64,000 nucleotides of DNA from Pseudomonadota bacterium (GTDB taxonomy: Bacteria; Pseudomonadota; Alphaproteobacteria; Rhizobiales; Beijerinckiaceae). Shown here piece after piece: positions 1 to 64,000 of this stretch (position 1 is its first letter; each line of letters begins with the position of its first letter). The translations under genes were made by a program, and so were the position numbers. Below the pieces are notes generated by a model. It did not search any database, was not told the origin of the DNA, and saw only the letters and a program-made list of their open reading frames with translations. Location of the stretch: NCBI GenBank assembly GCA_023450615.1, contig JAEXGT010000018.1, positions 8,808 through 72,807 on the forward strand. Direction: 5' to 3'.

Positions 1-1
1 G

Positions 2-814
2 CAGAACGTGGCGACGGCCCGCGAGGTCGAAGCCGTCGTACGGGAAAACGGAGCGGTGCCTGCAACGATTGCGATCATCGCCGGACGGATCAAGATTGGC
101 CTGACGGACGAGGAGCTCGACTGGCTTGGCACCGCGAAGGACGTGATGAAGCTCAGCCGCGCGGACCTGCCCTATGCCGTCGCGGCAAAGCGCCATGGCG
201 CGACGACGGTGGCGGCGACCATGATCTGCGCCCATCTGGCAGGCATCCGCGTATTCGCCACCGGCGGGATCGGCGGCGTCCATCAGGGCGTCGAGGCCAC
301 GATGGATATCTCCGCCGATCTGGACGAACTGGCCCGGACCCCCGTCGCGGTCGTGTGCGCCGGTGCGAAGGCCATCCTCGATCTGCCGCGAACCCTCGAA
401 TATCTCGAAACCCGCGGCGTACCCGTGGTGGGCTATGGAACGGACAGGTTCCCAGCCTTCTGGAGCCGGACGAGCGAGCTTCCCGTCCCGATCCGGCTCG
501 ACGATCCCGATGGCCTGGCCGATCTGGTTCTCACCAAGGAGGCGCTTGGCCTGGACGGCGGCGTTCTCGTCGCGAACCCGGTGCCGGAGGCTGCCGAAAT
601 CCCCGCCGCCGACATGAAGGGCTTCATCGATCAGGCCGTCTCCGAGGCCCGCCGCCGTGGCATTACGGGCAAGGCCGTGACGCCTTTCCTCCTCTCGTTC
701 CTGTTCGAGAGCACAGGCGGGCGCAGCCTCGCCACGAACATTGCTCTGGTCAAGAACAATGCCGCGCTGGCGGCGCGCTTGGCGGCATCGCTGACAGCTC
801 GAAAGCGCGGCTAA
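2..814 (+). CDS. psuG: Pseudouridine-5'-phosphate glycosidase, 5' end cut by window edge
   Basis: The frame is open to the window start. The translation carries VFATGGIGGVHQG, DISADLDEL, VVCAGAKAILDL and TPFLL blocks typical of the PsuG/IndA (YeiN) family. Confidence 0.85.
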   Translation, partial: QNVATAREVEAVVRENGAVPATIAIIAGRIKIGLTDEELDWLGTAKDVMKLSRADLPYAVAAKRHGATTVAATMICAHLAGIRVFATGGIGGVHQGVEATMDISADLDELARTPVAVVCAGAKAILDLPRTLEYLETRGVPVVGYGTDRFPAFWSRTSELPVPIRLDDPDGLADLVLTKEALGLDGGVLVANPVPEAAEIPAADMKGFIDQAVSEARRRGITGKAVTPFLLSFLFESTGGRSLATNIALVKNNAALAARLAASLTARKRG

Positions 815-1809
815 ACGGCCTCCCAGGCCGACGATCCCGACGAACGACGCAGCGCATCGAGAATGCGCATGTTCTTGAGCGCGTCGTCGAGATCATATCG
901 GAGAGGCTCCGCTCCCCGGACGACCCGGCTGAACGCTTCCCCCTGAAGCTGATACTGGTCCACGACAGGAAGCTCGACCACCCGGGCCGATTGGCCGCCA
1001 TGGATGGAGCCATCGTCGACGAATATCCGGCTCGGCTTATCCGGGGGAGCGTTGAAGGGGATCTCGATTTCGATCCGCCCCCTTGTCCCGAAGACCTGTA
1101 TCCGCTGGTGAGGCACGAGTTGGGTCGAGACCGTGAAGGTCGCGTGCCGGCCCGCTCCGAAATCCATGAGCGCGCTGGTCATCCGGTCGACCCCGAATGC
1201 GGGATCGAGCTCTTCGAGAGCGACGACGCGGATGGGTTCGGCGTCGAAGAAATAGCGCCCGGCCACCACCGCATAGCAGCCGATATCCAGCAATCCCCCG
1301 CCCCCGATGCCCGCCATGTTGCGGATATTGGATGGATCGGCGTTGAAATAGGAGAAGAAGACCTGGACCGCTTTCACCTCTCCGATAGAGCCTTCCTGAA
1401 TGAGGCTTCTGGCATGCTGCCATTGCGGATGGTGACGGACCATGAAAGCCTCGGCGATGGAGACTATGGATGAGGCTTCCTTGAGCTGCTCCGCCTCCTG
1501 AGCGGTGATCGCAATCGGCTTCTCGCACAACACATGCTTGCCTGCCGCTGCCGCCATGAGCGTCAGCGGAACGTGCAGATGATTGGGAAGCGGGTTGTAA
1601 ACGGCCTCGATATCCGGATCCGCAAGCAGCGCCTCGTAGGACCCGTAGGCTTTCGGGATGCTTAGCTCCCGCGCCATGGCCTGGGCCGAGGCTTCATTCC
1701 GGGATGCGACGGCGACTATGTCGCAAAGCGGGCTTTTCATCATTCCCGGGATGACCTTGGTCCTTCCGATCTTAGCGGTGCTCAAGACACCCCAGCGAAC
1801 CGGCTTCAT
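811..1809 (-). CDS. Gfo/Idh/MocA family NAD(P)-dependent oxidoreductase
   Basis: N-terminal Rossmann segment VRWGVLSTAKIGR and an HVLCEKP motif. ATG at 1809 is preceded by GGGAGA. The in-frame extension to 1863 has no RBS. Confidence 0.85.
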   Translation of the reverse strand: MKPVRWGVLSTAKIGRTKVIPGMMKSPLCDIVAVASRNEASAQAMARELSIPKAYGSYEALLADPDIEAVYNPLPNHLHVPLTLMAAAAGKHVLCEKPIAITAQEAEQLKEASSIVSIAEAFMVRHHPQWQHARSLIQEGSIGEVKAVQVFFSYFNADPSNIRNMAGIGGGGLLDIGCYAVVAGRYFFDAEPIRVVALEELDPAFGVDRMTSALMDFGAGRHATFTVSTQLVPHQRIQVFGTRGRIEIEIPFNAPPDKPSRIFVDDGSIHGGQSARVVELPVVDQYQLQGEAFSRVVRGAEPLRYDLDDALKNMRILDALRRSSGSSAWEAV

Positions 1810-1849
1810 GTTTATCTCCCGAGAGAGTGTGTGTTGATGAGAGGCGCAG

Positions 1850-3457
1850 CTAATCGCTGCCATCCGCGTTCCGATAGATGAAGAAATCGAAATCCGCCGG
1901 CAGGGCGCGCCCCGTCAGGTCGTGCGCGGCCATTCCAACGAACGCGCCCGTGAACGAGCCATGCGCTCCCGGCCCGGCCTCGTCCGATAGGATGCTCGCA
2001 TCAAGGCCGGGGCCGACGGGATTCCAATTCGCGCCGTCCTTCGACCACCTGAACTGGAGATGCGACAGACGAACATCGACACCGAGATGGATCGGCCCAT
2101 CCGCCGGCAACGGCAGATCCTCGTCGAGCATGTAGGTCATCAGGGCATCCGGTGTATCGCCGAGACACGAGATGACCTGCAGCACCCGCCTGCCCTCGTC
2201 ATCCGCCGATACGGCGAGATAGTGGAAGCGCGCGCGGTCGTAGTAGCAGATCAGACCGGCAAGCTGCTGATAGGTTTCCGGCTTGAAATCCACCACGGTC
2301 TCGGCCGTATAGCTCCACTCCGTCTGCCGCCGCGCGACGAGAGCCTGCTCGAACCAGCTTCCGATGGATTCACGCCCGTAAAGCCGGAGATGGCCCGGCC
2401 TCGCACTCAGTGAGAAGAGGCGTTGCCAATCGGGCGAGCGCAGCCACTGAAACTCTGCGGGCAGCGCCTCCTCGTTGAAATCATGACGCTCCGGCTCGGG
2501 CGGAAAAGGGTGGAGCGGGAGTTCGGGCCCCTGCACCTCGACCGCGGGCACCTGCCCGCCATGGGCAAGATGGAGCCAGCCGTCGTCACCCCAGACCACT
2601 CTCTGGATCGCGGTCTCCCGGCCCAGCGGCGAACGCCTCGTTCCAGGCAGAGGGCGGCTGCAGAGATGCGTGTGAAAGACCTCGCCGGTGGGCGTCTCCA
2701 CGTAAAAGCCGTGCCCCGCCCGCTGAAGCGGAGCATCCGGCGCATCCTTGCTCGTCAGGAGATGGACATTCGGATGGAACTCATACGGCCCGTCGATGGC
2801 CCTGGAACGCGCCATCGTCACCGCATGATTGTAGGATGTGCCGCCCTCGGCCACCGTGAGATAGTACCAGCCGTTGCGCTTCCACAAATGAGGGCCCTCG
2901 ACCAAACCGAGAGGGCTGCCCTTGAAGATGTTCTTGATCGGGCCGACGAGGCGCTTCTCCTGCGGCGAGTATTCCTGAAGCAGGATGCCGTCGAAGGAGC
3001 TGCGGCGGCGGCGATGATCCCAGACCATGTTGACGAACCACTTCCGCCCGTCCTCATCGTGGAACAATGAAGGATCGAACCCCGACGAGTTCATGTAGAC
3101 GGGATCGGACCAGGGACCTTCGATGGAAGGCGCCGTCACGAGATAGTTGTGCGTATCCTTGAAGTTGCCGAGCCGCCGCTTCACGTCCGTATAGATCAGC
3201 CAGAAGAGGCCGTCCGCGTAGGTCAGGGCGGGCGCCCACACGCCGCAACTGTCGGGATTGCCGCGCATGTCGAGCTGCGACGCCCGGTCGAGCGGGCGGC
3301 AGATCAGACGCCAGTTCACGAGATCGCGCGAATGATGGATCTGCACGCCGGGATACCACTCGAAGGTCGAGGTCGCGATGTAGTAATCGTCTCCGACCCG
3401 ACAGAAGGCAGGATCGGGATTGAATCCGCGCAGGACAGGATTTCGAATGACGGCCAT
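1850..3457 (-). CDS. Glycoside hydrolase family 43 (beta-xylosidase/alpha-L-arabinofuranosidase type)
   Basis: The N-terminus NPVLRGFNPDPAFCRVGDDYYIATSTFEWYPG is classic GH43. The 535-aa length fits a catalytic propeller plus a C-terminal beta-sandwich. Confidence 0.85.
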   Translation of the reverse strand: MAVIRNPVLRGFNPDPAFCRVGDDYYIATSTFEWYPGVQIHHSRDLVNWRLICRPLDRASQLDMRGNPDSCGVWAPALTYADGLFWLIYTDVKRRLGNFKDTHNYLVTAPSIEGPWSDPVYMNSSGFDPSLFHDEDGRKWFVNMVWDHRRRRSSFDGILLQEYSPQEKRLVGPIKNIFKGSPLGLVEGPHLWKRNGWYYLTVAEGGTSYNHAVTMARSRAIDGPYEFHPNVHLLTSKDAPDAPLQRAGHGFYVETPTGEVFHTHLCSRPLPGTRRSPLGRETAIQRVVWGDDGWLHLAHGGQVPAVEVQGPELPLHPFPPEPERHDFNEEALPAEFQWLRSPDWQRLFSLSARPGHLRLYGRESIGSWFEQALVARRQTEWSYTAETVVDFKPETYQQLAGLICYYDRARFHYLAVSADDEGRRVLQVISCLGDTPDALMTYMLDEDLPLPADGPIHLGVDVRLSHLQFRWSKDGANWNPVGPGLDASILSDEAGPGAHGSFTGAFVGMAAHDLTGRALPADFDFFIYRNADGSD

Positions 3458-3501
3458 GAGCGCTTCCTGATGTTATGAGTGTCCGATGTGTGGAAGCGGC
3501 A

Positions 3502-4548
3502 TCATCCGCGCATCTCCTCCGGCGCTGGGCCGGTTGTGCCTCGTTCCAGCAACTCCAGCGGCAAGCGCACATTCCAGTCCGCCTGCCCTGCCTCTCCCTG
3601 AATCATCTTCAATAGAGCCTGCGCGCCGGTGCGCCCGATCTCGCGCAAAGGCTGCCGGAATGTGGTGAGTGTCGGCTCTGCGAAATCGGCGAACTCGATG
3701 CCGTCGAAGCCGATCACGGACACATCCTCGGGCACGCGCACTCCTGCCGCCTGAACGGTCTTGACGAAGCCGATCGCGCTCTCGTCGCAGGCCGCGAAGA
3801 TGCCCGTCGGACGCTTCTTCATACGCAGGAACGACTCCGCCGCGGCGACGCCGGTCGAGAACGTGAAAGGCCCCTCCCAACGCACGACCTTCTCGCTGAA
3901 ACCGGCGGCGGTGACGCCCTCCTGAAAGCCCTTGCAGCGCTCCGTTTCAATGTATGTGCCCGGAAGCCCCGAAATGTAGCCGAAGCTGCGATGACCGAGC
4001 TGCGCCAGATATTCCGCCGCCTTGCGGGAGGCCTCATGGTCCTGAACGGTGATGTTGGGAATGCCGCTGCCCGGAATGGCGGAGCACATGGCCACGATGG
4101 GGATTCCCGCATCCCCCATGCTGCGCTTGCCTCCTTGAGGAATGCGCCCATTCATCAGGAGCACCCCATCGACCTGACGGGAGAGCACGAGGTCGACATA
4201 GCGCGCCTCGCGCTCGGTCTGATTGTCCAGGTTGGCGACAATGATGCCGTACCCGCTCTGCGTGAGCTCGTCGTCCACTCCCCGCAGCACCTGCGCGAAG
4301 ACGGGATTCGTGAGCCTCGGCGCGACGACCAGCACGGCCATGGTGCGCCGGGTCCGGAGATTGCGGGCCACGCTGTTGGGCGTGTAGCCGCTGCGGCGCA
4401 CGGCCTCCATGACCGCCTTATGGGTCTTGGCCCGCACCTGATCCGGGTTCGCCAGAACGCGGCTGACGGTAGCCGTGGAAACGCCAGCAAGCTGGGCTAC
4501 GTCCGCAATGCGAACCCCTTTTACGCTTTTCCAGCTTCTACGGCTCAT
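3502..4548 (-). CDS. LacI family transcriptional regulator
   Basis: N-terminal HTH IADVAQLAGVSTATVSRVL followed by a periplasmic-binding-protein-like fold. ATG at 4548. It is divergent from the ABC sugar operon. Confidence 0.9.
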   Translation of the reverse strand: MSRRSWKSVKGVRIADVAQLAGVSTATVSRVLANPDQVRAKTHKAVMEAVRRSGYTPNSVARNLRTRRTMAVLVVAPRLTNPVFAQVLRGVDDELTQSGYGIIVANLDNQTEREARYVDLVLSRQVDGVLLMNGRIPQGGKRSMGDAGIPIVAMCSAIPGSGIPNITVQDHEASRKAAEYLAQLGHRSFGYISGLPGTYIETERCKGFQEGVTAAGFSEKVVRWEGPFTFSTGVAAAESFLRMKKRPTGIFAACDESAIGFVKTVQAAGVRVPEDVSVIGFDGIEFADFAEPTLTTFRQPLREIGRTGAQALLKMIQGEAGQADWNVRLPLELLERGTTGPAPEEMRG

Positions 4549-4661
4549 CGCTACACTCTTGAAGGCACAACAGAATATCAGCCCAATCATCCCTAAGGGA
4601 CGCTACGTAAATTTTAGTCTTGACTTACCTTGAAGCTGATTTCAACCTACATAAAACAAGA

Positions 4662-4675
4662 TGTAATCGATTACA
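4662..4675. promoter_or_regulatory. Candidate LacI-family operator (perfect 14-bp palindrome TGTAATCGATTACA)
   Basis: Read directly in the lacI / ABC-operon divergent intergenic region, 33 nt upstream of the SBP start codon. It matches the generic LacI-type half-site pattern TGnAAnCG|CGnTTnCA. Confidence 0.55.
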
Positions 4676-4707
4676 CCAAAACTTCACAACGCTTCTGGGA
4701 GGAAGCC

Positions 4708-5943
4708 ATGCGCCTGAAGACACGCATTTCTGCGTATACCTTTGCTGTTGCTATCGTCTCGAGCACGGGAGCTCTCGCTCAAAAGGCGGAAGTCCTTCAT
4801 TGGTGGACATCGGCCGGCGAGTCCGCCTCCGTGAAAGTGTTTGCCGATCAATATACGAAAGCCGGCGGCACATGGGTCGACAACGCCATCGCCGGTGGCC
4901 CGAACGCCCGCGCAGCAGGCCTCAACCGCATCGTCGGCGGCAACCCGCCGACCATGATGCAGTTCAACACCGGAAAGCAGTTCGACGAACTCGTCACCAA
5001 CGAGCTCGTGCGCGACGTGGAAAGCAAGGCGAAGGCCGGCAAGTGGCGGGACATCATGCCCAAGCCCATCGTCGATGCCACCGTCCGCGACGGCAAATTC
5101 TTCGCGGTGCCGATCAACATTCACGGCCAGAACTGGCTTTTCTATAATACCAAGCTCTTCAAGGACGCCGGTGTCGAGCCTCCGAAGACCTTCCCCGAGC
5201 TGATCGCAGCCGGTGAGAAGCTCAAGGCCAACGGCGTCATTCCGCTCGCCCTCGGCGGACAGCCCAACTGGGAACACAACCTCTTCCGTGCCGTGCTCGT
5301 CGGCAATGGCGGCGCGGATCTCTTCCGCAAGGTCTACGGCTCGCGGGATCAGGCCGCTGCCAAGAGTCCGGAGTTCAAGGAAGCGACGGAAATCTTCGGG
5401 AAGATGCGAGCCCTCGTCGATCCCGGCTCTCCCGGACGCAACTGGAATGACGCCGCCGCATTGGTCATCACCAACAAGGCAGCCATGCACTTCAATGGCG
5501 ATTGGGCCAAGGGCGAGTTCACCGCCGCAGGACAGACCGCAGGCAATGAATATGGCTGCACCATCGTCGGCAAGGACCCGAGGATCGTGATCGGCGGCGA
5601 CGTGTTCGTCTTCCCTGCGACCAAGGACAAGGACCAGCTGGCCGCACAGGAGAAGCTGGCCGATGTCCTCCTCGATCCGACGACGCAGCTCGAGTTCAAC
5701 AAGAAGAAAGGCTCGATCCCGGTCCGCCTGGATGTGGATGTCTCATCCATGGATGTCTGCGCGCAGAAATCCGCCGCCGTGCTGAAGAACCCGGAAAACC
5801 AGGTCGAAGCCATGGAGCTTCTGAGCACGCCGAACTTCTCAGGCGCCATGCAGGATGCGGTCACGCAATTCTGGAACAACCCGAACATGCCGACCGATGA
5901 GTTCGTGGCAAAAGTCGTGGCCGCCATGCAAAGTGCCAGCTGA
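4708..5943 (+). CDS. ABC sugar transporter, periplasmic substrate-binding protein
   Basis: Signal peptide MRLKTRISAYTFAVAIVSSTGALAQ. ATG at 4708 follows GGGAGGAAG. It is followed by two permeases and an ATPase. Confidence 0.85.
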   Translation: MRLKTRISAYTFAVAIVSSTGALAQKAEVLHWWTSAGESASVKVFADQYTKAGGTWVDNAIAGGPNARAAGLNRIVGGNPPTMMQFNTGKQFDELVTNELVRDVESKAKAGKWRDIMPKPIVDATVRDGKFFAVPINIHGQNWLFYNTKLFKDAGVEPPKTFPELIAAGEKLKANGVIPLALGGQPNWEHNLFRAVLVGNGGADLFRKVYGSRDQAAAKSPEFKEATEIFGKMRALVDPGSPGRNWNDAAALVITNKAAMHFNGDWAKGEFTAAGQTAGNEYGCTIVGKDPRIVIGGDVFVFPATKDKDQLAAQEKLADVLLDPTTQLEFNKKKGSIPVRLDVDVSSMDVCAQKSAAVLKNPENQVEAMELLSTPNFSGAMQDAVTQFWNNPNMPTDEFVAKVVAAMQSAS

Positions 5944-6016
5944 GATACCTTCATTCCAATGCGGTCCGGCGGAGCACTGCTCCCGCCGGACCGGCAAACT
6001 TTGAGGGATATTTCAG

Positions 6017-6955
6017 ATGGCTATCGTCACGATTCCGACTGCCGTTGCTAAGCCGGAGCGCCCTGTCAGAAGCCGCCGCCTCAACAGAGTCCGGCTGCCC
6101 GCGGCCCTTGCCCTGCTTCCCACGGCGCTCATCGTTCTCGTCGTCTATATCGGCTGCATGCTCTGGACGGTGCGGCTCTCGTTCACGAGCTCGACGCTGC
6201 TTCCCAAGCTCGATTGGGTCGGGTTTGCGCAATACAGCCGCCTTTTCATGAACGACCGTTTCCTGGTCTCCGCTGAAAACATCCTGATCTTCGGCGTTCT
6301 TTTCATCTCGGGCTGCCTCATCCTCGGCTTCCTGCTCGCGGTCTTCATCGATCAGAACATCCGCGCCGAAGGCGTCTTTCGCACGATCTTCCTTTATCCG
6401 TACTCGATGTCGTTCGTGGTGACCGGGGTCGCCTGGCAATGGTTTCTCAACCCGGGCCTCGGACTCCAAAAGCTCGTGCGGGACCTAGGCTTCGAGAGCT
6501 TCACCTTCGACTGGCTCGTGAACCAGCAGATGGCGATCTACACCATCGTCATTGCCGGGTTGTGGCACGGAGCTGGGCTGACCATGGCCATTCTCCTGGC
6601 GGGATTGCGCGGGATCGACTCCGAGCTTTGGAAGGCCTCCCGCATTGACGGAATCCCTGTCTGGCGCGTCTATCTCTCCATTGTTCTGCCGCTGCTTCGG
6701 CCCATGGTCGTGACCGCCACCGTGCTGCTCTCCGTCGGCGTCGTGAAGCTTTACGACCTCGTGGTCGCGATGACCCTCGGAGGCCCCGGCATTGCAACGG
6801 AAGTGCCTGCGAAATTCGTGATGGACCACCTGTTCGAGCGCAACAACATCGCCCTCGGAACGGCGGCGGCCACCGTCATGCTGATCACGGTCGTGGCGAT
6901 CATCGCTCCATGGGTCTACGCCAAGTACGTCCGGAAGCAAGGGAGGCCCGCATGA
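6017..6955 (+). CDS. Carbohydrate ABC transporter permease (MalF/UgpA-like)
   Basis: Multi-TM protein with the EAA-type loop WKASRIDGIPVWRVYLSIVLP. Its stop overlaps the next start (ATGA at 6952). Confidence 0.9.
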   Translation: MAIVTIPTAVAKPERPVRSRRLNRVRLPAALALLPTALIVLVVYIGCMLWTVRLSFTSSTLLPKLDWVGFAQYSRLFMNDRFLVSAENILIFGVLFISGCLILGFLLAVFIDQNIRAEGVFRTIFLYPYSMSFVVTGVAWQWFLNPGLGLQKLVRDLGFESFTFDWLVNQQMAIYTIVIAGLWHGAGLTMAILLAGLRGIDSELWKASRIDGIPVWRVYLSIVLPLLRPMVVTATVLLSVGVVKLYDLVVAMTLGGPGIATEVPAKFVMDHLFERNNIALGTAAATVMLITVVAIIAPWVYAKYVRKQGRPA

Positions 6956-7836
6956 CCAGCGTCATCCCGCAAGGCAGCCGCCCCAAGCGCCTCACCATCG
7001 GACGCGTCGGCATCTACGCCTTTCTGATCACGGCCGCCCTGTTCTTCACGTTGCCGCTCTGGATCATGATCGTCACCTCCCTCAAGCCGATGGAGGAGAT
7101 AAGGCTCGGGAACATCCTCGCGCTCCCTGCCAATCTCACGTTCGACGCGTGGATCAAGGCATGGTCGTCGGCCTGTACCGGGCTTGAATGCAACGGCATC
7201 AGTGTCGGTTTCTGGAACTCGGTCCGCATCCTGATCCCGTCCGTCATCCTGTCCATCGCGGCAGGCGCCATCAACGGTTATGCCTTGTCCTTCTGGAGGG
7301 TGAAGGGAGCCAATCTGATCTTCGGCATCCTGCTTATCGGCGCGTTCATCCCCTATCAGGTCTTCCTCTATCCCCTCGTACGCATCTTCTCCACGACCGG
7401 GATCTACAATTCGCTGCCCTGCATCATCATCGTGCACGTGATCTTCGGCCTGCCCACGATGACGCTGCTCTTCCGCAACTATTATGCCGGATTGCCCATC
7501 GAGCTGTTCAAGGCGGCGCGCATCGATGGCGGAGGCTTCTGGACCATCTTCTTCAGGGTGATGCTGCCCATGTCGACTCCGATGATCGTCGTGGCCGCGA
7601 TCCTTCAGGTCACTGGCATCTGGAACGACTTCATCTTCGGCCTGACTTTCGCAGGGCGGGAGAACCTGCCCATGACGGTGCAGCTCAACAACATCGTTCA
7701 CTCGACGCAGGGAGAGCGCGCCTACAACGTCGACATGGCCGCCACCATGCTCGCGGCGCTCGTTCCCCTCGTCGTCTATTTCGTTTCGGGCCGCTGGTTC
7801 GTCCGCGGCATCGCCGCAGGTGCAGTGAAAGGGTAA
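6952..7836 (+). CDS. Carbohydrate ABC transporter permease (MalG/UgpE-like)
   Basis: Multi-TM protein with FKAARIDGGGFWTIFFRVMLP. The ATG at 6952 overlaps the upstream stop. Confidence 0.9.
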   Translation: MTSVIPQGSRPKRLTIGRVGIYAFLITAALFFTLPLWIMIVTSLKPMEEIRLGNILALPANLTFDAWIKAWSSACTGLECNGISVGFWNSVRILIPSVILSIAAGAINGYALSFWRVKGANLIFGILLIGAFIPYQVFLYPLVRIFSTTGIYNSLPCIIIVHVIFGLPTMTLLFRNYYAGLPIELFKAARIDGGGFWTIFFRVMLPMSTPMIVVAAILQVTGIWNDFIFGLTFAGRENLPMTVQLNNIVHSTQGERAYNVDMAATMLAALVPLVVYFVSGRWFVRGIAAGAVKG

Positions 7837-7838
7837 AC

Positions 7839-8918
7839 ATGTCCGCCGTTTCCGTTCGCGATATCAGCGTAGCCTTCGAGGCGGTCCGCGTCTTCAACGG
7901 CCTCTCCCTCGATTTCGAAGCCGGCGAGTTCATCGTCCTGCTCGGTCCCTCGGGTTGCGGCAAGTCAACGCTGCTCAATGCGATTGCCGGTCTTCTCGAC
8001 ATTTCAGAGGGACAGATCTGGATCGGGGGGCAGAACGTCACCTGGGAGGAGCCGAAGGATCGCGGCATCGCCATGGTCTTCCAATCCTACGCGCTCTACC
8101 CGCGCATGAGCGTGCGCGAGAACATGTCCTTCGGGCTCAGGATGGCGAAGACCCCGAAGCCAGAGATCGAGAAGCGGGTCAAGCAGGCTGCGGAACTCCT
8201 GCAGATCACCCATCTCCTCGACCGCCGTCCCGATCAGTTGTCGGGCGGGCAACGTCAGCGCGTGGCGATCGGCCGAGCGCTCGTGCGCGATGCGGCGGTC
8301 TTCCTGTTCGACGAGCCGCTCTCCAATCTCGATGCGCAGCTTCGGAATGAATTGCGTGTCGAGATCAAGCGGCTGCACGCCCGTCTCGGCAAGACGACGA
8401 TGATCTACGTGACGCACGATCAGATCGAGGCCATGACATTGGCCGACCGGATCGTGGTCATGAAGGACCAGCAGATTCAGCAGGTCGGCTCTCCTTCGGA
8501 AATCTACCACCGCCCCGCCAACATGTTCGTGGCCGGGTTCGTCGGCTCGCCGCAGATGAACTTCATCAAGGGCAGGCTCGAGGATACCGGCAGCGGACCG
8601 ATCTTCGTGTCGGGCCATCGCCGCCTGCCGCTTCACGGCTACGCGTTCGCGGGCTCCGCGCCTTCCGGCCGTGATGTGGTGCTCGGTGTGCGGCCGGAGC
8701 ACCTGAAGATCGTCGAACTCGGCGCCTGGCCGGGATTCAGCGTCGATATCGTCGAGCCCATGGGAGCCGATACCGTGATCTGGTGCAGGGATGGCGACGG
8801 CGCGCTTCAGGTCCGCACCGGCGGGGATGTCAGATTGTCTGCGGGCGAGCGGCTCAATCTGGGCATCGACGCCGCGCAGGTCTCTCTCTTCGAGGCCGAT
8901 GGCGGCCAGCGTCTCTAG
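7839..8918 (+). CDS. ABC transporter ATP-binding protein (UgpC/MalK type)
   Basis: Walker A GPSGCGKST, signature LSGGQRQRVAIGRAL and Walker B FLFDEPLSNLD. ATG at 7839 lies 2 nt after the upstream stop. The 7188 extension in the ORF track overlaps the permease out of frame. Confidence 0.9.
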   Translation: MSAVSVRDISVAFEAVRVFNGLSLDFEAGEFIVLLGPSGCGKSTLLNAIAGLLDISEGQIWIGGQNVTWEEPKDRGIAMVFQSYALYPRMSVRENMSFGLRMAKTPKPEIEKRVKQAAELLQITHLLDRRPDQLSGGQRQRVAIGRALVRDAAVFLFDEPLSNLDAQLRNELRVEIKRLHARLGKTTMIYVTHDQIEAMTLADRIVVMKDQQIQQVGSPSEIYHRPANMFVAGFVGSPQMNFIKGRLEDTGSGPIFVSGHRRLPLHGYAFAGSAPSGRDVVLGVRPEHLKIVELGAWPGFSVDIVEPMGADTVIWCRDGDGALQVRTGGDVRLSAGERLNLGIDAAQVSLFEADGGQRL

Positions 8919-8985
8919 CCGCAGAGCCTTTGCGCTTGCCTGACGCGCAGACAAGCGCCCTCACCTCTCAAACCTTGAGGACTTC

Positions 8986-9753
8986 ATGAGCGTTTCAGAC
9001 TGCCTTTCGATTCAGCTTTACACCCTGCGCTCGATGGAAGACCTCGACCGCATTCTCGATACCGTGGCTCAGGCCGGCTACCGTTATGTGGAGACGGTCG
9101 GCTCCCATCTGGACGACGCCGGCGGCGTGCGCTCCAAACTGGATACGCGCGGATTGAAGGCTTCCTCCAGCCATGTCAGCCTGGCGGCGCTGCGGGAAAA
9201 GCCCGACGCCGTCATCGAGGCCTGCCGGGTTCTCGGCCTCACGGATATCTACATGCCTGCCGTCCCGCCCGAACAGCGCGACATGGCGGCGGATGGGTGG
9301 CGATCCCTCGGCCAGGAACTGGGCCGGATGGCTGAGCGCTTCCAGAAGGACGGCATCCGGCTCGGCTATCACAATCACCACTGGGAGATGATCCCGAAGG
9401 ACGGCGCCAAGACCGCGCTCGAACTCATTTTCGAGGAGGCGGAGGGAAGCCCCCTCGCCTGGGAGGTCGACGTGGCATGGCTCGTCCGTGGCAATGCTGA
9501 CCCCAAGACATGGATCAACCGCTACCGGAGCAAGATCACCGCAGCCCATGTCAAGGACATCGCCCCTGCGGGACAGAACGAAGATCAAGATGGCTGGGCG
9601 GATGTCGGCTCCGGCAGCCTCAACTGGCAGGATTTGTGGAAGATCTGCCGCGACGCCGGCGCCAAATGGATGGTCGTGGAACACGACAAGCCCACGGATC
9701 CCGCCAAGACAGCCCGCGCAAGCTTCGACTTCCTCCGCAAGATCGAGGGATAA
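8986..9753 (+). CDS. Sugar phosphate isomerase/epimerase (xylose-isomerase-like TIM barrel) family protein
   Basis: 255 aa. The content (IQLYTLRS..., YVETVG..., HNHHWE, WMVVEHD) is typical of the AP-endonuclease-2/xylose-isomerase-like TIM-barrel family. A GAGGA RBS is present. Confidence 0.75.
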   Translation: MSVSDCLSIQLYTLRSMEDLDRILDTVAQAGYRYVETVGSHLDDAGGVRSKLDTRGLKASSSHVSLAALREKPDAVIEACRVLGLTDIYMPAVPPEQRDMAADGWRSLGQELGRMAERFQKDGIRLGYHNHHWEMIPKDGAKTALELIFEEAEGSPLAWEVDVAWLVRGNADPKTWINRYRSKITAAHVKDIAPAGQNEDQDGWADVGSGSLNWQDLWKICRDAGAKWMVVEHDKPTDPAKTARASFDFLRKIEG

Positions 9754-9758
9754 TCGTT

Positions 9759-10934
9759 ATGGAAACCCTGAACGTCGGCATCATCGGATGCGGCAACATC
9801 TCGGGCATTTACCTTCAGAACATCCCGGCCTATCGGGGACTGACTCTGCGCGCCTGCGCCGATATGAGGCCGGAAATCGCGCAGGCCCAGGCCAGCCGCC
9901 ATGGGATCGAAGCCCTCACCGTCGATCAGCTCCTGGCTCGCGAGGACATCGACCTCGTTGTGAATCTCACGATTCCCAGCGCCCATTTCGGCGTGTCCCT
10001 CGCGGCACTCAGCGCAGGCAAGCACGTCTTCTCGGAAAAGCCTCTCGCGGTGGATTTCGAGCAAGGCCGCAAACTGGTGGATGAAGCCGAAGCACGCGGG
10101 CTGTTGCTGGGCTGCGCGCCGGACACCTTCCTCGGAGCCGGTGGGCGCCTCGCCCGCCAACTCGTGGACGATGGAGCCGTCGGGCGGATCCTTTCGGGGT
10201 CGGCATTCCTCATGTCCCATGGCATGGAGCACTGGCACCCGGACCCGGAGTTCTTCTTCAAGCCGGGCGGCGGCCCCATCCTCGATATGGCGCCCTATTA
10301 TCTCAGCACGCTCGTCAATCTCATCGGCCCCGTGCAGCGCGTGTTCTCCATGGCGAATATCGGATTTCCCGAACGCATCGTGACGGCAGATTCCCCCAAA
10401 AAGGGCCAGCGGATCACGGTGGAGACGCCGACAAGCGTCATGGCCCTTCTGGAATTCGCCTCCGGAGCCCAAGTCACTTTCTGCATGAGCTGGGATGTAT
10501 GGAAGCACGGTCACCCGGCAATTGAGCTCTATGGGACTGAAGGCTCCCTGCGCGTGCCCGATCCGAACTTCTTTGGCGGTCAGGTCGAGACGACTGAACG
10601 CGGTGGGGATTGGCAGTTGAAGGATTCGAGCGAGATGCCCCTCGGCGCTCCCAATTGGCGGTCTCCGAATTGGGCGCCCGATATGCCATCACGCGCCAAT
10701 TACCGCGCGCTCGGCCTTGCCGATCTTGCCAGCGCCGCCCTCAACGGCACGCCTCACCGTTCGACAGGCCGGCTGGCGCTTCATGTCCTTGAAGTCATGC
10801 ACAGGATCCTGGAAGGCGCCGGCACCGGACAGGCGATGCCGATCACGACCCTGCTGGAGCGCCCGGCGCCTCTCTCCGACCAGGATGCCGCTGCGCTTTG
10901 GCAAGGCCCTCCTGAGACCGCAACGGCGGCCTAG
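9759..10934 (+). CDS. Gfo/Idh/MocA family oxidoreductase
   Basis: METLNVGIIGCGNISGIYL Rossmann N-terminus and an HVFSEKP motif. ATG at 9759 lies 5 nt after the upstream stop. The 9510 extension is out of context. Confidence 0.85.
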   Translation: METLNVGIIGCGNISGIYLQNIPAYRGLTLRACADMRPEIAQAQASRHGIEALTVDQLLAREDIDLVVNLTIPSAHFGVSLAALSAGKHVFSEKPLAVDFEQGRKLVDEAEARGLLLGCAPDTFLGAGGRLARQLVDDGAVGRILSGSAFLMSHGMEHWHPDPEFFFKPGGGPILDMAPYYLSTLVNLIGPVQRVFSMANIGFPERIVTADSPKKGQRITVETPTSVMALLEFASGAQVTFCMSWDVWKHGHPAIELYGTEGSLRVPDPNFFGGQVETTERGGDWQLKDSSEMPLGAPNWRSPNWAPDMPSRANYRALGLADLASAALNGTPHRSTGRLALHVLEVMHRILEGAGTGQAMPITTLLERPAPLSDQDAAALWQGPPETATAA

Positions 10935-10949
10935 GCAATCGAACACTGC

Positions 10950-10988
10950 ACAAGCCCTGTCCAAAGACTGGCCAGGGCTTTTCGTATT
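10950..10988 (+). terminator. Stem-loop plus T-tract between convergent genes
   Basis: AAGCCCTG (10952-10959) pairs with CAGGGCTT (10973-10980), followed by TTTTCGTATT. Confidence 0.5.
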
Positions 10989-11031
10989 ACGGCTCCGACA
11001 TACGAAAGCGCGTTACTCTCGAAATCGGGGC

Positions 11032-12123
11032 TCATTTGCCCGATTTCGGAAAGCGGGCCAAAAGGCTGGTGAGCTGGGCCTGATGACTTGTGCCTGTTTT
11101 CGCGAATATCGACTTCAAGTGATAGCGAACCGTTTCAGGACTGACCCGATTCTCGGCTGCGATCTGCTGCGTATCAGCCCCCTTCAGAAGAGCTGCGGCC
11201 ACTCGCGCTTCAGCGGATGTCAGCCCAAAAACCTTCTGCAGAATATCCAGGGCAACCGGTCTGTGCGCGCTGAGATCCCTGATCAACAGGATTGCACGCG
11301 TGCCCTGAAAGACATCATTCGCATGCCGAACAACCGGATACGTGCTCACGATCAGCGGGATATTGTTGATCCGGTGTAGCAAGATCGATGCCGGCGCGGT
11401 CGACTTAATGTCGTAGGCGGGGTGGGTGCTCGCTGTGATGAGTTCCTGAAGCGCCTTGTTGGCCTCGCGTTGTTGAGAGCGGAGCTTGGATGAGATGACT
11501 TGCAGATCTTCTCCAAGCAATTCCTCCGCCTTCTTATTCATCCGGGTGACGCGCCCGAGCCGATCGAGCAGCATGGCTCCGCAATCGAATCGCTCAACGC
11601 TGTCGATCAACCCTTCGGCGAAGGCCGCGCGGCTGCTCACCGCAAGGCGGGCTGCTCTCCGCACATCTCCAAGGTCCTGCTGGATCCTCAATGCCGTGCC
11701 GTCGGAGAACGGCTCTTTATCGATCTTTCGGTGAATGGAAAGCGTCGTCAGCCCCCCACCGACATCGCCTAGAATGCTGCCGGCAAACCAGCCGAGCCCC
11801 AGCGGGCGCAGAAACTCAGCATAGAGCGGAAGATGCCCGATCTCATCATGAGTAAAGAGATCCTGATCCGTTACGACTTCCTTGCCCTTGCGGACCACCG
11901 GGACGCCGCGCGCTGCGCGTATATCGCGCTTGTACCACTCTTCACGGACAAAGCGCGCACACATCTCTCCGAGACTTTCGGACGCAACAACGCCCCCGAC
12001 ACAGTCTGGATAGGTTGAAATGACGACACCGTCTGCAGACCAAGCAGAACTCGCGATATTAAGTGCATTCGTCCAAAGTTCAGGGAGAATAGCAGCTTCG
12101 TAAAATGCTTCCGTAGCGAGCAT
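11032..12123 (-). CDS. LuxR-family (HTH, GerE-type) transcriptional regulator with a long non-receiver N-terminal domain
   Basis: C-terminal LTSAEARVAAALLKGADTQQIAAENRVSPETVRYHLKSIFAKTG is a LuxR/FixJ-type HTH. The N-terminal ~290 aa carry no REC motifs. Confidence 0.8.
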   Translation of the reverse strand: MLATEAFYEAAILPELWTNALNIASSAWSADGVVISTYPDCVGGVVASESLGEMCARFVREEWYKRDIRAARGVPVVRKGKEVVTDQDLFTHDEIGHLPLYAEFLRPLGLGWFAGSILGDVGGGLTTLSIHRKIDKEPFSDGTALRIQQDLGDVRRAARLAVSSRAAFAEGLIDSVERFDCGAMLLDRLGRVTRMNKKAEELLGEDLQVISSKLRSQQREANKALQELITASTHPAYDIKSTAPASILLHRINNIPLIVSTYPVVRHANDVFQGTRAILLIRDLSAHRPVALDILQKVFGLTSAEARVAAALLKGADTQQIAAENRVSPETVRYHLKSIFAKTGTSHQAQLTSLLARFPKSGK

Positions 12124-12278
12124 GATAAGCTTTACTTTTACTGATGTTGTTGTCGCTTATGGATATCATCTTCAATATCATTGGACTATGTTACTTGGTT
12201 TCATAGGTAAATTTGCCGCACCACTTTTTCCCCTCCCTTTTGGGGCACGCCTTAATACCGGCCCCTCTTATTGCTCCT

Positions 12279-12318
12279 CATTTGGGTAGGTCTCCTTGCG
12301 GCAGTCACTACCCAAATG
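12279..12318. promoter_or_regulatory. Perfect 11-bp inverted repeat (CATTTGGGTAG-N18-CTACCCAAATG) in the leader/promoter of the giant gene
   Basis: Read directly. The arms are at 12279-12289 and 12308-12318, in a relatively A/T-rich 376-bp divergent intergenic region. Confidence 0.4.
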
Positions 12319-12499
12319 GTCAGTGATGCCCCGAAATTTCCATGCTTCCTTCCCGCCACGAACCACAAGCACCAAGCCCTTCCCGCGTGGTTTTGAAGCG
12401 GCAGGGCATCTTCGCAGAAGCCAGAGGCAACGGCGCAGCATCGCGCATGCCGGCACATGGAACAGGGCCTGACGCAAGTTCAGGGCCGAGGGGGACAGA

Positions 12500-15400
12500 A
12501 TGGCAAGCCATCCAAATTTCGCGACGTTTTCAATATCTTACGATTCCGAGAAGGACTCTTGGACGATCCTGAACGGCGACGTGTCGTATGATGGCGCCAA
12601 CACGGGGCGCATTGTCATCGGCTCGGTCGGCTATGTGCTCGCTGGCGGCGATGCACATTCCACTCTGACGGAGGCCCTTGCTACAGCCAGCGACGGCGAC
12701 ATCATCATGGTCGCGCCCGGCACGTATGAGGAAACGCTCACCATCACCAAGGACGTCACTATCCGAAGCCTTGACGGCGAAGTTGCTACGACCGTCATCG
12801 AAGGTGGCATCCACATTCAGGCGGATGGCGTCACCATCAGCGGCCTGACCATCGAAGGCGGCTCGTCCTTCTTCGGCGCTGGCCCGGCCGGCATTCTCGT
12901 CCAGGCCAATGGCGTGACCCTGCAGAACAACGCGCTTTATGGCTCCGCCACCAGCATCAACGATGCGGCGCGCGGAATCCTCGTGGCTGTCGAGACCGGT
13001 GAAGACCTAATCATCTCCAACAACACTGTGATCGGTTGGGCCACAGGCGCTTATCTCAACCCCGGCGCATCCGGAATCGTCGAGGGCAACACCTTCAAGA
13101 GCAATGACGTAGGCGTGTCGATGGACGCTCCTGTCGGAATCTCTGTCACCGACAACACTTTCGATGGCAACTTCATCGAGCAAATCGGTGCCGGCGTCCC
13201 CGGCAATACTCTCGATCTATCCGAGATCGTGGCGGACAACACCTTTAAGAACACCCCTGAAGGTGAGCAGCAGGTCTTCATCTATGGTGACGCAGACAGC
13301 GAGACCATCGTCGGTACGGTCGCGGCCGATAAGATCATTGGCGGAGGCGGCATCGATACGGTGATCTACGGCGAAGATTCCATGATCGAGTTCGTGGACG
13401 GTGTGTGGACGGTCACTACCGCTGACGGCATCGTCGACACCCTGACCGGTGTGGAGCGCGTCACCATCGGCGATCATACCTACATCCTCGTGGATGACGA
13501 TGGCGAAGGCTTCACCTCGATCCAGGATGCTGTGAACGCCACCAATGCGGGCGATACGATCCTGGTTGCGGATGGCACCTATGCAGGAACGGTTGTCGTC
13601 AACAAAGCTGTGACCATCCAGGGCATTGAGGGCGAGGCCGAGAATACGATTGTCACCGGCGGCATCCACATCAACGCGGACGGCGTCACCATCGACGGCC
13701 TTCACATTTCGGGCGCCGGCACTATCCTCGGCGAGAAGGCTGGCGTTTACGTCAGCGCTGCCAATGTCACCATCGTCAACAGCATTCTGACCGGTCCCGA
13801 GAGCGCCACGAATGAGCGCGGCGTCCTGGCGGGCGGCTCTGCCGACGGCCTCACCATTTCCAACAACACGATGGAAGGTTGGGCCACAGGTGTATACCTT
13901 AACCCCGGCGCCACCGGCACCGTCGAAGGCAATACCTTCACCGAGAACAATGTCGGCGTGTCGATGGACGATCCGGAAGGCCTCACCGTCACCGGAAACA
14001 CCTTTGAGAATAACAAGACCGAGCAGGTGGGCGTCGGTGCTTCGGGTGCGGAACTCGACCTGTCGCAGATCGTAGCCGACAATGAATTCATCGGTTCCAC
14101 CGATCAGGTTGTTGTTTGGGGTGCCAATGGCGACCAGACGATCATCGGTTCGGAAGCTGCCGATGTGATTAAGGGATCGGGCGGCATCGACACGGTGATC
14201 TACGGCGAAGGCGCCACGATCGAGTTCGTGGACGGTGTATGGACGGTCACTACCGCTGACGGCATCGTCGATACCCTGACCGGTGTGGAGCGCGTCACCA
14301 TCGGTGATCAGACCTACATCCTCGTGGATGACGATGGCGAAGGCTTCACCTCGATCCAGGATGCCGTGAACGCCGCCCATGACGGCGACACGATCCTGGT
14401 TGCGGACGGCACGTATGAGGAAACGCTCATCGTTAACAAGGCTGTGACCATCACAAGCCTTGAAGGTGAGGTTTCCAATACCGTTGTCGAGGGCGGCATC
14501 CACATTCAGGCGGATGGCGTCACTATCAATGGCCTGACCATCGAGGGCGGCACGTCCTTCTTCGGCGCTGGCCCGGCCGGCATTCTCGTCCAGGCCAATG
14601 GCGTGACCCTGCAGAACAACGTGCTCTATGGCGCTGGCGATAGCATTGCTACCTCAGCTCGCGGCGTGCTCGTGGCTGTCGAGACCGGCAACGATCTCAC
14701 TCTCTCCAACAACCACATGGAAGGCTGGGCCACGGGTGCCTACCTCAACCCCGGCGCGACCGGCACAGTTACCGGCAACACCTTCGCCCAGAACGATGTT
14801 GGCTTGTCCATGGACGATCCGAGCGATCTGTCCGTGACCGGAAATACTTTCGACGGCAACTTCCTCGAGCAGATCGGCGCCGGCGTCCCCGGCAATACTC
14901 TCGATCTGTCCGAGATCGTGGCGGGCAACCGCTTCGAGCACACCCCTGCAGGTAAGCAGCAGGTCTTCATCTATGGTGACGCAGACAGCGAAACCATCGT
15001 CGGTACGGTCGCGGCCGATAAGATCATTGGCGGAGGCGGCATTGACACGGTGATCTACGGCGAAGGCGCCACGATCGAGTTCGTGGACGATGTATGGACG
15101 ATTACCACGGCTGACGGCATCGTCGATACCCTGACCGGGGTGGAGCGTGTCACCATCGGGAGCCAGACCTACATCCTCGTGGACGATGACGGCGTAGCCC
15201 TCGACTCGATCCAGGATGCCGTTGATCTCGCCAGCGACGGCGACATCATCATGGTCGCGGCCGGCTCCTACAGCGAGATGGTTACCGTCGACAAGGACGT
15301 CACCATTCTTGGCGTCAATGCAGGTGTCGCAGGATACGGGCGCGTGACCTCTGGCGGCTCGAACCCGGAGACCTATATCGACGGCGGCATCCATATCCTT

Positions 15401-17533
15401 AAGGACGGCGTCACGCTCGACGGGCTTGCGATTATGGGTGGTGACATGGGCGGCGAAGCTGCCGGTGTGTTCATCCAAGCTGCTAATGCGACCATCAGCA
15501 ACAGCATTCTCATGGGGCAATCCTCGGGTGGACCTGCCCGTGGCATCGTGACGGACGCTTCGGCTGAAGGCCTCGTCATCTCCGACAACGCCATAGCGGG
15601 CTGGGCCACGGGCGCGTACCTCAATCCCGGCGCCACCGGCACCGTGACGGGCAACGTCCTCATCGGTAATAACGTCGGCATCTCCATCGACGATCCGGAC
15701 GGTCTCTCTGTCAGCGGCAACGTCCTGTTCGGAAACGCCTTCGAGAATATCGGCCTGGGCATCTATGCGGGTACTGCTGACGCCAGCACGATCATTGGCG
15801 CCAACACGATCCTGTCGAATGCTCCTGGAGGCGATGTGAGCATCTATGGCCTCGGATCAGGGCATACTATCCAGGGCACAGCCTATGCGGACACGTTCCA
15901 TGGAAGCGACGAAGCCGACATCTTCGTGGGCGGAGCCGGCAATGACGTGATCAATGGCGGCGACGGCGAAGACACGGCGGTGTTCAGCGGCAATCGTTCC
16001 GACTACTCCGTATCGGTCGGTCAGAACGACAAAGTGACGATCACCGACCTCCGTCAGAATGGCGGAACCGGCACCGACATTCTCTCGGGCGTCGAGTCCT
16101 TCCAATTCGCCAACGGAAAGATCAGCTACGACACGCTCCTCAACAATGAAACCCCGACTGCCGTTTATCTGTCTGGCGATCAGAATGTTGCGGAGAATGC
16201 AGCCAATGGCACCATCATTGGGACGCTTTCTGCGGATGACGAGAATGAAGACGACAGCTTCGTCTATGAACTCGTTGACAACGCAGGTGGTCGCTTCGCC
16301 ATATCGGACGGCAAGCTCGTCGTGGCCAATGGCACCCTTCTCGACTACGAGAAGGGCGATAGCCATGAAGTGAAAGTGAAGGTGACAGATCTTTCCGGGG
16401 CCTCCTTCGTACAGAGCCTGTCGATCTACGTGGATGACGTGAATGAGGGCCCGACTCCCGTCAGGCTTCTTCAGCAGGTGGTTACCGCCGCTGAGAACGG
16501 CGCGGCCAAGAAAGTAGCGGACATCGACGTTACAGATGATGCGCTCGGCATCAACGAACTGTCGCTGGTCGGCGCTGACGCTGCCGCCTTCGAAATCCGC
16601 GGCACTGAGTTGTGGTTCAGAGGTAACGCCAACTTCGAGGCCAAAAGTTCCTACGCGGTTGCTGTCAAGGCGACCGATAAGAATGGTGCCGGCTCCGATA
16701 TTTCCGAGACTTTCACTCTGAAGATCACGGATGTGAACGAAGCTCCGACCGACATCGCCGTCAGCGGCGGCTCGGTGCTCGAGAACTCGGCTGTCGGCAC
16801 GCTTGTGGCCTCGCTCTCCGGAGTAGACCAGGACGCGGGCGAAACGTTCACCTTCGCGCTTCTTGACAACGCAGGTGGTCGTTTCGCCATCAGCGGCGAC
16901 AAGATCCTGGTGGCTGACTCGTTCAAGCTGGACTACGAACAGGCTACGAGCCACCAAGTCGTCGTTCGGGTTACCGACAAAAATGGCGCTACCTACGACG
17001 AGGCCGTTACTCTCTCCGTCGGAGACGTTCGGGTCGAGAACATCAGTGGCTCGTCCGGCTCTGACAAGGTCGTCGGCGGCTCGGGTAACGACAAGATGTC
17101 CGGCGGCTCGGGCAACGACATCCTTGATGGCGGAGCTGGCAAGGACGTGCTGAATGGCGGCTCTGGCAACGACCGCCTTATCGGCGGTGCAGGCCAGGAT
17201 ACGCTGACCGGCGGCTCAGGTAAGGACGTGTTCGTCTTCGGCCCCAAGAGCACAGGCTCTTCCAAGAAGACAGCCGACTACATCACGGACTTCTCCGGCC
17301 GTGGCGGCGACAAGATCGACCTGAGCGCAATCGACGCCAATGTCTCGAAGAAGGGCAACCAGGCCTTCTCTTTCATCGGCACTGGCGACTTCACGAAGGC
17401 CGGCCAAGTCCGTTACGAGAAGGATGGGAAGGACACCTACGTCTATCTCAACACTGACAACGACAAGGCTGCCGAAGCCGTGATTAGGCTCAAGGGCGCG
17501 ATGGACCTGCAGAAGAGCTGGTTCGTGCTCTAA
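12500..17533 (+). CDS. Giant secreted-type repeat protein: 4 right-handed beta-helix modules, 3 cadherin-like domains, RTX Ca-binding repeats and a T1SS-type C-terminus
   Basis: 1677 aa with no signal peptide. DGDxIxVAxGTYxExxxVxKxVTI and GWATGAYLNPGATGTVxGN blocks recur four times. DVNEGPT/DVNEAPT linkers separate three cadherin-like units. GGSGNDxxxGGxGxD nonapeptides precede an acidic/hydrophobic end, KSWFVL. Confidence 0.9.
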   Translation: MASHPNFATFSISYDSEKDSWTILNGDVSYDGANTGRIVIGSVGYVLAGGDAHSTLTEALATASDGDIIMVAPGTYEETLTITKDVTIRSLDGEVATTVIEGGIHIQADGVTISGLTIEGGSSFFGAGPAGILVQANGVTLQNNALYGSATSINDAARGILVAVETGEDLIISNNTVIGWATGAYLNPGASGIVEGNTFKSNDVGVSMDAPVGISVTDNTFDGNFIEQIGAGVPGNTLDLSEIVADNTFKNTPEGEQQVFIYGDADSETIVGTVAADKIIGGGGIDTVIYGEDSMIEFVDGVWTVTTADGIVDTLTGVERVTIGDHTYILVDDDGEGFTSIQDAVNATNAGDTILVADGTYAGTVVVNKAVTIQGIEGEAENTIVTGGIHINADGVTIDGLHISGAGTILGEKAGVYVSAANVTIVNSILTGPESATNERGVLAGGSADGLTISNNTMEGWATGVYLNPGATGTVEGNTFTENNVGVSMDDPEGLTVTGNTFENNKTEQVGVGASGAELDLSQIVADNEFIGSTDQVVVWGANGDQTIIGSEAADVIKGSGGIDTVIYGEGATIEFVDGVWTVTTADGIVDTLTGVERVTIGDQTYILVDDDGEGFTSIQDAVNAAHDGDTILVADGTYEETLIVNKAVTITSLEGEVSNTVVEGGIHIQADGVTINGLTIEGGTSFFGAGPAGILVQANGVTLQNNVLYGAGDSIATSARGVLVAVETGNDLTLSNNHMEGWATGAYLNPGATGTVTGNTFAQNDVGLSMDDPSDLSVTGNTFDGNFLEQIGAGVPGNTLDLSEIVAGNRFEHTPAGKQQVFIYGDADSETIVGTVAADKIIGGGGIDTVIYGEGATIEFVDDVWTITTADGIVDTLTGVERVTIGSQTYILVDDDGVALDSIQDAVDLASDGDIIMVAAGSYSEMVTVDKDVTILGVNAGVAGYGRVTSGGSNPETYIDGGIHILKDGVTLDGLAIMGGDMGGEAAGVFIQAANATISNSILMGQSSGGPARGIVTDASAEGLVISDNAIAGWATGAYLNPGATGTVTGNVLIGNNVGISIDDPDGLSVSGNVLFGNAFENIGLGIYAGTADASTIIGANTILSNAPGGDVSIYGLGSGHTIQGTAYADTFHGSDEADIFVGGAGNDVINGGDGEDTAVFSGNRSDYSVSVGQNDKVTITDLRQNGGTGTDILSGVESFQFANGKISYDTLLNNETPTAVYLSGDQNVAENAANGTIIGTLSADDENEDDSFVYELVDNAGGRFAISDGKLVVANGTLLDYEKGDSHEVKVKVTDLSGASFVQSLSIYVDDVNEGPTPVRLLQQVVTAAENGAAKKVADIDVTDDALGINELSLVGADAAAFEIRGTELWFRGNANFEAKSSYAVAVKATDKNGAGSDISETFTLKITDVNEAPTDIAVSGGSVLENSAVGTLVASLSGVDQDAGETFTFALLDNAGGRFAISGDKILVADSFKLDYEQATSHQVVVRVTDKNGATYDEAVTLSVGDVRVENISGSSGSDKVVGGSGNDKMSGGSGNDILDGGAGKDVLNGGSGNDRLIGGAGQDTLTGGSGKDVFVFGPKSTGSSKKTADYITDFSGRGGDKIDLSAIDANVSKKGNQAFSFIGTGDFTKAGQVRYEKDGKDTYVYLNTDNDKAAEAVIRLKGAMDLQKSWFVL
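12640..15700 (+). repeat. Nested in-frame tandem duplications inside the giant gene (834/855-bp modules; 1689-bp two-module super-repeat)
   Basis: ATCGAGTTCGTGGACG recurs at 13385, 14219 and 15074. CCACATTCAGGCGGATGGCGTCAC recurs at 12811 and 14500 (offset 1689). GGCAACTTC..GGCGTCCCCGGCAATACTCTCGATCT recurs at 13166 and 14855 (offset 1689). Confidence 0.85.
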
Positions 17534-17551
17534 CAGGCGAAGCAACAACTC

Positions 17552-17620
17552 CCCCGCGACGCCCCGGCGTCGCGGGGAAACTACCATCATCCCCTGCGGC
17601 ATCTGTCGCAGGGGATGTTC
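17552..17620. terminator. Two GC-rich hairpins between convergent genes (bidirectional terminator region)
   Basis: CCCCGCGACGCC / GGCGTCGCGGGG at about 17552-17577. CATCCCCTGCG / CGCAGGGGATG at 17588-17617, followed by TTCATTT. Confidence 0.55.
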
Positions 17621-17639
17621 ATTTGGAAAGCCACCGATT

Positions 17640-18887
17640 TCAGAAGCGATTTGCCCGATACGGATGCGGATCGATCGTCGGCGTCCTGCCCGCAACCAGA
17701 TCGGAAACCAGCAGTCCTGTCGTCGAGCCGCCGATCAAGCCGGTCTGGCCGTGTCCGAAAGCCAGCATGACGTTCTTGTGCTGTGGCGATGGCCCTATGA
17801 CCGGCAGGGAGTCCGGGGTTGCTGGGCGATGGCCCATCCAGACCGATGCCGGCTCGCCCGTCATGCCTGGGAAATAACGCTTTGCAATCTTTCCGAGGGC
17901 GACGGCACGGCGCTCGTTCATGGGGGCGTCGAGACCGGCGATCTCCGCGGTTCCCGCGACCCGCAGCCCGTTCTCCATCGGCGTCATCATGATCTTTGTA
18001 GCGAGCGGATAGAGCGGGCGCTTCGGAGCCGTCTCAGGCATCGGCAGCATCACATGATAGCCCCGCAGGCTCTCGAGGGGGATCTTGAGGCCGAGCCGCC
18101 CGGCCAACCGCTGAGACCATGCGCCGGCTGCGATGACCACCATATCGCACGGCATGGAGCCTGCATCCGTCACGATGGCGCGGACCTGTCCTCCATCGAG
18201 CTCGAAATCCTTGACCGACGCCCGCACGAAACGTCCGCCATTTCGCGCGATGTCCTCAGCGATCGTCGTCACCAGACGATACGGATTGCTGCAATGACCG
18301 AAGTCGGGAAGATAGACCGCCTTTGCGAAGCTCGGCTCCAGGGAAGGCTCCAACTGACGGATCTCGTCGGAATTGAGAATCTCCGAACGGATCCCGAGCG
18401 CATCCCTGATTTCCCGGCCGAGCGTATCCTTAACGAAAGCCGCATCGTTCTCATAGAGATAGAGCTGACCGGAGATGTGAAGCAGGCTTTTGGCATCGAC
18501 GCCCAGCAGCGTCCGGTAATTATCGAAGCTGTCGACATGCAGCATGCGGAGCGCCTGTGCGATGCCGTCGATGCGCGGGCGTGATCCTGCGGCAATGAAC
18601 TTGGCGAGCCATGGCAGGGCGCGGGGCAGGTAGCGCCAATCGATCCAGAGGGGGCTGTCCGGATCGGTGATCCATGACATGGCCTGCCGCACGATGCCCG
18701 GTGTTGAAAGCGGCACGACGGAGCCGGGGCCGATGCTTCCGGCATTGCCGAAGGAGCATCCCTCGCCTGGAGGCAAGGGATCGTAAATGGTCACCGAGTG
18801 CCCATCGCGCTGAAGGAAGGCCGCGCACGACACCCCGATGACGCCCGCGCCGATGATGGCTATGTTGGCCAAAGCTCTCTCCTTCAC
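17640..18887 (-). CDS. FAD-dependent oxidoreductase, D-amino-acid dehydrogenase (DadA)-like
   Basis: N-terminal IAIIGAGVIGVSCAAFL dinucleotide-binding motif; 415 aa. The GTG start overlaps the upstream stop (GTGA). Confidence 0.75.
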   Translation of the reverse strand: MKERALANIAIIGAGVIGVSCAAFLQRDGHSVTIYDPLPPGEGCSFGNAGSIGPGSVVPLSTPGIVRQAMSWITDPDSPLWIDWRYLPRALPWLAKFIAAGSRPRIDGIAQALRMLHVDSFDNYRTLLGVDAKSLLHISGQLYLYENDAAFVKDTLGREIRDALGIRSEILNSDEIRQLEPSLEPSFAKAVYLPDFGHCSNPYRLVTTIAEDIARNGGRFVRASVKDFELDGGQVRAIVTDAGSMPCDMVVIAAGAWSQRLAGRLGLKIPLESLRGYHVMLPMPETAPKRPLYPLATKIMMTPMENGLRVAGTAEIAGLDAPMNERRAVALGKIAKRYFPGMTGEPASVWMGHRPATPDSLPVIGPSPQHKNVMLAFGHGQTGLIGGSTTGLLVSDLVAGRTPTIDPHPYRANRF

Positions 18888-19849
18888 AATGGAAGATGCA
18901 GTCCACGACCGGTTCGCCCGGCCTCCGCGATGACCTCGGCCGCAATGGCGAGATCGCCGAGCGCGAAGCCCGGGAAAAGGAACATGGCGCGCTGCTTCTC
19001 ATGCGTACGGCCGGGAGCGGTCCCGCTCACGAGAGATGCCAGATCCGCATCGAAGGGACCGGGATAGCGGAGCTTGGCCCGATTGGCCGGATCCGCCGCC
19101 TGAGCATGATCGTCGGTTGCCAATATATCGAGAGAGCGCAGCATCTCGCCGCGCCAGGGTCGACCAAGATCGACTGCAGCCACAAAGCAACCGGGCCTCA
19201 GGAGTGAGGCGTCGATGAAAGGCTCAAGGCCGGGCTGCGCTGGAACAGTCGAGACGACCACGTCGCAGGCAAGCACCTCGTCCGGAGCATCCACCACCTC
19301 GGCATCAAGGCCGATGTCCCGGGCATGTGCGGCGAGCTTTTCCGCAGAGGAGCGGCCACGTGAGTTGCAGACAACCTTGCTTAGCCCCGGAAGCACATCC
19401 CGGAGATGGGCAAGATGCCCATAAGCCTGGGCGCCGCATCCGATGAAACCGATGGTGGAACTATCGGGACGGGCCAGATGGGAAGCCGCCAGAGCCGACA
19501 TGGCAGCGGTGCGAACCACTGTCAGGCTGGTCCCGTCGAGAACGGCCACCGGAACGCCGGTCGTAAAGTCGCTCACTACGATCAGGCCATTGACGTTCGG
19601 CAATCCGCGCTCGCTGTTATCGGCAGCGACGCCCACCCATTTCGTCGTCGCGAACGGAGGATCGGGCATGGCCGCGCAGAGCGATTGAAAGAAGTGCCCC
19701 GGTCCAACGGCCACCGTGAGCTTCGGCTGAACGTGGGTCCTTCCTTCGGCATGCAGGCGGAAAGCGTGCGCAAGCGCTTCGCGTACGGCTCGAGGCTTTA
19801 TGTCCAAAGCCGCAATGTCCTCACTGGAAAGATAAAGCAGCTTGCTCAT
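18884..19849 (-). CDS. Ornithine cyclodeaminase / mu-crystallin family protein
   Basis: About 320 aa with an internal Rossmann motif GFIGCGAQAYGHL and family-typical length and layout. ATG at 19849 is preceded by GAGGA. Confidence 0.75.
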   Translation of the reverse strand: MSKLLYLSSEDIAALDIKPRAVREALAHAFRLHAEGRTHVQPKLTVAVGPGHFFQSLCAAMPDPPFATTKWVGVAADNSERGLPNVNGLIVVSDFTTGVPVAVLDGTSLTVVRTAAMSALAASHLARPDSSTIGFIGCGAQAYGHLAHLRDVLPGLSKVVCNSRGRSSAEKLAAHARDIGLDAEVVDAPDEVLACDVVVSTVPAQPGLEPFIDASLLRPGCFVAAVDLGRPWRGEMLRSLDILATDDHAQAADPANRAKLRYPGPFDADLASLVSGTAPGRTHEKQRAMFLFPGFALGDLAIAAEVIAEAGRTGRGLHLPL

Positions 19850-19854
19850 TGTCC

Positions 19855-21039
19855 TCACCCTGCCCTGTTATTGCTGGACGCTGCCGGCATATCGAATTCT
19901 CGCGCCAGCTTGTCCGAAACCTGCACGGTATTCTTGAAACGGCCGATGGAGAAAATGTCGATCGGCGTGTCGGTCTTGCCGTCCACGATGAGATCGACAA
20001 GCACCGCGGCAACTCCAGGGCCGACCTGAAAACCGTGCCCGCAGAATCCGAAGGCATGAAACAGGCCGGGCGTCGTCTCGCTCTTGCCTATGACGGGCAG
20101 CATGTCGGGCAGATACCCCTCGATGCCCGACCACACGCGAATGACCTGCGTCGATTTCAGGAACGGTGCGATGTTCATGAGATTGCGCATGCCGGCGAGT
20201 GTCTTCACCGGCGGCACAGGAGCCCGGTTGAGCACGGGATCGGCGGCAGTTCGAGGATAGCCTGCGAAGATCACGTTACCGCGCGGGATCTGTCGGAAGA
20301 TGACCGAGCCGTCGACGGCCTGAACTGAGGGAGTGACCCGATAGGGAACGGGTTCTGTCACGAATTGGGGAGGACCGGCTGCGAACATTGGCGCAGTCTC
20401 GCCAAACGCTTCCGCAATGTTCAAAGCCCAGGCGCCTGCGGAGTTCACCACCGCATCGCAATCCAGCATACGCCCGGTATCGGTCTTGACCGTGAAACCC
20501 GCGCCGTTGCGCTGCACTTCCGTGACCCGCGTATTCTCCGCGATTTCTGCGCCGAGGCGTTGCGCGGCTCTTGCGACAGCCACCGACACGAGGCGAGGAT
20601 TGGCCGTGGCATCGCGAGCCGAATAGGTCGCGGTCTGCGGCCCCTCTCCGATCCAGGGCCACCGGCGACGAAGCTCGTCACGGCCGATGCGTTCGATCAC
20701 GAGGCCGTGGCTCTCGGCGACACGCGCGTGCTGCTCCAGCTTTTCCTGCTCGGCGTCGTTCATCCCGACATAGAGATGACCCGTCCTCTCGAACTCGCAC
20801 CTGTCGCCGATGAGCTGTTCGATATCTTCCCAAAGCGCCTGAGACCTGAGCGACAATGGATATTGCCCCGGATGGCGTCCCTGAAGGCGCAGGTTGCCGA
20901 AATTCGTTCCGCTCGATTGGGCGCCGACGATGCCCTTCTCGATCAGGATGACATCCAGTCCGCGCTTGGTCAGGAACAAGGTTGTCCAGGTGCCTATGAG
21001 CCCACCGCCGACAACGACGACCCGCATCTTCGTCTTCAT
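19855..21039 (-). CDS. FAD-dependent oxidoreductase, HcnC/OoxB/sarcosine-oxidase-beta-like subunit
   Basis: MRVVVVGGGLIGTWTTLFL FAD motif; 394 aa. ATGA overlap with the upstream gene. Confidence 0.8.
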   Translation of the reverse strand: MKTKMRVVVVGGGLIGTWTTLFLTKRGLDVILIEKGIVGAQSSGTNFGNLRLQGRHPGQYPLSLRSQALWEDIEQLIGDRCEFERTGHLYVGMNDAEQEKLEQHARVAESHGLVIERIGRDELRRRWPWIGEGPQTATYSARDATANPRLVSVAVARAAQRLGAEIAENTRVTEVQRNGAGFTVKTDTGRMLDCDAVVNSAGAWALNIAEAFGETAPMFAAGPPQFVTEPVPYRVTPSVQAVDGSVIFRQIPRGNVIFAGYPRTAADPVLNRAPVPPVKTLAGMRNLMNIAPFLKSTQVIRVWSGIEGYLPDMLPVIGKSETTPGLFHAFGFCGHGFQVGPGVAAVLVDLIVDGKTDTPIDIFSIGRFKNTVQVSDKLAREFDMPAASSNNRAG

Positions 21040-22403
21040 GGCTCCATCTCCGCCGCGGCATGAAGAGGAACAGGCTTCACCGGCGCCTGCATGCGCAACC
21101 GCCCGGCTTCCGCAATCGGTCTATCGCACACCCCGGCCACGATTTCCTGCAAGGCCGGGCCGCAGAACCGTCCCTGGCATCGGCCCATGCCGCAGCGCGT
21201 GATCGCCTTGACGCGATTGACTTCCCGCGGCCCCAAGGGCGCACGGACCGCCGCTCGGATTTCTCCGACCGTCACCGCCTCGCACCGGCAAGCGATTGTT
21301 TCATCCGCAAGATTTGCCGCCTGCGCGACCGGCCATGCGAAAGCCTTGGCAAGCCCCCGCTGGAATTTCCGCAACCGCTCGACTTCCCTCCGCAAATGGG
21401 TCATCTCGCCCTCGGGCCGTGGTCGCCCCATATCTGCAAGCAGCGCGTGAGCAGCAAGCGCACCACTGGCTTCTGCCGCATCCGCACCGCCGATGGCTGC
21501 GCCATCGCCCGCCAGATACAGATCTCCTCCCGCCCGTCCGTCGAGGTCCGTTTCCGGCAACCAAAGCCGGAAGTTCGAATCGAACTGGAAACGCGCCCCG
21601 GCCAACTCCGCCAGCTGCGTCTCCGGCTTAAGGCCATAGCCGTATGCGACGGCATCGCAGGGGATGAGCCTTTCGCGTCCTCTGCCATCGGTGACCCGAA
21701 CGCCCTCGACATACTTTTCACCGTCGATTCCACGTGGGGTCGCACCATCGATGATGGGGATGCCCGCCATATGAAGGGCCGCCCGGTACATGATGCCCCG
21801 CGCCAAGGTACGCGGGCTCGCCGCGAGATCGCGCAAGGCGGCCCGCTTCGCGGAAAGCGGTGTCGTATCCACGACTGCCGCAATCGAAGCGCCGGACTTG
21901 TGGTATTGCAGCGCGGCCAGGAACAGCAGCGGAGAGCTTCCCAGGAAGACGATGCGGCGGCCGATCAGGCATCCTTGATCTTTGAGGATCACCTGCGCGC
22001 CGCCCAGAGTGAAGACCCCTGGCAGCGTCCATCCCGGCAGCGGCATAGTTCGGTCCGTGGCGCCAGTTGCGAGGATCAGCGCGTCATATGGGATCGTGCC
22101 TGCCACGCCGTCACACAGGGAATGCAGAACCTTGTCATGGACGCCCCAGACAAGGGTGCCGGGCCGATAATCAATCCGCTCCTGGATAGAGGCGAAGAGC
22201 GAATGCAGGCGCAGATATTTCCCTGCCTCCGATCCCATCAACGACTTGATGTTCAATGCAAGGTTTTTGGACGGTGCGCGATAGCCCTGACCTCCCACCT
22301 GCCGCGTCTCGTTCACGAGAATGGGCTTCAGGCCAGCCTCGACCAGAACGGATGCCGCTCGTATCCCAGCCGGGCCGCCACCGACGATCACCACGTTACG
22401 CAT
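21036..22403 (-). CDS. FAD/NAD(P)-binding oxidoreductase, HcnB/OoxA-like subunit with a BFD-like [2Fe-2S] segment
   Basis: VVIVGGGPAGIRAA motif, a second dinucleotide motif, and a C-terminal CRCEAVTVGEI...CGMGRCQGRFC cysteine cluster. Confidence 0.8.
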   Translation of the reverse strand: MRNVVIVGGGPAGIRAASVLVEAGLKPILVNETRQVGGQGYRAPSKNLALNIKSLMGSEAGKYLRLHSLFASIQERIDYRPGTLVWGVHDKVLHSLCDGVAGTIPYDALILATGATDRTMPLPGWTLPGVFTLGGAQVILKDQGCLIGRRIVFLGSSPLLFLAALQYHKSGASIAAVVDTTPLSAKRAALRDLAASPRTLARGIMYRAALHMAGIPIIDGATPRGIDGEKYVEGVRVTDGRGRERLIPCDAVAYGYGLKPETQLAELAGARFQFDSNFRLWLPETDLDGRAGGDLYLAGDGAAIGGADAAEASGALAAHALLADMGRPRPEGEMTHLRREVERLRKFQRGLAKAFAWPVAQAANLADETIACRCEAVTVGEIRAAVRAPLGPREVNRVKAITRCGMGRCQGRFCGPALQEIVAGVCDRPIAEAGRLRMQAPVKPVPLHAAAEMEP

Positions 22404-22734
22404 CGGTCTGAGCCTTCTGCTGATCGGTCGATATGGTCATGCCATCGGCCGCGAGAGTCGTGCAGGCTCTTACGCGCTCGCCATCTCCGAGCGAGACCCA
22501 GCAATCCTGACAGGCTCCCATGAGGCAGAACCCGGCGCGCGGCACGCCACCGAATTCGAGGCTCCGGACAGCTCTTCCATTCAACAGAAGCACCGCAAGC
22601 AGACTGTCGCCTTCAATGGCCTCGACCGCTGTTCCATCGATCGTCAGACGCAACGTAGCGCCTTGCCGAGGAACGGCCCTCACGAATTGCCCTTTATGCG
22701 CCATATGTCTCGGCCCGCCTGTCATCCTACGCAC
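22396..22734 (-). CDS. Small (2Fe-2S)-binding subunit, HcnA-like
   Basis: TIDGTAVEAIEGDSLLAVLL...GFCLMGACQDCWV is typical of HcnA / sarcosine-oxidase-alpha N-terminal type ferredoxin modules. The start is uncertain (22734 GTG, 22725 ATG or 22704 ATG). Confidence 0.7.
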   Translation of the reverse strand: MRRMTGGPRHMAHKGQFVRAVPRQGATLRLTIDGTAVEAIEGDSLLAVLLLNGRAVRSLEFGGVPRAGFCLMGACQDCWVSLGDGERVRACTTLAADGMTISTDQQKAQTDA

Positions 22735-22740
22735 ACACTT

Positions 22741-22757
22741 TTATCGCGATGCAATAA
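22741..22757 (-). promoter_or_regulatory. Candidate shared operator, copy 1 (reads TTATTGCATCGCGATAA on the minus strand)
   Basis: It lies in the leader of the flavoenzyme operon, 35 nt downstream of a CTTGAC -35-like box (22793-22798, minus sense). 14/17 identical to the site at 23760-23776. Confidence 0.35.
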
Positions 22758-22856
22758 CTTTTGTGGAATGGTAGGATTGACGGAAAACGCCTGTCAAGAA
22801 AAAGCCCGTCGATCTTTAGGGCAATACGCTTAAATATTGGCCGGGAGTGAGTGCGT

Positions 22857-23687
22857 TCAGGTCGACGAGACGGAATGTGCTCCCGAGATGATATGCATGG
22901 CGAACCGCTCTATGACTGCTTCTGGCGAGAAACGCGAAAGTGGGACGGCGATGTTGATTGCGCCTTCCGGGCGATTGTTTGCCGCCACAACCGCCGCAGC
23001 GATTGACGCGTCCCCACGATAGAATTCATCGAAGGCAGTGGCATATCCCTGCTCGCGCGAAACGCGGAGCTTCTTCACGAGATCGTCGAGCTTCCATGTC
23101 GTCAATGGCGTGTGCGCCTTTCGATCGGAGCGTTCGAGAATCGAAACGGCCTCGTCTTCCGGCAGACGCGATAGAATCGCCATGCCTGGAGCGGTGCAAT
23201 AGGCCGGCATGCGGGAGCCGATGATCACGTTCGTGTTAAGCATGTGCCGGCTCATGAAGCGGGAGATGAAGATGATCTCCGTGTCATCGAGCACGGTCAG
23301 GTTGACCGTCTCCTCTGTCTCTTTCGAGAGTTGCAGGAGATAAGGCATCGCCCGTTCCACGAGACGATTGCTGCGCAGGTAGTAGTACCCAAGTTGCAGC
23401 GTCTTGGCGGTTAGCTCGAACCGCTTCGTATCGGGATCTTTGCGCAAATAACCCAACTTCGTCAGCGTATGCGTGAAGCGTTGTGCCGCGCTCACATCCA
23501 TATCTGTTGCAGCAGCGATCTGAGAAAGGCTCAGGTTCATGCTCTGGTGATCGAAAGCCGAGAGTACACGAAAGGCTTTTTCCACTGACATTACCATCAG
23601 CGGATCTGTGGCACGGCCGCGCTTGGCCGGCTCTTCATCTTCAATCGTCTTCATTTTGCTGACCGTCATTCTTGAATTCTCTCGCAT
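22857..23687 (-). CDS. IclR family transcriptional regulator
   Basis: SVEKAFRVLSAF...LSLSQIAAATDMDVSAAQRFTHTLTKLGYL winged HTH followed by an IclR effector domain. The ATG at 23687 has a GAGG RBS; 23669 is an alternative start. Confidence 0.85.
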   Translation of the reverse strand: MRENSRMTVSKMKTIEDEEPAKRGRATDPLMVMSVEKAFRVLSAFDHQSMNLSLSQIAAATDMDVSAAQRFTHTLTKLGYLRKDPDTKRFELTAKTLQLGYYYLRSNRLVERAMPYLLQLSKETEETVNLTVLDDTEIIFISRFMSRHMLNTNVIIGSRMPAYCTAPGMAILSRLPEDEAVSILERSDRKAHTPLTTWKLDDLVKKLRVSREQGYATAFDEFYRGDASIAAAVVAANNRPEGAINIAVPLSRFSPEAVIERFAMHIISGAHSVSST

Positions 23688-23759
23688 GTGAACGGCCTCG
23701 ATAAAAATCTCAATAGCAGTTGACAACATGAGCAAGTTAAGCGGAACATACAATAAGAA

Positions 23760-23776
23760 CTATTGCATTGCAATAA
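23760..23776 (+). promoter_or_regulatory. Candidate shared operator, copy 2 (CTATTGCATTGCAATAA; core palindrome TATTGCA-T-TGCAATA)
   Basis: It lies in the iclR / crotonase divergent intergenic region, 34 nt downstream of TTGACA (23720-23725) and 19 nt upstream of the GTG start. Confidence 0.4.
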
Positions 23777-23795
23777 ACTATCAGGAGTTCCAGGC

Positions 23796-24569
23796 GTGGC
23801 TGAATTTATCTTGAGTGAAAAGAAGGGTGCTGTCGGCATCATCACCCTCAACCGTCCCCAGATTCTGAATGCCTGGAACACGGCCATGCGGGAGGAGCTG
23901 AGTGCGACCCTGACGGCCATGGAAGAGGAAGCCGAGGTTCGCGCCATCATTCTTACCGGCGCAGGCGATCGCGCTTTCGGCGCTGGCCAAGACCTCAATG
24001 AGACGAAGACCTTCGATCCGGATCGCGCCGAGTTGTGGATGGGCGAATGGGAGCGCCTCTATGACCGCATCCGTTCGCTCTCGAAGCCTATCATTGCCGC
24101 GCTGAACGGTGTCGCTGCCGGCTCAGCCTTCCAGGTGGCTCTTCTCTGCGACATCCGCGTCGGCCATCCCGGCGTGACGATGGGCCAGCCAGAGATCAAC
24201 TCCGGCATTGCCAGCTCCACCGGTCCCTGGATCATGCGCGAGCATATCGGTCTTGCAAGAACCATTGATCTCACGCTCACCGGACGCATGATGGATGCCG
24301 ATGAGTGTTACCGCATCGGCGTCATCAGCCGCCTGGTACCGCAGGACAAGGTGATGAGCGAGTCGCTTGCACTTGCAGAACTCCTCGCGAGCAAGCCCCC
24401 CGTCGCCATGCGCCTGAATCGCAAGCGCTTCCGTGAGATGACATCGGAAGGTTTCCACGACTGCCTTGCGGCGGGCGTTCGCATCCAGCGCGAAGCATAC
24501 GCAACCGGCGAGCCGGCTCGGATGATGGAAGAGTTTTTGGCTCGCAAGGCCGCGGCAAAGAAGGGCTAA
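23796..24569 (+). CDS. Enoyl-CoA hydratase/isomerase (crotonase) family protein
   Basis: GAVGIITLNRPQILNAW, ILTGAGDRAFGAGQDL and IAALNGVAAGSAFQVALLCD oxyanion-hole blocks. GTG at 23796 lies 8 nt after AGGAG. Confidence 0.85.
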   Translation: MAEFILSEKKGAVGIITLNRPQILNAWNTAMREELSATLTAMEEEAEVRAIILTGAGDRAFGAGQDLNETKTFDPDRAELWMGEWERLYDRIRSLSKPIIAALNGVAAGSAFQVALLCDIRVGHPGVTMGQPEINSGIASSTGPWIMREHIGLARTIDLTLTGRMMDADECYRIGVISRLVPQDKVMSESLALAELLASKPPVAMRLNRKRFREMTSEGFHDCLAAGVRIQREAYATGEPARMMEEFLARKAAAKKG

Positions 24570-24629
24570 AGCCCCTGCCATAACCACGAGGGAATGCAGG
24601 TCAGCGACCTGCGAAACTGGAGGACGAAC

Positions 24630-25697
24630 ATGAGCGATACCAATCTGACCATCAATCGGCGAAACCTGTTCAAGACGGCAGGTGGAGCAGCGCTGGCTCT
24701 CGGAATGCCGGGCTTCGCCGGCCGGGCTCTGGCGGCAACGACGATCACCGTCGCCGATCCCGGCGGCCCCTTCGGCCAAGCATTCCGGAAAGCCTTCTAC
24801 GATCCGTTCGAGAAGGCGACCGGCATCAAGGTCGTCAACGTGGCCCGCGAAGCCGAGCCCACGGCTCAGTTCAAGGCAATCGTCGAAACGAAGTCCTATA
24901 CCTGGGACGTCTGCACGCTGACACTCTCGGCACGCGACATTCTGGTGAAGCAGAACCTTCTGGAGCCCATCGGCTTCACACGCGATGCTGCACCTGGTTT
25001 GATGCCTGAAGGCATTACCGATTACTGGATGGGCACGGACGTGTATTCCGCGGTCTTCGCCTACCGGAATGACCACTTCAAGGACAATGCGCCGAAAAGC
25101 TGGGCCGATTTCTGGAACGTGGAAAAGTTCCCTGGCCGCCGCTCCCTGCGCAAGAATCCCATCGATACCCTCGAGCAGGCTTTGTTGGCCGACGGCGTGC
25201 CGCTCGATCAGCTCTATCCGCTCGACGTCGACCGCGCCTTCAAGAGCCTGGACAAGATCAAGCAGCACATTGCCGTGTGGTGGACAGGCGGCGCGCAGTC
25301 GACGCAGCTTCTGCAGAGCGGTGAGGTCGATCTCATTTCCGGCTGGAACGCACGCCTCCAATCGGCCATCGATGGCGGCACGCCGGCCACGATCATCTGG
25401 GATCAGGGCCTCTACTCCATCGAGGGCTGGGCTATTCCGAAGGGTTGCCCGCGCGCAGACGCCGCGAAGCAGTTCATCAAGTTCTGCTCGGCTCCTGATC
25501 GTCAGGCCGCCTTCACGGATTCCCTGGCCTATGGCCCGACCAACCTCGATGCTTACAAGAGCATCTCGGCTGAGCGCGCGAAGTTCCTGCCGACATCGCC
25601 CGACAATCTCAAGAAGATGCGGGTCGCCGACGAGAACTGGTGGAGCGCGAACCGTGCTGCGGTGACCGAACGCTTCAACAGCTGGCTGCTGAGCTAA
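24630..25697 (+). CDS. ABC transporter substrate-binding protein, PotD/PotF-like, Tat-type signal
   Basis: Twin-arginine leader INRRNLFKTAGGAALALGMPGFAGRALA. GGAGGA RBS. It is followed by a PotA-like ATPase and PotB/C-like permease domains. Confidence 0.8.
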   Translation: MSDTNLTINRRNLFKTAGGAALALGMPGFAGRALAATTITVADPGGPFGQAFRKAFYDPFEKATGIKVVNVAREAEPTAQFKAIVETKSYTWDVCTLTLSARDILVKQNLLEPIGFTRDAAPGLMPEGITDYWMGTDVYSAVFAYRNDHFKDNAPKSWADFWNVEKFPGRRSLRKNPIDTLEQALLADGVPLDQLYPLDVDRAFKSLDKIKQHIAVWWTGGAQSTQLLQSGEVDLISGWNARLQSAIDGGTPATIIWDQGLYSIEGWAIPKGCPRADAAKQFIKFCSAPDRQAAFTDSLAYGPTNLDAYKSISAERAKFLPTSPDNLKKMRVADENWWSANRAAVTERFNSWLLS

Positions 25698-25704
25698 GCA
25701 CAGA

Positions 25705-25746
25705 CGCCGCCGCCTCGATCCATAAAGCGCGAGAGAGGCGGCGGCG
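25705..25746 (+). terminator. Intercistronic 12-bp perfect stem-loop after the binding-protein gene (attenuator or mRNA-stabiliser candidate)
   Basis: CGCCGCCGCCTC (25705-25716) pairs with GAGGCGGCGGCG (25735-25746). Only a weak T-tract (CATTTCG) follows. Confidence 0.35.
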
Positions 25747-25958
25747 CATTTCGACAGGACTGAGTCGTGTTTCACGGTCCGGCTGCGCGTGAGCCTTTGC
25801 TGACGCCTGGCGGCTCGGCTGCGGAGTCATATGCTTCGTGATCGCACTCAGGCTTCGCGGAGTCTGTTTTTATTGCATTTTTCGACTGGGCGGATGTCGC
25901 GGATCCATTCACCGCCACGCCCGCACACGGCTTCGAGTTGAAGGAAGGAAGGGCTACG

Positions 25959-27035
25959 ATGACCACGGTAGCGAAGAATGGCGTAACCGCGCCGAAGCTG
26001 ATCATTGAAGGCCTGTCAAAGCAATATGGCTCCGTGACAGCGCTGGAACCGACCCATCTCACCGTACCGACAGGGGAATTCCTCACCCTGCTCGGACCGT
26101 CCGGATCGGGAAAAACGACGCTGCTGCAGATGGTCTGCGGCCTCGTCGAGCCGACCTCGGGCCGCATTCTCATCGATGGCCGCGACCAGACTCACACGCC
26201 TGTCCACCAGCGCGATATCGGTCTCGTGTTTCAGCACTACGCGCTTTTTCCGCACCTGACCGTCGCCGAGAACATCGAGTTCCCGCTGCGCATGCGCGCC
26301 ATGCCGGCGACCGAACTCAAGCAGCGGGTCAAGGACGTGCTGGCGATGGTCCAGCTCGATCATCTCGCCGCGCGCTTCCCCCGAGAGTTGTCCGGCGGCC
26401 AGCAGCAGCGCGTCGCCCTCGCCCGCTCCTTCGTCTACCAGCCGTCGATCATCCTCATGGACGAGCCGCTGGGCGCACTCGACAAGAAGCTGCGCGAGCA
26501 CATGCAGATCGAGATCAAGCAGCTCCATCGCGAGACAGGCGCAACCATCATCTATGTCACGCACGATCAGGAAGAGGCGCTCGCCATGTCTGATCGGATC
26601 TGCCTGATGAATCATGCCCGGATTGAGCAGCTCGGCTCTCCCCATGAGATTTATGCGCATCCGGCGACAGCCTTCGCCGCCGACTTCATCGGCATCTCGA
26701 ACATCTTCCGCGGTAAAGTCGACAGCGCCAATGGAGAGGCTCGCCTCGCTACGAAGCACGGGCGCTTCCGTCTGCCAACGGGCGCTTCGCATTCCGGTGC
26801 GGAGGCGGCCATCGTTGTCCGCCCTGAGCAGATCAGCCTCGGGGGTGACCACGGCAACACCGTCGTAGGCCGTGTCGCCGACGCGGTTTACGCCGGATCC
26901 GAGACGCGGCTCATCGTCGATCTCGATGAGGGCGAAACGGTTATCGTGCGCCTGCCGCCGGGCCATCCCGCACCCGCCTATGGAGAACGCGCCACCCTGG
27001 GCTGGAACCCGGATGCGGCGGTTCTGGTGCCATGA
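25959..27035 (+). CDS. ABC transporter ATP-binding protein (PotA-like)
   Basis: Walker A GPSGSGKTT, LSGGQQQRVALARS and ILMDEPLGALD. ATG at 25959 follows GAAGGAAGGAAGGG. Confidence 0.9.
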   Translation: MTTVAKNGVTAPKLIIEGLSKQYGSVTALEPTHLTVPTGEFLTLLGPSGSGKTTLLQMVCGLVEPTSGRILIDGRDQTHTPVHQRDIGLVFQHYALFPHLTVAENIEFPLRMRAMPATELKQRVKDVLAMVQLDHLAARFPRELSGGQQQRVALARSFVYQPSIILMDEPLGALDKKLREHMQIEIKQLHRETGATIIYVTHDQEEALAMSDRICLMNHARIEQLGSPHEIYAHPATAFAADFIGISNIFRGKVDSANGEARLATKHGRFRLPTGASHSGAEAAIVVRPEQISLGGDHGNTVVGRVADAVYAGSETRLIVDLDEGETVIVRLPPGHPAPAYGERATLGWNPDAAVLVP

Positions 27036-28816
27036 ACGGTAAGGGAACCGCAAGCATGACAGCCATAACCGCTCCCGCCGTCCCGCTCCGACAGCGAATT
27101 CTCCGCCCGAATGCACTCTGGCTCGCCGCTCCGGGCCTCGCATTCCTGGCCATCTTCTTTCTCTATCCGGTCCTGCGTCTTCTGGCTCTGAGCGTGCAGG
27201 ATCCGGCCAGCGGCGACCTCAGCATCGCCACCTATGCCCGTATCGCCAACACTGACGTGTATCTCCAGGTCCTGGGCATCACGTTCAAGATCGCGGCCAA
27301 TACAGCGCTCTTCTCGATCCTGCTCGGCTATCCGCTTGCCTATTGGCTGGCCGGACTGAGGGAGGGATTGCGGGAACGCATGGTGCTTCTCGTGATGGTG
27401 CCGTTCTGGACCAGCTATCTCGTGAAGACCTTCGCCTGGATGGTCGTTCTCGGCCGTACCGGCGTGATCAACAGCATGCTGACCGGAAGCGGCATCACCT
27501 CCCAGCCTCTGCCCCTCGCCTACAACGAATTCGGCGTGATGGTAGGCATGATTCATGCCATGGTTCCGCTCGCGGTGCTCACGATGTTGCCCGTCATGAT
27601 CGGCATCGACCGGCGCCTGATCCAGGCGGCGCAGGCGTTGGGCGCAGCACCTGCTCAATCCTTCTGGCTCGTCTACTTCAAGCTCTCCCTGCCGGGCGTC
27701 ACGGCCGGCGGTCTGCTTGTCTTCATCTCGTCTCTCGGCTTCTTCATCGTGCCCGCTCTCCTGGGCGGACGACGCGAGACGATGCTGGCGCAGCTGATCA
27801 TTACGCAGGTGCAGGAGCTGCTCAACTGGGCCTTCGCCGGTGCGCTCGCGGCCATGATGCTGGTAGCGGCGCTCGTCACGGTCTGGATCTACGACCGTCT
27901 CTTCGGCCTGTCGTCTCTATCCGGCGATACCTCGGCACAGGATGCAGGCCCGGGACGTCTGCGCCTGCTCGGAATCGCGATCCTGCAAGTCATCGGCAAA
28001 GCGAGCGCCATGCTGGCCGATGCCGTCCGCCGGATCATCGGAACACGCGGGACGACCAAGCTCCTGCCGATCTACTGCGCGATCGCCCTCGCCTTCCTGG
28101 TGCTGCCGACGCTGCTGGTGATCCCCATCGGCTTCACGAGCTCGCAGTTCCTGGAATTCCCGCCTCCGGGATACAGCCTGCAATGGTTCGAGACCTATTT
28201 CTCCTCGCCCGTGTGGCTCTCCGCTACCTTGCGCTCCTTCGGCGTGGCCGCGGCAACCGCAATTTGCGCGACCCTCATCGGCGGCTTGGCGGCCCTGGCG
28301 CTGGCGCGTTCCAACACTCGCTGGGGCGGGCTCGTCTTCGCGACGTTCCTCGCACCGTTGATCGTCCCGCGCATCATCATCGCGGTCGGCCTGTTCTATC
28401 TCTTCGCACAGATCGGACTCGTCGCGACGGATCTCGGTCTGGTCATCGGTCACACTGTCCTGGCCCTTCCCTTCGCCTTCGTGACCATCACGGCGATCCT
28501 GAAGAACTACGACTGGCGTCTTGATCAGGCAGCAGCGGTGCTTGGGGCCAACCGGTTCAAGACCCTGCTCCTCGTCACGGTTCCTCTCGTCAAGGGCGGG
28601 TTGGTCGCGGCCTTCCTGTTCGCCTTCATCACCTCCTTCGACGAGCTCACGATTGCGATCTTCGTCAGCGGCGGGATCAAGACGACGCTGCCCAAGCAGA
28701 TGTGGGACGACATGATCCTGCAGCTCAACCCAACCCTCGCTGCCGTGTCCGTCGTGGTCTTCGTGATCGTGACCGTCCTCCTCCTTCTCGCGGAACGTTT
28801 CCGCCGCACAACCTAA
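27032..28816 (+). CDS. Fused ABC permease (PotB-like and PotC-like halves in one 594-aa polypeptide)
   Basis: Two successive about-6-TM permease halves, each with its own EAA-like loop (IDRRLIQAAQALGAAPAQSFWLVYFKLSLP and DWRLDQAAAVLGANRFKTLLLVTVPL). ATGA overlap with the ATPase gene. Confidence 0.85.
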   Translation: MNGKGTASMTAITAPAVPLRQRILRPNALWLAAPGLAFLAIFFLYPVLRLLALSVQDPASGDLSIATYARIANTDVYLQVLGITFKIAANTALFSILLGYPLAYWLAGLREGLRERMVLLVMVPFWTSYLVKTFAWMVVLGRTGVINSMLTGSGITSQPLPLAYNEFGVMVGMIHAMVPLAVLTMLPVMIGIDRRLIQAAQALGAAPAQSFWLVYFKLSLPGVTAGGLLVFISSLGFFIVPALLGGRRETMLAQLIITQVQELLNWAFAGALAAMMLVAALVTVWIYDRLFGLSSLSGDTSAQDAGPGRLRLLGIAILQVIGKASAMLADAVRRIIGTRGTTKLLPIYCAIALAFLVLPTLLVIPIGFTSSQFLEFPPPGYSLQWFETYFSSPVWLSATLRSFGVAAATAICATLIGGLAALALARSNTRWGGLVFATFLAPLIVPRIIIAVGLFYLFAQIGLVATDLGLVIGHTVLALPFAFVTITAILKNYDWRLDQAAAVLGANRFKTLLLVTVPLVKGGLVAAFLFAFITSFDELTIAIFVSGGIKTTLPKQMWDDMILQLNPTLAAVSVVVFVIVTVLLLLAERFRRTT

Positions 28817-28838
28817 AAATAAAAGCCGAGAACACTCG

Positions 28839-30374
28839 ATGTCAGTCGATAATATCAGTCTCGCCAGTCTGCTGCGTCAGCATGCCGAGACGAACCCGGA
28901 TGGGATCTTCGCCCGGTTCAACGGCGAGCCCATCACCTTCGCCACGCTGGATTCCCAGTCCTCCGCTCTGGCGGCATGGGCACGCTCCCGAGGACTACAA
29001 TCGGGCGAGCATGTTGCCGTCATGATGCGCAACAGCGTGCAGACGCTTGCTGTGGTCTTCGGTCTTGCCAAGGCCGGCCTGGTCTGGGTGCCCCTCAACG
29101 CCCAGCAGCGCGGCCAGGGCCTGCAATACATCATCAACCACTCTAAGCCGGCCCTCGTGATCGCCGATGCGGACCTTCTGGAAACGATTGCCGAATGCGA
29201 GGCGAACCAGCCCCGCGAAGGCTTCCTCGTTCATGGAGATGTTGAGGGCCATCCCCATCTGACCGATGTCCTGAGTGCTGGCACTCCATTCACCGAACCG
29301 GCGCCGGGCCTGGATGCGCCTTTCGCCATCATGTACACCTCCGGCACGACCGGACAGCCCAAAGGCGTGATCGTCTCCAACCGGATGATCCGTCTGGCGG
29401 GAGAAGGCGTCAGCCTCGTCGCCGCATCTCGCTCGGGCGACGTCATGTTCGTGTGGGAGCCTCTCTACCATATCGGCGGCGCCCAGCTTCTGGGCTTGCC
29501 CATGACCCACGGCGTGGTCCTGGCCATGGTCGATCGCTTCAGCGCGAGCCGCTTCTGGGGTCAGGTGCGCGAATACGGCGCGACGCATATCCATTATCTC
29601 GGCGGCATCCTGCAAATTCTCCTCAAGCAGCCGGAATCCCCGCTGGATCGCGACCATGCGGTGCGGATCGCCTGGGGCGGAGGCTGCCCGGGCGATATCT
29701 GGGAGGCGTTCCAGAACCGCTTCGGCGTTCAGATCCGTGAATGCTACGGCATGACGGAGGCCTCCAGCATCACGACCTTCAATGGCAAGGGCATCGTGGG
29801 CTCGGTCGGAAACCCCGTTCCGTGGTTCACGGTGGAACTGCTCGACCCCGAGGGCAAGCCCATGCCTCAGGGCGAGCGCGGCGAGATCGTGGTGCGCACC
29901 TCGCTTCCGGGTGCGATCTTCCCGGGCTATTTCGACAATCCGGCTGCGACCGAGAAAGCCCTTCGCAACGGTGCTTTGTACACGGGCGATCTCGGCACTT
30001 ACGACCCGAATGGCAACCTGACCTTCCACGGCCGCATGACCGATAGCGTCCGCTGCCGGGGTGAGAATGTCTCTGCCTGGGAGGTCGAGCGCGTCGCCTC
30101 AGACCACCCGTCCGTCGAAGATTGTGCAATGATCGGCGTCGCGGCGGATATCGGCGAGCAGGACATCAAGCTCTTCGTCAAACTGAAGGCAGGCACCAGC
30201 CTTCAGCCATCGGAACTCTCCGGGTGGCTGTCGACCCGCCTCGCGAGCTACCAGAACCCTCGTTACATCGCCGTCATCGACGATTTCGAGCGCACGCCGA
30301 GCCAACGCATCATGAAGCACAAACTCTCCAAGCGTCTCGACGATTGCTGGGACAGACTCGCGAAAGGAATCTGA
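28839..30374 (+). CDS. AMP-dependent synthetase/ligase (acyl-CoA synthetase family)
   Basis: AMP-binding signature IMYTSGTTGQPKGV, plus YGMTE and TGDLG...GRMTDSVRCRGENVS motifs. Confidence 0.85.
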   Translation: MSVDNISLASLLRQHAETNPDGIFARFNGEPITFATLDSQSSALAAWARSRGLQSGEHVAVMMRNSVQTLAVVFGLAKAGLVWVPLNAQQRGQGLQYIINHSKPALVIADADLLETIAECEANQPREGFLVHGDVEGHPHLTDVLSAGTPFTEPAPGLDAPFAIMYTSGTTGQPKGVIVSNRMIRLAGEGVSLVAASRSGDVMFVWEPLYHIGGAQLLGLPMTHGVVLAMVDRFSASRFWGQVREYGATHIHYLGGILQILLKQPESPLDRDHAVRIAWGGGCPGDIWEAFQNRFGVQIRECYGMTEASSITTFNGKGIVGSVGNPVPWFTVELLDPEGKPMPQGERGEIVVRTSLPGAIFPGYFDNPAATEKALRNGALYTGDLGTYDPNGNLTFHGRMTDSVRCRGENVSAWEVERVASDHPSVEDCAMIGVAADIGEQDIKLFVKLKAGTSLQPSELSGWLSTRLASYQNPRYIAVIDDFERTPSQRIMKHKLSKRLDDCWDRLAKGI

Positions 30375-30375
30375 G

Positions 30376-31461
30376 ATGACCACCGAACCGACCATTCTTC
30401 TGACCGGAACGGGCGCTTTCGCCGCCCGCATCCTGTTCGACATCGCAGCCACGGCAAAAGCCCCCACCCGTGTGGTCCTCGCAGGCCGCAACCGCGAGCG
30501 CCTGCAATGGCTGAAGGTGGCAGCGGGCGCGCGAGCCGCAATCTTCAACACCCCCGTGACCGTCGTTGCGCGTGAGGCGGATCTTCTCGCCGAGGGCGCT
30601 CCCACCGAACTGCTCGAAGCGACGAAGCCGAATGTGGTTGTGCAGGCCGCTTCCGTGCAGACCTCGTCCGTGATTGCCGGACCGGGCGACGCCTGGAGCA
30701 AGCTCGTTCAGGAAGGCGGGTTGAGCGCGACCGCGGTCTTCCAGACGCTTCTCAGCTCCCGCGTCGCAGCCGCCATGACGCGCCTCGGAAGCACCGCCCC
30801 TCTGATCAATTGCAGCTTCCCGGATGTGGTGAATGGATTGATTAAGGCGCTCGGGCATGAGGTGATGTGCGGCATGGGCAACGTGGCGATCCTGTCCAAT
30901 GTCTTCGCCGCCGACCACAACCTGATGGACAGGAACCGCATCAAGGTTCTGGCTCATTATCAGCATCTCGGCGCCTGGCGCCGCCCGGCTGAAGCGCGCT
31001 CCGGATCGGCGCCGAGGGTGTGGATCGACGATGAAGAGATCGCCGACGTGTACGGCGCGTTCCGCGATGTGAAGCTCACGCCGGAACCGGTCATCGACAT
31101 CTCCGGAGCCAGCGGCGTACCGATGATCCTCGCCCTGGCAGAGGGGCGCACATGGACCGGCCATGTTCCGGGTCCTTACGGCCTGCCGGGCGGCTATCCC
31201 GTGCAGCTTGCCGATGGCGCTCTGTCGCTGAACCTGCCGCCGTCAGTCTCTCAGGAAGAAGCCGTGGCCTGGAATGCACGCTTCGAGGAAGAGAACGGCC
31301 TCGTTATCGGCGAGGATCGGCGGGCACATTACACGGGCGTTCTGCGCGAGCGCTTGGCCCAGCACTCTCCCGCTCTCGCCGAAGGCTTCGACGTGGCGGA
31401 CATCGAAGACGTCCACCGCTCGATGCAGGAGCTTCGCACGAAGTTGCAGCAGCAAGGCTGA
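30376..31461 (+). CDS. Hypothetical protein with an N-terminal Rossmann-like motif (possibly saccharopine-dehydrogenase-like)
   Basis: ILLTGTGAFAARIL glycine-rich N-terminus. The gene starts 2 nt after the ligase stop. I cannot make a firmer family assignment by eye. Confidence 0.45.
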   Translation: MTTEPTILLTGTGAFAARILFDIAATAKAPTRVVLAGRNRERLQWLKVAAGARAAIFNTPVTVVAREADLLAEGAPTELLEATKPNVVVQAASVQTSSVIAGPGDAWSKLVQEGGLSATAVFQTLLSSRVAAAMTRLGSTAPLINCSFPDVVNGLIKALGHEVMCGMGNVAILSNVFAADHNLMDRNRIKVLAHYQHLGAWRRPAEARSGSAPRVWIDDEEIADVYGAFRDVKLTPEPVIDISGASGVPMILALAEGRTWTGHVPGPYGLPGGYPVQLADGALSLNLPPSVSQEEAVAWNARFEEENGLVIGEDRRAHYTGVLRERLAQHSPALAEGFDVADIEDVHRSMQELRTKLQQQG

Positions 31462-31541
31462 ACTCAACATTTCGGCTGCGCGCGTACAGCACCGCGCGCA
31501 GCTTTGAATTTCGGCGCGTCACTTCTTACGGCACTGGCATC

Positions 31542-32972
31542 ATGAAAACCTCCCTGCCCTCCATCGCCCCTTCCGACCGCTCCTGGTGGCTTGAGGAGGC
31601 ATTGAGGAATGAGGGCAATGTGCCTTCCGCCGCGCCGCTCGAAGGTGAATTTACGGTCGATATCGCCATTGTCGGCGGCGGCTTTGCGGGGCTCTGGACG
31701 GCGCTCACTCTCAAGAAGCGCCGCCCTGATCTTTCCATCGCCCTGATAGAGGCATCGATCTGCGGCTCCGGCGCAAGCGGCAAGAACGGCGGAAAGGCCC
31801 ATGGCTACTGGGCCTCCCTCGGCAACACTGTTCAAGCTCTCGGCCGGGACGGCGCGCTTGCCATCGCCAAGGCCGGCGACTGGGCCCAGGACGGCATCAG
31901 GAACTTCGCCTCCGAGTGCGGCCGCGACATCTGGTGGAGAGACGGGGGAAACCTCATCGTTGCCACCACGGCTCAACAGGACGAGAAGATCGCAGACATC
32001 GCGCAGCGAGCCCGTGAACTGGGCGCGGAAGATCATGTCACGGTCTTGTCCGAGAAAGAGGTTCAGGCGCGCTGTGCGTCGCCGGTGTTCCGGCGGGGTG
32101 TTTTCTATCCCGATGCAGCAACCGTGCATCCCGCGCGCCTGGCCCGCGCTCTTCGGCAGGCCGTGATCGACCGGGGCGTCGCGCTTTTCGAAAACACGCC
32201 CATGTTGAGCGTCGATCCAGGCCAATCATGTCGCATCAAGACGCCTCGCGGCCAGATCATCGCCCGCGAGGTCGTGCTTGCGACCAATGCGGCACTCAGC
32301 GAGCGGCGGGAGATCAGACCGCATGTCAGCATCTTTTCCAGCTATGCGGTCATGAGCGAGCCTGCTCCGGCTCAACTGGCCTCCATGAAGTGGACGGGCG
32401 ATGAAGGCCTCGCCGATCTGCGCATGTTCCTGCATTATTTCCGTAAAACGGACGACAATCGCGTTCTGATGGGCTCGGGGTCCGGCCCGGTCGGCTACGG
32501 CGCTGGCGCGCAGGCGCGGCATCTGACACATGACAAGGCGAGCATCGGACGGGCGGAAGCAGGTCTTCGCCGGCTGCTTCCCGCATTGCGTGATGTCCCG
32601 CTCGCCGGTGCCTGGGGCGGCGCGATTGATGTTTCCGCCGACCGGCTGCCTTTCTTCAAGACGATCTCCGGCACACGCATCCATTACGCCTGCGGCTTCT
32701 CAGGCCACGGCGTGAACGCCACCTATATCGCGGGCCAATGCCTCGCTTCGCTGGTCCTCGACGAAAAGGATCGCTGGTCGACCCTGCCGTTCTGCACACG
32801 ATCCTTGCCGCGCTTGCCGCCGGAGCCCTTCCGCTTTACCGGCGCAAATGCCATCCGCTCCGCCATTCTGGCCTGTGAAGAGGCCGACGAGCAAAATCGT
32901 CAGGCCCCTGCTCTCGCGAGTGCCGTTGCGCAACTCCCGAAACTCTTCGGGCTCAGGATCGGTGTTCGATAG
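31542..32972 (+). CDS. FAD-dependent oxidoreductase (PuuB / DAO-family-like)
   Basis: VDIAIVGGGFAGLWTALTL FAD motif. The ATG at 31542 is in frame with the 31152 ORF, whose upstream part is Arg/Ala-rich junk overlapping the previous gene. Confidence 0.8.
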   Translation: MKTSLPSIAPSDRSWWLEEALRNEGNVPSAAPLEGEFTVDIAIVGGGFAGLWTALTLKKRRPDLSIALIEASICGSGASGKNGGKAHGYWASLGNTVQALGRDGALAIAKAGDWAQDGIRNFASECGRDIWWRDGGNLIVATTAQQDEKIADIAQRARELGAEDHVTVLSEKEVQARCASPVFRRGVFYPDAATVHPARLARALRQAVIDRGVALFENTPMLSVDPGQSCRIKTPRGQIIAREVVLATNAALSERREIRPHVSIFSSYAVMSEPAPAQLASMKWTGDEGLADLRMFLHYFRKTDDNRVLMGSGSGPVGYGAGAQARHLTHDKASIGRAEAGLRRLLPALRDVPLAGAWGGAIDVSADRLPFFKTISGTRIHYACGFSGHGVNATYIAGQCLASLVLDEKDRWSTLPFCTRSLPRLPPEPFRFTGANAIRSAILACEEADEQNRQAPALASAVAQLPKLFGLRIGVR

Positions 32973-32974
32973 CT

Positions 32975-33046
32975 CTGCTTTAAGCTTTTGTTTTGGCGCA
33001 TCTTGTCACGCAAAACCGGTGCCCACTTTTGCGTTCGATGCTCTAG
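32975..33046. repeat. 72-bp intergenic repeat, copy A
   Basis: 69/72 identical to 48314-48385. It fills the gap between the convergent stops at 32970-32972 and 33043-33045. Internal stem ACGCAAAA / TTTTGCGT. Confidence 0.85.
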
Positions 33047-35853
33047 TCGCCTTCGATGATCTCACGGATTCGTACGGCCAGGTCCTCTATGCCGAACGGC
33101 TTCGTGATCATCTCCATGCCCGGATCGAGGAAGCCGGAGGCCATGGCGGCCTGTTCGGCATAACCGGTGATGAAGAGGACCTTGAGATTGGGCCTGATCA
33201 CGCGTGCATAATCTGCAAGCTGCCGGCCATTCAGCCCCGGAAGACCGACATCAGTCACGAGCAGGTCCACCCGCTGCTTCGATTCCAGGATTTTGAGACC
33301 TGATGGGCCATCCACCGCTTCGATGGCTTGATAGCCAAGGTCGGCCAGGACTTCCATGATCAGGGAGCGGACGACGCGCTCGTCCTCCACGACCAGAACT
33401 GTTTCACCAGCCTCCGCCCGATGCATCTCGCCGAGGCCTGTCACGGCGACAGGTTCCGAAGCCTCGCCCTCATGAGCCGGCAGGTAGAGCTTGACGGCTG
33501 TTCCCCTGCCGACCTCGCTGTGAATGCGAACATGCCCCTCCGATTGCTTGGTGAAGCCATACACCATGGAGAGGCCAAGGCCCGTTCCTACGCCGATCGG
33601 CTTGGTCGTGAAGAAGGGGTCGAAGACCTGCGAAAGAACATCGGCAGGCATCCCGGTTCCGGTATCGGAGACGCTGATCGTAACGTAGCGGCCAGGCGCG
33701 ATAGCCTGCTGAGCCGCCGCATAGAGATCGTCCAGGTGAGAAATGCCTGTTTCAACGATGAGCGCGCCGCCATCGGGCATGGCATCTCGCGCATTGATCG
33801 CGAGATTGAGGATGGCGCTTTCCAGCTGATTGGGATCGCACAGGGTCAGCGGCAGTTCTTCAGAAATCGCGAACCCGAGCTCAATGGATTCTGAAATGGT
33901 CCGCCGGAGAAGCTCCTCCATGGACATGACGAGCCGATTGACGTTGACGGGCTTCGGATCGAGAGGCTGGCGCCGCGCAAACGCCAGAAGGCGATGTGTC
34001 AAGGCCGCAGCGCGATTGGCCGAGGACGTGGCAGCCGAAATGTACCGGTCGAGATTATCGAGGCGGCCTTGCGCCATGCGGGTCTTCAGAAGATCGAGCG
34101 AGCCGACGATTCCCGTCAGAAGATTATTGAAGTCGTGCGCAATGCCTCCCGTCAGCTGGCCGACGGCTTCCATCTTTTGGGCCTGCCGCAGCGCCTCTTC
34201 GGTCCGCTTCAGTTCCGTGATGTCGTGTCCTTCCGCCACCAGGAAGATAGGCGTGCCCGTCTCATCCAGAACGGGTTTCATCGAAAAGTCGAAAATGCGG
34301 TTGCCGCCCGGCAGCAGGAGTTCCGACTCGTAGCGCACGAACTCTCCGGCGGCGACGCGCGCGACACTTTCGCGCGCCCGCTGGGCCTCGTCGGGAGAAT
34401 TCACCCACCAGGGAGCATCCCAAATCTTCAACCCCGCAACCTGTCTCTGCGCAGTTCCTGCGGCCTGCAAGGCCGCATTGTTGACGATCACCACGGTGCC
34501 ATCCAGCGCGCTAAGCGCCATCAGCTGGAAAGTGGTGTTGAAGATCGCCCGGAACCGGCGTTCGCTCTCGGCGAGTTCGGCCGTGCGCTCAGCAACACGG
34601 CTTTCGAGCCTTTCGTTGAGCTCCCGCAATCGCTCTTCCGACTGCTTTACCGCCGTAATGTCATAGATGACGCCGATAAATCGCAGGCCCGCTGTTTCGG
34701 TATCACGAACATACTCGCCCCGGCGAGCCAGCCAGCGAAGTTTCTTGTTGTCCGCCCGCTGAATCCGGCATTCGGCGTATGACGCACTTTCAGAAGCTGA
34801 ACCCTGCTCGACGAGAACGGGATCTCCCGGCATGACGAGATTGTTGATCGTGCGGATGGGCAAGACATTGGTCGGGTGAAGCCCAACCAGCCTGCAAAAT
34901 TCCTCCGAGACGCTGACGGTCGCAAAGCCGTCCACATATTCGAACGTTCCGATGCCACCGGCGCTCTGCGCAATCCGCAGCCGCTCCTCGATATGCTTCT
35001 GCTCAGTTACATCGAGGACGACGCCCGTGAAACGGACGGGATGATCCCCATCGCCAAAATGGCTGCGCCCTCGCGCATGGACCCAGCGCACCGAGCCGTC
35101 AGCGGAAAGAAGCCGGTATTCCTTGGAAAAGATTTCCGCTCCGTTGAGGATGCCTGCGACGGCCAAGCGGATTCTCAAGCGGTCTTCGGGATGGATGGCT
35201 TTGAAGAAATCGTCGGCGGGCAGACCTTTCCCGGCGCGGACCGGATCAAGGCCGTGGAGCGCTGCGAACCGCGCATCGGCGGTGAAGCATCCGCGAGGAA
35301 TGTCCCAATCCCAGGATCCGCCCGTTCCGGCAACGGTCAGCGTCTGGCGGAGCCGCTCATTGGTCCGATCGAGCTCCTGCTGGTTCGTCTGCAGAGCGGC
35401 GCGCATCTCCTCGGCCTGATGCGATTGCGTAACATCGACCTGGGTTGAGAGAAGGAAAAGCGGCTCGCCGTTCTCATCGTTGACGGGAGTCACGAAGAGA
35501 TGGTTCCAGAAGCGACTTCCGTCCTTGCGCTGGTTCAGAATTTCAATCGAGACGGCGTTGCCCTCCCGAATTGACTCGTGCAACCGCCGAACGGCTTCCT
35601 GATCGGTTTCCGGCGCCTGGAGGAAATCGCAATTACGCCCGACAGCCTCCTCGACCGAGTATCCCGTCATCCGGCAGAACGCCTCGTTCACGAAGACGAT
35701 CGGGTTATCGGGCAGCCGCGGATTTGTTGCCAGCATCGATAGGCCTGAGCGCTCCAGGGCCGAAAAGATCGGCCCTGCGATGCGGCGCAACTCTTCAAGC
35801 GCGCCCCCAATACTCTTATCAAGCGTATCATATGGGAGCTTTCGGGCCGTCAT
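33043..35853 (-). CDS. Hybrid sensor histidine kinase: LOV-type PAS, 3 PAS/PAC, HisKA, HATPase_c, REC
   Basis: LOV block DNPIVFVNEAFCRMTGYSVEEAVGRNCDFLQ...NQRKDGSRFWN...QVDVT. H-box GGIAHDFNNLLTGI. G-boxes DTGTGM and GLGLSMV. The C-terminal receiver has VLVVEDE...DLLVTDVGLPG...ITKP. Confidence 0.9.
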   Translation of the reverse strand: MTARKLPYDTLDKSIGGALEELRRIAGPIFSALERSGLSMLATNPRLPDNPIVFVNEAFCRMTGYSVEEAVGRNCDFLQAPETDQEAVRRLHESIREGNAVSIEILNQRKDGSRFWNHLFVTPVNDENGEPLFLLSTQVDVTQSHQAEEMRAALQTNQQELDRTNERLRQTLTVAGTGGSWDWDIPRGCFTADARFAALHGLDPVRAGKGLPADDFFKAIHPEDRLRIRLAVAGILNGAEIFSKEYRLLSADGSVRWVHARGRSHFGDGDHPVRFTGVVLDVTEQKHIEERLRIAQSAGGIGTFEYVDGFATVSVSEEFCRLVGLHPTNVLPIRTINNLVMPGDPVLVEQGSASESASYAECRIQRADNKKLRWLARRGEYVRDTETAGLRFIGVIYDITAVKQSEERLRELNERLESRVAERTAELAESERRFRAIFNTTFQLMALSALDGTVVIVNNAALQAAGTAQRQVAGLKIWDAPWWVNSPDEAQRARESVARVAAGEFVRYESELLLPGGNRIFDFSMKPVLDETGTPIFLVAEGHDITELKRTEEALRQAQKMEAVGQLTGGIAHDFNNLLTGIVGSLDLLKTRMAQGRLDNLDRYISAATSSANRAAALTHRLLAFARRQPLDPKPVNVNRLVMSMEELLRRTISESIELGFAISEELPLTLCDPNQLESAILNLAINARDAMPDGGALIVETGISHLDDLYAAAQQAIAPGRYVTISVSDTGTGMPADVLSQVFDPFFTTKPIGVGTGLGLSMVYGFTKQSEGHVRIHSEVGRGTAVKLYLPAHEGEASEPVAVTGLGEMHRAEAGETVLVVEDERVVRSLIMEVLADLGYQAIEAVDGPSGLKILESKQRVDLLVTDVGLPGLNGRQLADYARVIRPNLKVLFITGYAEQAAMASGFLDPGMEMITKPFGIEDLAVRIREIIEGD

Positions 35854-35897
35854 GCCGATAATGACTTCGTTGAGGCGATGCGGACAAGTGGCATAGC

Positions 35898-36539
35898 CTA
35901 GGCCTCGTCTCCGACAACTCGCTGGATGAAGCCCGCAATGAGTTCCTTCAGGGCCGCAAGCGAGGGCAGATCCATGAGCATGGCGATATAGCCCCGGATA
36001 TTCCGGTTGCGGACGGAGAAGTTGATATACAGGAAAAGGACCAAGCCCTCATCCGGGCGGGGCTGCATGAGCCTGAACAACTGAGCCCCGTCGCCGCGAA
36101 CGACTTCCGGCAGGGAGATGTTGAGAGAACGCTTCAACATGTTCGCCATCGTGGCAAGACAACCGTTCAGTATCACGTTGCCCGTTTCGGCCAGGGCCTC
36201 CTGTTCCATCTCGTCAACCTGATCGGGGGGCACCTCATCCCCAATGATGGCGCGGACGAGGTCCAGGCTTATGACTTGAGGCAAGATCAGAAGAGCTTGA
36301 CCGGAAAATGCACCTTCGAACTGCTGCTGAATGGCGACAAGCTCGTCTGTCTCACGTTCTCCGATCAGTCGAACCGCATCCTCCGGGGCCATGATCTCGA
36401 CGGATGGAACGGAGAGAAGCACTTCCTCCCCGATCATCTTGCGCAGGCTCGAAGCTGCCCGGCTGACGCCGATATTGACGAGTTCCGTCAGAGCGTCGCG
36501 TTCGAGTTCGGAAAGAGCGATTTCTCGGGGCATGGACAT
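35898..36539 (-). CDS. CheC-type CheY-P phosphatase
   Basis: Two copies of the CheC active-site pattern [DS]-x3-E-x2-N-x22-P: DALTELVN+22aa+P and EALAETGN+22aa+P (the second starts with E). The ATG overlaps the REC stop (TGATG). Confidence 0.75.
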   Translation of the reverse strand: MSMPREIALSELERDALTELVNIGVSRAASSLRKMIGEEVLLSVPSVEIMAPEDAVRLIGERETDELVAIQQQFEGAFSGQALLILPQVISLDLVRAIIGDEVPPDQVDEMEQEALAETGNVILNGCLATMANMLKRSLNISLPEVVRGDGAQLFRLMQPRPDEGLVLFLYINFSVRNRNIRGYIAMLMDLPSLAALKELIAGFIQRVVGDEA

Positions 36540-36922
36540 CACATCCCGCCTGTCCGCAGGCGCAGCGCCGCTCCCGAGATGAAACCTCGCAACCCCTCTT
36601 CGGTCAGAGGCTTGCTGACGAAGGTGGCATTGACCTCACGCGCCCGGGCGATGACCTCGTCCTGGATATTGGCCGTGATCACGGCAATCGGCATCGCCGG
36701 ATGGCTTGAGCGTATTTCACCTGCAAGCTCGAGGCCGTCCTTCTCAGGCATGTTGAAGTCGATCATCGCCACGTCGACCTTCCTAGTACCGAGAACGTCG
36801 AGCGCCTCCTGGGCGTTGCCTGCCTCGACTTTTTCCCAATCAGGCTGCAGGGCCGCCAGAGCCTTGCCTGCAACGATGCGTGCCAGCTTGCTGTCGTCGA
36901 CGATCAGAACGGTTATCGCCAC
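36539..36922 (-). CDS. Single-domain response regulator (CheY-like receiver)
   Basis: LIVDDS, phospho-acceptor context VAMIDFNMPEKDG, VITAN and SKP. 127 aa. The GTG start has a GGAG RBS. Confidence 0.85.
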   Translation of the reverse strand: MAITVLIVDDSKLARIVAGKALAALQPDWEKVEAGNAQEALDVLGTRKVDVAMIDFNMPEKDGLELAGEIRSSHPAMPIAVITANIQDEVIARAREVNATFVSKPLTEEGLRGFISGAALRLRTGGM

Positions 36923-37055
36923 TCAGGTACTCCACTAGGGATAAATTGCCCGGAAGGACCGGAGCGGAATGAAAGGAAACGCTATCAATCTCTTTTAGAG
37001 TATGCCCGAAGAATGACAACTGTTCAGCCTGCCTGTGCTGTCATGCCACCGGCAC

Positions 37056-37292
37056 TTAGCCGGACAGAACCGGGGCAATCCACGCTCGTAAAAATGGGTC
37101 CGCCGCGGCTCCTTTTAGACCTGGTTTGAAGGCCATCAGAATCTGAAGCACGGCGGCATGAAGGTGTTCGGCTTCCGACAGGTCGACGAGCCGGCTCGCA
37201 TCGGCCTGAAGCCATCGAAGCAAGGGCTCCGCATCTTCGACGCGGCACACCCCTTCAAGAACGATGACCTGTCCCTCCAGACGCACGCTCAT
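37056..37292 (-). CDS. Small (78 aa) STAS-like hypothetical protein translationally coupled to cheA
   Basis: ATGA overlap with the cheA stop. The pattern VIVLEGVCRVEDAEPLLRWL...VDLSEAEHLHAAVLQILMA resembles a short anti-sigma-antagonist (STAS) fold without the phosphorylatable Ser. Confidence 0.45.
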   Translation of the reverse strand: MSVRLEGQVIVLEGVCRVEDAEPLLRWLQADASRLVDLSEAEHLHAAVLQILMAFKPGLKGAAADPFLRAWIAPVLSG

Positions 37293-39259
37293 CCGATCAG
37301 CTCCGGAATATCGAGGATCATGAGAACGCGGCCGTCGCCGAGCAGGGTCGTTCCCATGACGCCAGGCATGCCGGCAAGAATGCCTGACATGGGGCGCATC
37401 AGCACATCCATTCTCTCGGCGAATGCATCCACGGCGATCCCAACCGGCCCGTCATCCAGTGCCATCACCACAACCTTCATGCCCGAATTCGGCTCCGTCT
37501 GGCGCGGAATGTCCAAAAGGTCGGAGAGCCTGACCAGAGGAATCGTCCGGTCGCGCAGGACGAAGGCCTCGGCCTCGCGGACCGGAAGGATGCGAGAGGC
37601 GGGCACAAAGGTCGTCTCGATCACTCCATCGAGAGGAATGCCATAGATTTCATGTCCGACCCTGACAGCCATGATCCTTGCCATGACGATGGTCAGGGGC
37701 AGGGTCAGCCGGATCGTCGTGCCGTGGCCCTGCTCGCTTTGAACGGTGGCCTGCCCGCCTAATCTTTCAATAGCGGAGCGTACGGCATCCATACCGACCC
37801 CCCTGCCCGACAGGTCGGTCACCTCCGAAGCCGTCGAGAATCCCGGCGCGAAGATCAGATTGATGATCTCGGAATCGCTCATCCGCTCGATTTCGTCCGC
37901 CGGGGCGACATTCCGCTCGCGGGCGACACGACGGATGACAGCGGGATCGATACCGCGCCCGTCATCCTGAACCTCGACCTGGACCCGGTCGCCCTCGCGA
38001 CGGGCCCGGAGCGCGACCCTGGTCCTTGCTGGCTTCCCGCTTTCCAGACGAACATCCTCCGGCTCGGCCCCATGGCCGATGGCATTGCGCAGGATGTGAA
38101 GCAAAGGTTCGAACAAGCCTTCGACGACGGACTTGTCCGCCTCGACATCTTCGCCCTCCATGGAAAAATCGACCGCCTTTCCCAGCGAACCCGCGATCTC
38201 GCGCACGACGCGGGGGATGCGCCGGAAGATGTCCCGCATGGGCATCATGCGGACATCCATGACGGCCCTGTGCAGCTCCGCCACGATCCGGTCGATGGCG
38301 AACTGGCTCGCGAGAAGTCCCTGCGACAATTCCTTCTGATCCAGCCGGTCCGTGATCTGCCCCGCCAGATGCGCTAAAGCATTCTTCGCAATAACCATCT
38401 CACCGACGAGATCCGCCAGATGGTCGATGCGCGTAGCATCGATGCGGAGCGACCGGGCATGAGTTCCCCCTGCCGCGTCCACTGTAGTGCTTCCGGCTCC
38501 CACTTCGCTGCGGTCCGTCCTGCGATGGGCGACCTCATGGATCGTGACTTGGTCCGGCACGAAACGGAAGACCGCTTTCACTGCATCGAGCCCTGCGCCG
38601 GAAAGCGCCTCGATCCTGAGATTGCATGCGAAGGGATCAATCTCGGAGCTGGGCGGCCAAGGGTCCCGGCTCGAGAAACGGACCGAGACGAGAGCGGGAA
38701 CGGAGCGCAGGAGAGCAACCGGATCGTCGCCCGCAAAGAAGCAATCGGCCCGTGGTGTGTAGCAGATGGTCACGAGGGAGCTTGCCTGCGCCGCCGCATC
38801 CGGGTTCAGAGCCATCAACTCCTCAACCCAGCCAAGGTCGACCAGCGGCGCGGCGGGAGCGGCAGGTGTCAAACCTTGGTCGACCTGTGACCGCAAGCCT
38901 CGCGCGAGACGGTAGCCTTCCTCGGCCGCGCCTTCCGGCAATTGCCCCGTTCGTTCGATATCGCCGATCCACCGCTCCGCTTGTGCGATGCATTCCAGGA
39001 GCGTGTCGATCACTTCGGCATCGGCCCTCGCCTGCCCCTCCTTGAGAGCGCCCAGCAGATCTTCGGCTGCGTGAAGGGCAAGCCCCATGGGCGCGAAGTC
39101 GAAGAGGCCGACGGAGCCTTTGAGCGTATGCACGGCCCGAAAAGCGCTGTCCATCTGCGCCGCGGTGCCAGGATCGCGCTCAAGCGCCAAAAGGTCATCC
39201 GTGGCCTGCTGGATCAACTCGCGGGCTTCGACGACGAAGTGCTGAAGGAGATCATCCAT
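37289..39259 (-). CDS. cheA: Chemotaxis histidine kinase CheA (P1-P5, no fused receiver)
   Basis: Hpt FRAVHTLKGSVG. HATPase N/G boxes HILRNAIGHG, DDGRGID and GRGVGMDAV. C-terminal CheW-like domain. The ATG at 39259 overlaps the cheR stop by 8 nt. Confidence 0.9.
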   Translation of the reverse strand: MDDLLQHFVVEARELIQQATDDLLALERDPGTAAQMDSAFRAVHTLKGSVGLFDFAPMGLALHAAEDLLGALKEGQARADAEVIDTLLECIAQAERWIGDIERTGQLPEGAAEEGYRLARGLRSQVDQGLTPAAPAAPLVDLGWVEELMALNPDAAAQASSLVTICYTPRADCFFAGDDPVALLRSVPALVSVRFSSRDPWPPSSEIDPFACNLRIEALSGAGLDAVKAVFRFVPDQVTIHEVAHRRTDRSEVGAGSTTVDAAGGTHARSLRIDATRIDHLADLVGEMVIAKNALAHLAGQITDRLDQKELSQGLLASQFAIDRIVAELHRAVMDVRMMPMRDIFRRIPRVVREIAGSLGKAVDFSMEGEDVEADKSVVEGLFEPLLHILRNAIGHGAEPEDVRLESGKPARTRVALRARREGDRVQVEVQDDGRGIDPAVIRRVARERNVAPADEIERMSDSEIINLIFAPGFSTASEVTDLSGRGVGMDAVRSAIERLGGQATVQSEQGHGTTIRLTLPLTIVMARIMAVRVGHEIYGIPLDGVIETTFVPASRILPVREAEAFVLRDRTIPLVRLSDLLDIPRQTEPNSGMKVVVMALDDGPVGIAVDAFAERMDVLMRPMSGILAGMPGVMGTTLLGDGRVLMILDIPELIG

Positions 39260-40109
39260 CTCGGTCGTTCCCCGGGCGCTGATAGACGATCGCATCCTCA
39301 AAACGGCGCAAGTCGAAGCGCTTCGAGATCCGCGTCATCGACTCGGTGTGGCCGAGACAGATGTATCCTTCCGGATTCAGGGCCTTGTAAAGGTTGTTCA
39401 CGGTCACGAGACGCGCGGGATCGTCGAAATAGATCAGGACGTTGCGGCAGAAGATGACGTCGAACCGTCCCTGCGCCGCCACGGATGCCGGATCGATGAG
39501 ATTGGCTGCCGTAAACTTCACCGACTCCCGCAGATCCTGGATCAGTCTGCGGCGTCCGTCCCGAAGCGGCTCGAAATAGCGGTCGATCACATCCTGAGGC
39601 AAACGGGAAAGAGCACGTTCTCCATACCTCCCGTCCTGCGCTTCGAGCAGGACGCGCGTATCGATATCCGAGCCGACAATCTCGATGTGATAGGCATCGA
39701 CAAGGGGCCAATTCTCGAGAAGCCAGATGGCGATGGAGTAAGGCTCTTCTCCCGTGGAGCACGGCACCGACCAGATCCGCACGAGATCCCCCGGCTTCCT
39801 GTTCTGCGCGATACTCGGCAGAAGGGAACGGCTGAGGCAGCGCAGCTGATGCTCCTCACGGTAGAAATAGGTTTCATTGACCGTGAAGAGGTTGATCAGG
39901 TGTTCGATTTCGCCCTCGTTGGACGCGATATGCGCGAAATAGGCAGGGAACGTATACGTTCCGGTCGCCGCCATACGGTCGGCGACCCGCCTCTCGATGT
40001 AGTAACGCTTGCTCTCGCCGAAAATCATTCCCGTATGGCGGTAGAGAAATGCGCAAAGCTGGCGGATCTCATCGACAGTCAGCGCATGCTCCTTCCGCGG
40101 CCTGCTCAT
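39252..40109 (-). CDS. cheR: Chemotaxis protein methyltransferase CheR
   Basis: CheR N-domain followed by the SAM-binding core IWSVPCSTGEEPYSIA and VIFCRNVLIYF. ATGA overlap with cheB. Confidence 0.9.
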   Translation of the reverse strand: MSRPRKEHALTVDEIRQLCAFLYRHTGMIFGESKRYYIERRVADRMAATGTYTFPAYFAHIASNEGEIEHLINLFTVNETYFYREEHQLRCLSRSLLPSIAQNRKPGDLVRIWSVPCSTGEEPYSIAIWLLENWPLVDAYHIEIVGSDIDTRVLLEAQDGRYGERALSRLPQDVIDRYFEPLRDGRRRLIQDLRESVKFTAANLIDPASVAAQGRFDVIFCRNVLIYFDDPARLVTVNNLYKALNPEGYICLGHTESMTRISKRFDLRRFEDAIVYQRPGNDRDG

Positions 40110-41209
40110 GGCGACAGCACCATATCCATGATCCGGTCGGCGATTTGCTCAAGAGGCACGACAATCTCGGCCCCACCGCGTCGAACCAACTCACCGGGCA
40201 TGCCCCAAACAACGGCGGTTTCCTCCGCTTCGGCAATGGTCCGCCCGCCCTCGCGCTTCAAACGCGCCATGGTTTCGGCCCCGTCGCTGCCCATCCCGGT
40301 CATCAATACGCCGATGAGACTTTCCGCTGCGAAGTGCTGCATGGCGCTCTCAACCAGGCGGTCGACGCTCGGGTGCCAACGATGCTCAGGCAAAGATGGC
40401 GCGGCCATCACGACGGGACCATCGGGCCGAGTGCTGATGATGACGTCGGCATCGCCCTTGCCGATATAGACATTGCCGGGTTCGAGCGGCATCGGTTGGA
40501 CGGCTTCCATTACCGTGAGAGCGCACAGCTTATCGAGACGGCGCGCCAGAGGACCGGTGAACGAGCCGGGCATGTGCTGGGCCACAACAATCGGCCAGGG
40601 AAAATCCTCAGGCAACCGGGACAGGAGCGCATCCAGGGCAGGCGGTCCGCCCGTCGATGTGCCGATCAGCACGATGCCATGGGCCGGTGCATTTTTGCGC
40701 CGCCGCCGCACCGGGACAGCGGCCACAGGCAGGCGTGGCACGACAACTCTCGCCGGATTTCTTCCCAAGCCGCTGCGCAGGCGCACTCGCTCAGCCAGCC
40801 TCAGGCTGCGGGGCAGACGCGCCCGTGATGCGGCGCGGACCTTCTCCACCAACTGGGGGCCAAGGGTTTCCATTTCGAGCGAAATCGCGCGGTCGGGCTT
40901 TGCGATGAAATCGACAGCCCCAAGCTCCAGCGCTTCCAGTGTGACGCGTGCGCCCGCATCCGTGAGGGATGAAACCATCACCACTGGACATGGGCGCTCC
41001 AGCATGATGCGGTCGAGACAGGTGAGCCCATCCATCTCGGGCATGTTCACATCGAGAGTGATCACGTCCGGCTTGAAGGCGTGCACCTGCTCCAGCGCCT
41101 CCACGCCGTTGCGAGCGAGAGCGATTTCGAAATCGCCCTCGGCGGTGAAGACACTGCCGATCAGACGTCGCATCAATGGAGAGTCGTCTACGACGAGCAG
41201 CCGGATCAC
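40106..41209 (-). CDS. cheB: Protein-glutamate methylesterase CheB (REC plus methylesterase)
   Basis: LLVVDDSPLMRR...ITLDVNMPEMDG receiver, plus an esterase domain with GTSTGGP and the AQHMP...F block. GTGA overlap with the CheW-domain gene. Confidence 0.9.
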   Translation of the reverse strand: MIRLLVVDDSPLMRRLIGSVFTAEGDFEIALARNGVEALEQVHAFKPDVITLDVNMPEMDGLTCLDRIMLERPCPVVMVSSLTDAGARVTLEALELGAVDFIAKPDRAISLEMETLGPQLVEKVRAASRARLPRSLRLAERVRLRSGLGRNPARVVVPRLPVAAVPVRRRRKNAPAHGIVLIGTSTGGPPALDALLSRLPEDFPWPIVVAQHMPGSFTGPLARRLDKLCALTVMEAVQPMPLEPGNVYIGKGDADVIISTRPDGPVVMAAPSLPEHRWHPSVDRLVESAMQHFAAESLIGVLMTGMGSDGAETMARLKREGGRTIAEAEETAVVWGMPGELVRRGGAEIVVPLEQIADRIMDMVLSP

Positions 41210-42639
41210 GGAGCGGAGCGCTCCGGATGATCTTCGTCCATGGCAGCAAGCAGATCCTTCTCGGCGCGATCCAACAACTCGCGCGGATCGAGCAGGAGGA
41301 TCATGCGTCCCTCGACCTCGATATTGGCGATGCGATCGATGACCTGGCTCCCGTCCGCTGCGAGATCGGGGGTCTGGCGAAGCTGCGCTTGAGAAATTTT
41401 GAGAACCTCCGACACGGTGTCGACGACGAAGCCGGCTTGCAGCTCATCAATCCGGACAACCACGATGCGTTCCCGTCGCCTCTCACCCTGAGCGTCGAGC
41501 TTGAATCGCCGCCGCTGATCGATGACCGGAACGACACGGCCGCGCAGGTTCATCACCCCTTCGATGAAGGCAGGAGCCTTGGGCAGCCGGGTCAGCGCAT
41601 CGGGCACGCGCACGACCTCATCGACCGCCCCGATGGGTAACCCGTATTCTTCACCACCCAGCTGGAAGACGATGAACTGCTCCTCGTCACGGTGCGAAGG
41701 CCCGTCAGCTGTACCCATGTCGTGGTTCTTTTCCGTTTGAGAGGAAATCTGCTCGAGCAGGGCCTGATCGCGGAACAGATGGTCCGGCGACAGGATCGAG
41801 ACCAGCCGCTGCCCCCCATCGAGCCGACAGATTCCCTGGATCTGTGCCTCCGCATCTCCCCGGGTGAGGATCGTCGGAACGGGATCGATCATGTCGGGAG
41901 ATATCCGAAGGATTTCCTTCATGCCGTCGGTCGCAAGACCCACCAGCCCTTCACCGATCCGTATCACGACGACCCGGGCTCTCCTGGCATCGCCAGTCGC
42001 GCGAAGGCCAAGCAACCCCCGTAGGGAAACTAGAGGCACGAGCTTTCCGCGCAGGGGAAGCACGCCGAGCATGACAGCATCGGTCTGCGGAACCGCCGTC
42101 ACATGCTCCGGGAGAGCGACAACCTCATGAACGGAAGGCAATGGCAGGGCAAAATCCTGTCCACCCACGGCAAAGCATACCAGGGCGATCTTGTCCGGGT
42201 CCGCGGCCTGCTCATGGTGCACCCGTGGAGCGGCGATTGACCGGCCAGATGCCCGGCGCGTGAAGCTGCCGAAATCCTTGGCGAGCAGCGCATCCAGATC
42301 AATCATCCGCGCCCGCACGTCATCGTTCTCTGACGATGCAAGCGATGCCACCCTATCCACCGCGAGGCCTACAGGGGAACCGCGGTCGATCACGACGACG
42401 CGGGCATTTCCAGAAGGAAGCCCCTCCCGTCCCAGGAGTTTGTGCAGCGACACAACAGGCATCACCGCGCCCCTGAGATTGGCCACGCCAAGCAGGCTGG
42501 AGGGACCAAGCGGCACTCGGGTAACAGCCGGACGGCGGATCACCTCGGCAACATCGGACGCGGGAAGGGCAAAACGTTCGCCCCCCAATTCAACCGTCAG
42601 GAACGATCGCGCGACGGACGCAGGAGCCGCCTGGGCCAT
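41206..42639 (-). CDS. Triple CheW-domain scaffold protein
   Basis: Three CheW-like units (FLTVELGGERFALP..., LVCFAVGGQDFALP..., FIVFQLGGEEYGLP...), each with an NLRG-type motif. The ATG at 42639 lies 5 nt after the MCP stop. The track extension to 42849 overlaps the MCP. Confidence 0.85.
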   Translation of the reverse strand: MAQAAPASVARSFLTVELGGERFALPASDVAEVIRRPAVTRVPLGPSSLLGVANLRGAVMPVVSLHKLLGREGLPSGNARVVVIDRGSPVGLAVDRVASLASSENDDVRARMIDLDALLAKDFGSFTRRASGRSIAAPRVHHEQAADPDKIALVCFAVGGQDFALPLPSVHEVVALPEHVTAVPQTDAVMLGVLPLRGKLVPLVSLRGLLGLRATGDARRARVVVIRIGEGLVGLATDGMKEILRISPDMIDPVPTILTRGDAEAQIQGICRLDGGQRLVSILSPDHLFRDQALLEQISSQTEKNHDMGTADGPSHRDEEQFIVFQLGGEEYGLPIGAVDEVVRVPDALTRLPKAPAFIEGVMNLRGRVVPVIDQRRRFKLDAQGERRRERIVVVRIDELQAGFVVDTVSEVLKISQAQLRQTPDLAADGSQVIDRIANIEVEGRMILLLDPRELLDRAEKDLLAAMDEDHPERSAP

Positions 42640-42643
42640 CACA

Positions 42644-44590
42644 TTACGACTCCACGATCTGGAGTTCATCCGCCAGGGAGGCGATCTCTTCAATCGCGGC
42701 GGCAAGGTCCTCTGATCCTTGCGCCTGCTGACGCGCCGCGCTTGCCGCTTGTGCGGCGGCCGCTCCGGCCTCTTCGGCGACGGCTGCGATCTGTTGGGTG
42801 CCGAGCCGAACCTCGCGCACGGACGTGAGAATGGTGTCCGAACCGGCAAAAATCGCGCTGTTGCCGCGACGGAGCGCCTCGACGTCAGCCTCCACCGCGT
42901 TGAGCCTCTCGGCAGTCAAGGTATTCTTGGCCACCTCGGCTTCCGCAACGACGGCGCTCTGCTCCAAGTCGCGCCGGACGATGATGATCTGCTCGCGGAT
43001 CTGGCGAATGACGTCCTTGATCCGGTCTGCATTCTCGGATGCATCGCGCGCCAGATTGCGGATATCACTGGAGACGATGGCGAAGCCGCGCCCCGCCTCG
43101 CCTACCCGCGCCGCCTCGATGGAGCCGCTCACGGCCAGCATGTTGGTCTGAACCGCCACGAGGGCGATGCTGTCGACGATCTTCTCGATGCGGCGCCCCG
43201 ACTCGTCCAACCCGCTCATCATGTCGATTACGGCACGGGTTTCCTTGAGCCCGCCCTCGACGCCCCTTGCGAGGCGCATGGTTGCGGAGCGGTTTTCCTG
43301 GAACGCGCCGGCAAGGCTTTCGATGCGCTGGACTGCGGTTTCGGCAACCTCCCGCGACGCGCTGGTAGCCCGCTCGATCTGCTCCATGGCCGCAGTGGTC
43401 TGCTGGGTCGCCGCAGCCTGCATCTGCGCTCCCCGGCTGATCTGATCGACCGCCGTCATGATCTCGCCCGCAGCGCCCGAAAGCTCCTGGATGGCCGCCG
43501 AAAGCTCCTCAGCCGCCGAACCGACCTGCTCGGAACTCGCCGAACCCGCCGTGTCGGACTGCAGATTGTCGGCCAGAACCGCCAGGGCATGTGCGGTCTG
43601 CTGGCTCTGGTCCAGCGCGACGCTCTGCTGCTGGACGGCCCGCTGAGCCTCCGCAGCCGCAGCGGCCTGCTCCTCTGCGGCGCTGGCGACCTGCTCGGCC
43701 CCGCGCTGCGCCTCGCGGATAGCTGCTTCCGCCTCGACGGCGGCAACGAGGATTGTCTGGCTGCCCTCCGCGAGGAGGGTAATGTCAGAGCGGATCTTGT
43801 CCAGGGCGGCAACGATGCCGCGCCCGGATTGCGCCTCGCCCGAAGCGGTTTCCGCAGCAGCCCTGATCCTCTCGGCGACGGAGCGCACTTCGCCCGCGAT
43901 CACCTCTGCCAGGGTTTGAATGTCCTGCGCGCTTTTCTCCGAGCTTCCGGCCAGAGCCCGCACCTCGTCGGCCACGACCGCGAACCCGCGACCGTTCTCG
44001 CCGGCCCGCGCGGCTTCGATTGCCGCGTTGAGAGCCAGAAGGTTGGTCTGGTCGGAGATGTCTCCAACCATGCTGGTGATTTCGCCGATGGTGGTGGCCT
44101 GCTGTTCCAAGAGCGAGATGATCTCGACCATGGCTCTCTGACGGGTAGCGTTCGCCTCGACGGATGCCACCGATGTATCGATTTGAGCAGCAGTCTCGAT
44201 CAGGAGGCTCTGGAGGCTCGCGGTCTTCGTGCGCGCCTCTTCCGCATGCTGCCGCGCGCCCGAGAAAGAAGCGCCGAGGCTCACGATGGCGGAAAGCGAT
44301 TGCTGGGATGCGCCCGCAGCCTCCTCGGCTCCGGCGGCGATCTGTTCCATGGAGCGTCGGAGTTCCTCCGCAGCGGCAGACGCCTCCGCCACTCCGCTCG
44401 CCAATTGCTCTGTCGCCGCGCCGATGCGCTCCGCAGCCTGCTGCTTGCGGGCCCTGACCCGCCCGAGGATCCGGCGCTGGGACGCGCCGCCCCGCACAGG
44501 GGAAGGGGATGCATTCGCAGCAGGCGCTTCATCACCGCCCGAGCGAGGGTTGCCCTTGCCCGGGAGTTCGGACGTCTTGACCAATGCCAT
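42644..44590 (-). CDS. Soluble methyl-accepting chemotaxis protein with two tandem signalling (MA) domains
   Basis: No hydrophobic TM segment. Two hairpin-tip motifs lie 300 aa apart: [32 protein letters not shown] (about aa 183-214) and [32 protein letters not shown] (about aa 483-514). Several EE/EQ methylation-like sites are present. Confidence 0.9.
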
Positions 44591-44873
44591 TGAGGCCCCT
44601 TGGGATTGATGGACGATGTTCGGTCGCCTGCCCTACCGGGAAGCCAAACGGACGGCTTCGTCAGAGCGGGTAAGAGCTGGCTTAACTTTTATAGTTGCCG
44701 ATCCTGTCCGAGCAAGGCGCCGCCTGGATTCTTCCTTGATAAAGACGCCCTTTGGCCCCTCTCCGGCCACTTATCCAAACCCTAGCGCGCCCGCCACATA
44801 GACTATGCAAGGATATAAGCTAGAGTGTACGGGAACCGTGTTGCAGCGGTTTTGCCTTCATGAGGGAAACAAG

Positions 44874-45857
44874 ATGTCCATGAAACTGACCCGTCGCGAT
44901 CTGGCCAAGCTCGGCCTTGGCTTTGGCGCTGCCGCCGCCCTGGGCCGCAATGCCTTTGCACAAGCGCCGGCCTTCTTCCGCATCGGGACTGGCGGTACCG
45001 CAGGAACCTACTACCCGGTCGGCGGCCTGATCGCAAATGCCGTTTCGAATGCGCCGCAGCTCGTTCTGACGGCCCAGGCTTCCAACGGCTCCGTGGCGAA
45101 CGTGAACTCCATCGTCTCCGGCGCTCTCGAGTCCGGCTTCACCCAGGCCGACGTGGCCTACTGGGCCTATACCGGCACCGGCCTCTTCGAGGGCAAGGGC
45201 AAGATGGAGGATCTGCGCCTCGTTGCGAACCTTTATCCCGAGAGCATCCATCTGGTCGCCGCCAAGTCCGCGAACATCAAGTCCGTAAACGACCTGAAGG
45301 GCAAGCGCGTATCCCTTGACGAGCCGGGCTCCGGAACCCTCGTCGATGCCCGCATCATCCTGAACGGCTGGGGCCTCAAGGAAAGCGACGTGAAAGCGGA
45401 TTTCCTGAAGCCGAACCAGGCAGCCGAGCGCATGCGCGACGGCGGCCTCGACGCCTTCTTCTTCGTCGGCGGCTATCCGACGAGCGCGATCACGGAGCTT
45501 GCTGCCACCGGCGGCGGCATCGACATCGTGCCCCTGTCCGGCCCCGAGGCGGACGCCATCCGCAAGCAGTACAGCTTCTTCGCCGCGGACGAGATTCCGG
45601 CAGGCACCTACAAGGATGTCGGCGCCGTGAAGACGCTGGCAGTCGGCGCGCAGTGGGTCACGTCCGCGAAGGTGCCGGACGCTGTCGTCTATGAAGTCGT
45701 GAAGGGCCTCTGGAGCGACAAGACCCGCGCCGCCCTCGATGCTGGTCACGCCAAGGGCAAGCTGATCCGCAAGGAGAACGCTCTGGCCGGTGCCGGCATT
45801 CCGATCCATGCCGGAGCTGAGCGCTTCTACAAGGAAGCCGGCCTCCTCAAAGGCTGA
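44874..45857 (+). CDS. TAXI-family TRAP transporter solute-binding protein
   Basis: Tat-like leader LTRRDLAKLGLGFGAAAALGRNAFA and the family block FFRIGTGGTAGTYYPVGGLIANAV. GAGGGA RBS. Confidence 0.85.
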   Translation: MSMKLTRRDLAKLGLGFGAAAALGRNAFAQAPAFFRIGTGGTAGTYYPVGGLIANAVSNAPQLVLTAQASNGSVANVNSIVSGALESGFTQADVAYWAYTGTGLFEGKGKMEDLRLVANLYPESIHLVAAKSANIKSVNDLKGKRVSLDEPGSGTLVDARIILNGWGLKESDVKADFLKPNQAAERMRDGGLDAFFFVGGYPTSAITELAATGGGIDIVPLSGPEADAIRKQYSFFAADEIPAGTYKDVGAVKTLAVGAQWVTSAKVPDAVVYEVVKGLWSDKTRAALDAGHAKGKLIRKENALAGAGIPIHAGAERFYKEAGLLKG

Positions 45858-45877
45858 TTCCGTCCGTCACCCTAAAA

Positions 45878-45916
45878 CGGCCTCCCGCGTCGTCAGTCGC
45901 GGGAGGCGTCGTTTTG
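45878..45916 (+). terminator. Intercistronic hairpin plus T-tract between the TAXI binding-protein and permease genes
   Basis: GCCTCCCGCG (45880-45889) pairs with CGCGGGAGGC (45898-45907), followed by GTCGTTTTG. Confidence 0.45.
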
Positions 45917-46020
45917 AAAGCGTTTGCTCACCTCATTCAAGGCCGAGCAAACGTCCAAGCCTACCCTGGAAGAGCGGCGGCGCATGAATGCGTAAGCGCT
46001 GCCTGCATATGAGACCCGCC

Positions 46021-48192
46021 ATGTCTACTGTCGACACGTCCGCCCTGATCGAGAACCGCAGCCTCGAGGAAAAATTCGATCCCGAGATGCGCTTCCGCCC
46101 TCTGCTGCCAGGAACGGCGTGGCTCGTGGCCGGCCTTCTGCTGGCGCTCTCGCTCTTTCATTACTACACAGCGGGTTTCGGATTGCTGCGCGAAGCAACG
46201 CATCGCGGCATCCACATGGCCTTCGTCCTTGGCCTGATCTTCCTCGTATTCACCGCCTTCAAGACCGACCAGGACAAGGTCATCCCTTCCAGCCTGTGGC
46301 GGCCGGGGGGCATCTCCATCATCGATTGGCTTTTTGCCATCGCTGTTTCGATCGCGAGCCTGTACGTGCCGTGGATCTTCACCGATCTGGCATTCCGTGT
46401 AGGCAATCCGACTTTGACGGACGTCGCAATGGGAACGACCCTGATCGTTCTCCTGCTCGAAGCCACACGCCGTTCTGTCGGCTGGCCCCTTCCCGTCATC
46501 GCCATCGGCATGATGCTTTATGCCTATTTCGGCCCGTCGATGCCCGGCATTCTACAGCACCCCGGCGCCTCGTGGTCGAACATCGTCAACCATCTCTATC
46601 TGACGAGCCAGGGCATCTACGGCATCGCGCTCGGCGTCGTGGCGACTTATGTCTTCCATTACGTGCTCTTCGGCGTGCTTGCGACCCGCGTCGGCCTCGG
46701 CAAGCTCTTCATCGATCTCGCGACCTGTCTCGCCGGACGCTATGCAGGCGGCCCCGCGAAGGTTTCGATCTTCGGGTCGGCCCTGTTCGGCATGATCTCG
46801 GGTTCGTCCATCGCCAATACGGTGACCGTCGGCTCGCTAACGATCCCGGCCATGATCCGCGTCGGCTACAAGCGCCATTTCGCGGCTGCCGTTGAATCGG
46901 CGGCCTCCACCGGCGGACAGATCACTCCGCCGATCATGGGCGCCGCGGCCTTCCTGATGGTCGAGTTCCTGAACATTTCGTACCAGACGGTCATTCTCGC
47001 GGCCATCGTTCCGGCTTTCATGCATTTCTTCGGCGTCTTCATGCAGGTTCACCTGGAGGCAAAGCGCGCGGGCCTGCGTGGATTGCCCGCCGAGGAGCTT
47101 CCGAACGCCCGCAAGGTGATCCGTGAAGGCTGGCAGACGATCATGCCCCTGGCCGTGCTGCTGATGGTGCTGTTCTCCGGCTTCACACCCTATCTCGCCG
47201 CCTTCTGGGGCATCACGGGCTGCATCGTCGTGGGCGTCAGCCGCAATCCGGTCGTGACGCTCGGCTTCCTGGCGGCCATTGCCATCGCCATCACAACCGG
47301 AATGCTCACGCAGCTCGCCTTCTCGCTGCCGGCTCTTCTGTTCGTCACGGGCTTGATGATCTACGCCTATGTGAAGAGCGACGCAGGCAAGGCGAAGGTG
47401 ATCGACCTCATCGACGCCTTCGTCGTCGGCGCGAAATATGCCATCAGCGTGGGCGCCGCGGCGGCGACGGTCGGCATCATCGTCGGCATCGTGACGCTCA
47501 CCGGTGTGGGCTTCAAGATCTCCTTCATCGTGACCTCGTTCGCCGCGCAAATGGCGCAGACCGTAGGCGATATCCTGCCTGCGGGATTGATGGAAGCGAA
47601 GGCGCTGACCCTGCTCTTCACCCTGGCAATGACGGCAATCGTCTGCATCCTCCTCGGTTGCGGCGTTCCGACGACGGCCAACTACATCATCATGGTCACC
47701 GTCGCCGCCCCTGCCCTGATCCTGCTCGGCGTGCAGCCGATCGTAGCGCACTTCTTCGTGTTCTATTACGGCGTGCTCGCGGATATCACTCCGCCCGTCG
47801 CCCTGGCGGCCTATGCGGGGGCGAGCATGGCGGGCGCCGATCCGTTCAAGACCGGCAACACAGCGTTCCGCCTCGGCCTCGGCAAGGCACTTGTGCCCTT
47901 CGTGTTCGTCTACGGCCCCGCCATGCTGATCGTGACACCCGACTTCACCTGGCCGAGCTTCCTCCTGGTGACCGGAGGCGCGATCGCCGGCATCCTGTGC
48001 CTGTCGGCAGCTTTCGCCGGCTATGCCCTGACGGAGATGCGCGCCTGGGAGCGCTGGCTCATCGGCATCGCCTCTCTGCCGATCATCGCGCCCGACTTTA
48101 AGACCACCTTGATCGGTCTGGCGCTGGCAAGCCCTGTGGCCCTGTCTCAGATCATCAAGGCTCGCACCGGACCAGCGTCGGTCCCGGCCTGA
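46021..48192 (+). CDS. TRAP transporter fused permease (TAXI-type, DctQ/DctM-like fusion)
   Basis: About 720-aa polytopic membrane protein directly downstream of the TAXI SBP. The start is uncertain (ATG at 45988, 46009 or 46021). Confidence 0.85.
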   Translation: MSTVDTSALIENRSLEEKFDPEMRFRPLLPGTAWLVAGLLLALSLFHYYTAGFGLLREATHRGIHMAFVLGLIFLVFTAFKTDQDKVIPSSLWRPGGISIIDWLFAIAVSIASLYVPWIFTDLAFRVGNPTLTDVAMGTTLIVLLLEATRRSVGWPLPVIAIGMMLYAYFGPSMPGILQHPGASWSNIVNHLYLTSQGIYGIALGVVATYVFHYVLFGVLATRVGLGKLFIDLATCLAGRYAGGPAKVSIFGSALFGMISGSSIANTVTVGSLTIPAMIRVGYKRHFAAAVESAASTGGQITPPIMGAAAFLMVEFLNISYQTVILAAIVPAFMHFFGVFMQVHLEAKRAGLRGLPAEELPNARKVIREGWQTIMPLAVLLMVLFSGFTPYLAAFWGITGCIVVGVSRNPVVTLGFLAAIAIAITTGMLTQLAFSLPALLFVTGLMIYAYVKSDAGKAKVIDLIDAFVVGAKYAISVGAAAATVGIIVGIVTLTGVGFKISFIVTSFAAQMAQTVGDILPAGLMEAKALTLLFTLAMTAIVCILLGCGVPTTANYIIMVTVAAPALILLGVQPIVAHFFVFYYGVLADITPPVALAAYAGASMAGADPFKTGNTAFRLGLGKALVPFVFVYGPAMLIVTPDFTWPSFLLVTGGAIAGILCLSAAFAGYALTEMRAWERWLIGIASLPIIAPDFKTTLIGLALASPVALSQIIKARTGPASVPA

Positions 48193-48215
48193 GGCTTGAC
48201 TAAGGCTCCTGATGC

Positions 48216-48250
48216 AAAAAGCCCCCGCTGCATAGCGGGGGCTTTCTTTA
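48216..48250 (+). terminator. Rho-independent terminator after the TRAP permease gene
   Basis: AAAAAGCCCCCGC-TGCATA-GCGGGGGCTTTCTTTA: 8-bp GC stem at 48221-48228 / 48235-48242, then a T-tract. Confidence 0.75.
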
Positions 48251-48276
48251 TGGATGTCTCAGGATCGCTTGCCGCA

Positions 48277-48385
48277 GCCTAAAGCAGGGGACGTGGAATC
48301 GAACTCACGTCCACTGCTTTAGGCTTTTGTTTTGGCGCATCTTGTCACACAAAACCGGTGCCCACTTTTGCGCTCGATGCTCTAG
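48277..48385. repeat. Intergenic repeat, copy B, extended form (18-bp split hairpin plus the 72-bp core)
   Basis: GCCTAAAGCAG / CTGCTTTAGGC (48277-87 / 48314-24) with inner GGACGTG / CACGTCC, followed by TTTTGTTTT. The core 48314-48385 is 69/72 identical to 32975-33046. Confidence 0.85.
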
Positions 48386-50067
48386 ATGACGATGAAGTCG
48401 TCGCTCGTGAGAGCAAGGCCCGGCTTGAGCTTCGCGAACAGAACCGCGCCGACCTTTTTCCCCGATCCATCCGCATCGTAATACAGATAGCCATTCTTCT
48501 TGTTGTAGATCAGGTAATCGTTCTTATCGAGCGCCTTGCTGCCGATGACGAAATAGGCCGCCTTCAGCTTTCCGGCCGAGCCCAGTTTCTTGAAGATAGA
48601 ATTTTCCAGCTTGATCGTATCGTCGGCGACATTGAAATCCGTGATCGTGCTGACATTCACCTTCGACTTCAGCGCGGTGTTGAAGACGAACGTGTCCTTG
48701 CCAGAACCGCCCGAGAGCGTGTTGAGCCCGAGACCGCCGTTGAGGACATCGTTTCCGGCATCGCCATAGAGCTTGTCGTTCCCCGCGCCGCCCGAAAGCG
48801 TGTCGTTCTGGGTTCCGCCGTAAAGAGTGTCGTTGCCGTTCCCACCCGACAGGTTGTTCTTACCCAGGCCGCCGTAGAGCTTGTCGTTACCGTGGCCGCC
48901 CGAGATCGTATCGTTCCCCACATCGCCGTAGAGGATGTCGTTGTTGTCTCCTCCATCCAGGCGATCGTTGCCGGGACCGCCATAGAGAGTGTCGTTTCCG
49001 GCACCGCCAGAGAGATTGTCGTTTCCGACATCTCCATAGAGCTTGTCGTTGCCGTTCCCACCGTCGAGCCGGTCGTTGCCCTTCCCTCCATAGAGGAGGT
49101 CGTTGCCGTTTCCGCCGGTCAGCGTGTCGTTGCCGCCATCGCCGTAGAGCTTGTCGTTGCCGTCGCGCCCATGGAGAATGTCGATGCCGGAGCTCCCATA
49201 GATCTCATTCGACAATTCGTTGCCGATGAGCGTGAGACGCGATGTTCCGGGAGACGCTTTCAGGATTTCGATGCCGCTTCCCAGCTCATACGAGGACGTT
49301 GCGATGACCGTATCGCGCCCGCTCGTGTCCATCACGACGTCGAACGCGTTGTCGACGAGATAGGTGTCGTTTCCAGCGCCACCGATCAGCGTATCGACGC
49401 CTCCCTTGCCGTCGAGGAAGTCGTTGCCTGCGGTCCCGATGATCTGGTTGGCGAACCTGTTGCCCGTGAGCTGAAGAGAACGCGCGTGCGAGGCCGCCCT
49501 CAAAACCTCGACCTCCGCATCGGACATCAGGGCATAGGATACGCCCGTCTCGACAATGTCATATCCGGCACCAACAGCTTCAAAGACACGGTCTTCCTTG
49601 CTGTCGACATAATAGGTGTCGTTTCCGTAGCCACCCTGGAGGGTATCGTTCCCCCCTCTTCCATCGAGAATGTCGTCGCCGGAATAACCTTCCAGATAAT
49701 CACCACGTGACGTTCCGGTGATGACGTCATTCCCCGCAAGGATAATTGCTGCGGCATCGCCGCCGCGCCTATGGAAGGAGAGAAGATCGGTATACGAGAA
49801 AAGAACGGGCCCGCCGATAGCGCCATATGTCAGCCAGGGCGAAGCGTTCGGTCCAAAGCGCAGATAGGAAACCTGACCGAAGGCGTTGGAGAGGGCCTGC
49901 CCTTCGTAACGGACATCGACGGGCGACTGATAGACGGTCACCCGGAAGTCGGCGTTCCAGCGAGAGCCTACACTCGTAATATTGAAGCTGTTGCCGATGA
50001 TGGTCGTAAACAGAGCCTGCAGACGAAGGCCAGCAGGCATGCTGTTATGAAGTGTAACAACGGCCAT
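48382..50067 (-). CDS. RTX (hemolysin-type calcium-binding repeat) protein, T1SS-substrate type
   Basis: More than 20 GGxGNDxLx nonapeptides ([29 protein letters not shown]...). No signal peptide. C-terminus ...[19 protein letters not shown]...SDDFIVI. Confidence 0.9.
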
Positions 50068-50235
50068 CTTTTACTTTCCGACTGCCCAAGACATGGCGGA
50101 TTGGGAATTCATCCTACAGTTCAGGCAGGACGGGAGAGAACATCGAATGCGATGCTCTCCTACCACAGCCTTACGTTAGGAGAATACCCTCATAATCACC
50201 AAGCTCGGGCCTGCGTCGAAAAGACTTAAAGCCTA

Positions 50236-50658
50236 CTAGGCGGCAGACTGGACTTTTCGCTCGTCATCGCCTTCAGGCGCGCTGCTCCGCTCCAGTTGAA
50301 CGGCATAGGCTGCCTCCAGCCCCCTGAAGCGGAGGCTGTCGTCGGGTTCCGAGAGGCCGGCCACTACAGGGACCCGTTCCGTGAACCGGGTGAGCGCGCT
50401 GCGCATGCAGCGTACGTTCCTGGGCACCGGATGAACACCGACTGCGGCATCCTTCATAACCGCGCGGGCAGCTGCGTAGAGATCGTCAACGGCCGCTTCC
50501 ACGCCAGGGTCGCGCTTCATCAGGCTCATGGTGTTGATGAGCAGAACGCGCAGGTCACGCAGGTCCGTTTCCTTCCCATGGCCGGCAATCGCGTCCACCA
50601 CCAATTCAATCCCTGCGATCCTTTCGCGGATCGTCTCTGCGAAGCTCGTATCGGTCAT
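50236..50658 (-). CDS. Hypothetical protein (140 aa)
   Basis: ATG-initiated ORF with ordinary amino-acid composition, upstream of and co-directional with the RTX gene. I recognise no motif. Confidence 0.45.
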   Translation of the reverse strand: MTDTSFAETIRERIAGIELVVDAIAGHGKETDLRDLRVLLINTMSLMKRDPGVEAAVDDLYAAARAVMKDAAVGVHPVPRNVRCMRSALTRFTERVPVVAGLSEPDDSLRFRGLEAAYAVQLERSSAPEGDDERKVQSAA

Positions 50659-50828
50659 GTGCGCTACCCCCGTCAGTCACCTGGAACGATTCCATCGGCC
50701 TATGGGGAGAGCATGCGCGCGCATGGTTAATGAATGCTTACGGCGCCCGTGAAAGCCTTTATTTCCCAGGCTTTCCGAATCACCGACAGCACCTCATCGC
50801 ACCTCGCGCAACAGGTGTTGACCGATTC

Positions 50829-51206
50829 TCAGCACCCCTCGCAAACGCCGCGCCTCGCTCTCTGATCCAGAGCTTCGCCTTGCCTCTGGAGTTCCCGCTC
50901 TCGGGACGAAGGTTCGATTGCGGAAGGCGTTCCCGATTGTCGCCCGGAGACCCCGCCCGTGGTCGTCGGGGAATTACCGCTTCCTCCCATACCCTGCTGA
51001 AGAGGCGGACGAACGGAGGAGTTGCCGGATGGGTCCGTGGAGCCTGCCGAGGGCGCAGCGCCTCCCGAGGAAGCTCCTGTACCGCCCCCAGCCGCACCAC
51101 CACCTGCGCTTCCCCCACCTGAGCCTCCTCCAGACGAGCCCTGAGCCCAGGCCGCGCCGATCATGAGGGAACCGGCAATCAGAACGACTGGAATTGTGAC
51201 GCGCAT
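50829..51206 (-). CDS. Small secreted Gly/Ser-rich protein
   Basis: Signal peptide MRVTIPVVLIAGSLMIGAAWAQ after a GGGAGA RBS, then a G/S/A low-complexity stretch. The C-terminus is charged and ends in CEGC. Confidence 0.5.
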   Translation of the reverse strand: MRVTIPVVLIAGSLMIGAAWAQGSSGGGSGGGSAGGGAAGGGTGASSGGAAPSAGSTDPSGNSSVRPPLQQGMGGSGNSPTTTGGVSGRQSGTPSAIEPSSRERELQRQGEALDQRARRGVCEGC

Positions 51207-51267
51207 GAGTGTTCTCCCGATTGAGGGATCTCGCAAACCAACTCGCCGCATGCGCTATAGGTTTCCC

Positions 51268-51816
51268 TCAGCTGCGCCAGACGACGAGGCTGACGGGTAC
51301 GGCCTGATCGATCACCTGCCGCGCTCCGGGGCTGAGGCCGGCCTCCGAGAGAACCGTTTCCGCGCTCCTGCCGGAATCGCATTGCGAGAACACGGCAACC
51401 CCGCCGGGAACGACGACGCCCTCGGCCCGCGTGAGGTGAAACGCGTCGTAGCCGATGCCGAGGAAGAGATCGAAGACCTGTCGCCCGCCCGGCACGGCGA
51501 CCCTTCCGCCATAGGGCAGGACCCTGCGGATCGCTTCCTCCCATGAGAGCTTCTGCGGATTCCACCACCAGCCGTCGACACGCCTTTCGATGCCGTTGGA
51601 TGAAGACGACAGGATCATCCGAACACGGTTTCTGGGGTTCGGGTTGGCCTCATGCCCCAGCCTCCCCAGCACCGTCACGTCGGACCGGTTGAGTTCGGAC
51701 TGAAAATAGGCCCAATCCGCATCGTTGCGCAGCGCATCCGGCGTCCGGCCGGTGGCATCGGCAATGCGGTCATCGTCCGACACGATGGCATAGCCGTGGA
51801 TTTCAACGCGGGGCAT
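51268..51816 (-). CDS. Dihydrofolate-reductase-like (RibD C-terminal domain) family protein
   Basis: Layout GYAIVSDDDRIADA...F...DVTVLGRLGHE...VPGGRQVFDLFL resembles the RibD_C/DHFR-like family. The start (51816 or 51840) overlaps the upstream gene end. Confidence 0.5.
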   Translation of the reverse strand: MPRVEIHGYAIVSDDDRIADATGRTPDALRNDADWAYFQSELNRSDVTVLGRLGHEANPNPRNRVRMILSSSSNGIERRVDGWWWNPQKLSWEEAIRRVLPYGGRVAVPGGRQVFDLFLGIGYDAFHLTRAEGVVVPGGVAVFSQCDSGRSAETVLSEAGLSPGARQVIDQAVPVSLVVWRS

Positions 51817-52495
51817 GACGCAACCTTTCCTCGGAACCATGGACGAGCGCCGCGTTCATGAGGATCCAGAGCACCAGCGCATTCAGCATGTGCCAGAGCG
51901 CATGCGTGCCGAGTGGTAGCGTAGAGCAGACTGCGCTGTCGATGGAGCGGAAGACCAGAGACAGGAAGAAAACGAAAGCAGCCCACAAGAGCGCCCTGCC
52001 CGGCTGCTTCACGCCTATGAAGCGGCACGCCACGCCCACACAGGCGAGCGCCATGAGCGCAGGGAGATAGCCCACCGATCCGTTGAGACCGATACCGGGA
52101 AAAAGCCCGAACCACAGGCGCGCGAAGGACAGGTTGAAGGCCGCGAAGGCAAGAGTGGCCGCGATGGCGGCGAAGAGCCTCAGATGCAGGTAACGCCTCA
52201 TGGCCAGCAGGAAATAACTGTAGATGAATATCGCGATGGGCAGCACATCGGCGAGCAGCGACCAGCGGTTGGCGAAGGTGTGAAACAGGAAGCTCCCGAT
52301 GCCGACGACAGCCGTGACAGCGATCAGCCAAAGAACGGGCCAGTCGCGGTTGTCCTTGCCGCGCCAGCCCCAAAAGGCATAAGCGGCGGCGAGCAGGAAG
52401 AACCCGTTGGAGACGGCATTGACCGGCTCCGCCCAGAAGCCGGTGTCGAGGCGCTCGCAATAGCTGTCGATGGACTGAAACCAGGATGATGCCAT
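51803..52495 (-). CDS. Ceramidase-family integral membrane protein
   Basis: The N-terminus SIDSYCERLDTGFWAEPVNAVSNGFFLLAA plus about 7 TM segments and His-rich motifs are typical of bacterial ceramidase-domain proteins. Confidence 0.65.
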   Translation of the reverse strand: MASSWFQSIDSYCERLDTGFWAEPVNAVSNGFFLLAAAYAFWGWRGKDNRDWPVLWLIAVTAVVGIGSFLFHTFANRWSLLADVLPIAIFIYSYFLLAMRRYLHLRLFAAIAATLAFAAFNLSFARLWFGLFPGIGLNGSVGYLPALMALACVGVACRFIGVKQPGRALLWAAFVFFLSLVFRSIDSAVCSTLPLGTHALWHMLNALVLWILMNAALVHGSEERLRHAPR

Positions 52496-52623
52496 GAGAT
52501 TGATTCAGGTATGCGCGGGACAGGGGGGTGCACCATGCGATGCCCGGAAACATAATCCCCCGGCATTGAGTTTCCACGACAACCCGGCAGCAAGGCCGTC
52601 TCTCATCAGCATCGGAATCAATC

Positions 52624-53571
52624 ATGGAAAAGCGTCAACTCGGCCAAAGCAGCCTCCACGTGCCTCCCCTCTGCATCGGCGGCAACGTTTTCGGTTGGAC
52701 GGCGGATGAGTCGACATCGTTCGAATTGCTCGACGCCTGCTTCGATGCGGGCCTCACCTTCATCGACACCGCCGACGTGTATTCGAAATGGGTTCAGGGC
52801 AACACGGGCGGCGAGTCGGAAAGCATCATCGGCAGGTGGATGAAGGAGCGCGGCAACCGCGACCGGCTCGTGATCGCCACCAAGGGCGGCCAGGAAATGC
52901 CTTACGGAAAAGGGCTCTCGAAGGCTCATATCCGCATGGCGGTCGACGCGTCCCTGAAGCGCCTTCAGACCGATTATATCGATCTTTATCAATCCCATAC
53001 CGACGATGCCGCAACCCCGCTCGAAGAAACGCTTGGGGCCTATGCGGAGCTGATCCAGGCCGGAAAGATCCGGTTCATCGGAGCCTCGAACTACACCGCG
53101 GAACGGCTGAAGGAGGCTCTCGACATCAGCGCGCGGAACAGCCTGCCGCGCTACGAATCCTTGCAGCCGGAATACAACCTCTACAATCGCGCCGGGTATG
53201 AGAGCGCCCTTGAGCCGCTCTGTCGCGACAACGAGATCGGGGTCATTCCCTATTACGCGCTGGCCAGCGGATTTCTGACGGGCAAGTACCGCTCGGAGCA
53301 GGATTTCGGCAAGAGCCCGCGCGGAGGCTCCATGGGCAAGTATCTGAATGCGCGGGGCTTGAGGATTCTGAAGGCGCTCGACGAGGTTACCGAAAAGCAC
53401 AAGGCCACGCCGGCTCAAGTGTCCCTTGCCTGGCTCATGGCCCGCCCCGGCCTGACGGCCCCGATCGCCAGCGCGACGAAACTGGCGCAGGTCAAGGATC
53501 TCGCCGCCTCGACCGCCCTGCGGCTCGATGGACCCGATATCGAGGCTCTCAATCAGGCATCGGCCGCCTAG
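52624..53571 (+). CDS. Aldo/keto reductase
   Basis: LGQSSLHVPPLCIGGNVFGW, FIDTADVYS and DLYQSHTDD blocks of the AKR superfamily. Confidence 0.9.
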   Translation: MEKRQLGQSSLHVPPLCIGGNVFGWTADESTSFELLDACFDAGLTFIDTADVYSKWVQGNTGGESESIIGRWMKERGNRDRLVIATKGGQEMPYGKGLSKAHIRMAVDASLKRLQTDYIDLYQSHTDDAATPLEETLGAYAELIQAGKIRFIGASNYTAERLKEALDISARNSLPRYESLQPEYNLYNRAGYESALEPLCRDNEIGVIPYYALASGFLTGKYRSEQDFGKSPRGGSMGKYLNARGLRILKALDEVTEKHKATPAQVSLAWLMARPGLTAPIASATKLAQVKDLAASTALRLDGPDIEALNQASAA

Positions 53572-53672
53572 TCGCCCTGGGCCGATGCTCTTCCTCACCG
53601 CCCGCAAGCTCTGCCATCTTGCCAGATGCGCTCCGACATCCGATGAAGGCAATGGATGAAGAAGGCACAACG

Positions 53673-54458
53673 ATGCGCATAGCCACATGGAACGTGAACT
53701 CGATCAAGCAGCGGTTGGACCACCTCGCGACCTTCGTGAAAAGCGCGGAACCGGATGTGCTGTGCCTGCAAGAGCTGAAATGCATGGACGAGGCCTTTCC
53801 GCGGGCCGAGGTCGAAGCGCTCGGCTACAACGTCGTCACCCATGGGCAGAAGGCCTATAACGGCGTCGCCATTCTCTCCAAGCGCCCGCTCGAAGACGTG
53901 CGGCGCGGGTTGCCGGGGGACGAGAGCGACGAGCAGGCGCGTTATCTCGAAGGCACCATCTCGACATCATCGGGCGTGGTCAGGGTCGCGTCGATCTACC
54001 TGCCCAACGGCAATCCCATCGGCACGCCGAAATTCGACTACAAGCTCGCCTGGATGGACCGGCTCATCGCCCATGCGCGCCGCCTCCTCCCGCAGGAGGA
54101 GCCGCTGGTGCTGTGCGGAGACTACAATGTGATCCCCGAGCCGAAGGACGCGGCTTTTCCGGAAGCATGGACCAACGACGCGCTCTTCCAGCCGGAAAGC
54201 CGCGCGAAGTTCCGGGCTCTCGAAAATCTCGGCTTCCTCGATGCCGTCCGTGCCTGCAGCGACCAGCCGGGCCTCTATTCGTTCTGGGATTATCAGGCCG
54301 GGGCTTTCCAGCGGAACAACGGCATCCGCATCGATCACCTCATGCTGTCCCCGCAGGCGCAGGACAAGCTGAGAAGCGCCTCGATCCGCAAGGAAGTGCG
54401 CGGATGGGACAAGCCCTCCGACCACGTGCCGGTGATGGTGGATCTGGATCTCGACTGA
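53673..54458 (+). CDS. xthA: Exodeoxyribonuclease III
   Basis: MRIATWNVNSIKQR...DVLCLQELK...CGDYNV...FWDY...RIDH...SDHVPV are canonical ExoIII/APE motifs. Confidence 0.9.
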   Translation: MRIATWNVNSIKQRLDHLATFVKSAEPDVLCLQELKCMDEAFPRAEVEALGYNVVTHGQKAYNGVAILSKRPLEDVRRGLPGDESDEQARYLEGTISTSSGVVRVASIYLPNGNPIGTPKFDYKLAWMDRLIAHARRLLPQEEPLVLCGDYNVIPEPKDAAFPEAWTNDALFQPESRAKFRALENLGFLDAVRACSDQPGLYSFWDYQAGAFQRNNGIRIDHLMLSPQAQDKLRSASIRKEVRGWDKPSDHVPVMVDLDLD

Positions 54459-54463
54459 GGTCT

Positions 54464-55369
54464 TTAACGGCGGGACTGGATGTACTGCTCGAGCAGAGCG
54501 AGCGCCAGTTTGCGGTCGTTCTCGCTCGCGGCGGCGAAAGCCTCCTCGTAGAGGCTTTCGATCCATTCGTCCTTGCTGGAATCCGTCGCCGCCTCACGGG
54601 CGAGGGTCAGCCACATCAGGCCCTTCGCCCGCTGGCGCGGAACGCCCTGTCCGTTCATGAGCATATGGCCGAGCAGCGCCTGCGAGGGATGATGCCCCTT
54701 CTCGGCAGCCAGATTGAACCAGCGCGCCGCCTGACGGGGATCCCGGGGGACGCCGGTGCCTTCCATGTAAAGACGGGCGAGATTGTACTGCGCATTGGAG
54801 TCGCTGAAATAGGACGCCGCGTAGTTGAACATCTCTACGGCCCGAACCGGATTGGCCGACACGTAGGTGCCCTTGATGCCATCCAGGAAATAGGAGCCGA
54901 GCGCCACGAAGGCACTGGAAACGACGAGCGCATTCGGAGAATCCGGGCTCTCGTCCGCATGCTGGTCCGCGAGCCGGGAGAAATACTCGAACGCCTTCAG
55001 ATCGTCGTGCTCCACCCCGTCGCCATCGGCATACATCCGGCCAAGCTTCCAGAGCGCCAGGGTATGCCCCTGCCCCGCCGCATATTCGAGAGCGGCGGCC
55101 GCGCCGAGCTTGTCGCCCGCATTGTAGTCGCGCATGCCCGTCCGCAAAGCTTCACGGACGGAGCCGTACTTCACAGGGGGCGTCAGAACGGGAGAGAGGG
55201 ACGGCGTCAGAGGCTGAGGACGCGGGGCGGCATCGAGAGCGAAGGCAGAAGAGGAAGCGAGCAGCAAGGACGCGCAGGCAGCGACCATCGTCAGACGGTG
55301 TGTCAGCTTCAAGTTATCGGTCAGGCGCGCGTTCATGGACTTCTGCTCTTTTTCCATCTGGCTTTTCAT
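54464..55369 (-). CDS. exoR: Periplasmic Sel1-repeat protein, ExoR-like
   Basis: Signal peptide followed by repeated Sel1 units (ALWKLGRMYADGDGVEHDDLKAFEYF, AQYNLARLYMEGTGVPRDPRQAARWFNLAAEKGH, SQALLGHMLMNGQGVPR). Start uncertain (55369, 55357 or 55336). Confidence 0.6.
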   Translation of the reverse strand: MKSQMEKEQKSMNARLTDNLKLTHRLTMVAACASLLLASSSAFALDAAPRPQPLTPSLSPVLTPPVKYGSVREALRTGMRDYNAGDKLGAAAALEYAAGQGHTLALWKLGRMYADGDGVEHDDLKAFEYFSRLADQHADESPDSPNALVVSSAFVALGSYFLDGIKGTYVSANPVRAVEMFNYAASYFSDSNAQYNLARLYMEGTGVPRDPRQAARWFNLAAEKGHHPSQALLGHMLMNGQGVPRQRAKGLMWLTLAREAATDSSKDEWIESLYEEAFAAASENDRKLALALLEQYIQSRR

Positions 55370-55600
55370 GACAGCCCCAACCAGATGGAACTTTCATGAT
55401 TTGCCACGTGCCACATCATCTATGCAATGACTCACACAACAGGCAGTCCGATAGCGTTAATCGGTGGTACCCCTGAAGCGCCTTATCATAAAGCGTTGGT
55501 TTAGCAGCACTTTAGCTGAGTTTTACAGGTGCTTGCGCTTTATGGCGGGATCGCGGCGGCGTTTAGGCCAAGAGCGGCAGGATAAGGATGGTTTCAGGGT

Positions 55601-55623
55601 GTTGCCCGCTGGCAACATTTTTT
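55601..55623 (+). terminator. Orphan terminator-like hairpin in a long non-coding gap
   Basis: GTTGCC-CGCT-GGCAAC followed by ATTTTTT. There is no plus-strand CDS upstream. Confidence 0.3.
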
Positions 55624-55858
55624 AGGCCTTTCCATCATCGACTCAGCCTCGCGAAACCAAAACAGCCCGCACATCACTTAAAGGAATTAAGTAAATTTAC
55701 GCCGTGCCATAGCGCACACGGCAGGTAATTGATGTTATCATGATGCATTATAACGCCCCACCCCGAACCGATGGAGAGGCTTATTCAGCCAATCGCATGT
55801 AATGAGCGATGATTACCGCCCCTTCGTCTGGTTCTTGTTATCAACTGACCAGAACTGA

Positions 55859-56137
55859 CCGAATGCCTACAGAATATGCGCCGATAAGACCGTTATTCTC
55901 GGACCGGACGAGTTTTTCTTCGACCTGTCAGAGGCCCCCACCTATCGCGACTGGAATATGATGGGTAACGACCTCGTCAACACCATCCTCGCCAATGCCT
56001 CAAACAACATCATCGATGGCGGCCTTCGCTACGATGCGGATGGCTCAGGCCCGGAATGCAGCTCCGAGCTGATTGCCATGCTCAGGCCAAGCACGGAAAT
56101 GGCGGCCATCTCCAACCTCAACATCTTCGTCGTCTAA
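55859..56137 (+). pseudogene. Remnant of an RTX-protein C-terminus (or a very short RTX-tail ORF)
   Basis: The frame reads ...MMGNDLVNTILANASNNIIDGGLRYDADGSGPECSSELIAMLRPSTEMAAISNLNIFVV*. The YDADGSG...FVV tail parallels the C-terminus of the 48382-50067 RTX protein. An in-frame stop lies at 55856. Confidence 0.35.
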
Positions 56138-56187
56138 CCGACCTGAATCATACCCTCATGGCCGGGATGCCCCGATCACGAGGCCAA

Positions 56188-57018
56188 TCAGGCTTCGACC
56201 TGCGCCGAAGAGAGCCAGACGGTCCCATAAACAGCAACCGCACTTTCGTCCGGAGATTTGACCTCAGTCAGCCAGACCGAGCGCACAGCGGCCAAGCCCG
56301 CTTCGGTTGGAGCTTGTGACGGCGCTGCTTCCTCCGTCGTCCCGCTGCAGGAGATGAAGCCCACTGTCATGAGTTGTTTTGCGCTGAAGCCCCCAGCCCG
56401 GCGCTCGACCAGGATAGCGGGGCCCCAGCCCTCGCGGGGCTGCCAGGGAAAGATCAGCCGGCCACCCGGTTTCAATGCCTTCAGCCACTCGGCATCGGGA
56501 GCCCTGACACCGGCATTCACATAGATCACGTCCGCCTGCGGAAGCGGCCGACCGAAAGCCGATCCGGCATGCACGGTCACGTTGGCGTAATCGCTCAGGT
56601 TCTGCGCTGCCTTGGCGGCGAGGTCTTCCTCGTATTCGTAAGCCTCCACATGCCCTCCCGGCTCCACGAGACATGCGAGCATCGCAGTGTAATAGCCAAG
56701 GCCCGCTCCTACATGGACGACCGTCTCGCCGGGCTGCGGGCTCACCGCATCGAGCCAAGCGGCATGAAGGGTGGGCTCCCCATTATTGATGCCGCGCTCC
56801 CGATCGATGGCCACGAGGACGTTGTCGTAGATTCCGGCAACATCGCTCGTCACGGTGGCGATGCCGACGCTGATCGTGGTCCACGGCGGCGGCGGAAGAA
56901 AGTTCTCGCGGGGAACGGTGGCGAACGCCTGCTCGATGCGCCTGTCGCGGAGATCGGCCAGACGCGCGATCTGCTCTGCATATTCGGAGCGGTATGTCTC
57001 AAACGGAGTGGCGGACAT
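56188..57018 (-). CDS. Protein-L-isoaspartate O-methyltransferase-like SAM methyltransferase
   Basis: PRENFLP and the SAM motif VVHVGAGLGYYTAMLA. ATG at 57018 (the track start at 57027 is TTG). Confidence 0.65.
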   Translation of the reverse strand: MSATPFETYRSEYAEQIARLADLRDRRIEQAFATVPRENFLPPPPWTTISVGIATVTSDVAGIYDNVLVAIDRERGINNGEPTLHAAWLDAVSPQPGETVVHVGAGLGYYTAMLACLVEPGGHVEAYEYEEDLAAKAAQNLSDYANVTVHAGSAFGRPLPQADVIYVNAGVRAPDAEWLKALKPGGRLIFPWQPREGWGPAILVERRAGGFSAKQLMTVGFISCSGTTEEAAPSQAPTEAGLAAVRSVWLTEVKSPDESAVAVYGTVWLSSAQVEA

Positions 57019-57074
57019 ATTTTGCAATTCGCGCCAGCCTCGCCCGGTTCCGAATAAACGCAGGACTCTCGCAC

Positions 57075-58682
57075 CTACATCCTGAACACGCCGAACTTCG
57101 TTTCAGGAATCGGCGCATTCAGCGCGGCCGAAAATGCCAGAGCCAGCACGCGGCGGGTCTCGGACGGCAGGATGATGCCGTCGTCCCACAGGCGCGCAGT
57201 GGCGTGGTACGGAGAGCCCTCCTCCTCGTACTTGGCTTTGATCGGGGCCTTGAAAGCCTCCTCCTCGTCCGCGCTCCAGCTTTTGCCTTCGGCTTCGATA
57301 TTGTCGCGGCGGACGGTGGCCAGAACGCTCGCGGCCTGCTCGCCGCCCATCACCGAAATACGGGAATTAGGCCAGGTGAACAGGAAGCGCGGAGAATAGG
57401 CGCGGCCGCACATGCCGTAATTGCCCGCGCCGAATGAGCCGCCCACGAGAAGAGTGATCTTCGGCACCTGCGCGCAGGCGACCGCCGTCACGAGTTTCGC
57501 GCCATCCTTGGCGATGCCGCCCGCCTCATATTGGCTGCCTACCATGAAGCCCGAGATATTCTGAAGGAAGAGCAGTGGAATACGGCGCTGGCAGCACAGC
57601 TCGATGAAATGCGCACCTTTCAGCGCGCTTTCCGAGAACAGGATGCCGTTGTTTGCGATGATGCCGACCGGCATGCCCCAGAGACGGGCGAAGCCCGTCA
57701 CGAGCGTTGTGCCGTAGAGACGCTTGAACTCGTCGAACTCGGAGCCGTCGACGAGACGCGCGATCACCTCGCGGATGTCGTATTGCTTCTTGAGGTCGGT
57801 CGGCACGATCGCTTCAAGATCGTCGATGGCATATTTCGGCTCGACAGGTTCGGCGATGTCGATGTCAATCGTCTTGCGGGTGTTCAGCGTACCGACGATG
57901 CGGCGCACGATGGCGAGCGCATGCACGTCGTCGGTGGCGTAATGGTCCGCGACGCCCGACTGGCGCGCATGCACATCCGCGCCGCCGAGATCCTCCGCCG
58001 ACACCACCTCGCCGGTCGCGGCCTTCACGAGCGGGGGGCCGCCGAGGAAGATGGTGCCCTGGCGGCGCACGATGATCGTCTCGTCCGACATGGCCGGCAC
58101 ATAGGCTCCGCCTGCGGTGCAGGAGCCCATGACGCAGGCGATCTGCGGAATGCCCATCGAGGAGAGCGTCGCCTGATTGTAGAAGATGCGTCCGAAATGC
58201 TCGCGGTCGGGAAACACGTCGGTCTGGTGCGGCAGGTTCGCACCGCCGGAATCGACCAGATAGATACACGGCAAACGGTTCTCGCGCGCGATCTCCTGCG
58301 CCCGCAGGTGCTTCTTCACCGTCATCGGATAATAGGTGCCGCCCTTGATCGTCGAATCGTTACAGACGATCATGACCTCGCGGCCTTCGACCCGCCCGAT
58401 GCCGGTGATGATGCCGGCGCCATGGATCGCATCCTCATACATGCCGTGGGCGGCAAGGGAGCCGAGTTCCAGAAAGGGAGCGCCCGGATCGAGGAGGCGC
58501 ATCACGCGTTCGCGCGGCAGGAGCTTGCCGCGGGCGAGATGCCGCTCACGGGCCTTCTCAGGCCCGCCTTCGGCAACGGCCTGCCGCTTGGCCTGGAGTT
58601 CCCGGGCCAGATCCGCCCAGGAGGCGCGGTTCGCCCTCGCATTATCCGATGACAGGTCGGCGGAAGAGGCAATGACAGGCAC
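57075..58682 (-). CDS. mccB: Methylcrotonoyl-CoA carboxylase, carboxyltransferase (beta) subunit
   Basis: 535 aa. [20 protein letters not shown]...[28 protein letters not shown]...[12 protein letters not shown] is typical of MCCase beta / LiuB. Confidence 0.9.
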
Positions 58683-58837
58683 GGCGTCGGGCTCCCTGTA
58701 TTCTTATCGGCTCCTCGGCGACTGGAGCGGCGCACCGCTTGGCATGGACACGGGGTCCGTACGATGCACCGAACCGAGGGCTCTCCATCAGTCGCAGGGA
58801 CCAGGGAGCCCGGCAACTTAGCCTTCAGGCTGAGTAA

Positions 58838-59164
58838 TCAGCCTTTCGCACTCACGACCGCTTCCCGGCGGACCTCGCCAGGGCCGCAGCGATACGCGAT
58901 GCCACGTACGAGGGACCAATCCTGGGTGGTTTGCTGAAGGTAGAGATGGGTTCCGCCCAAGGCGACCACGGCTTCCTTCATGCTGTCCGTCGCGGAGCCG
59001 AAGCCCAGGGTGGTCGGCACCACGGGGCTCACCTCTCCCAGGTTCTGGCAGACGCGCACGTCGGCCGGCGAATCGACGATAAACACCAGATCCACCGGAT
59101 CGGGGCGGTAGGCACAGGCCGAAACGCTTACGAGGAGAAGAGAGGCAAGAAGAATGCGCTGCAT
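58838..59164 (-). CDS. Putative lipoprotein
   Basis: Lipobox LLLVSVSAC after a short basic N-terminus; 108 aa. Confidence 0.6.
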   Translation of the reverse strand: MQRILLASLLLVSVSACAYRPDPVDLVFIVDSPADVRVCQNLGEVSPVVPTTLGFGSATDSMKEAVVALGGTHLYLQQTTQDWSLVRGIAYRCGPGEVRREAVVSAKG

Positions 59165-59260
59165 GAAATATCCGCCAATAAGTCAGCTGTTCGCCCTAGC
59201 TTAGAGCACGAAGCGGCGTTGAGGAGAAGCCTGACTATGGCAGATGTGAAAAACTGTCAC

Positions 59261-59989
59261 TCAGTTGCCCCAAGGCAACGGAGCCTCCACCCTCTCGGTA
59301 GGGCCGAAGATGTCCTCAAAAGCCTTTCGCATGACCGCATCAACCTCGGGCATGGTGACGGGAATCCCTAAGTCAACGAGGCTGGTGACCCCATGCTGAG
59401 TGACGCCGCAGGGGACGATTCCCGAGAAATGGCCAAGATCGGGCTCCACGTTCAGACTGATGCCGTGATAGGTCGCCCAGCGCCGCACACGGATGCCGAT
59501 GGCAGCAATCTTGTCCTCCGAGGTTTCGCCCTTGTCGGGACGGCGCACCCACACGCCGACTCGGTCCTCCCGGCGCTCACCACGGATATTGAAGGCGTCG
59601 AGGGTTTGGATCAGCCACGCCTCGAGAGACGCCACATAGCGGCGCAGATCGGGCGTGCGGCGCTTCAGGTCCAGCATCACATAGGCAACTCGCTGGCCCG
59701 GCCCGTGATAGGTATATTGCCCTCCCCGGCCCGTCTGATGAACGGGAAACCGGTCGGGATCGACAAGGTCGGCGGTTTGGGCCGAGGTGCCGGCCGTATA
59801 GAGCGGCGGATGCTCCACGAGCCAGACGAGCTCGCGCGCCCGGCCATCCGCAATCGCCTGGGCTCGGTCTTCCATGAAGGCGACCGCCTGCTCATAGGGC
59901 GTCAGCCCCTCGGCAATCGCCCATTCCACGACATCGGAGCCACTTTCGCTCAAGAATCGATCAGCCAAGCTGTCGCGCGGATTCGCCAC
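59261..59989 (-). CDS. lipB: Octanoyltransferase (lipoyl(octanoyl) transferase) LipB
   Basis: [49 protein letters not shown] and PCG motifs. GTG start. Confidence 0.9.
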
Positions 59990-60220
59990 CGTTTCACCTT
60001 CTGCCCGTGAGGAGCGATGTTGTGTTCCCTGGATGCCTCAAGGGTCAAGACGCGACCTCTTCAGACTGCCCCTCATATAGTGATTGAAGGTGCCGTCATG
60101 CACATCCTTTGGAACGAATTGTCGAGTTTCGAAAGAGATTGAAAAGATGGGCTTGCAGTGCCCGAATTCATCTGTTAGATCGACCGCCTCTTCAGGAGAA
60201 ACCCTCCTGGAACCGAGTTC

Positions 60221-60305
60221 GCGGTCATGGCGGAATTGGTAGACGCACTACCTTGAGGTGGTAGCGGGGAGACCCGTGGAGGTTCGAGTCCTCTTGACCG
60301 CACCA
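60221..60305 (+). tRNA. tRNA-Leu (anticodon GAG), class II with long variable arm, CCA encoded
   Basis: Acceptor GCGGTCA/TGACCGC. Anticodon stem CTACC/GGTAG with loop TTGAGGT. Variable arm CGGGGAGACCCGT. T-arm GGAGG-TTCGAGT-CCTCT. 3' ACCA. Confidence 0.9.
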
Positions 60306-60334
60306 ACTATCGGCACACTTCGTGCCGGTAACAG

Positions 60335-60362
60335 AAAGGCCCCTTTACGGGGCCTTTTTTGT
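60335..60362 (+). terminator. Rho-independent terminator after tRNA-Leu
   Basis: AGGCCCC-TTTAC-GGGGCCT followed by TTTTTTG. Confidence 0.7.
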
Positions 60363-60525
60363 TGCCCATACGGGGCAACGCCCCAGGTTCTAGAACGCTG
60401 CTTCGCGAACCTGAATCAATCTTACAGAAACGACGGCTAAACGATTCCCTGAACAAGGCTTTTCAGGTGCATTGCATCGGCTTGCACACGAACCTAAAAA
60501 GCCACAGCAACTTGAGGACAGGCCC

Positions 60526-61950
60526 ATGATGGAAGTCGAAAACAACACGACGCTTCCACCGCCCGAAGGACCGGGTCCTCAGCCGCTCACGTTCAGAGAC
60601 GAAGAAGGCGAGATCAATCGGGAGTTCCTTGCCGCCGCCGCGGATGCAATCGAAGCATCCGATTCCAAGCGCCTGCAGGAGCTGGTGGAGGATTTCCACG
60701 AATCCGAACTCGGCGACCTGCTCGAGGCCCTTGAGCCGGAGCAACGCCCTCGCCTCATCGAACTTCTTGGATCGGCCTTCGACTTCACGGCTCTGACCGA
60801 AGTGGACGACGCCGTCCGCGAAGAGATTCTCGAAGAGCTCGAAACGTCGACCGTCGTCGAGGGCGTGCGCGACCTCGATTCCGACGACGCCGTCACCATT
60901 CTCGAAAGCCTTCCCGAAGAAGAGCAGGCCGAGGTTCTCGAACAGCTCCCGGCCATGGAGCGTGTCGCGCTTCAGCGCTCCCTCGATTACCCCGAGGACA
61001 GCGCCGGCCGGCGCATGCAGACCGAGTTCATCGCCGTGCCGCCGTTCTGGACGGTGGGACAGACCATCGACTTCATGCGCGAGACGGCGGACCTGCCCGA
61101 TACCTTCTATGAGATCTTCGTCATCGATCCGGCGGGGCATCTTCTCGGCGCCGTCGCTCTCGATAGGCTGTTGCGTTCGAAGCGCCCCGTCACGATCCAG
61201 GAGATCATGGACGACGAGCCGGACCGGGTGGAAGCGACCGATCACCAAGAGGACGTCGCGCGCCTCTTCGAGCGTTTCAACCTGGTTTCCGCCGCCGTGG
61301 TGGATTCCGAGAACCGTCTCGTGGGCACGATCCTCGTCGACGACATCGTCGACGTGCTCGAAGAAGAGGCCGATGCGGACATCAAGCAGCTCGGCGGCGT
61401 GAAGTCGGACGAAGAGCTTTCGGATACGGTGTTCTACACCCAGCGCAGCCGCTTCCCCTGGCTCTTCGCCAATATGTGCACGGCCTTTCTGGCGGCAGGC
61501 GTCATCCGCATGTTCGAGGAATCGATTCAGCACATGGTGGCGCTCGCAATCCTCATGCCCATCGTCGCGTCCATGGGCGGGAATGCAGGCACGCAAACCA
61601 TGACCGTGACCGTCCGCGCGCTTGCGACCCGCGACCTCGGGCGCTCGAACGCCTGGCGCATCATCACCCGCGAGGCCGCCGTCGGACTTCTCAACGGCAT
61701 CGTGTTCGCGTTCATCCTGGGCGGCTTGGCGACACTCTGGTTCCAGACGCCGGAAATCGGGCTGGTGATCGGCCTCGCGCTCATCACGGTGCTGCTCTTC
61801 GCGGCTCTCGGCGGCATCCTCGTGCCCTTAAGCCTCAACCGCCTGGGGGTGGATCCGGCCGTGTCTTCGGGCCCCTTCGTCACCACAATCACGGATATCG
61901 TAGGCTTCTTCTCCTTCTTGGGTATAGCGACACTGTGGTTTAACCTGTAA
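60526..61950 (+). CDS. mgtE: Magnesium transporter MgtE
   Basis: Acidic N-domain, tandem CBS region (VFVIDPAGHLLGAV..., AAVVDSENRLVGTILVDDIVDVLEEEA) and a C-terminal 5-TM domain with GNAGTQ and PFVTTITD motifs. GAGGACA RBS. Confidence 0.9.
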   Translation: MMEVENNTTLPPPEGPGPQPLTFRDEEGEINREFLAAAADAIEASDSKRLQELVEDFHESELGDLLEALEPEQRPRLIELLGSAFDFTALTEVDDAVREEILEELETSTVVEGVRDLDSDDAVTILESLPEEEQAEVLEQLPAMERVALQRSLDYPEDSAGRRMQTEFIAVPPFWTVGQTIDFMRETADLPDTFYEIFVIDPAGHLLGAVALDRLLRSKRPVTIQEIMDDEPDRVEATDHQEDVARLFERFNLVSAAVVDSENRLVGTILVDDIVDVLEEEADADIKQLGGVKSDEELSDTVFYTQRSRFPWLFANMCTAFLAAGVIRMFEESIQHMVALAILMPIVASMGGNAGTQTMTVTVRALATRDLGRSNAWRIITREAAVGLLNGIVFAFILGGLATLWFQTPEIGLVIGLALITVLLFAALGGILVPLSLNRLGVDPAVSSGPFVTTITDIVGFFSFLGIATLWFNL

Positions 61951-62042
61951 TCTCATTACAAAGAGCGTGATCGTAAGGGGCTTATTAACCCACTTCGGGC
62001 ATCCCTGATGCGATCAAGTCTGCGTTCATTATAGATAGCCCG

Positions 62043-62948
62043 ATGAAGATACGCCGCCGTTCCCCCCGCCGCTCCCAAAGCTCCGGCCTGACGACGTTCC
62101 TTCGGGTTACTCGTTTCGGCGCCCTGGCCGCGATCGCCCTGGGGCTTGCCTCCTGCGCTATCTCGCCGAGCATGACGTCCAGCCGCTACCCCGCGAAAAG
62201 CGACGCCCGCCCTCATCATGGGGTGGCCAAGGCTCATCGCCTGCCCATCCATGGGGTCGATATCTCCAAATGGCAGGGTCAGGTGGACTGGGCTGCCCTG
62301 CGCAAGGCCGGTACTCAGTTCGCCTTCATCAAGGCGACGGAAGGCGGCGACCATATCGACAGCAAGTTCCACGAAAACTGGCATGCGGCCAGACGCGCCG
62401 GTGTCCCGCGTGGAGCCTATCACTTCGTGTATTGGTGCCGCCCGGCCCATGAACAGGCGGCTTGGTTCAAGCAAAACGTTCCCAACGACCCGGATGCCCT
62501 GCCCCCGGTCCTCGACGTGGAATGGAACGGCCAGTCCGTGAACTGCCCGAAAAAGGTTCCACGCGAGCAGGCGCTCGCCATGATCAACGTGATGCTGCGC
62601 GAAATGGAAGCCCATACCGGCAAACGTCCGATCATTTACACCGACATCACCTTCCATAAGGAAATTCTGGAAGGCGAGTTCAACGATTACCCGTACTGGA
62701 TCCGCAGCACCGCCGCAGAGCCCCACGAGCGCTACAACAACCGCCGCTGGACCTTCTGGCAGTTCACCACCACCGGCCGCGTACCCGGCGTCACCGGCGA
62801 CGTGGACCGCAACACCTTCTACGGTACGGAAAACCAGTGGCGCATGTTCGTTCAGAGCGCTTGCGACCCGCGCGATTACCGCAGGCTTGCAAGCGCCGGA
62901 AAGTGCCTTCCCTTGGACCCGGTCCAGACGGCCAGCATCGACGAGTAA
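62043..62948 (+). CDS. Glycoside hydrolase family 25 muramidase (lysozyme), lipoprotein-type leader
   Basis: GVDISKWQGQVDWAALRKAGTQFAFIKATEG...GAYHF...WQFT...G.VDRN is the GH25 pattern. The leader ends LGLASC. Confidence 0.85.
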   Translation: MKIRRRSPRRSQSSGLTTFLRVTRFGALAAIALGLASCAISPSMTSSRYPAKSDARPHHGVAKAHRLPIHGVDISKWQGQVDWAALRKAGTQFAFIKATEGGDHIDSKFHENWHAARRAGVPRGAYHFVYWCRPAHEQAAWFKQNVPNDPDALPPVLDVEWNGQSVNCPKKVPREQALAMINVMLREMEAHTGKRPIIYTDITFHKEILEGEFNDYPYWIRSTAAEPHERYNNRRWTFWQFTTTGRVPGVTGDVDRNTFYGTENQWRMFVQSACDPRDYRRLASAGKCLPLDPVQTASIDE

Positions 62949-62973
62949 CGCCTTTCTTTAAACGAAAGCCGCC

Positions 62974-63012
62974 AAGCTCCCCTCCCGCAAGGCAGGGGAG
63001 CTTTTCTTTTGC
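62974..63012 (+). terminator. Rho-independent terminator after the GH25 gene
   Basis: AAGCTCCCCT (62974-62983) pairs with AGGGGAGCTT (62994-63003), running into TTTTCTTTT. Confidence 0.7.
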
Positions 63013-63141
63013 GGTTGCCTCTTCGACCAATTTCCTGCGGCGGTCCCGCTTGAAAAGGTCAGCACTGCTGTCCAGGATGATGTCATAACGACAAGCGATC
63101 TGCGGCGCACCGACGCCAGTGGACATGTGGAGGATCCGAGA

Positions 63142-64000
63142 ATGCTGCCGAACGCCGCAAAAGCCTTCAACTTCGACCTTGGCGAAACCGCTGATGCCAT
63201 CCGCGAGACCGTGCGCGACTTCGCCCAGGAGAAGATCGCGCCGCGTGCCGAGGAGATCGACCGCACGAACCAGTTTCCGCGCGATCTCTGGCCCCAGATG
63301 GGAGAGCTTGGCCTCCATGGCATCACGGTCGAGGAGGAATACGGCGGCACGGGGCTCGGCTATCTTGAGCACGTGATCGCGATGGAGGAAGTCTCCCGCG
63401 CCTCCGCCTCGGTCGGCCTGTCCTACGGCGCCCATTCCAACCTCTGCGTCAACCAGATCCGGCGCAACGGCACCGACGAGCAGAAGCGCCGCTACCTGCC
63501 GAAGCTCATTTCCGGCGAGCATGTGGGCGCGCTCGCCATGTCCGAGCCTGGTTCGGGCTCCGATGTGGTGTCCATGCGCACCCGCGCCGAGAAGCGCGGC
63601 GACCGCTATGTGCTCAACGGCAACAAGATGTGGATCACCAACGGCCCCATCGCCGAAACGCTCGTGGTCTATGCAAAAACCGATCCTGAGGCCGGCCCGC
63701 GCGGCATGACCGCTTTCCTCATCGAGAAGGGTTTTAAGGGATTCTCCACCCACCAGAAACTCGACAAGCTCGGCATGCGCGGTTCCGACACCTGTGAACT
63801 CGTGTTCGAGGATTGCGAAGTGCCGGAAGAGAACGTGCTCGGTCAGGTCGGCAAGGGCGTGAACGTGCTCATGTCGGGCCTCGACTATGAGCGTGCGGTG
63901 CTGGCGGCGGGCTCCACGGGCATCATGCAGGCCTGCATGGACGTAGTGCTGCCCTATATCCACGAGCGCAAGCAGTTCGGTCAGGCCATCGGCGAGTTTC
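63142..64000 (+). CDS. ivd: Isovaleryl-CoA dehydrogenase, 3' end cut by window edge
   Basis: Absent from the ORF track because it runs off the window. My translation from ATG 63142 (GGAGGA RBS) gives [15 protein letters not shown]...[50 protein letters not shown]...[11 protein letters not shown], a typical IVD/LiuA sequence. Confidence 0.9.

Follow-up and report, generated by a model that had tools for sequence, protein, structure and literature searches.

The gene at positions 42644–44590 on the minus strand of the window—the whole stretch of 64,000 nucleotides analysed here—encodes a soluble receptor of 648 residues in which two MCP signalling (MA) domains follow each other in tandem. Most probably (probability of about 0.88), it belongs to an F9-class chemosensory cluster of a Microvirga-type alphaproteobacterium, where it represents the orthologue of DosM and would act as a bridging rod in the way of its Vibrio cholerae counterpart. 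The two-hairpin architecture, which a preliminary description of this DNA had pointed out, is already known and is that of DosM (PMC7534058, PMC9321776).

Architecture and predicted structure of the receptor

The open reading frame starts with ATG and is intact across all 648 codons. The product is composed mostly of Ala, Glu, Ser, Gln, and Arg and features no transmembrane segment: the 19-residue Kyte–Doolittle mean reaches a maximum of 1.45, which falls in the helix adjoining the second tip. MCPsignal (PF00015) is the sole Pfam family found on the whole chain, in two stretches, and there is no Pfam match to a HAMP, PAS, or ligand-binding domain—in line with the cytoplasmic receptor lacking all of these that had been proposed from the sequence. 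Searched on their own, residues 1–324 match PF00015 at 2.2e−27 and residues 325–648 at 3.9e−23, each half covering nearly the full 172-position model and both lying well beyond the 34.6-bit cut-off. NCBIfam yields sub-threshold matches to the MCP signalling region only and, in addition, two marginal, far-sub-threshold matches to SMC coiled coils. The public collection holds a 100% identical protein, and a Microvirga vignae protein is 87% identical to the receptor.

Residues 1–45 (44456–44590, minus strand, as are all of the following) carry an N-terminal MALVK peptide that is conserved and a variable linker of Pro, Gly, Ser, and basic residues, which corresponds to the basic, Pro/Gly-rich N-terminus described before. 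Signalling hairpin 1 spans approximately residues 46–345 (43556–44455) and signalling hairpin 2 residues 351–648 (42647–43540); between them lies the junction loop DTAGSA, residues 345–350 (43541–43558). Tip 1 with its canonical sequence occupies residues 181–211 (43958–44050) and tip 2 with its variant sequence residues 481–511 (43058–43150). One tip motif, AGENGRG, is located at residue 196 and the other, VGEAGRG, at residue 496; the spacing is exactly 300 residues, as the preliminary description had it, or approximately 21.4 heptads per arm. Aligned against each other by BLASTP, the two halves give a single ungapped alignment of 250 residues (52–301 versus 352–601) with an identity of 29% and an E-value of 1e−19. 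This low, ungapped identity points to an old duplication and not to an assembly artefact; the DNA likewise contains no repeat at a spacing of 900 nt beyond a 23-nt match of 70% at the QTN codons, and a duplication introduced by assembly is, hence, rejected.

Both arms also carry, in addition to the hairpin tip, the consensus Glu/Gln pairs of MCPs, which are putative methylation sites. The methylation-type consensus [ASTG][ASTG]xx[EQ][EQ]xx[ASTG][ASTG] matches 12 times, in both halves and in symmetrical placement, which bears out the EE/EQ pairs noted earlier in methylation-like contexts. Hairpin 1 features the sites E61/Q62, E89/E90, Q96/Q97, and E306/E307/Q308 and hairpin 2 the sites E354/Q355, E361/E362, Q368/E369, Q396/Q397, E606/E607, and Q621/Q622. 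Sites stand at matching distances from the tip in both halves—namely −137, −102, and +108—and homologues swap Glu and Gln at these positions.

The AF2 model of the monomer has a mean pLDDT of 88.5 and a pTM of 0.64. Residues 1–35 are predicted to be disordered (pLDDT below 50), helices are predicted for residues 36–344 and 351–647, and the junction at residues 345–350, where pLDDT dips to 72, is the sole nonhelical stretch between residues 36 and 647. According to this model, one chain forms two full-length, equally long hairpins joined by a loop of six residues, and each of them matches the length of the hairpin of Thermotoga maritima TM1143. Foldseek superposes the model onto that hairpin (2ch7_A) over 302 of 309 columns with a TMt of 0.84 and an rmsd of 3.1 Å; the rmsd values of the long Foldseek alignments are not interpretable for the relative orientation of the two hairpins. 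Hairpin 2 aligns with residues 13–230 of TM1143 (2CH7) at a net offset of zero. TM1143, reportedly assigned to class 44H by Alexander and Zhulin 2007, differs in being a single hairpin of a membrane receptor, whereas here two hairpins follow head to tail with no other domain. The concern that only one of the two hairpins might be genuine does not hold, since both halves match PF00015 independently and both are helical in the model.

Gene cluster and probable assignment to the F9 class

The next gene downstream, cheW3 (41206–42639, minus strand, as is the whole cluster), encodes the triple CheW protein to which the preliminary description had referred. It carries three CheW stretches in Pfam (1.3e−91) and comprises 477 residues from the ATG at 42639, with a GTG at 42642 as an alternative start; the open reading frame of 547 residues listed for it is over-extended into the dosM-type gene. 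The start of cheW3 lies 2–5 nt past the stop codon of the dosM-type gene, and the two genes are, as judged by this arrangement, translationally coupled. The cluster continues with cheB (40106–41209), which combines a REC and a methylesterase domain in Pfam, and with the methyltransferase gene cheR (39252–40109, Pfam). The gene cheA (37289–39301) encodes Hpt, dimerization, HATPase, and CheW-like P5 domains; a start at the TTG listed for it would give an overlap of 50 nt with cheR, and its exact start is, hence, uncertain. A small open reading frame of 78 residues (37056–37292) overlaps the cheA stop codon (ATGA) and takes the place marked by a dot in the published gene order. It has no significant Pfam match, with a weak resemblance to STAS_2 below the cut-off, and its counterparts are a 74% identical protein in Microvirga aerilata and, in Novosphingobium resinovorum, the hypothetical protein WP_069710036.1, which is encoded in the equivalent place and is 42% identical. 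A cheY-like single-domain response regulator (36539–36922, Pfam) and a cheX/cheC-type phosphatase (35898–36542, Pfam CheX and CheC) complete the order DosM-W3-B-R-A-small ORF-Y-X. Just downstream of the cluster lies a PAS-rich hybrid histidine kinase/response regulator (33043–35853, Pfam), which is found at the same position in M. aerilata, Bradyrhizobium aeschynomenes, and on plasmid pSA2 of N. resinovorum; the hybrid kinase, the small open reading frame, CheY, and CheX are kept beside the cluster in three alphaproteobacterial genera. A scan of positions 32800–45000 for promoters and terminators gives sites no more numerous than in shuffled sequence.

The F9 class is defined by the combination of MCP_signal:MCP_signal with CheW:CheW:CheW and by class 44H (PMC9321776 supplement). 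Its DosM in V. cholerae is VC1403, of heptad class 44H (PMC9321776), with the concatenated triple CheW VC1402 (PMC7534058, PMC9321776). VC1403 is an extended rod with one signalling domain per end, is a partner of VC1402, and is essential for the array (PMC7534058). DosM-type receptors occur in approximately 2% of the species of a survey that includes Microvirga, and 98% of DosM homologues consist of two signalling domains and nothing else (PMC9321776). Tandem MCPsignal domains, an adjacent triple CheW, gene order, and homology to a catalogued DosM, as found in the window, place the cluster in this class. The receptor is 51% identical (E-value of 7e−150, residues 1–601) to the catalogued DosM WP_069710031.1, whose accession is given in Table S6, and the cheW3 product shares 42% identity with WP_083274891.1, a catalogued CheW3. 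The same table lists the order "DosM"W3BRA.YX for Microvirga ossetica, identical to that of the window, and DosMW3BRA.YX also for Methylobacterium terrae, Novosphingobium, Sphingobium, and Nitrospirillum (PMC9321776). In a genome scan dominated by generic MCP matches, the V. cholerae locus listed encodes an ordinary MCP of a single signalling domain, and CheW3 is absent from its surroundings.

Compared by description, VC1403 shares with the receptor its solubility, its two tandem MCP signalling domains as the only domains, and probably its 44H-type length. Its gene likewise lies directly upstream of the triple CheW gene, which cheB follows, in an F9-class cluster. The gene orders differ: DosM-W3-B-.-R-Y-A-.-Y-M in V. 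cholerae, where an MCP gene ends the cluster, and DosM-W3-B-R-A-.-Y-X in the window, with the CheX phosphatase and the PAS hybrid kinase. Arrays have been imaged in V. cholerae; in the organism of the window they are predicted. WP_069710031.1 stems from N. resinovorum SA1 plasmid pSA2, and its identity to the receptor includes the MALVK N-terminus. Its neighbors are CheW3, CheB, CheR, CheA, a small hypothetical protein, a response regulator, CheX, and a PAS hybrid kinase. It differs in residing on a conjugative megaplasmid and in its tips, which read G-A-G and G-S-G instead of G-R-G at both. MCP2, encoded in the Che2 cluster of Rhodospirillum centenum, is the sole relative in this class found with a genetic phenotype. 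Che2 is an alphaproteobacterial cluster with a tripartite CheW, classed as F9 in Table S6 (PMC9321776); its mutants are hyper- or nonflagellated but retain chemotaxis, and deletion of mcp2 leads to hyperflagellation (PMC2890560). Its order is DosM-W3-B-.-R-Y-A, and it features a CheA–receiver fusion that is absent here. Beyond these systems, the DosM–CheW3–CheB synteny is kept in Alphaproteobacteria, Acidobacteriota, and Clostridia, and the DosM–CheW3 pair in a Competibacteraceae (gammaproteobacterial) contig.

Family-wide conservation of spacing, tips, and N-terminus

Collinear full-length homologues of 630–670 residues make up hundreds of clusters at 50% identity, of which 386 have E-values of 1e−30 or below. 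In a comparison set of 85 diverse full-length representatives with 26–59% identity to the query, the distance from tip to tip is 300 residues in 69 and 299–301 residues in 79. Throughout this set, tip 1 retains LLALNAA...ADEVR, the sequence that is canonical for receptors, with N188, A189, and A190 invariant. Tip 2 carries a signature of its own, MLAV[S/N]G...[S/A]xDIR, which comprises M484, V487, S/N488, D509, I510, and an invariant G489 at the position where tip 1 has the invariant A189. The greater divergence of the second tip, already remarked upon in the preliminary description, is thus confirmed and is itself a conserved trait of the family: the signature of tip 2 is as conserved as the canonical sequence of tip 1, and this pattern points to strong purifying selection on both tips. 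The differences between the tips presumably include positions that map to trimer-contact residues of Escherichia coli Tsr. The junction loop varies in sequence among homologues and retains a conserved Gly. At the N-terminus, L3 and K5 are invariant in 72 homologues, and M1, A2, V4, and L9 are conserved in at least 90%; the MALVK motif is also found in proteins of Acidobacteriaceae, Competibacteraceae, Bradyrhizobium, and Novosphingobium.

These regularities allow for a tentative and, on balance, doubtful extension, namely that the rod is polar by design and faces two chemically different baseplates and that the N-terminal MALVK peptide is a docking site. With polar tips, the baseplates might differ in the CheW3 domains or in the partner receptors that they recruit, or only one of them might recruit CheA. 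The MALVK peptide, on a disordered tether of approximately 30 residues that would lie at the center of the rod, could dock CheR/CheB or another partner and would then mirror the NWETF tether found at the C-terminus of E. coli receptors. In the reviews and the survey of DosM, neither tip polarity nor a docking role of MALVK was found.

Proposed bridging rod and alternative readings

By homology to V. cholerae DosM, the receptor would dimerize into a long rod with a kinase-docking tip at either end, the chain termini and the junction coming to lie mid-rod. This rod would insert into two opposed CheA/CheW3 baseplates. In the resulting cytoplasmic array, which would be free of membrane and double-layered, it would serve both as a structural staple and as a ruler. 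Sensory input would be contributed by other soluble receptors encoded elsewhere, and CheR and CheB would adapt the array via the central methylation regions; within the 64-kb window, tblastn finds no partner soluble MCP gene besides the dosM-type gene itself. As to output, the homologous Che2 system of R. centenum controls flagellum biosynthesis and not taxis. Single-domain soluble receptors such as TlpT/TlpC of Rhodobacter sphaeroides also build sandwich arrays that are membrane-free and have two baseplates. With only one signalling domain per chain, their layers are joined by an overlap of receptor ends and not by one polypeptide spanning both.

The baseplate spacing is given as 35 nm (PMC9321776 supplement), which two hairpins of TM1143 length placed end to end are estimated to fit, and a ruler set between two layers would call for a tip spacing as strict as the 300 residues seen here. 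Both features speak against a chain that makes a U-turn at its junction, packs its hairpins into one four-helix bundle, and presents both tips at one end, as an intrinsically asymmetric pseudo-dimer of a single-layer array. Such a turn is compatible with the junction, a short nonhelical loop with a conserved Gly, and the family-wide differences between the tips, at positions that presumably correspond to trimer contacts of Tsr, could be explained by a pseudo-heterodimer. The pTM of the AF2 model, a summary score only, also exceeds the expectation for two mutually unconstrained halves. The array of V. cholerae, in contrast, requires DosM, which reaches across both baseplates (PMC7534058), and the folded-back arrangement is, hence, improbable.

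Still less probable is that the receptor is an autonomous signal processor instead of a mere scaffold, one that itself takes up an input and acts on CheA from both of its tips, its halves carrying different signals. The input could come from the PAS hybrid kinase, the small STAS-like protein, the methylation state, or the N-terminal MALVK. The interchange of Glu and Gln at sites conserved in both halves, the genes conserved beside the cluster in three genera, and the conserved N-terminal peptide are in favor of this reading, as is the regulatory character of the mcp2 deletion phenotype in R. centenum, which is not a simple loss of function. This reading would leave room for a scaffold role as well, and the receptor carries no ligand-binding domain—as is the case for 98% of DosM homologues, which lack sensor domains. 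As these homologues lack sensor domains and DosM occupies only every other trimer, sensory input needs additional receptors according to the literature (PMC7534058, PMC9321776). A fusion of adjacent MCP genes, a pseudogene, or an assembly duplication can practically be dismissed—although the dosM copy of M. ossetica is recorded as a pseudogene (PMC9321776)—given the intact frame, the divergence of the halves, the lack of a DNA repeat, the hundreds of clusters with collinear homologues, and the apparent purifying selection on both tips.

As a discovery, the DosM-type receptor of the window is of minor weight. Double-signalling-domain receptors with triple-CheW partners have been on record since 2016, the original description of DosM reportedly being that of Briegel et al. 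2016 in PNAS, by cryo-tomography, for V. cholerae cluster I. The locus can now be filed as an intact F9/DosM cluster, as opposed to the pseudogene copy in M. ossetica. The regularities that go with it—the 300-residue spacing, the nonequivalent tips, the central N-terminal peptide, the STAS-like open reading frame, and the PAS hybrid kinase—may guide experiments on cytoplasmic arrays.

A double-tipped soluble receptor

The receptor is encoded by an intact minus-strand open reading frame (ORF; 42644–44590, ATG start, 648 amino acids), the first gene of an operon on that strand. The sole Pfam family in this protein is MCPsignal (PF00015; cut-off 34.6 bits), matched in two stretches. Scanned alone, each half yields an independent and nearly full-length match: half 1 at 2.2e-27 (residues 154–303) and half 2 at 3.9e-23 (residues 123–280 of that half), bearing out the two complete signalling domains of the preliminary description. 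All NCBIfam hits fell below threshold; they comprise signalling regions of various named MCPs and two marginal SMC coiled-coil matches that lie far below it. No HAMP, PAS or ligand-binding domain was found by Pfam or NCBIfam, and the receptor has no membrane segment, since the highest 19-residue hydropathy mean is just 1.45, in the helix beside tip 2; it was likewise described as free of all these elements at the outset. The hairpin-tip motifs start at residue 196 (tip 1, AGENGRG) and residue 496 (tip 2, VGEAGRG) and are, as previously noted, spaced by exactly 300 residues.

The two halves form one gapless BLASTP alignment of 250 residues (52–301 versus 352–601; 29% identity; E 1e-19). At the DNA level, no repeat at 900-nt spacing was found apart from 23 nt at the QTN codons that match at 70%. 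This identity and the missing DNA repeat exclude an assembly duplication, as the preliminary description had argued, and, with the intact ORF, refute an artefact or pseudogene; judged from sequence, the tandem halves are an ancient duplication. Methylation-consensus matches occur at like distances from both tips (−137, −102 and +108), in agreement with the methylation-like pairs reported earlier for both halves. Glu and Gln swap at these positions among homologues, an interchange typical of real CheR/CheB sites at such predicted positions.

The AlphaFold2 model of the monomer, built from 72 homologues (mean pLDDT 88.5; pTM 0.64), features disordered residues 1–35 and two long helical elements (36–344 and 351–647) parted by the six-residue loop DTAGSA, as the reading of two hairpins had anticipated. 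Foldseek against the PDB places it on TM1143 of Thermotoga maritima (2ch7_A), whose cytoplasmic hairpin it matches over 302 of 309 columns with an rmsd of 3.1 Å and a target TM-score of 0.84—values obtainable only with a true antiparallel hairpin of equal length. The sequence of half 2 also lines up with residues 13–230 of TM1143, with no net offset.

DosM and the F9 gene cluster

On sequence grounds, the receptor belongs to a kind already known, DosM of the F9 chemosensory class; the original observation is confirmed and its interpretation supported. Cluster I of Vibrio cholerae, of this class, forms cytoplasmic arrays for which the receptor DosM (VC1403) is essential (PMC7534058). VC1403 is of heptad class 44H (PMC9321776). 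In a survey of 2,781 species, the two F9 signature components, DosM with its tandem signalling domains and a triple CheW, were unique to F9; full F9 clusters occurred in ~2% of species, and 98% of DosM homologues feature just the two signalling domains (PMC9321776).

The receptor gene is followed on the minus strand by genes for the triple-CheW scaffold protein CheW3 (41206–42639; ATG start, GTG alternative), CheB (40106–41209), CheR (39252–40109), CheA (37289–39301), a 78-aa ORF overlapping the cheA stop codon (ATGA; 37056–37292), a CheY-like regulator (36539–36922) and a CheX/CheC phosphatase (35898–36542). This is exactly the order DosM-W3BRA.YX of the survey's supplementary F9 catalogue (Table S6), listed as "DosM"W3BRA.YX for Microvirga ossetica and likewise for Methylobacterium terrae, Novosphingobium resinovorum, Sphingobium, Sphingomonas panacis and Nitrospirillum (PMC9321776). 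In M. ossetica, DosM is a pseudogene, whereas the window receptor is intact. After the receptor TAA stop, the GTG follows about 1–2 nt on and the ATG about 4–5 nt on (42637–42646, minus strand); given this proximity, translation of the two genes is probably coupled. A 547-aa cheW3 ORF from TTG 42849 was rejected as an over-extension overlapping the receptor gene by ~200 nt. No other MCP was found by tblastn in the 64 kb.

One public entry matches the receptor at 100% identity, and proteins from named Microvirga species match it at 75–87%. Among plasmids, tblastn recovered the locus on pSA2 of N. resinovorum SA1, whose proteins WP_069710031.1 and WP_083274891.1 are the Table S6 accessions for DosM and CheW3; they are 51% (E 7e-150, residues 1–601) and 42% identical to their window counterparts. 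DosM-CheW3-CheB synteny, usually with CheR and CheA, recurs in Microvirga aerilata, Bradyrhizobium aeschynomenes, two Acidobacteriota and one Clostridia MAG, and the DosM-CheW3 pair also on a short Competibacteraceae contig. DosM-type genes were also observed on large plasmids (e.g., NZ_CP017077.1, 691852–711249), of which half are predicted to be conjugative, in Agrobacterium vitis, Rhizobium, Novosphingobium, Sphingobium, Methylobacterium currus, Methylosinus trichosporium and Eleftheria terrae, consistent with the literature-reported horizontal spread of F9 clusters.

The 78-aa ORF keeps its place in M. aerilata (74% identity) and on pSA2 (42%, annotated hypothetical) and probably corresponds to the gene left unnamed (".") in the published order; Pfam offers for it nothing beyond a STAS_2 match below threshold (E 0.037; 2e-4 for a homologue). 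The gene directly after cheX (33043–35853, minus strand) encodes a hybrid histidine kinase/response regulator of 936 aa that carries several PAS domains. It holds this place in the F9 clusters of Microvirga, Bradyrhizobium and Novosphingobium, and the published order ends at "YX", short of it; it may serve this variant of the cluster as a branch for input or output. Upstream of the receptor gene and divergent from it lie plus-strand genes for a TAXI-type (NMT1_3) solute-binding protein (44805–45857) and a fused, 734-aa DctM-type TRAP permease (45988–48192), which probably have no connection with the chemosensory genes. The window also encodes two proteins with RTX calcium-binding repeats, of 1677 aa (12500–17533, plus strand; NosD/beta-helix, cadherin and RTX repeats) and 561 aa (48382–50067, minus strand; 11 RTX repeat matches), both likely to be secreted adhesins or exoproteins.

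Tip spacing, tip differences and the proposed rod

When phmmer was run exhaustively over 1.84 billion cluster representatives, 386 clusters reached E ≤ 1e-30; these are overwhelmingly proteins of ~630–670 aa that are collinear with the receptor over residues ~37–644, down to 29% identity. A few much longer relatives that match in two stretches (P0138, 1051 aa; P0215, P0217 and P0226, ~745 aa; P0202, 705 aa) may contain an additional domain or third hairpin. Among 85 full-length representatives (26–59% identity to the receptor), the tips are exactly 300 residues apart in 69 and 299–301 in 79, a near-fixed spacing such as a molecular ruler should have. Tip 1 keeps the canonical sequence, in which N188, A189 and A190 never vary; tip 2 bears a conserved signature of its own (M484, V487, Ser/Asn at 488, invariant G489, D509 and I510), and the earlier remark that it is the more divergent therefore holds family-wide. 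Both tips are under purifying selection yet non-equivalent. Several signature positions presumably correspond to the trimer-contact residues L380 and N381 of Escherichia coli Tsr.

Residues 1–45 (44456–44590, minus strand) comprise a conserved M-A-L-V-K and ~30 variable residues predicted to be disordered. All 72 homologues share L3 and K5, the motif recurs in DosM proteins of Acidobacteriaceae, Competibacteraceae, Bradyrhizobium and Novosphingobium, and ~30 of the 85 representatives start with MAL-x-K or similar. The arrangement recalls a docking peptide held on a tether midway along a rod.

By homology, the receptor homodimer would form such a rod, with one tip at each end and the termini and junction central, linking two CheA/CheW3 layers and fixing their spacing; sensory input would come from other soluble receptors. 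The analysis itself shows the two equal hairpins, the predicted methylation sites in both halves, the probable coupling to CheW3 and the full adaptation and kinase gene set. Two hairpins of ~21 nm give a rough estimate of ~42 nm tip to tip, compatible with the baseplate layers being 35 nm apart (PMC9321776). A pseudo-dimer folded back on itself is unlikely, as it conflicts with published tomography. An autonomous sensor is highly improbable, and such a role could be reconciled with that of a scaffold. Regarding output, Rhodospirillum centenum has a homologous cluster, Che2, with a tripartite CheW, which governs flagellum biosynthesis, not taxis (PMC2890560), and the F9 system of V. cholerae is stress-induced and without known phenotype (PMC7534058, PMC9321776). 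What novelty remains is small and would lie in the conserved polarity of the tips, the MALVK peptide on its disordered tether and, in the alphaproteobacterial cluster variant, the conserved STAS-like small ORF and PAS hybrid kinase.
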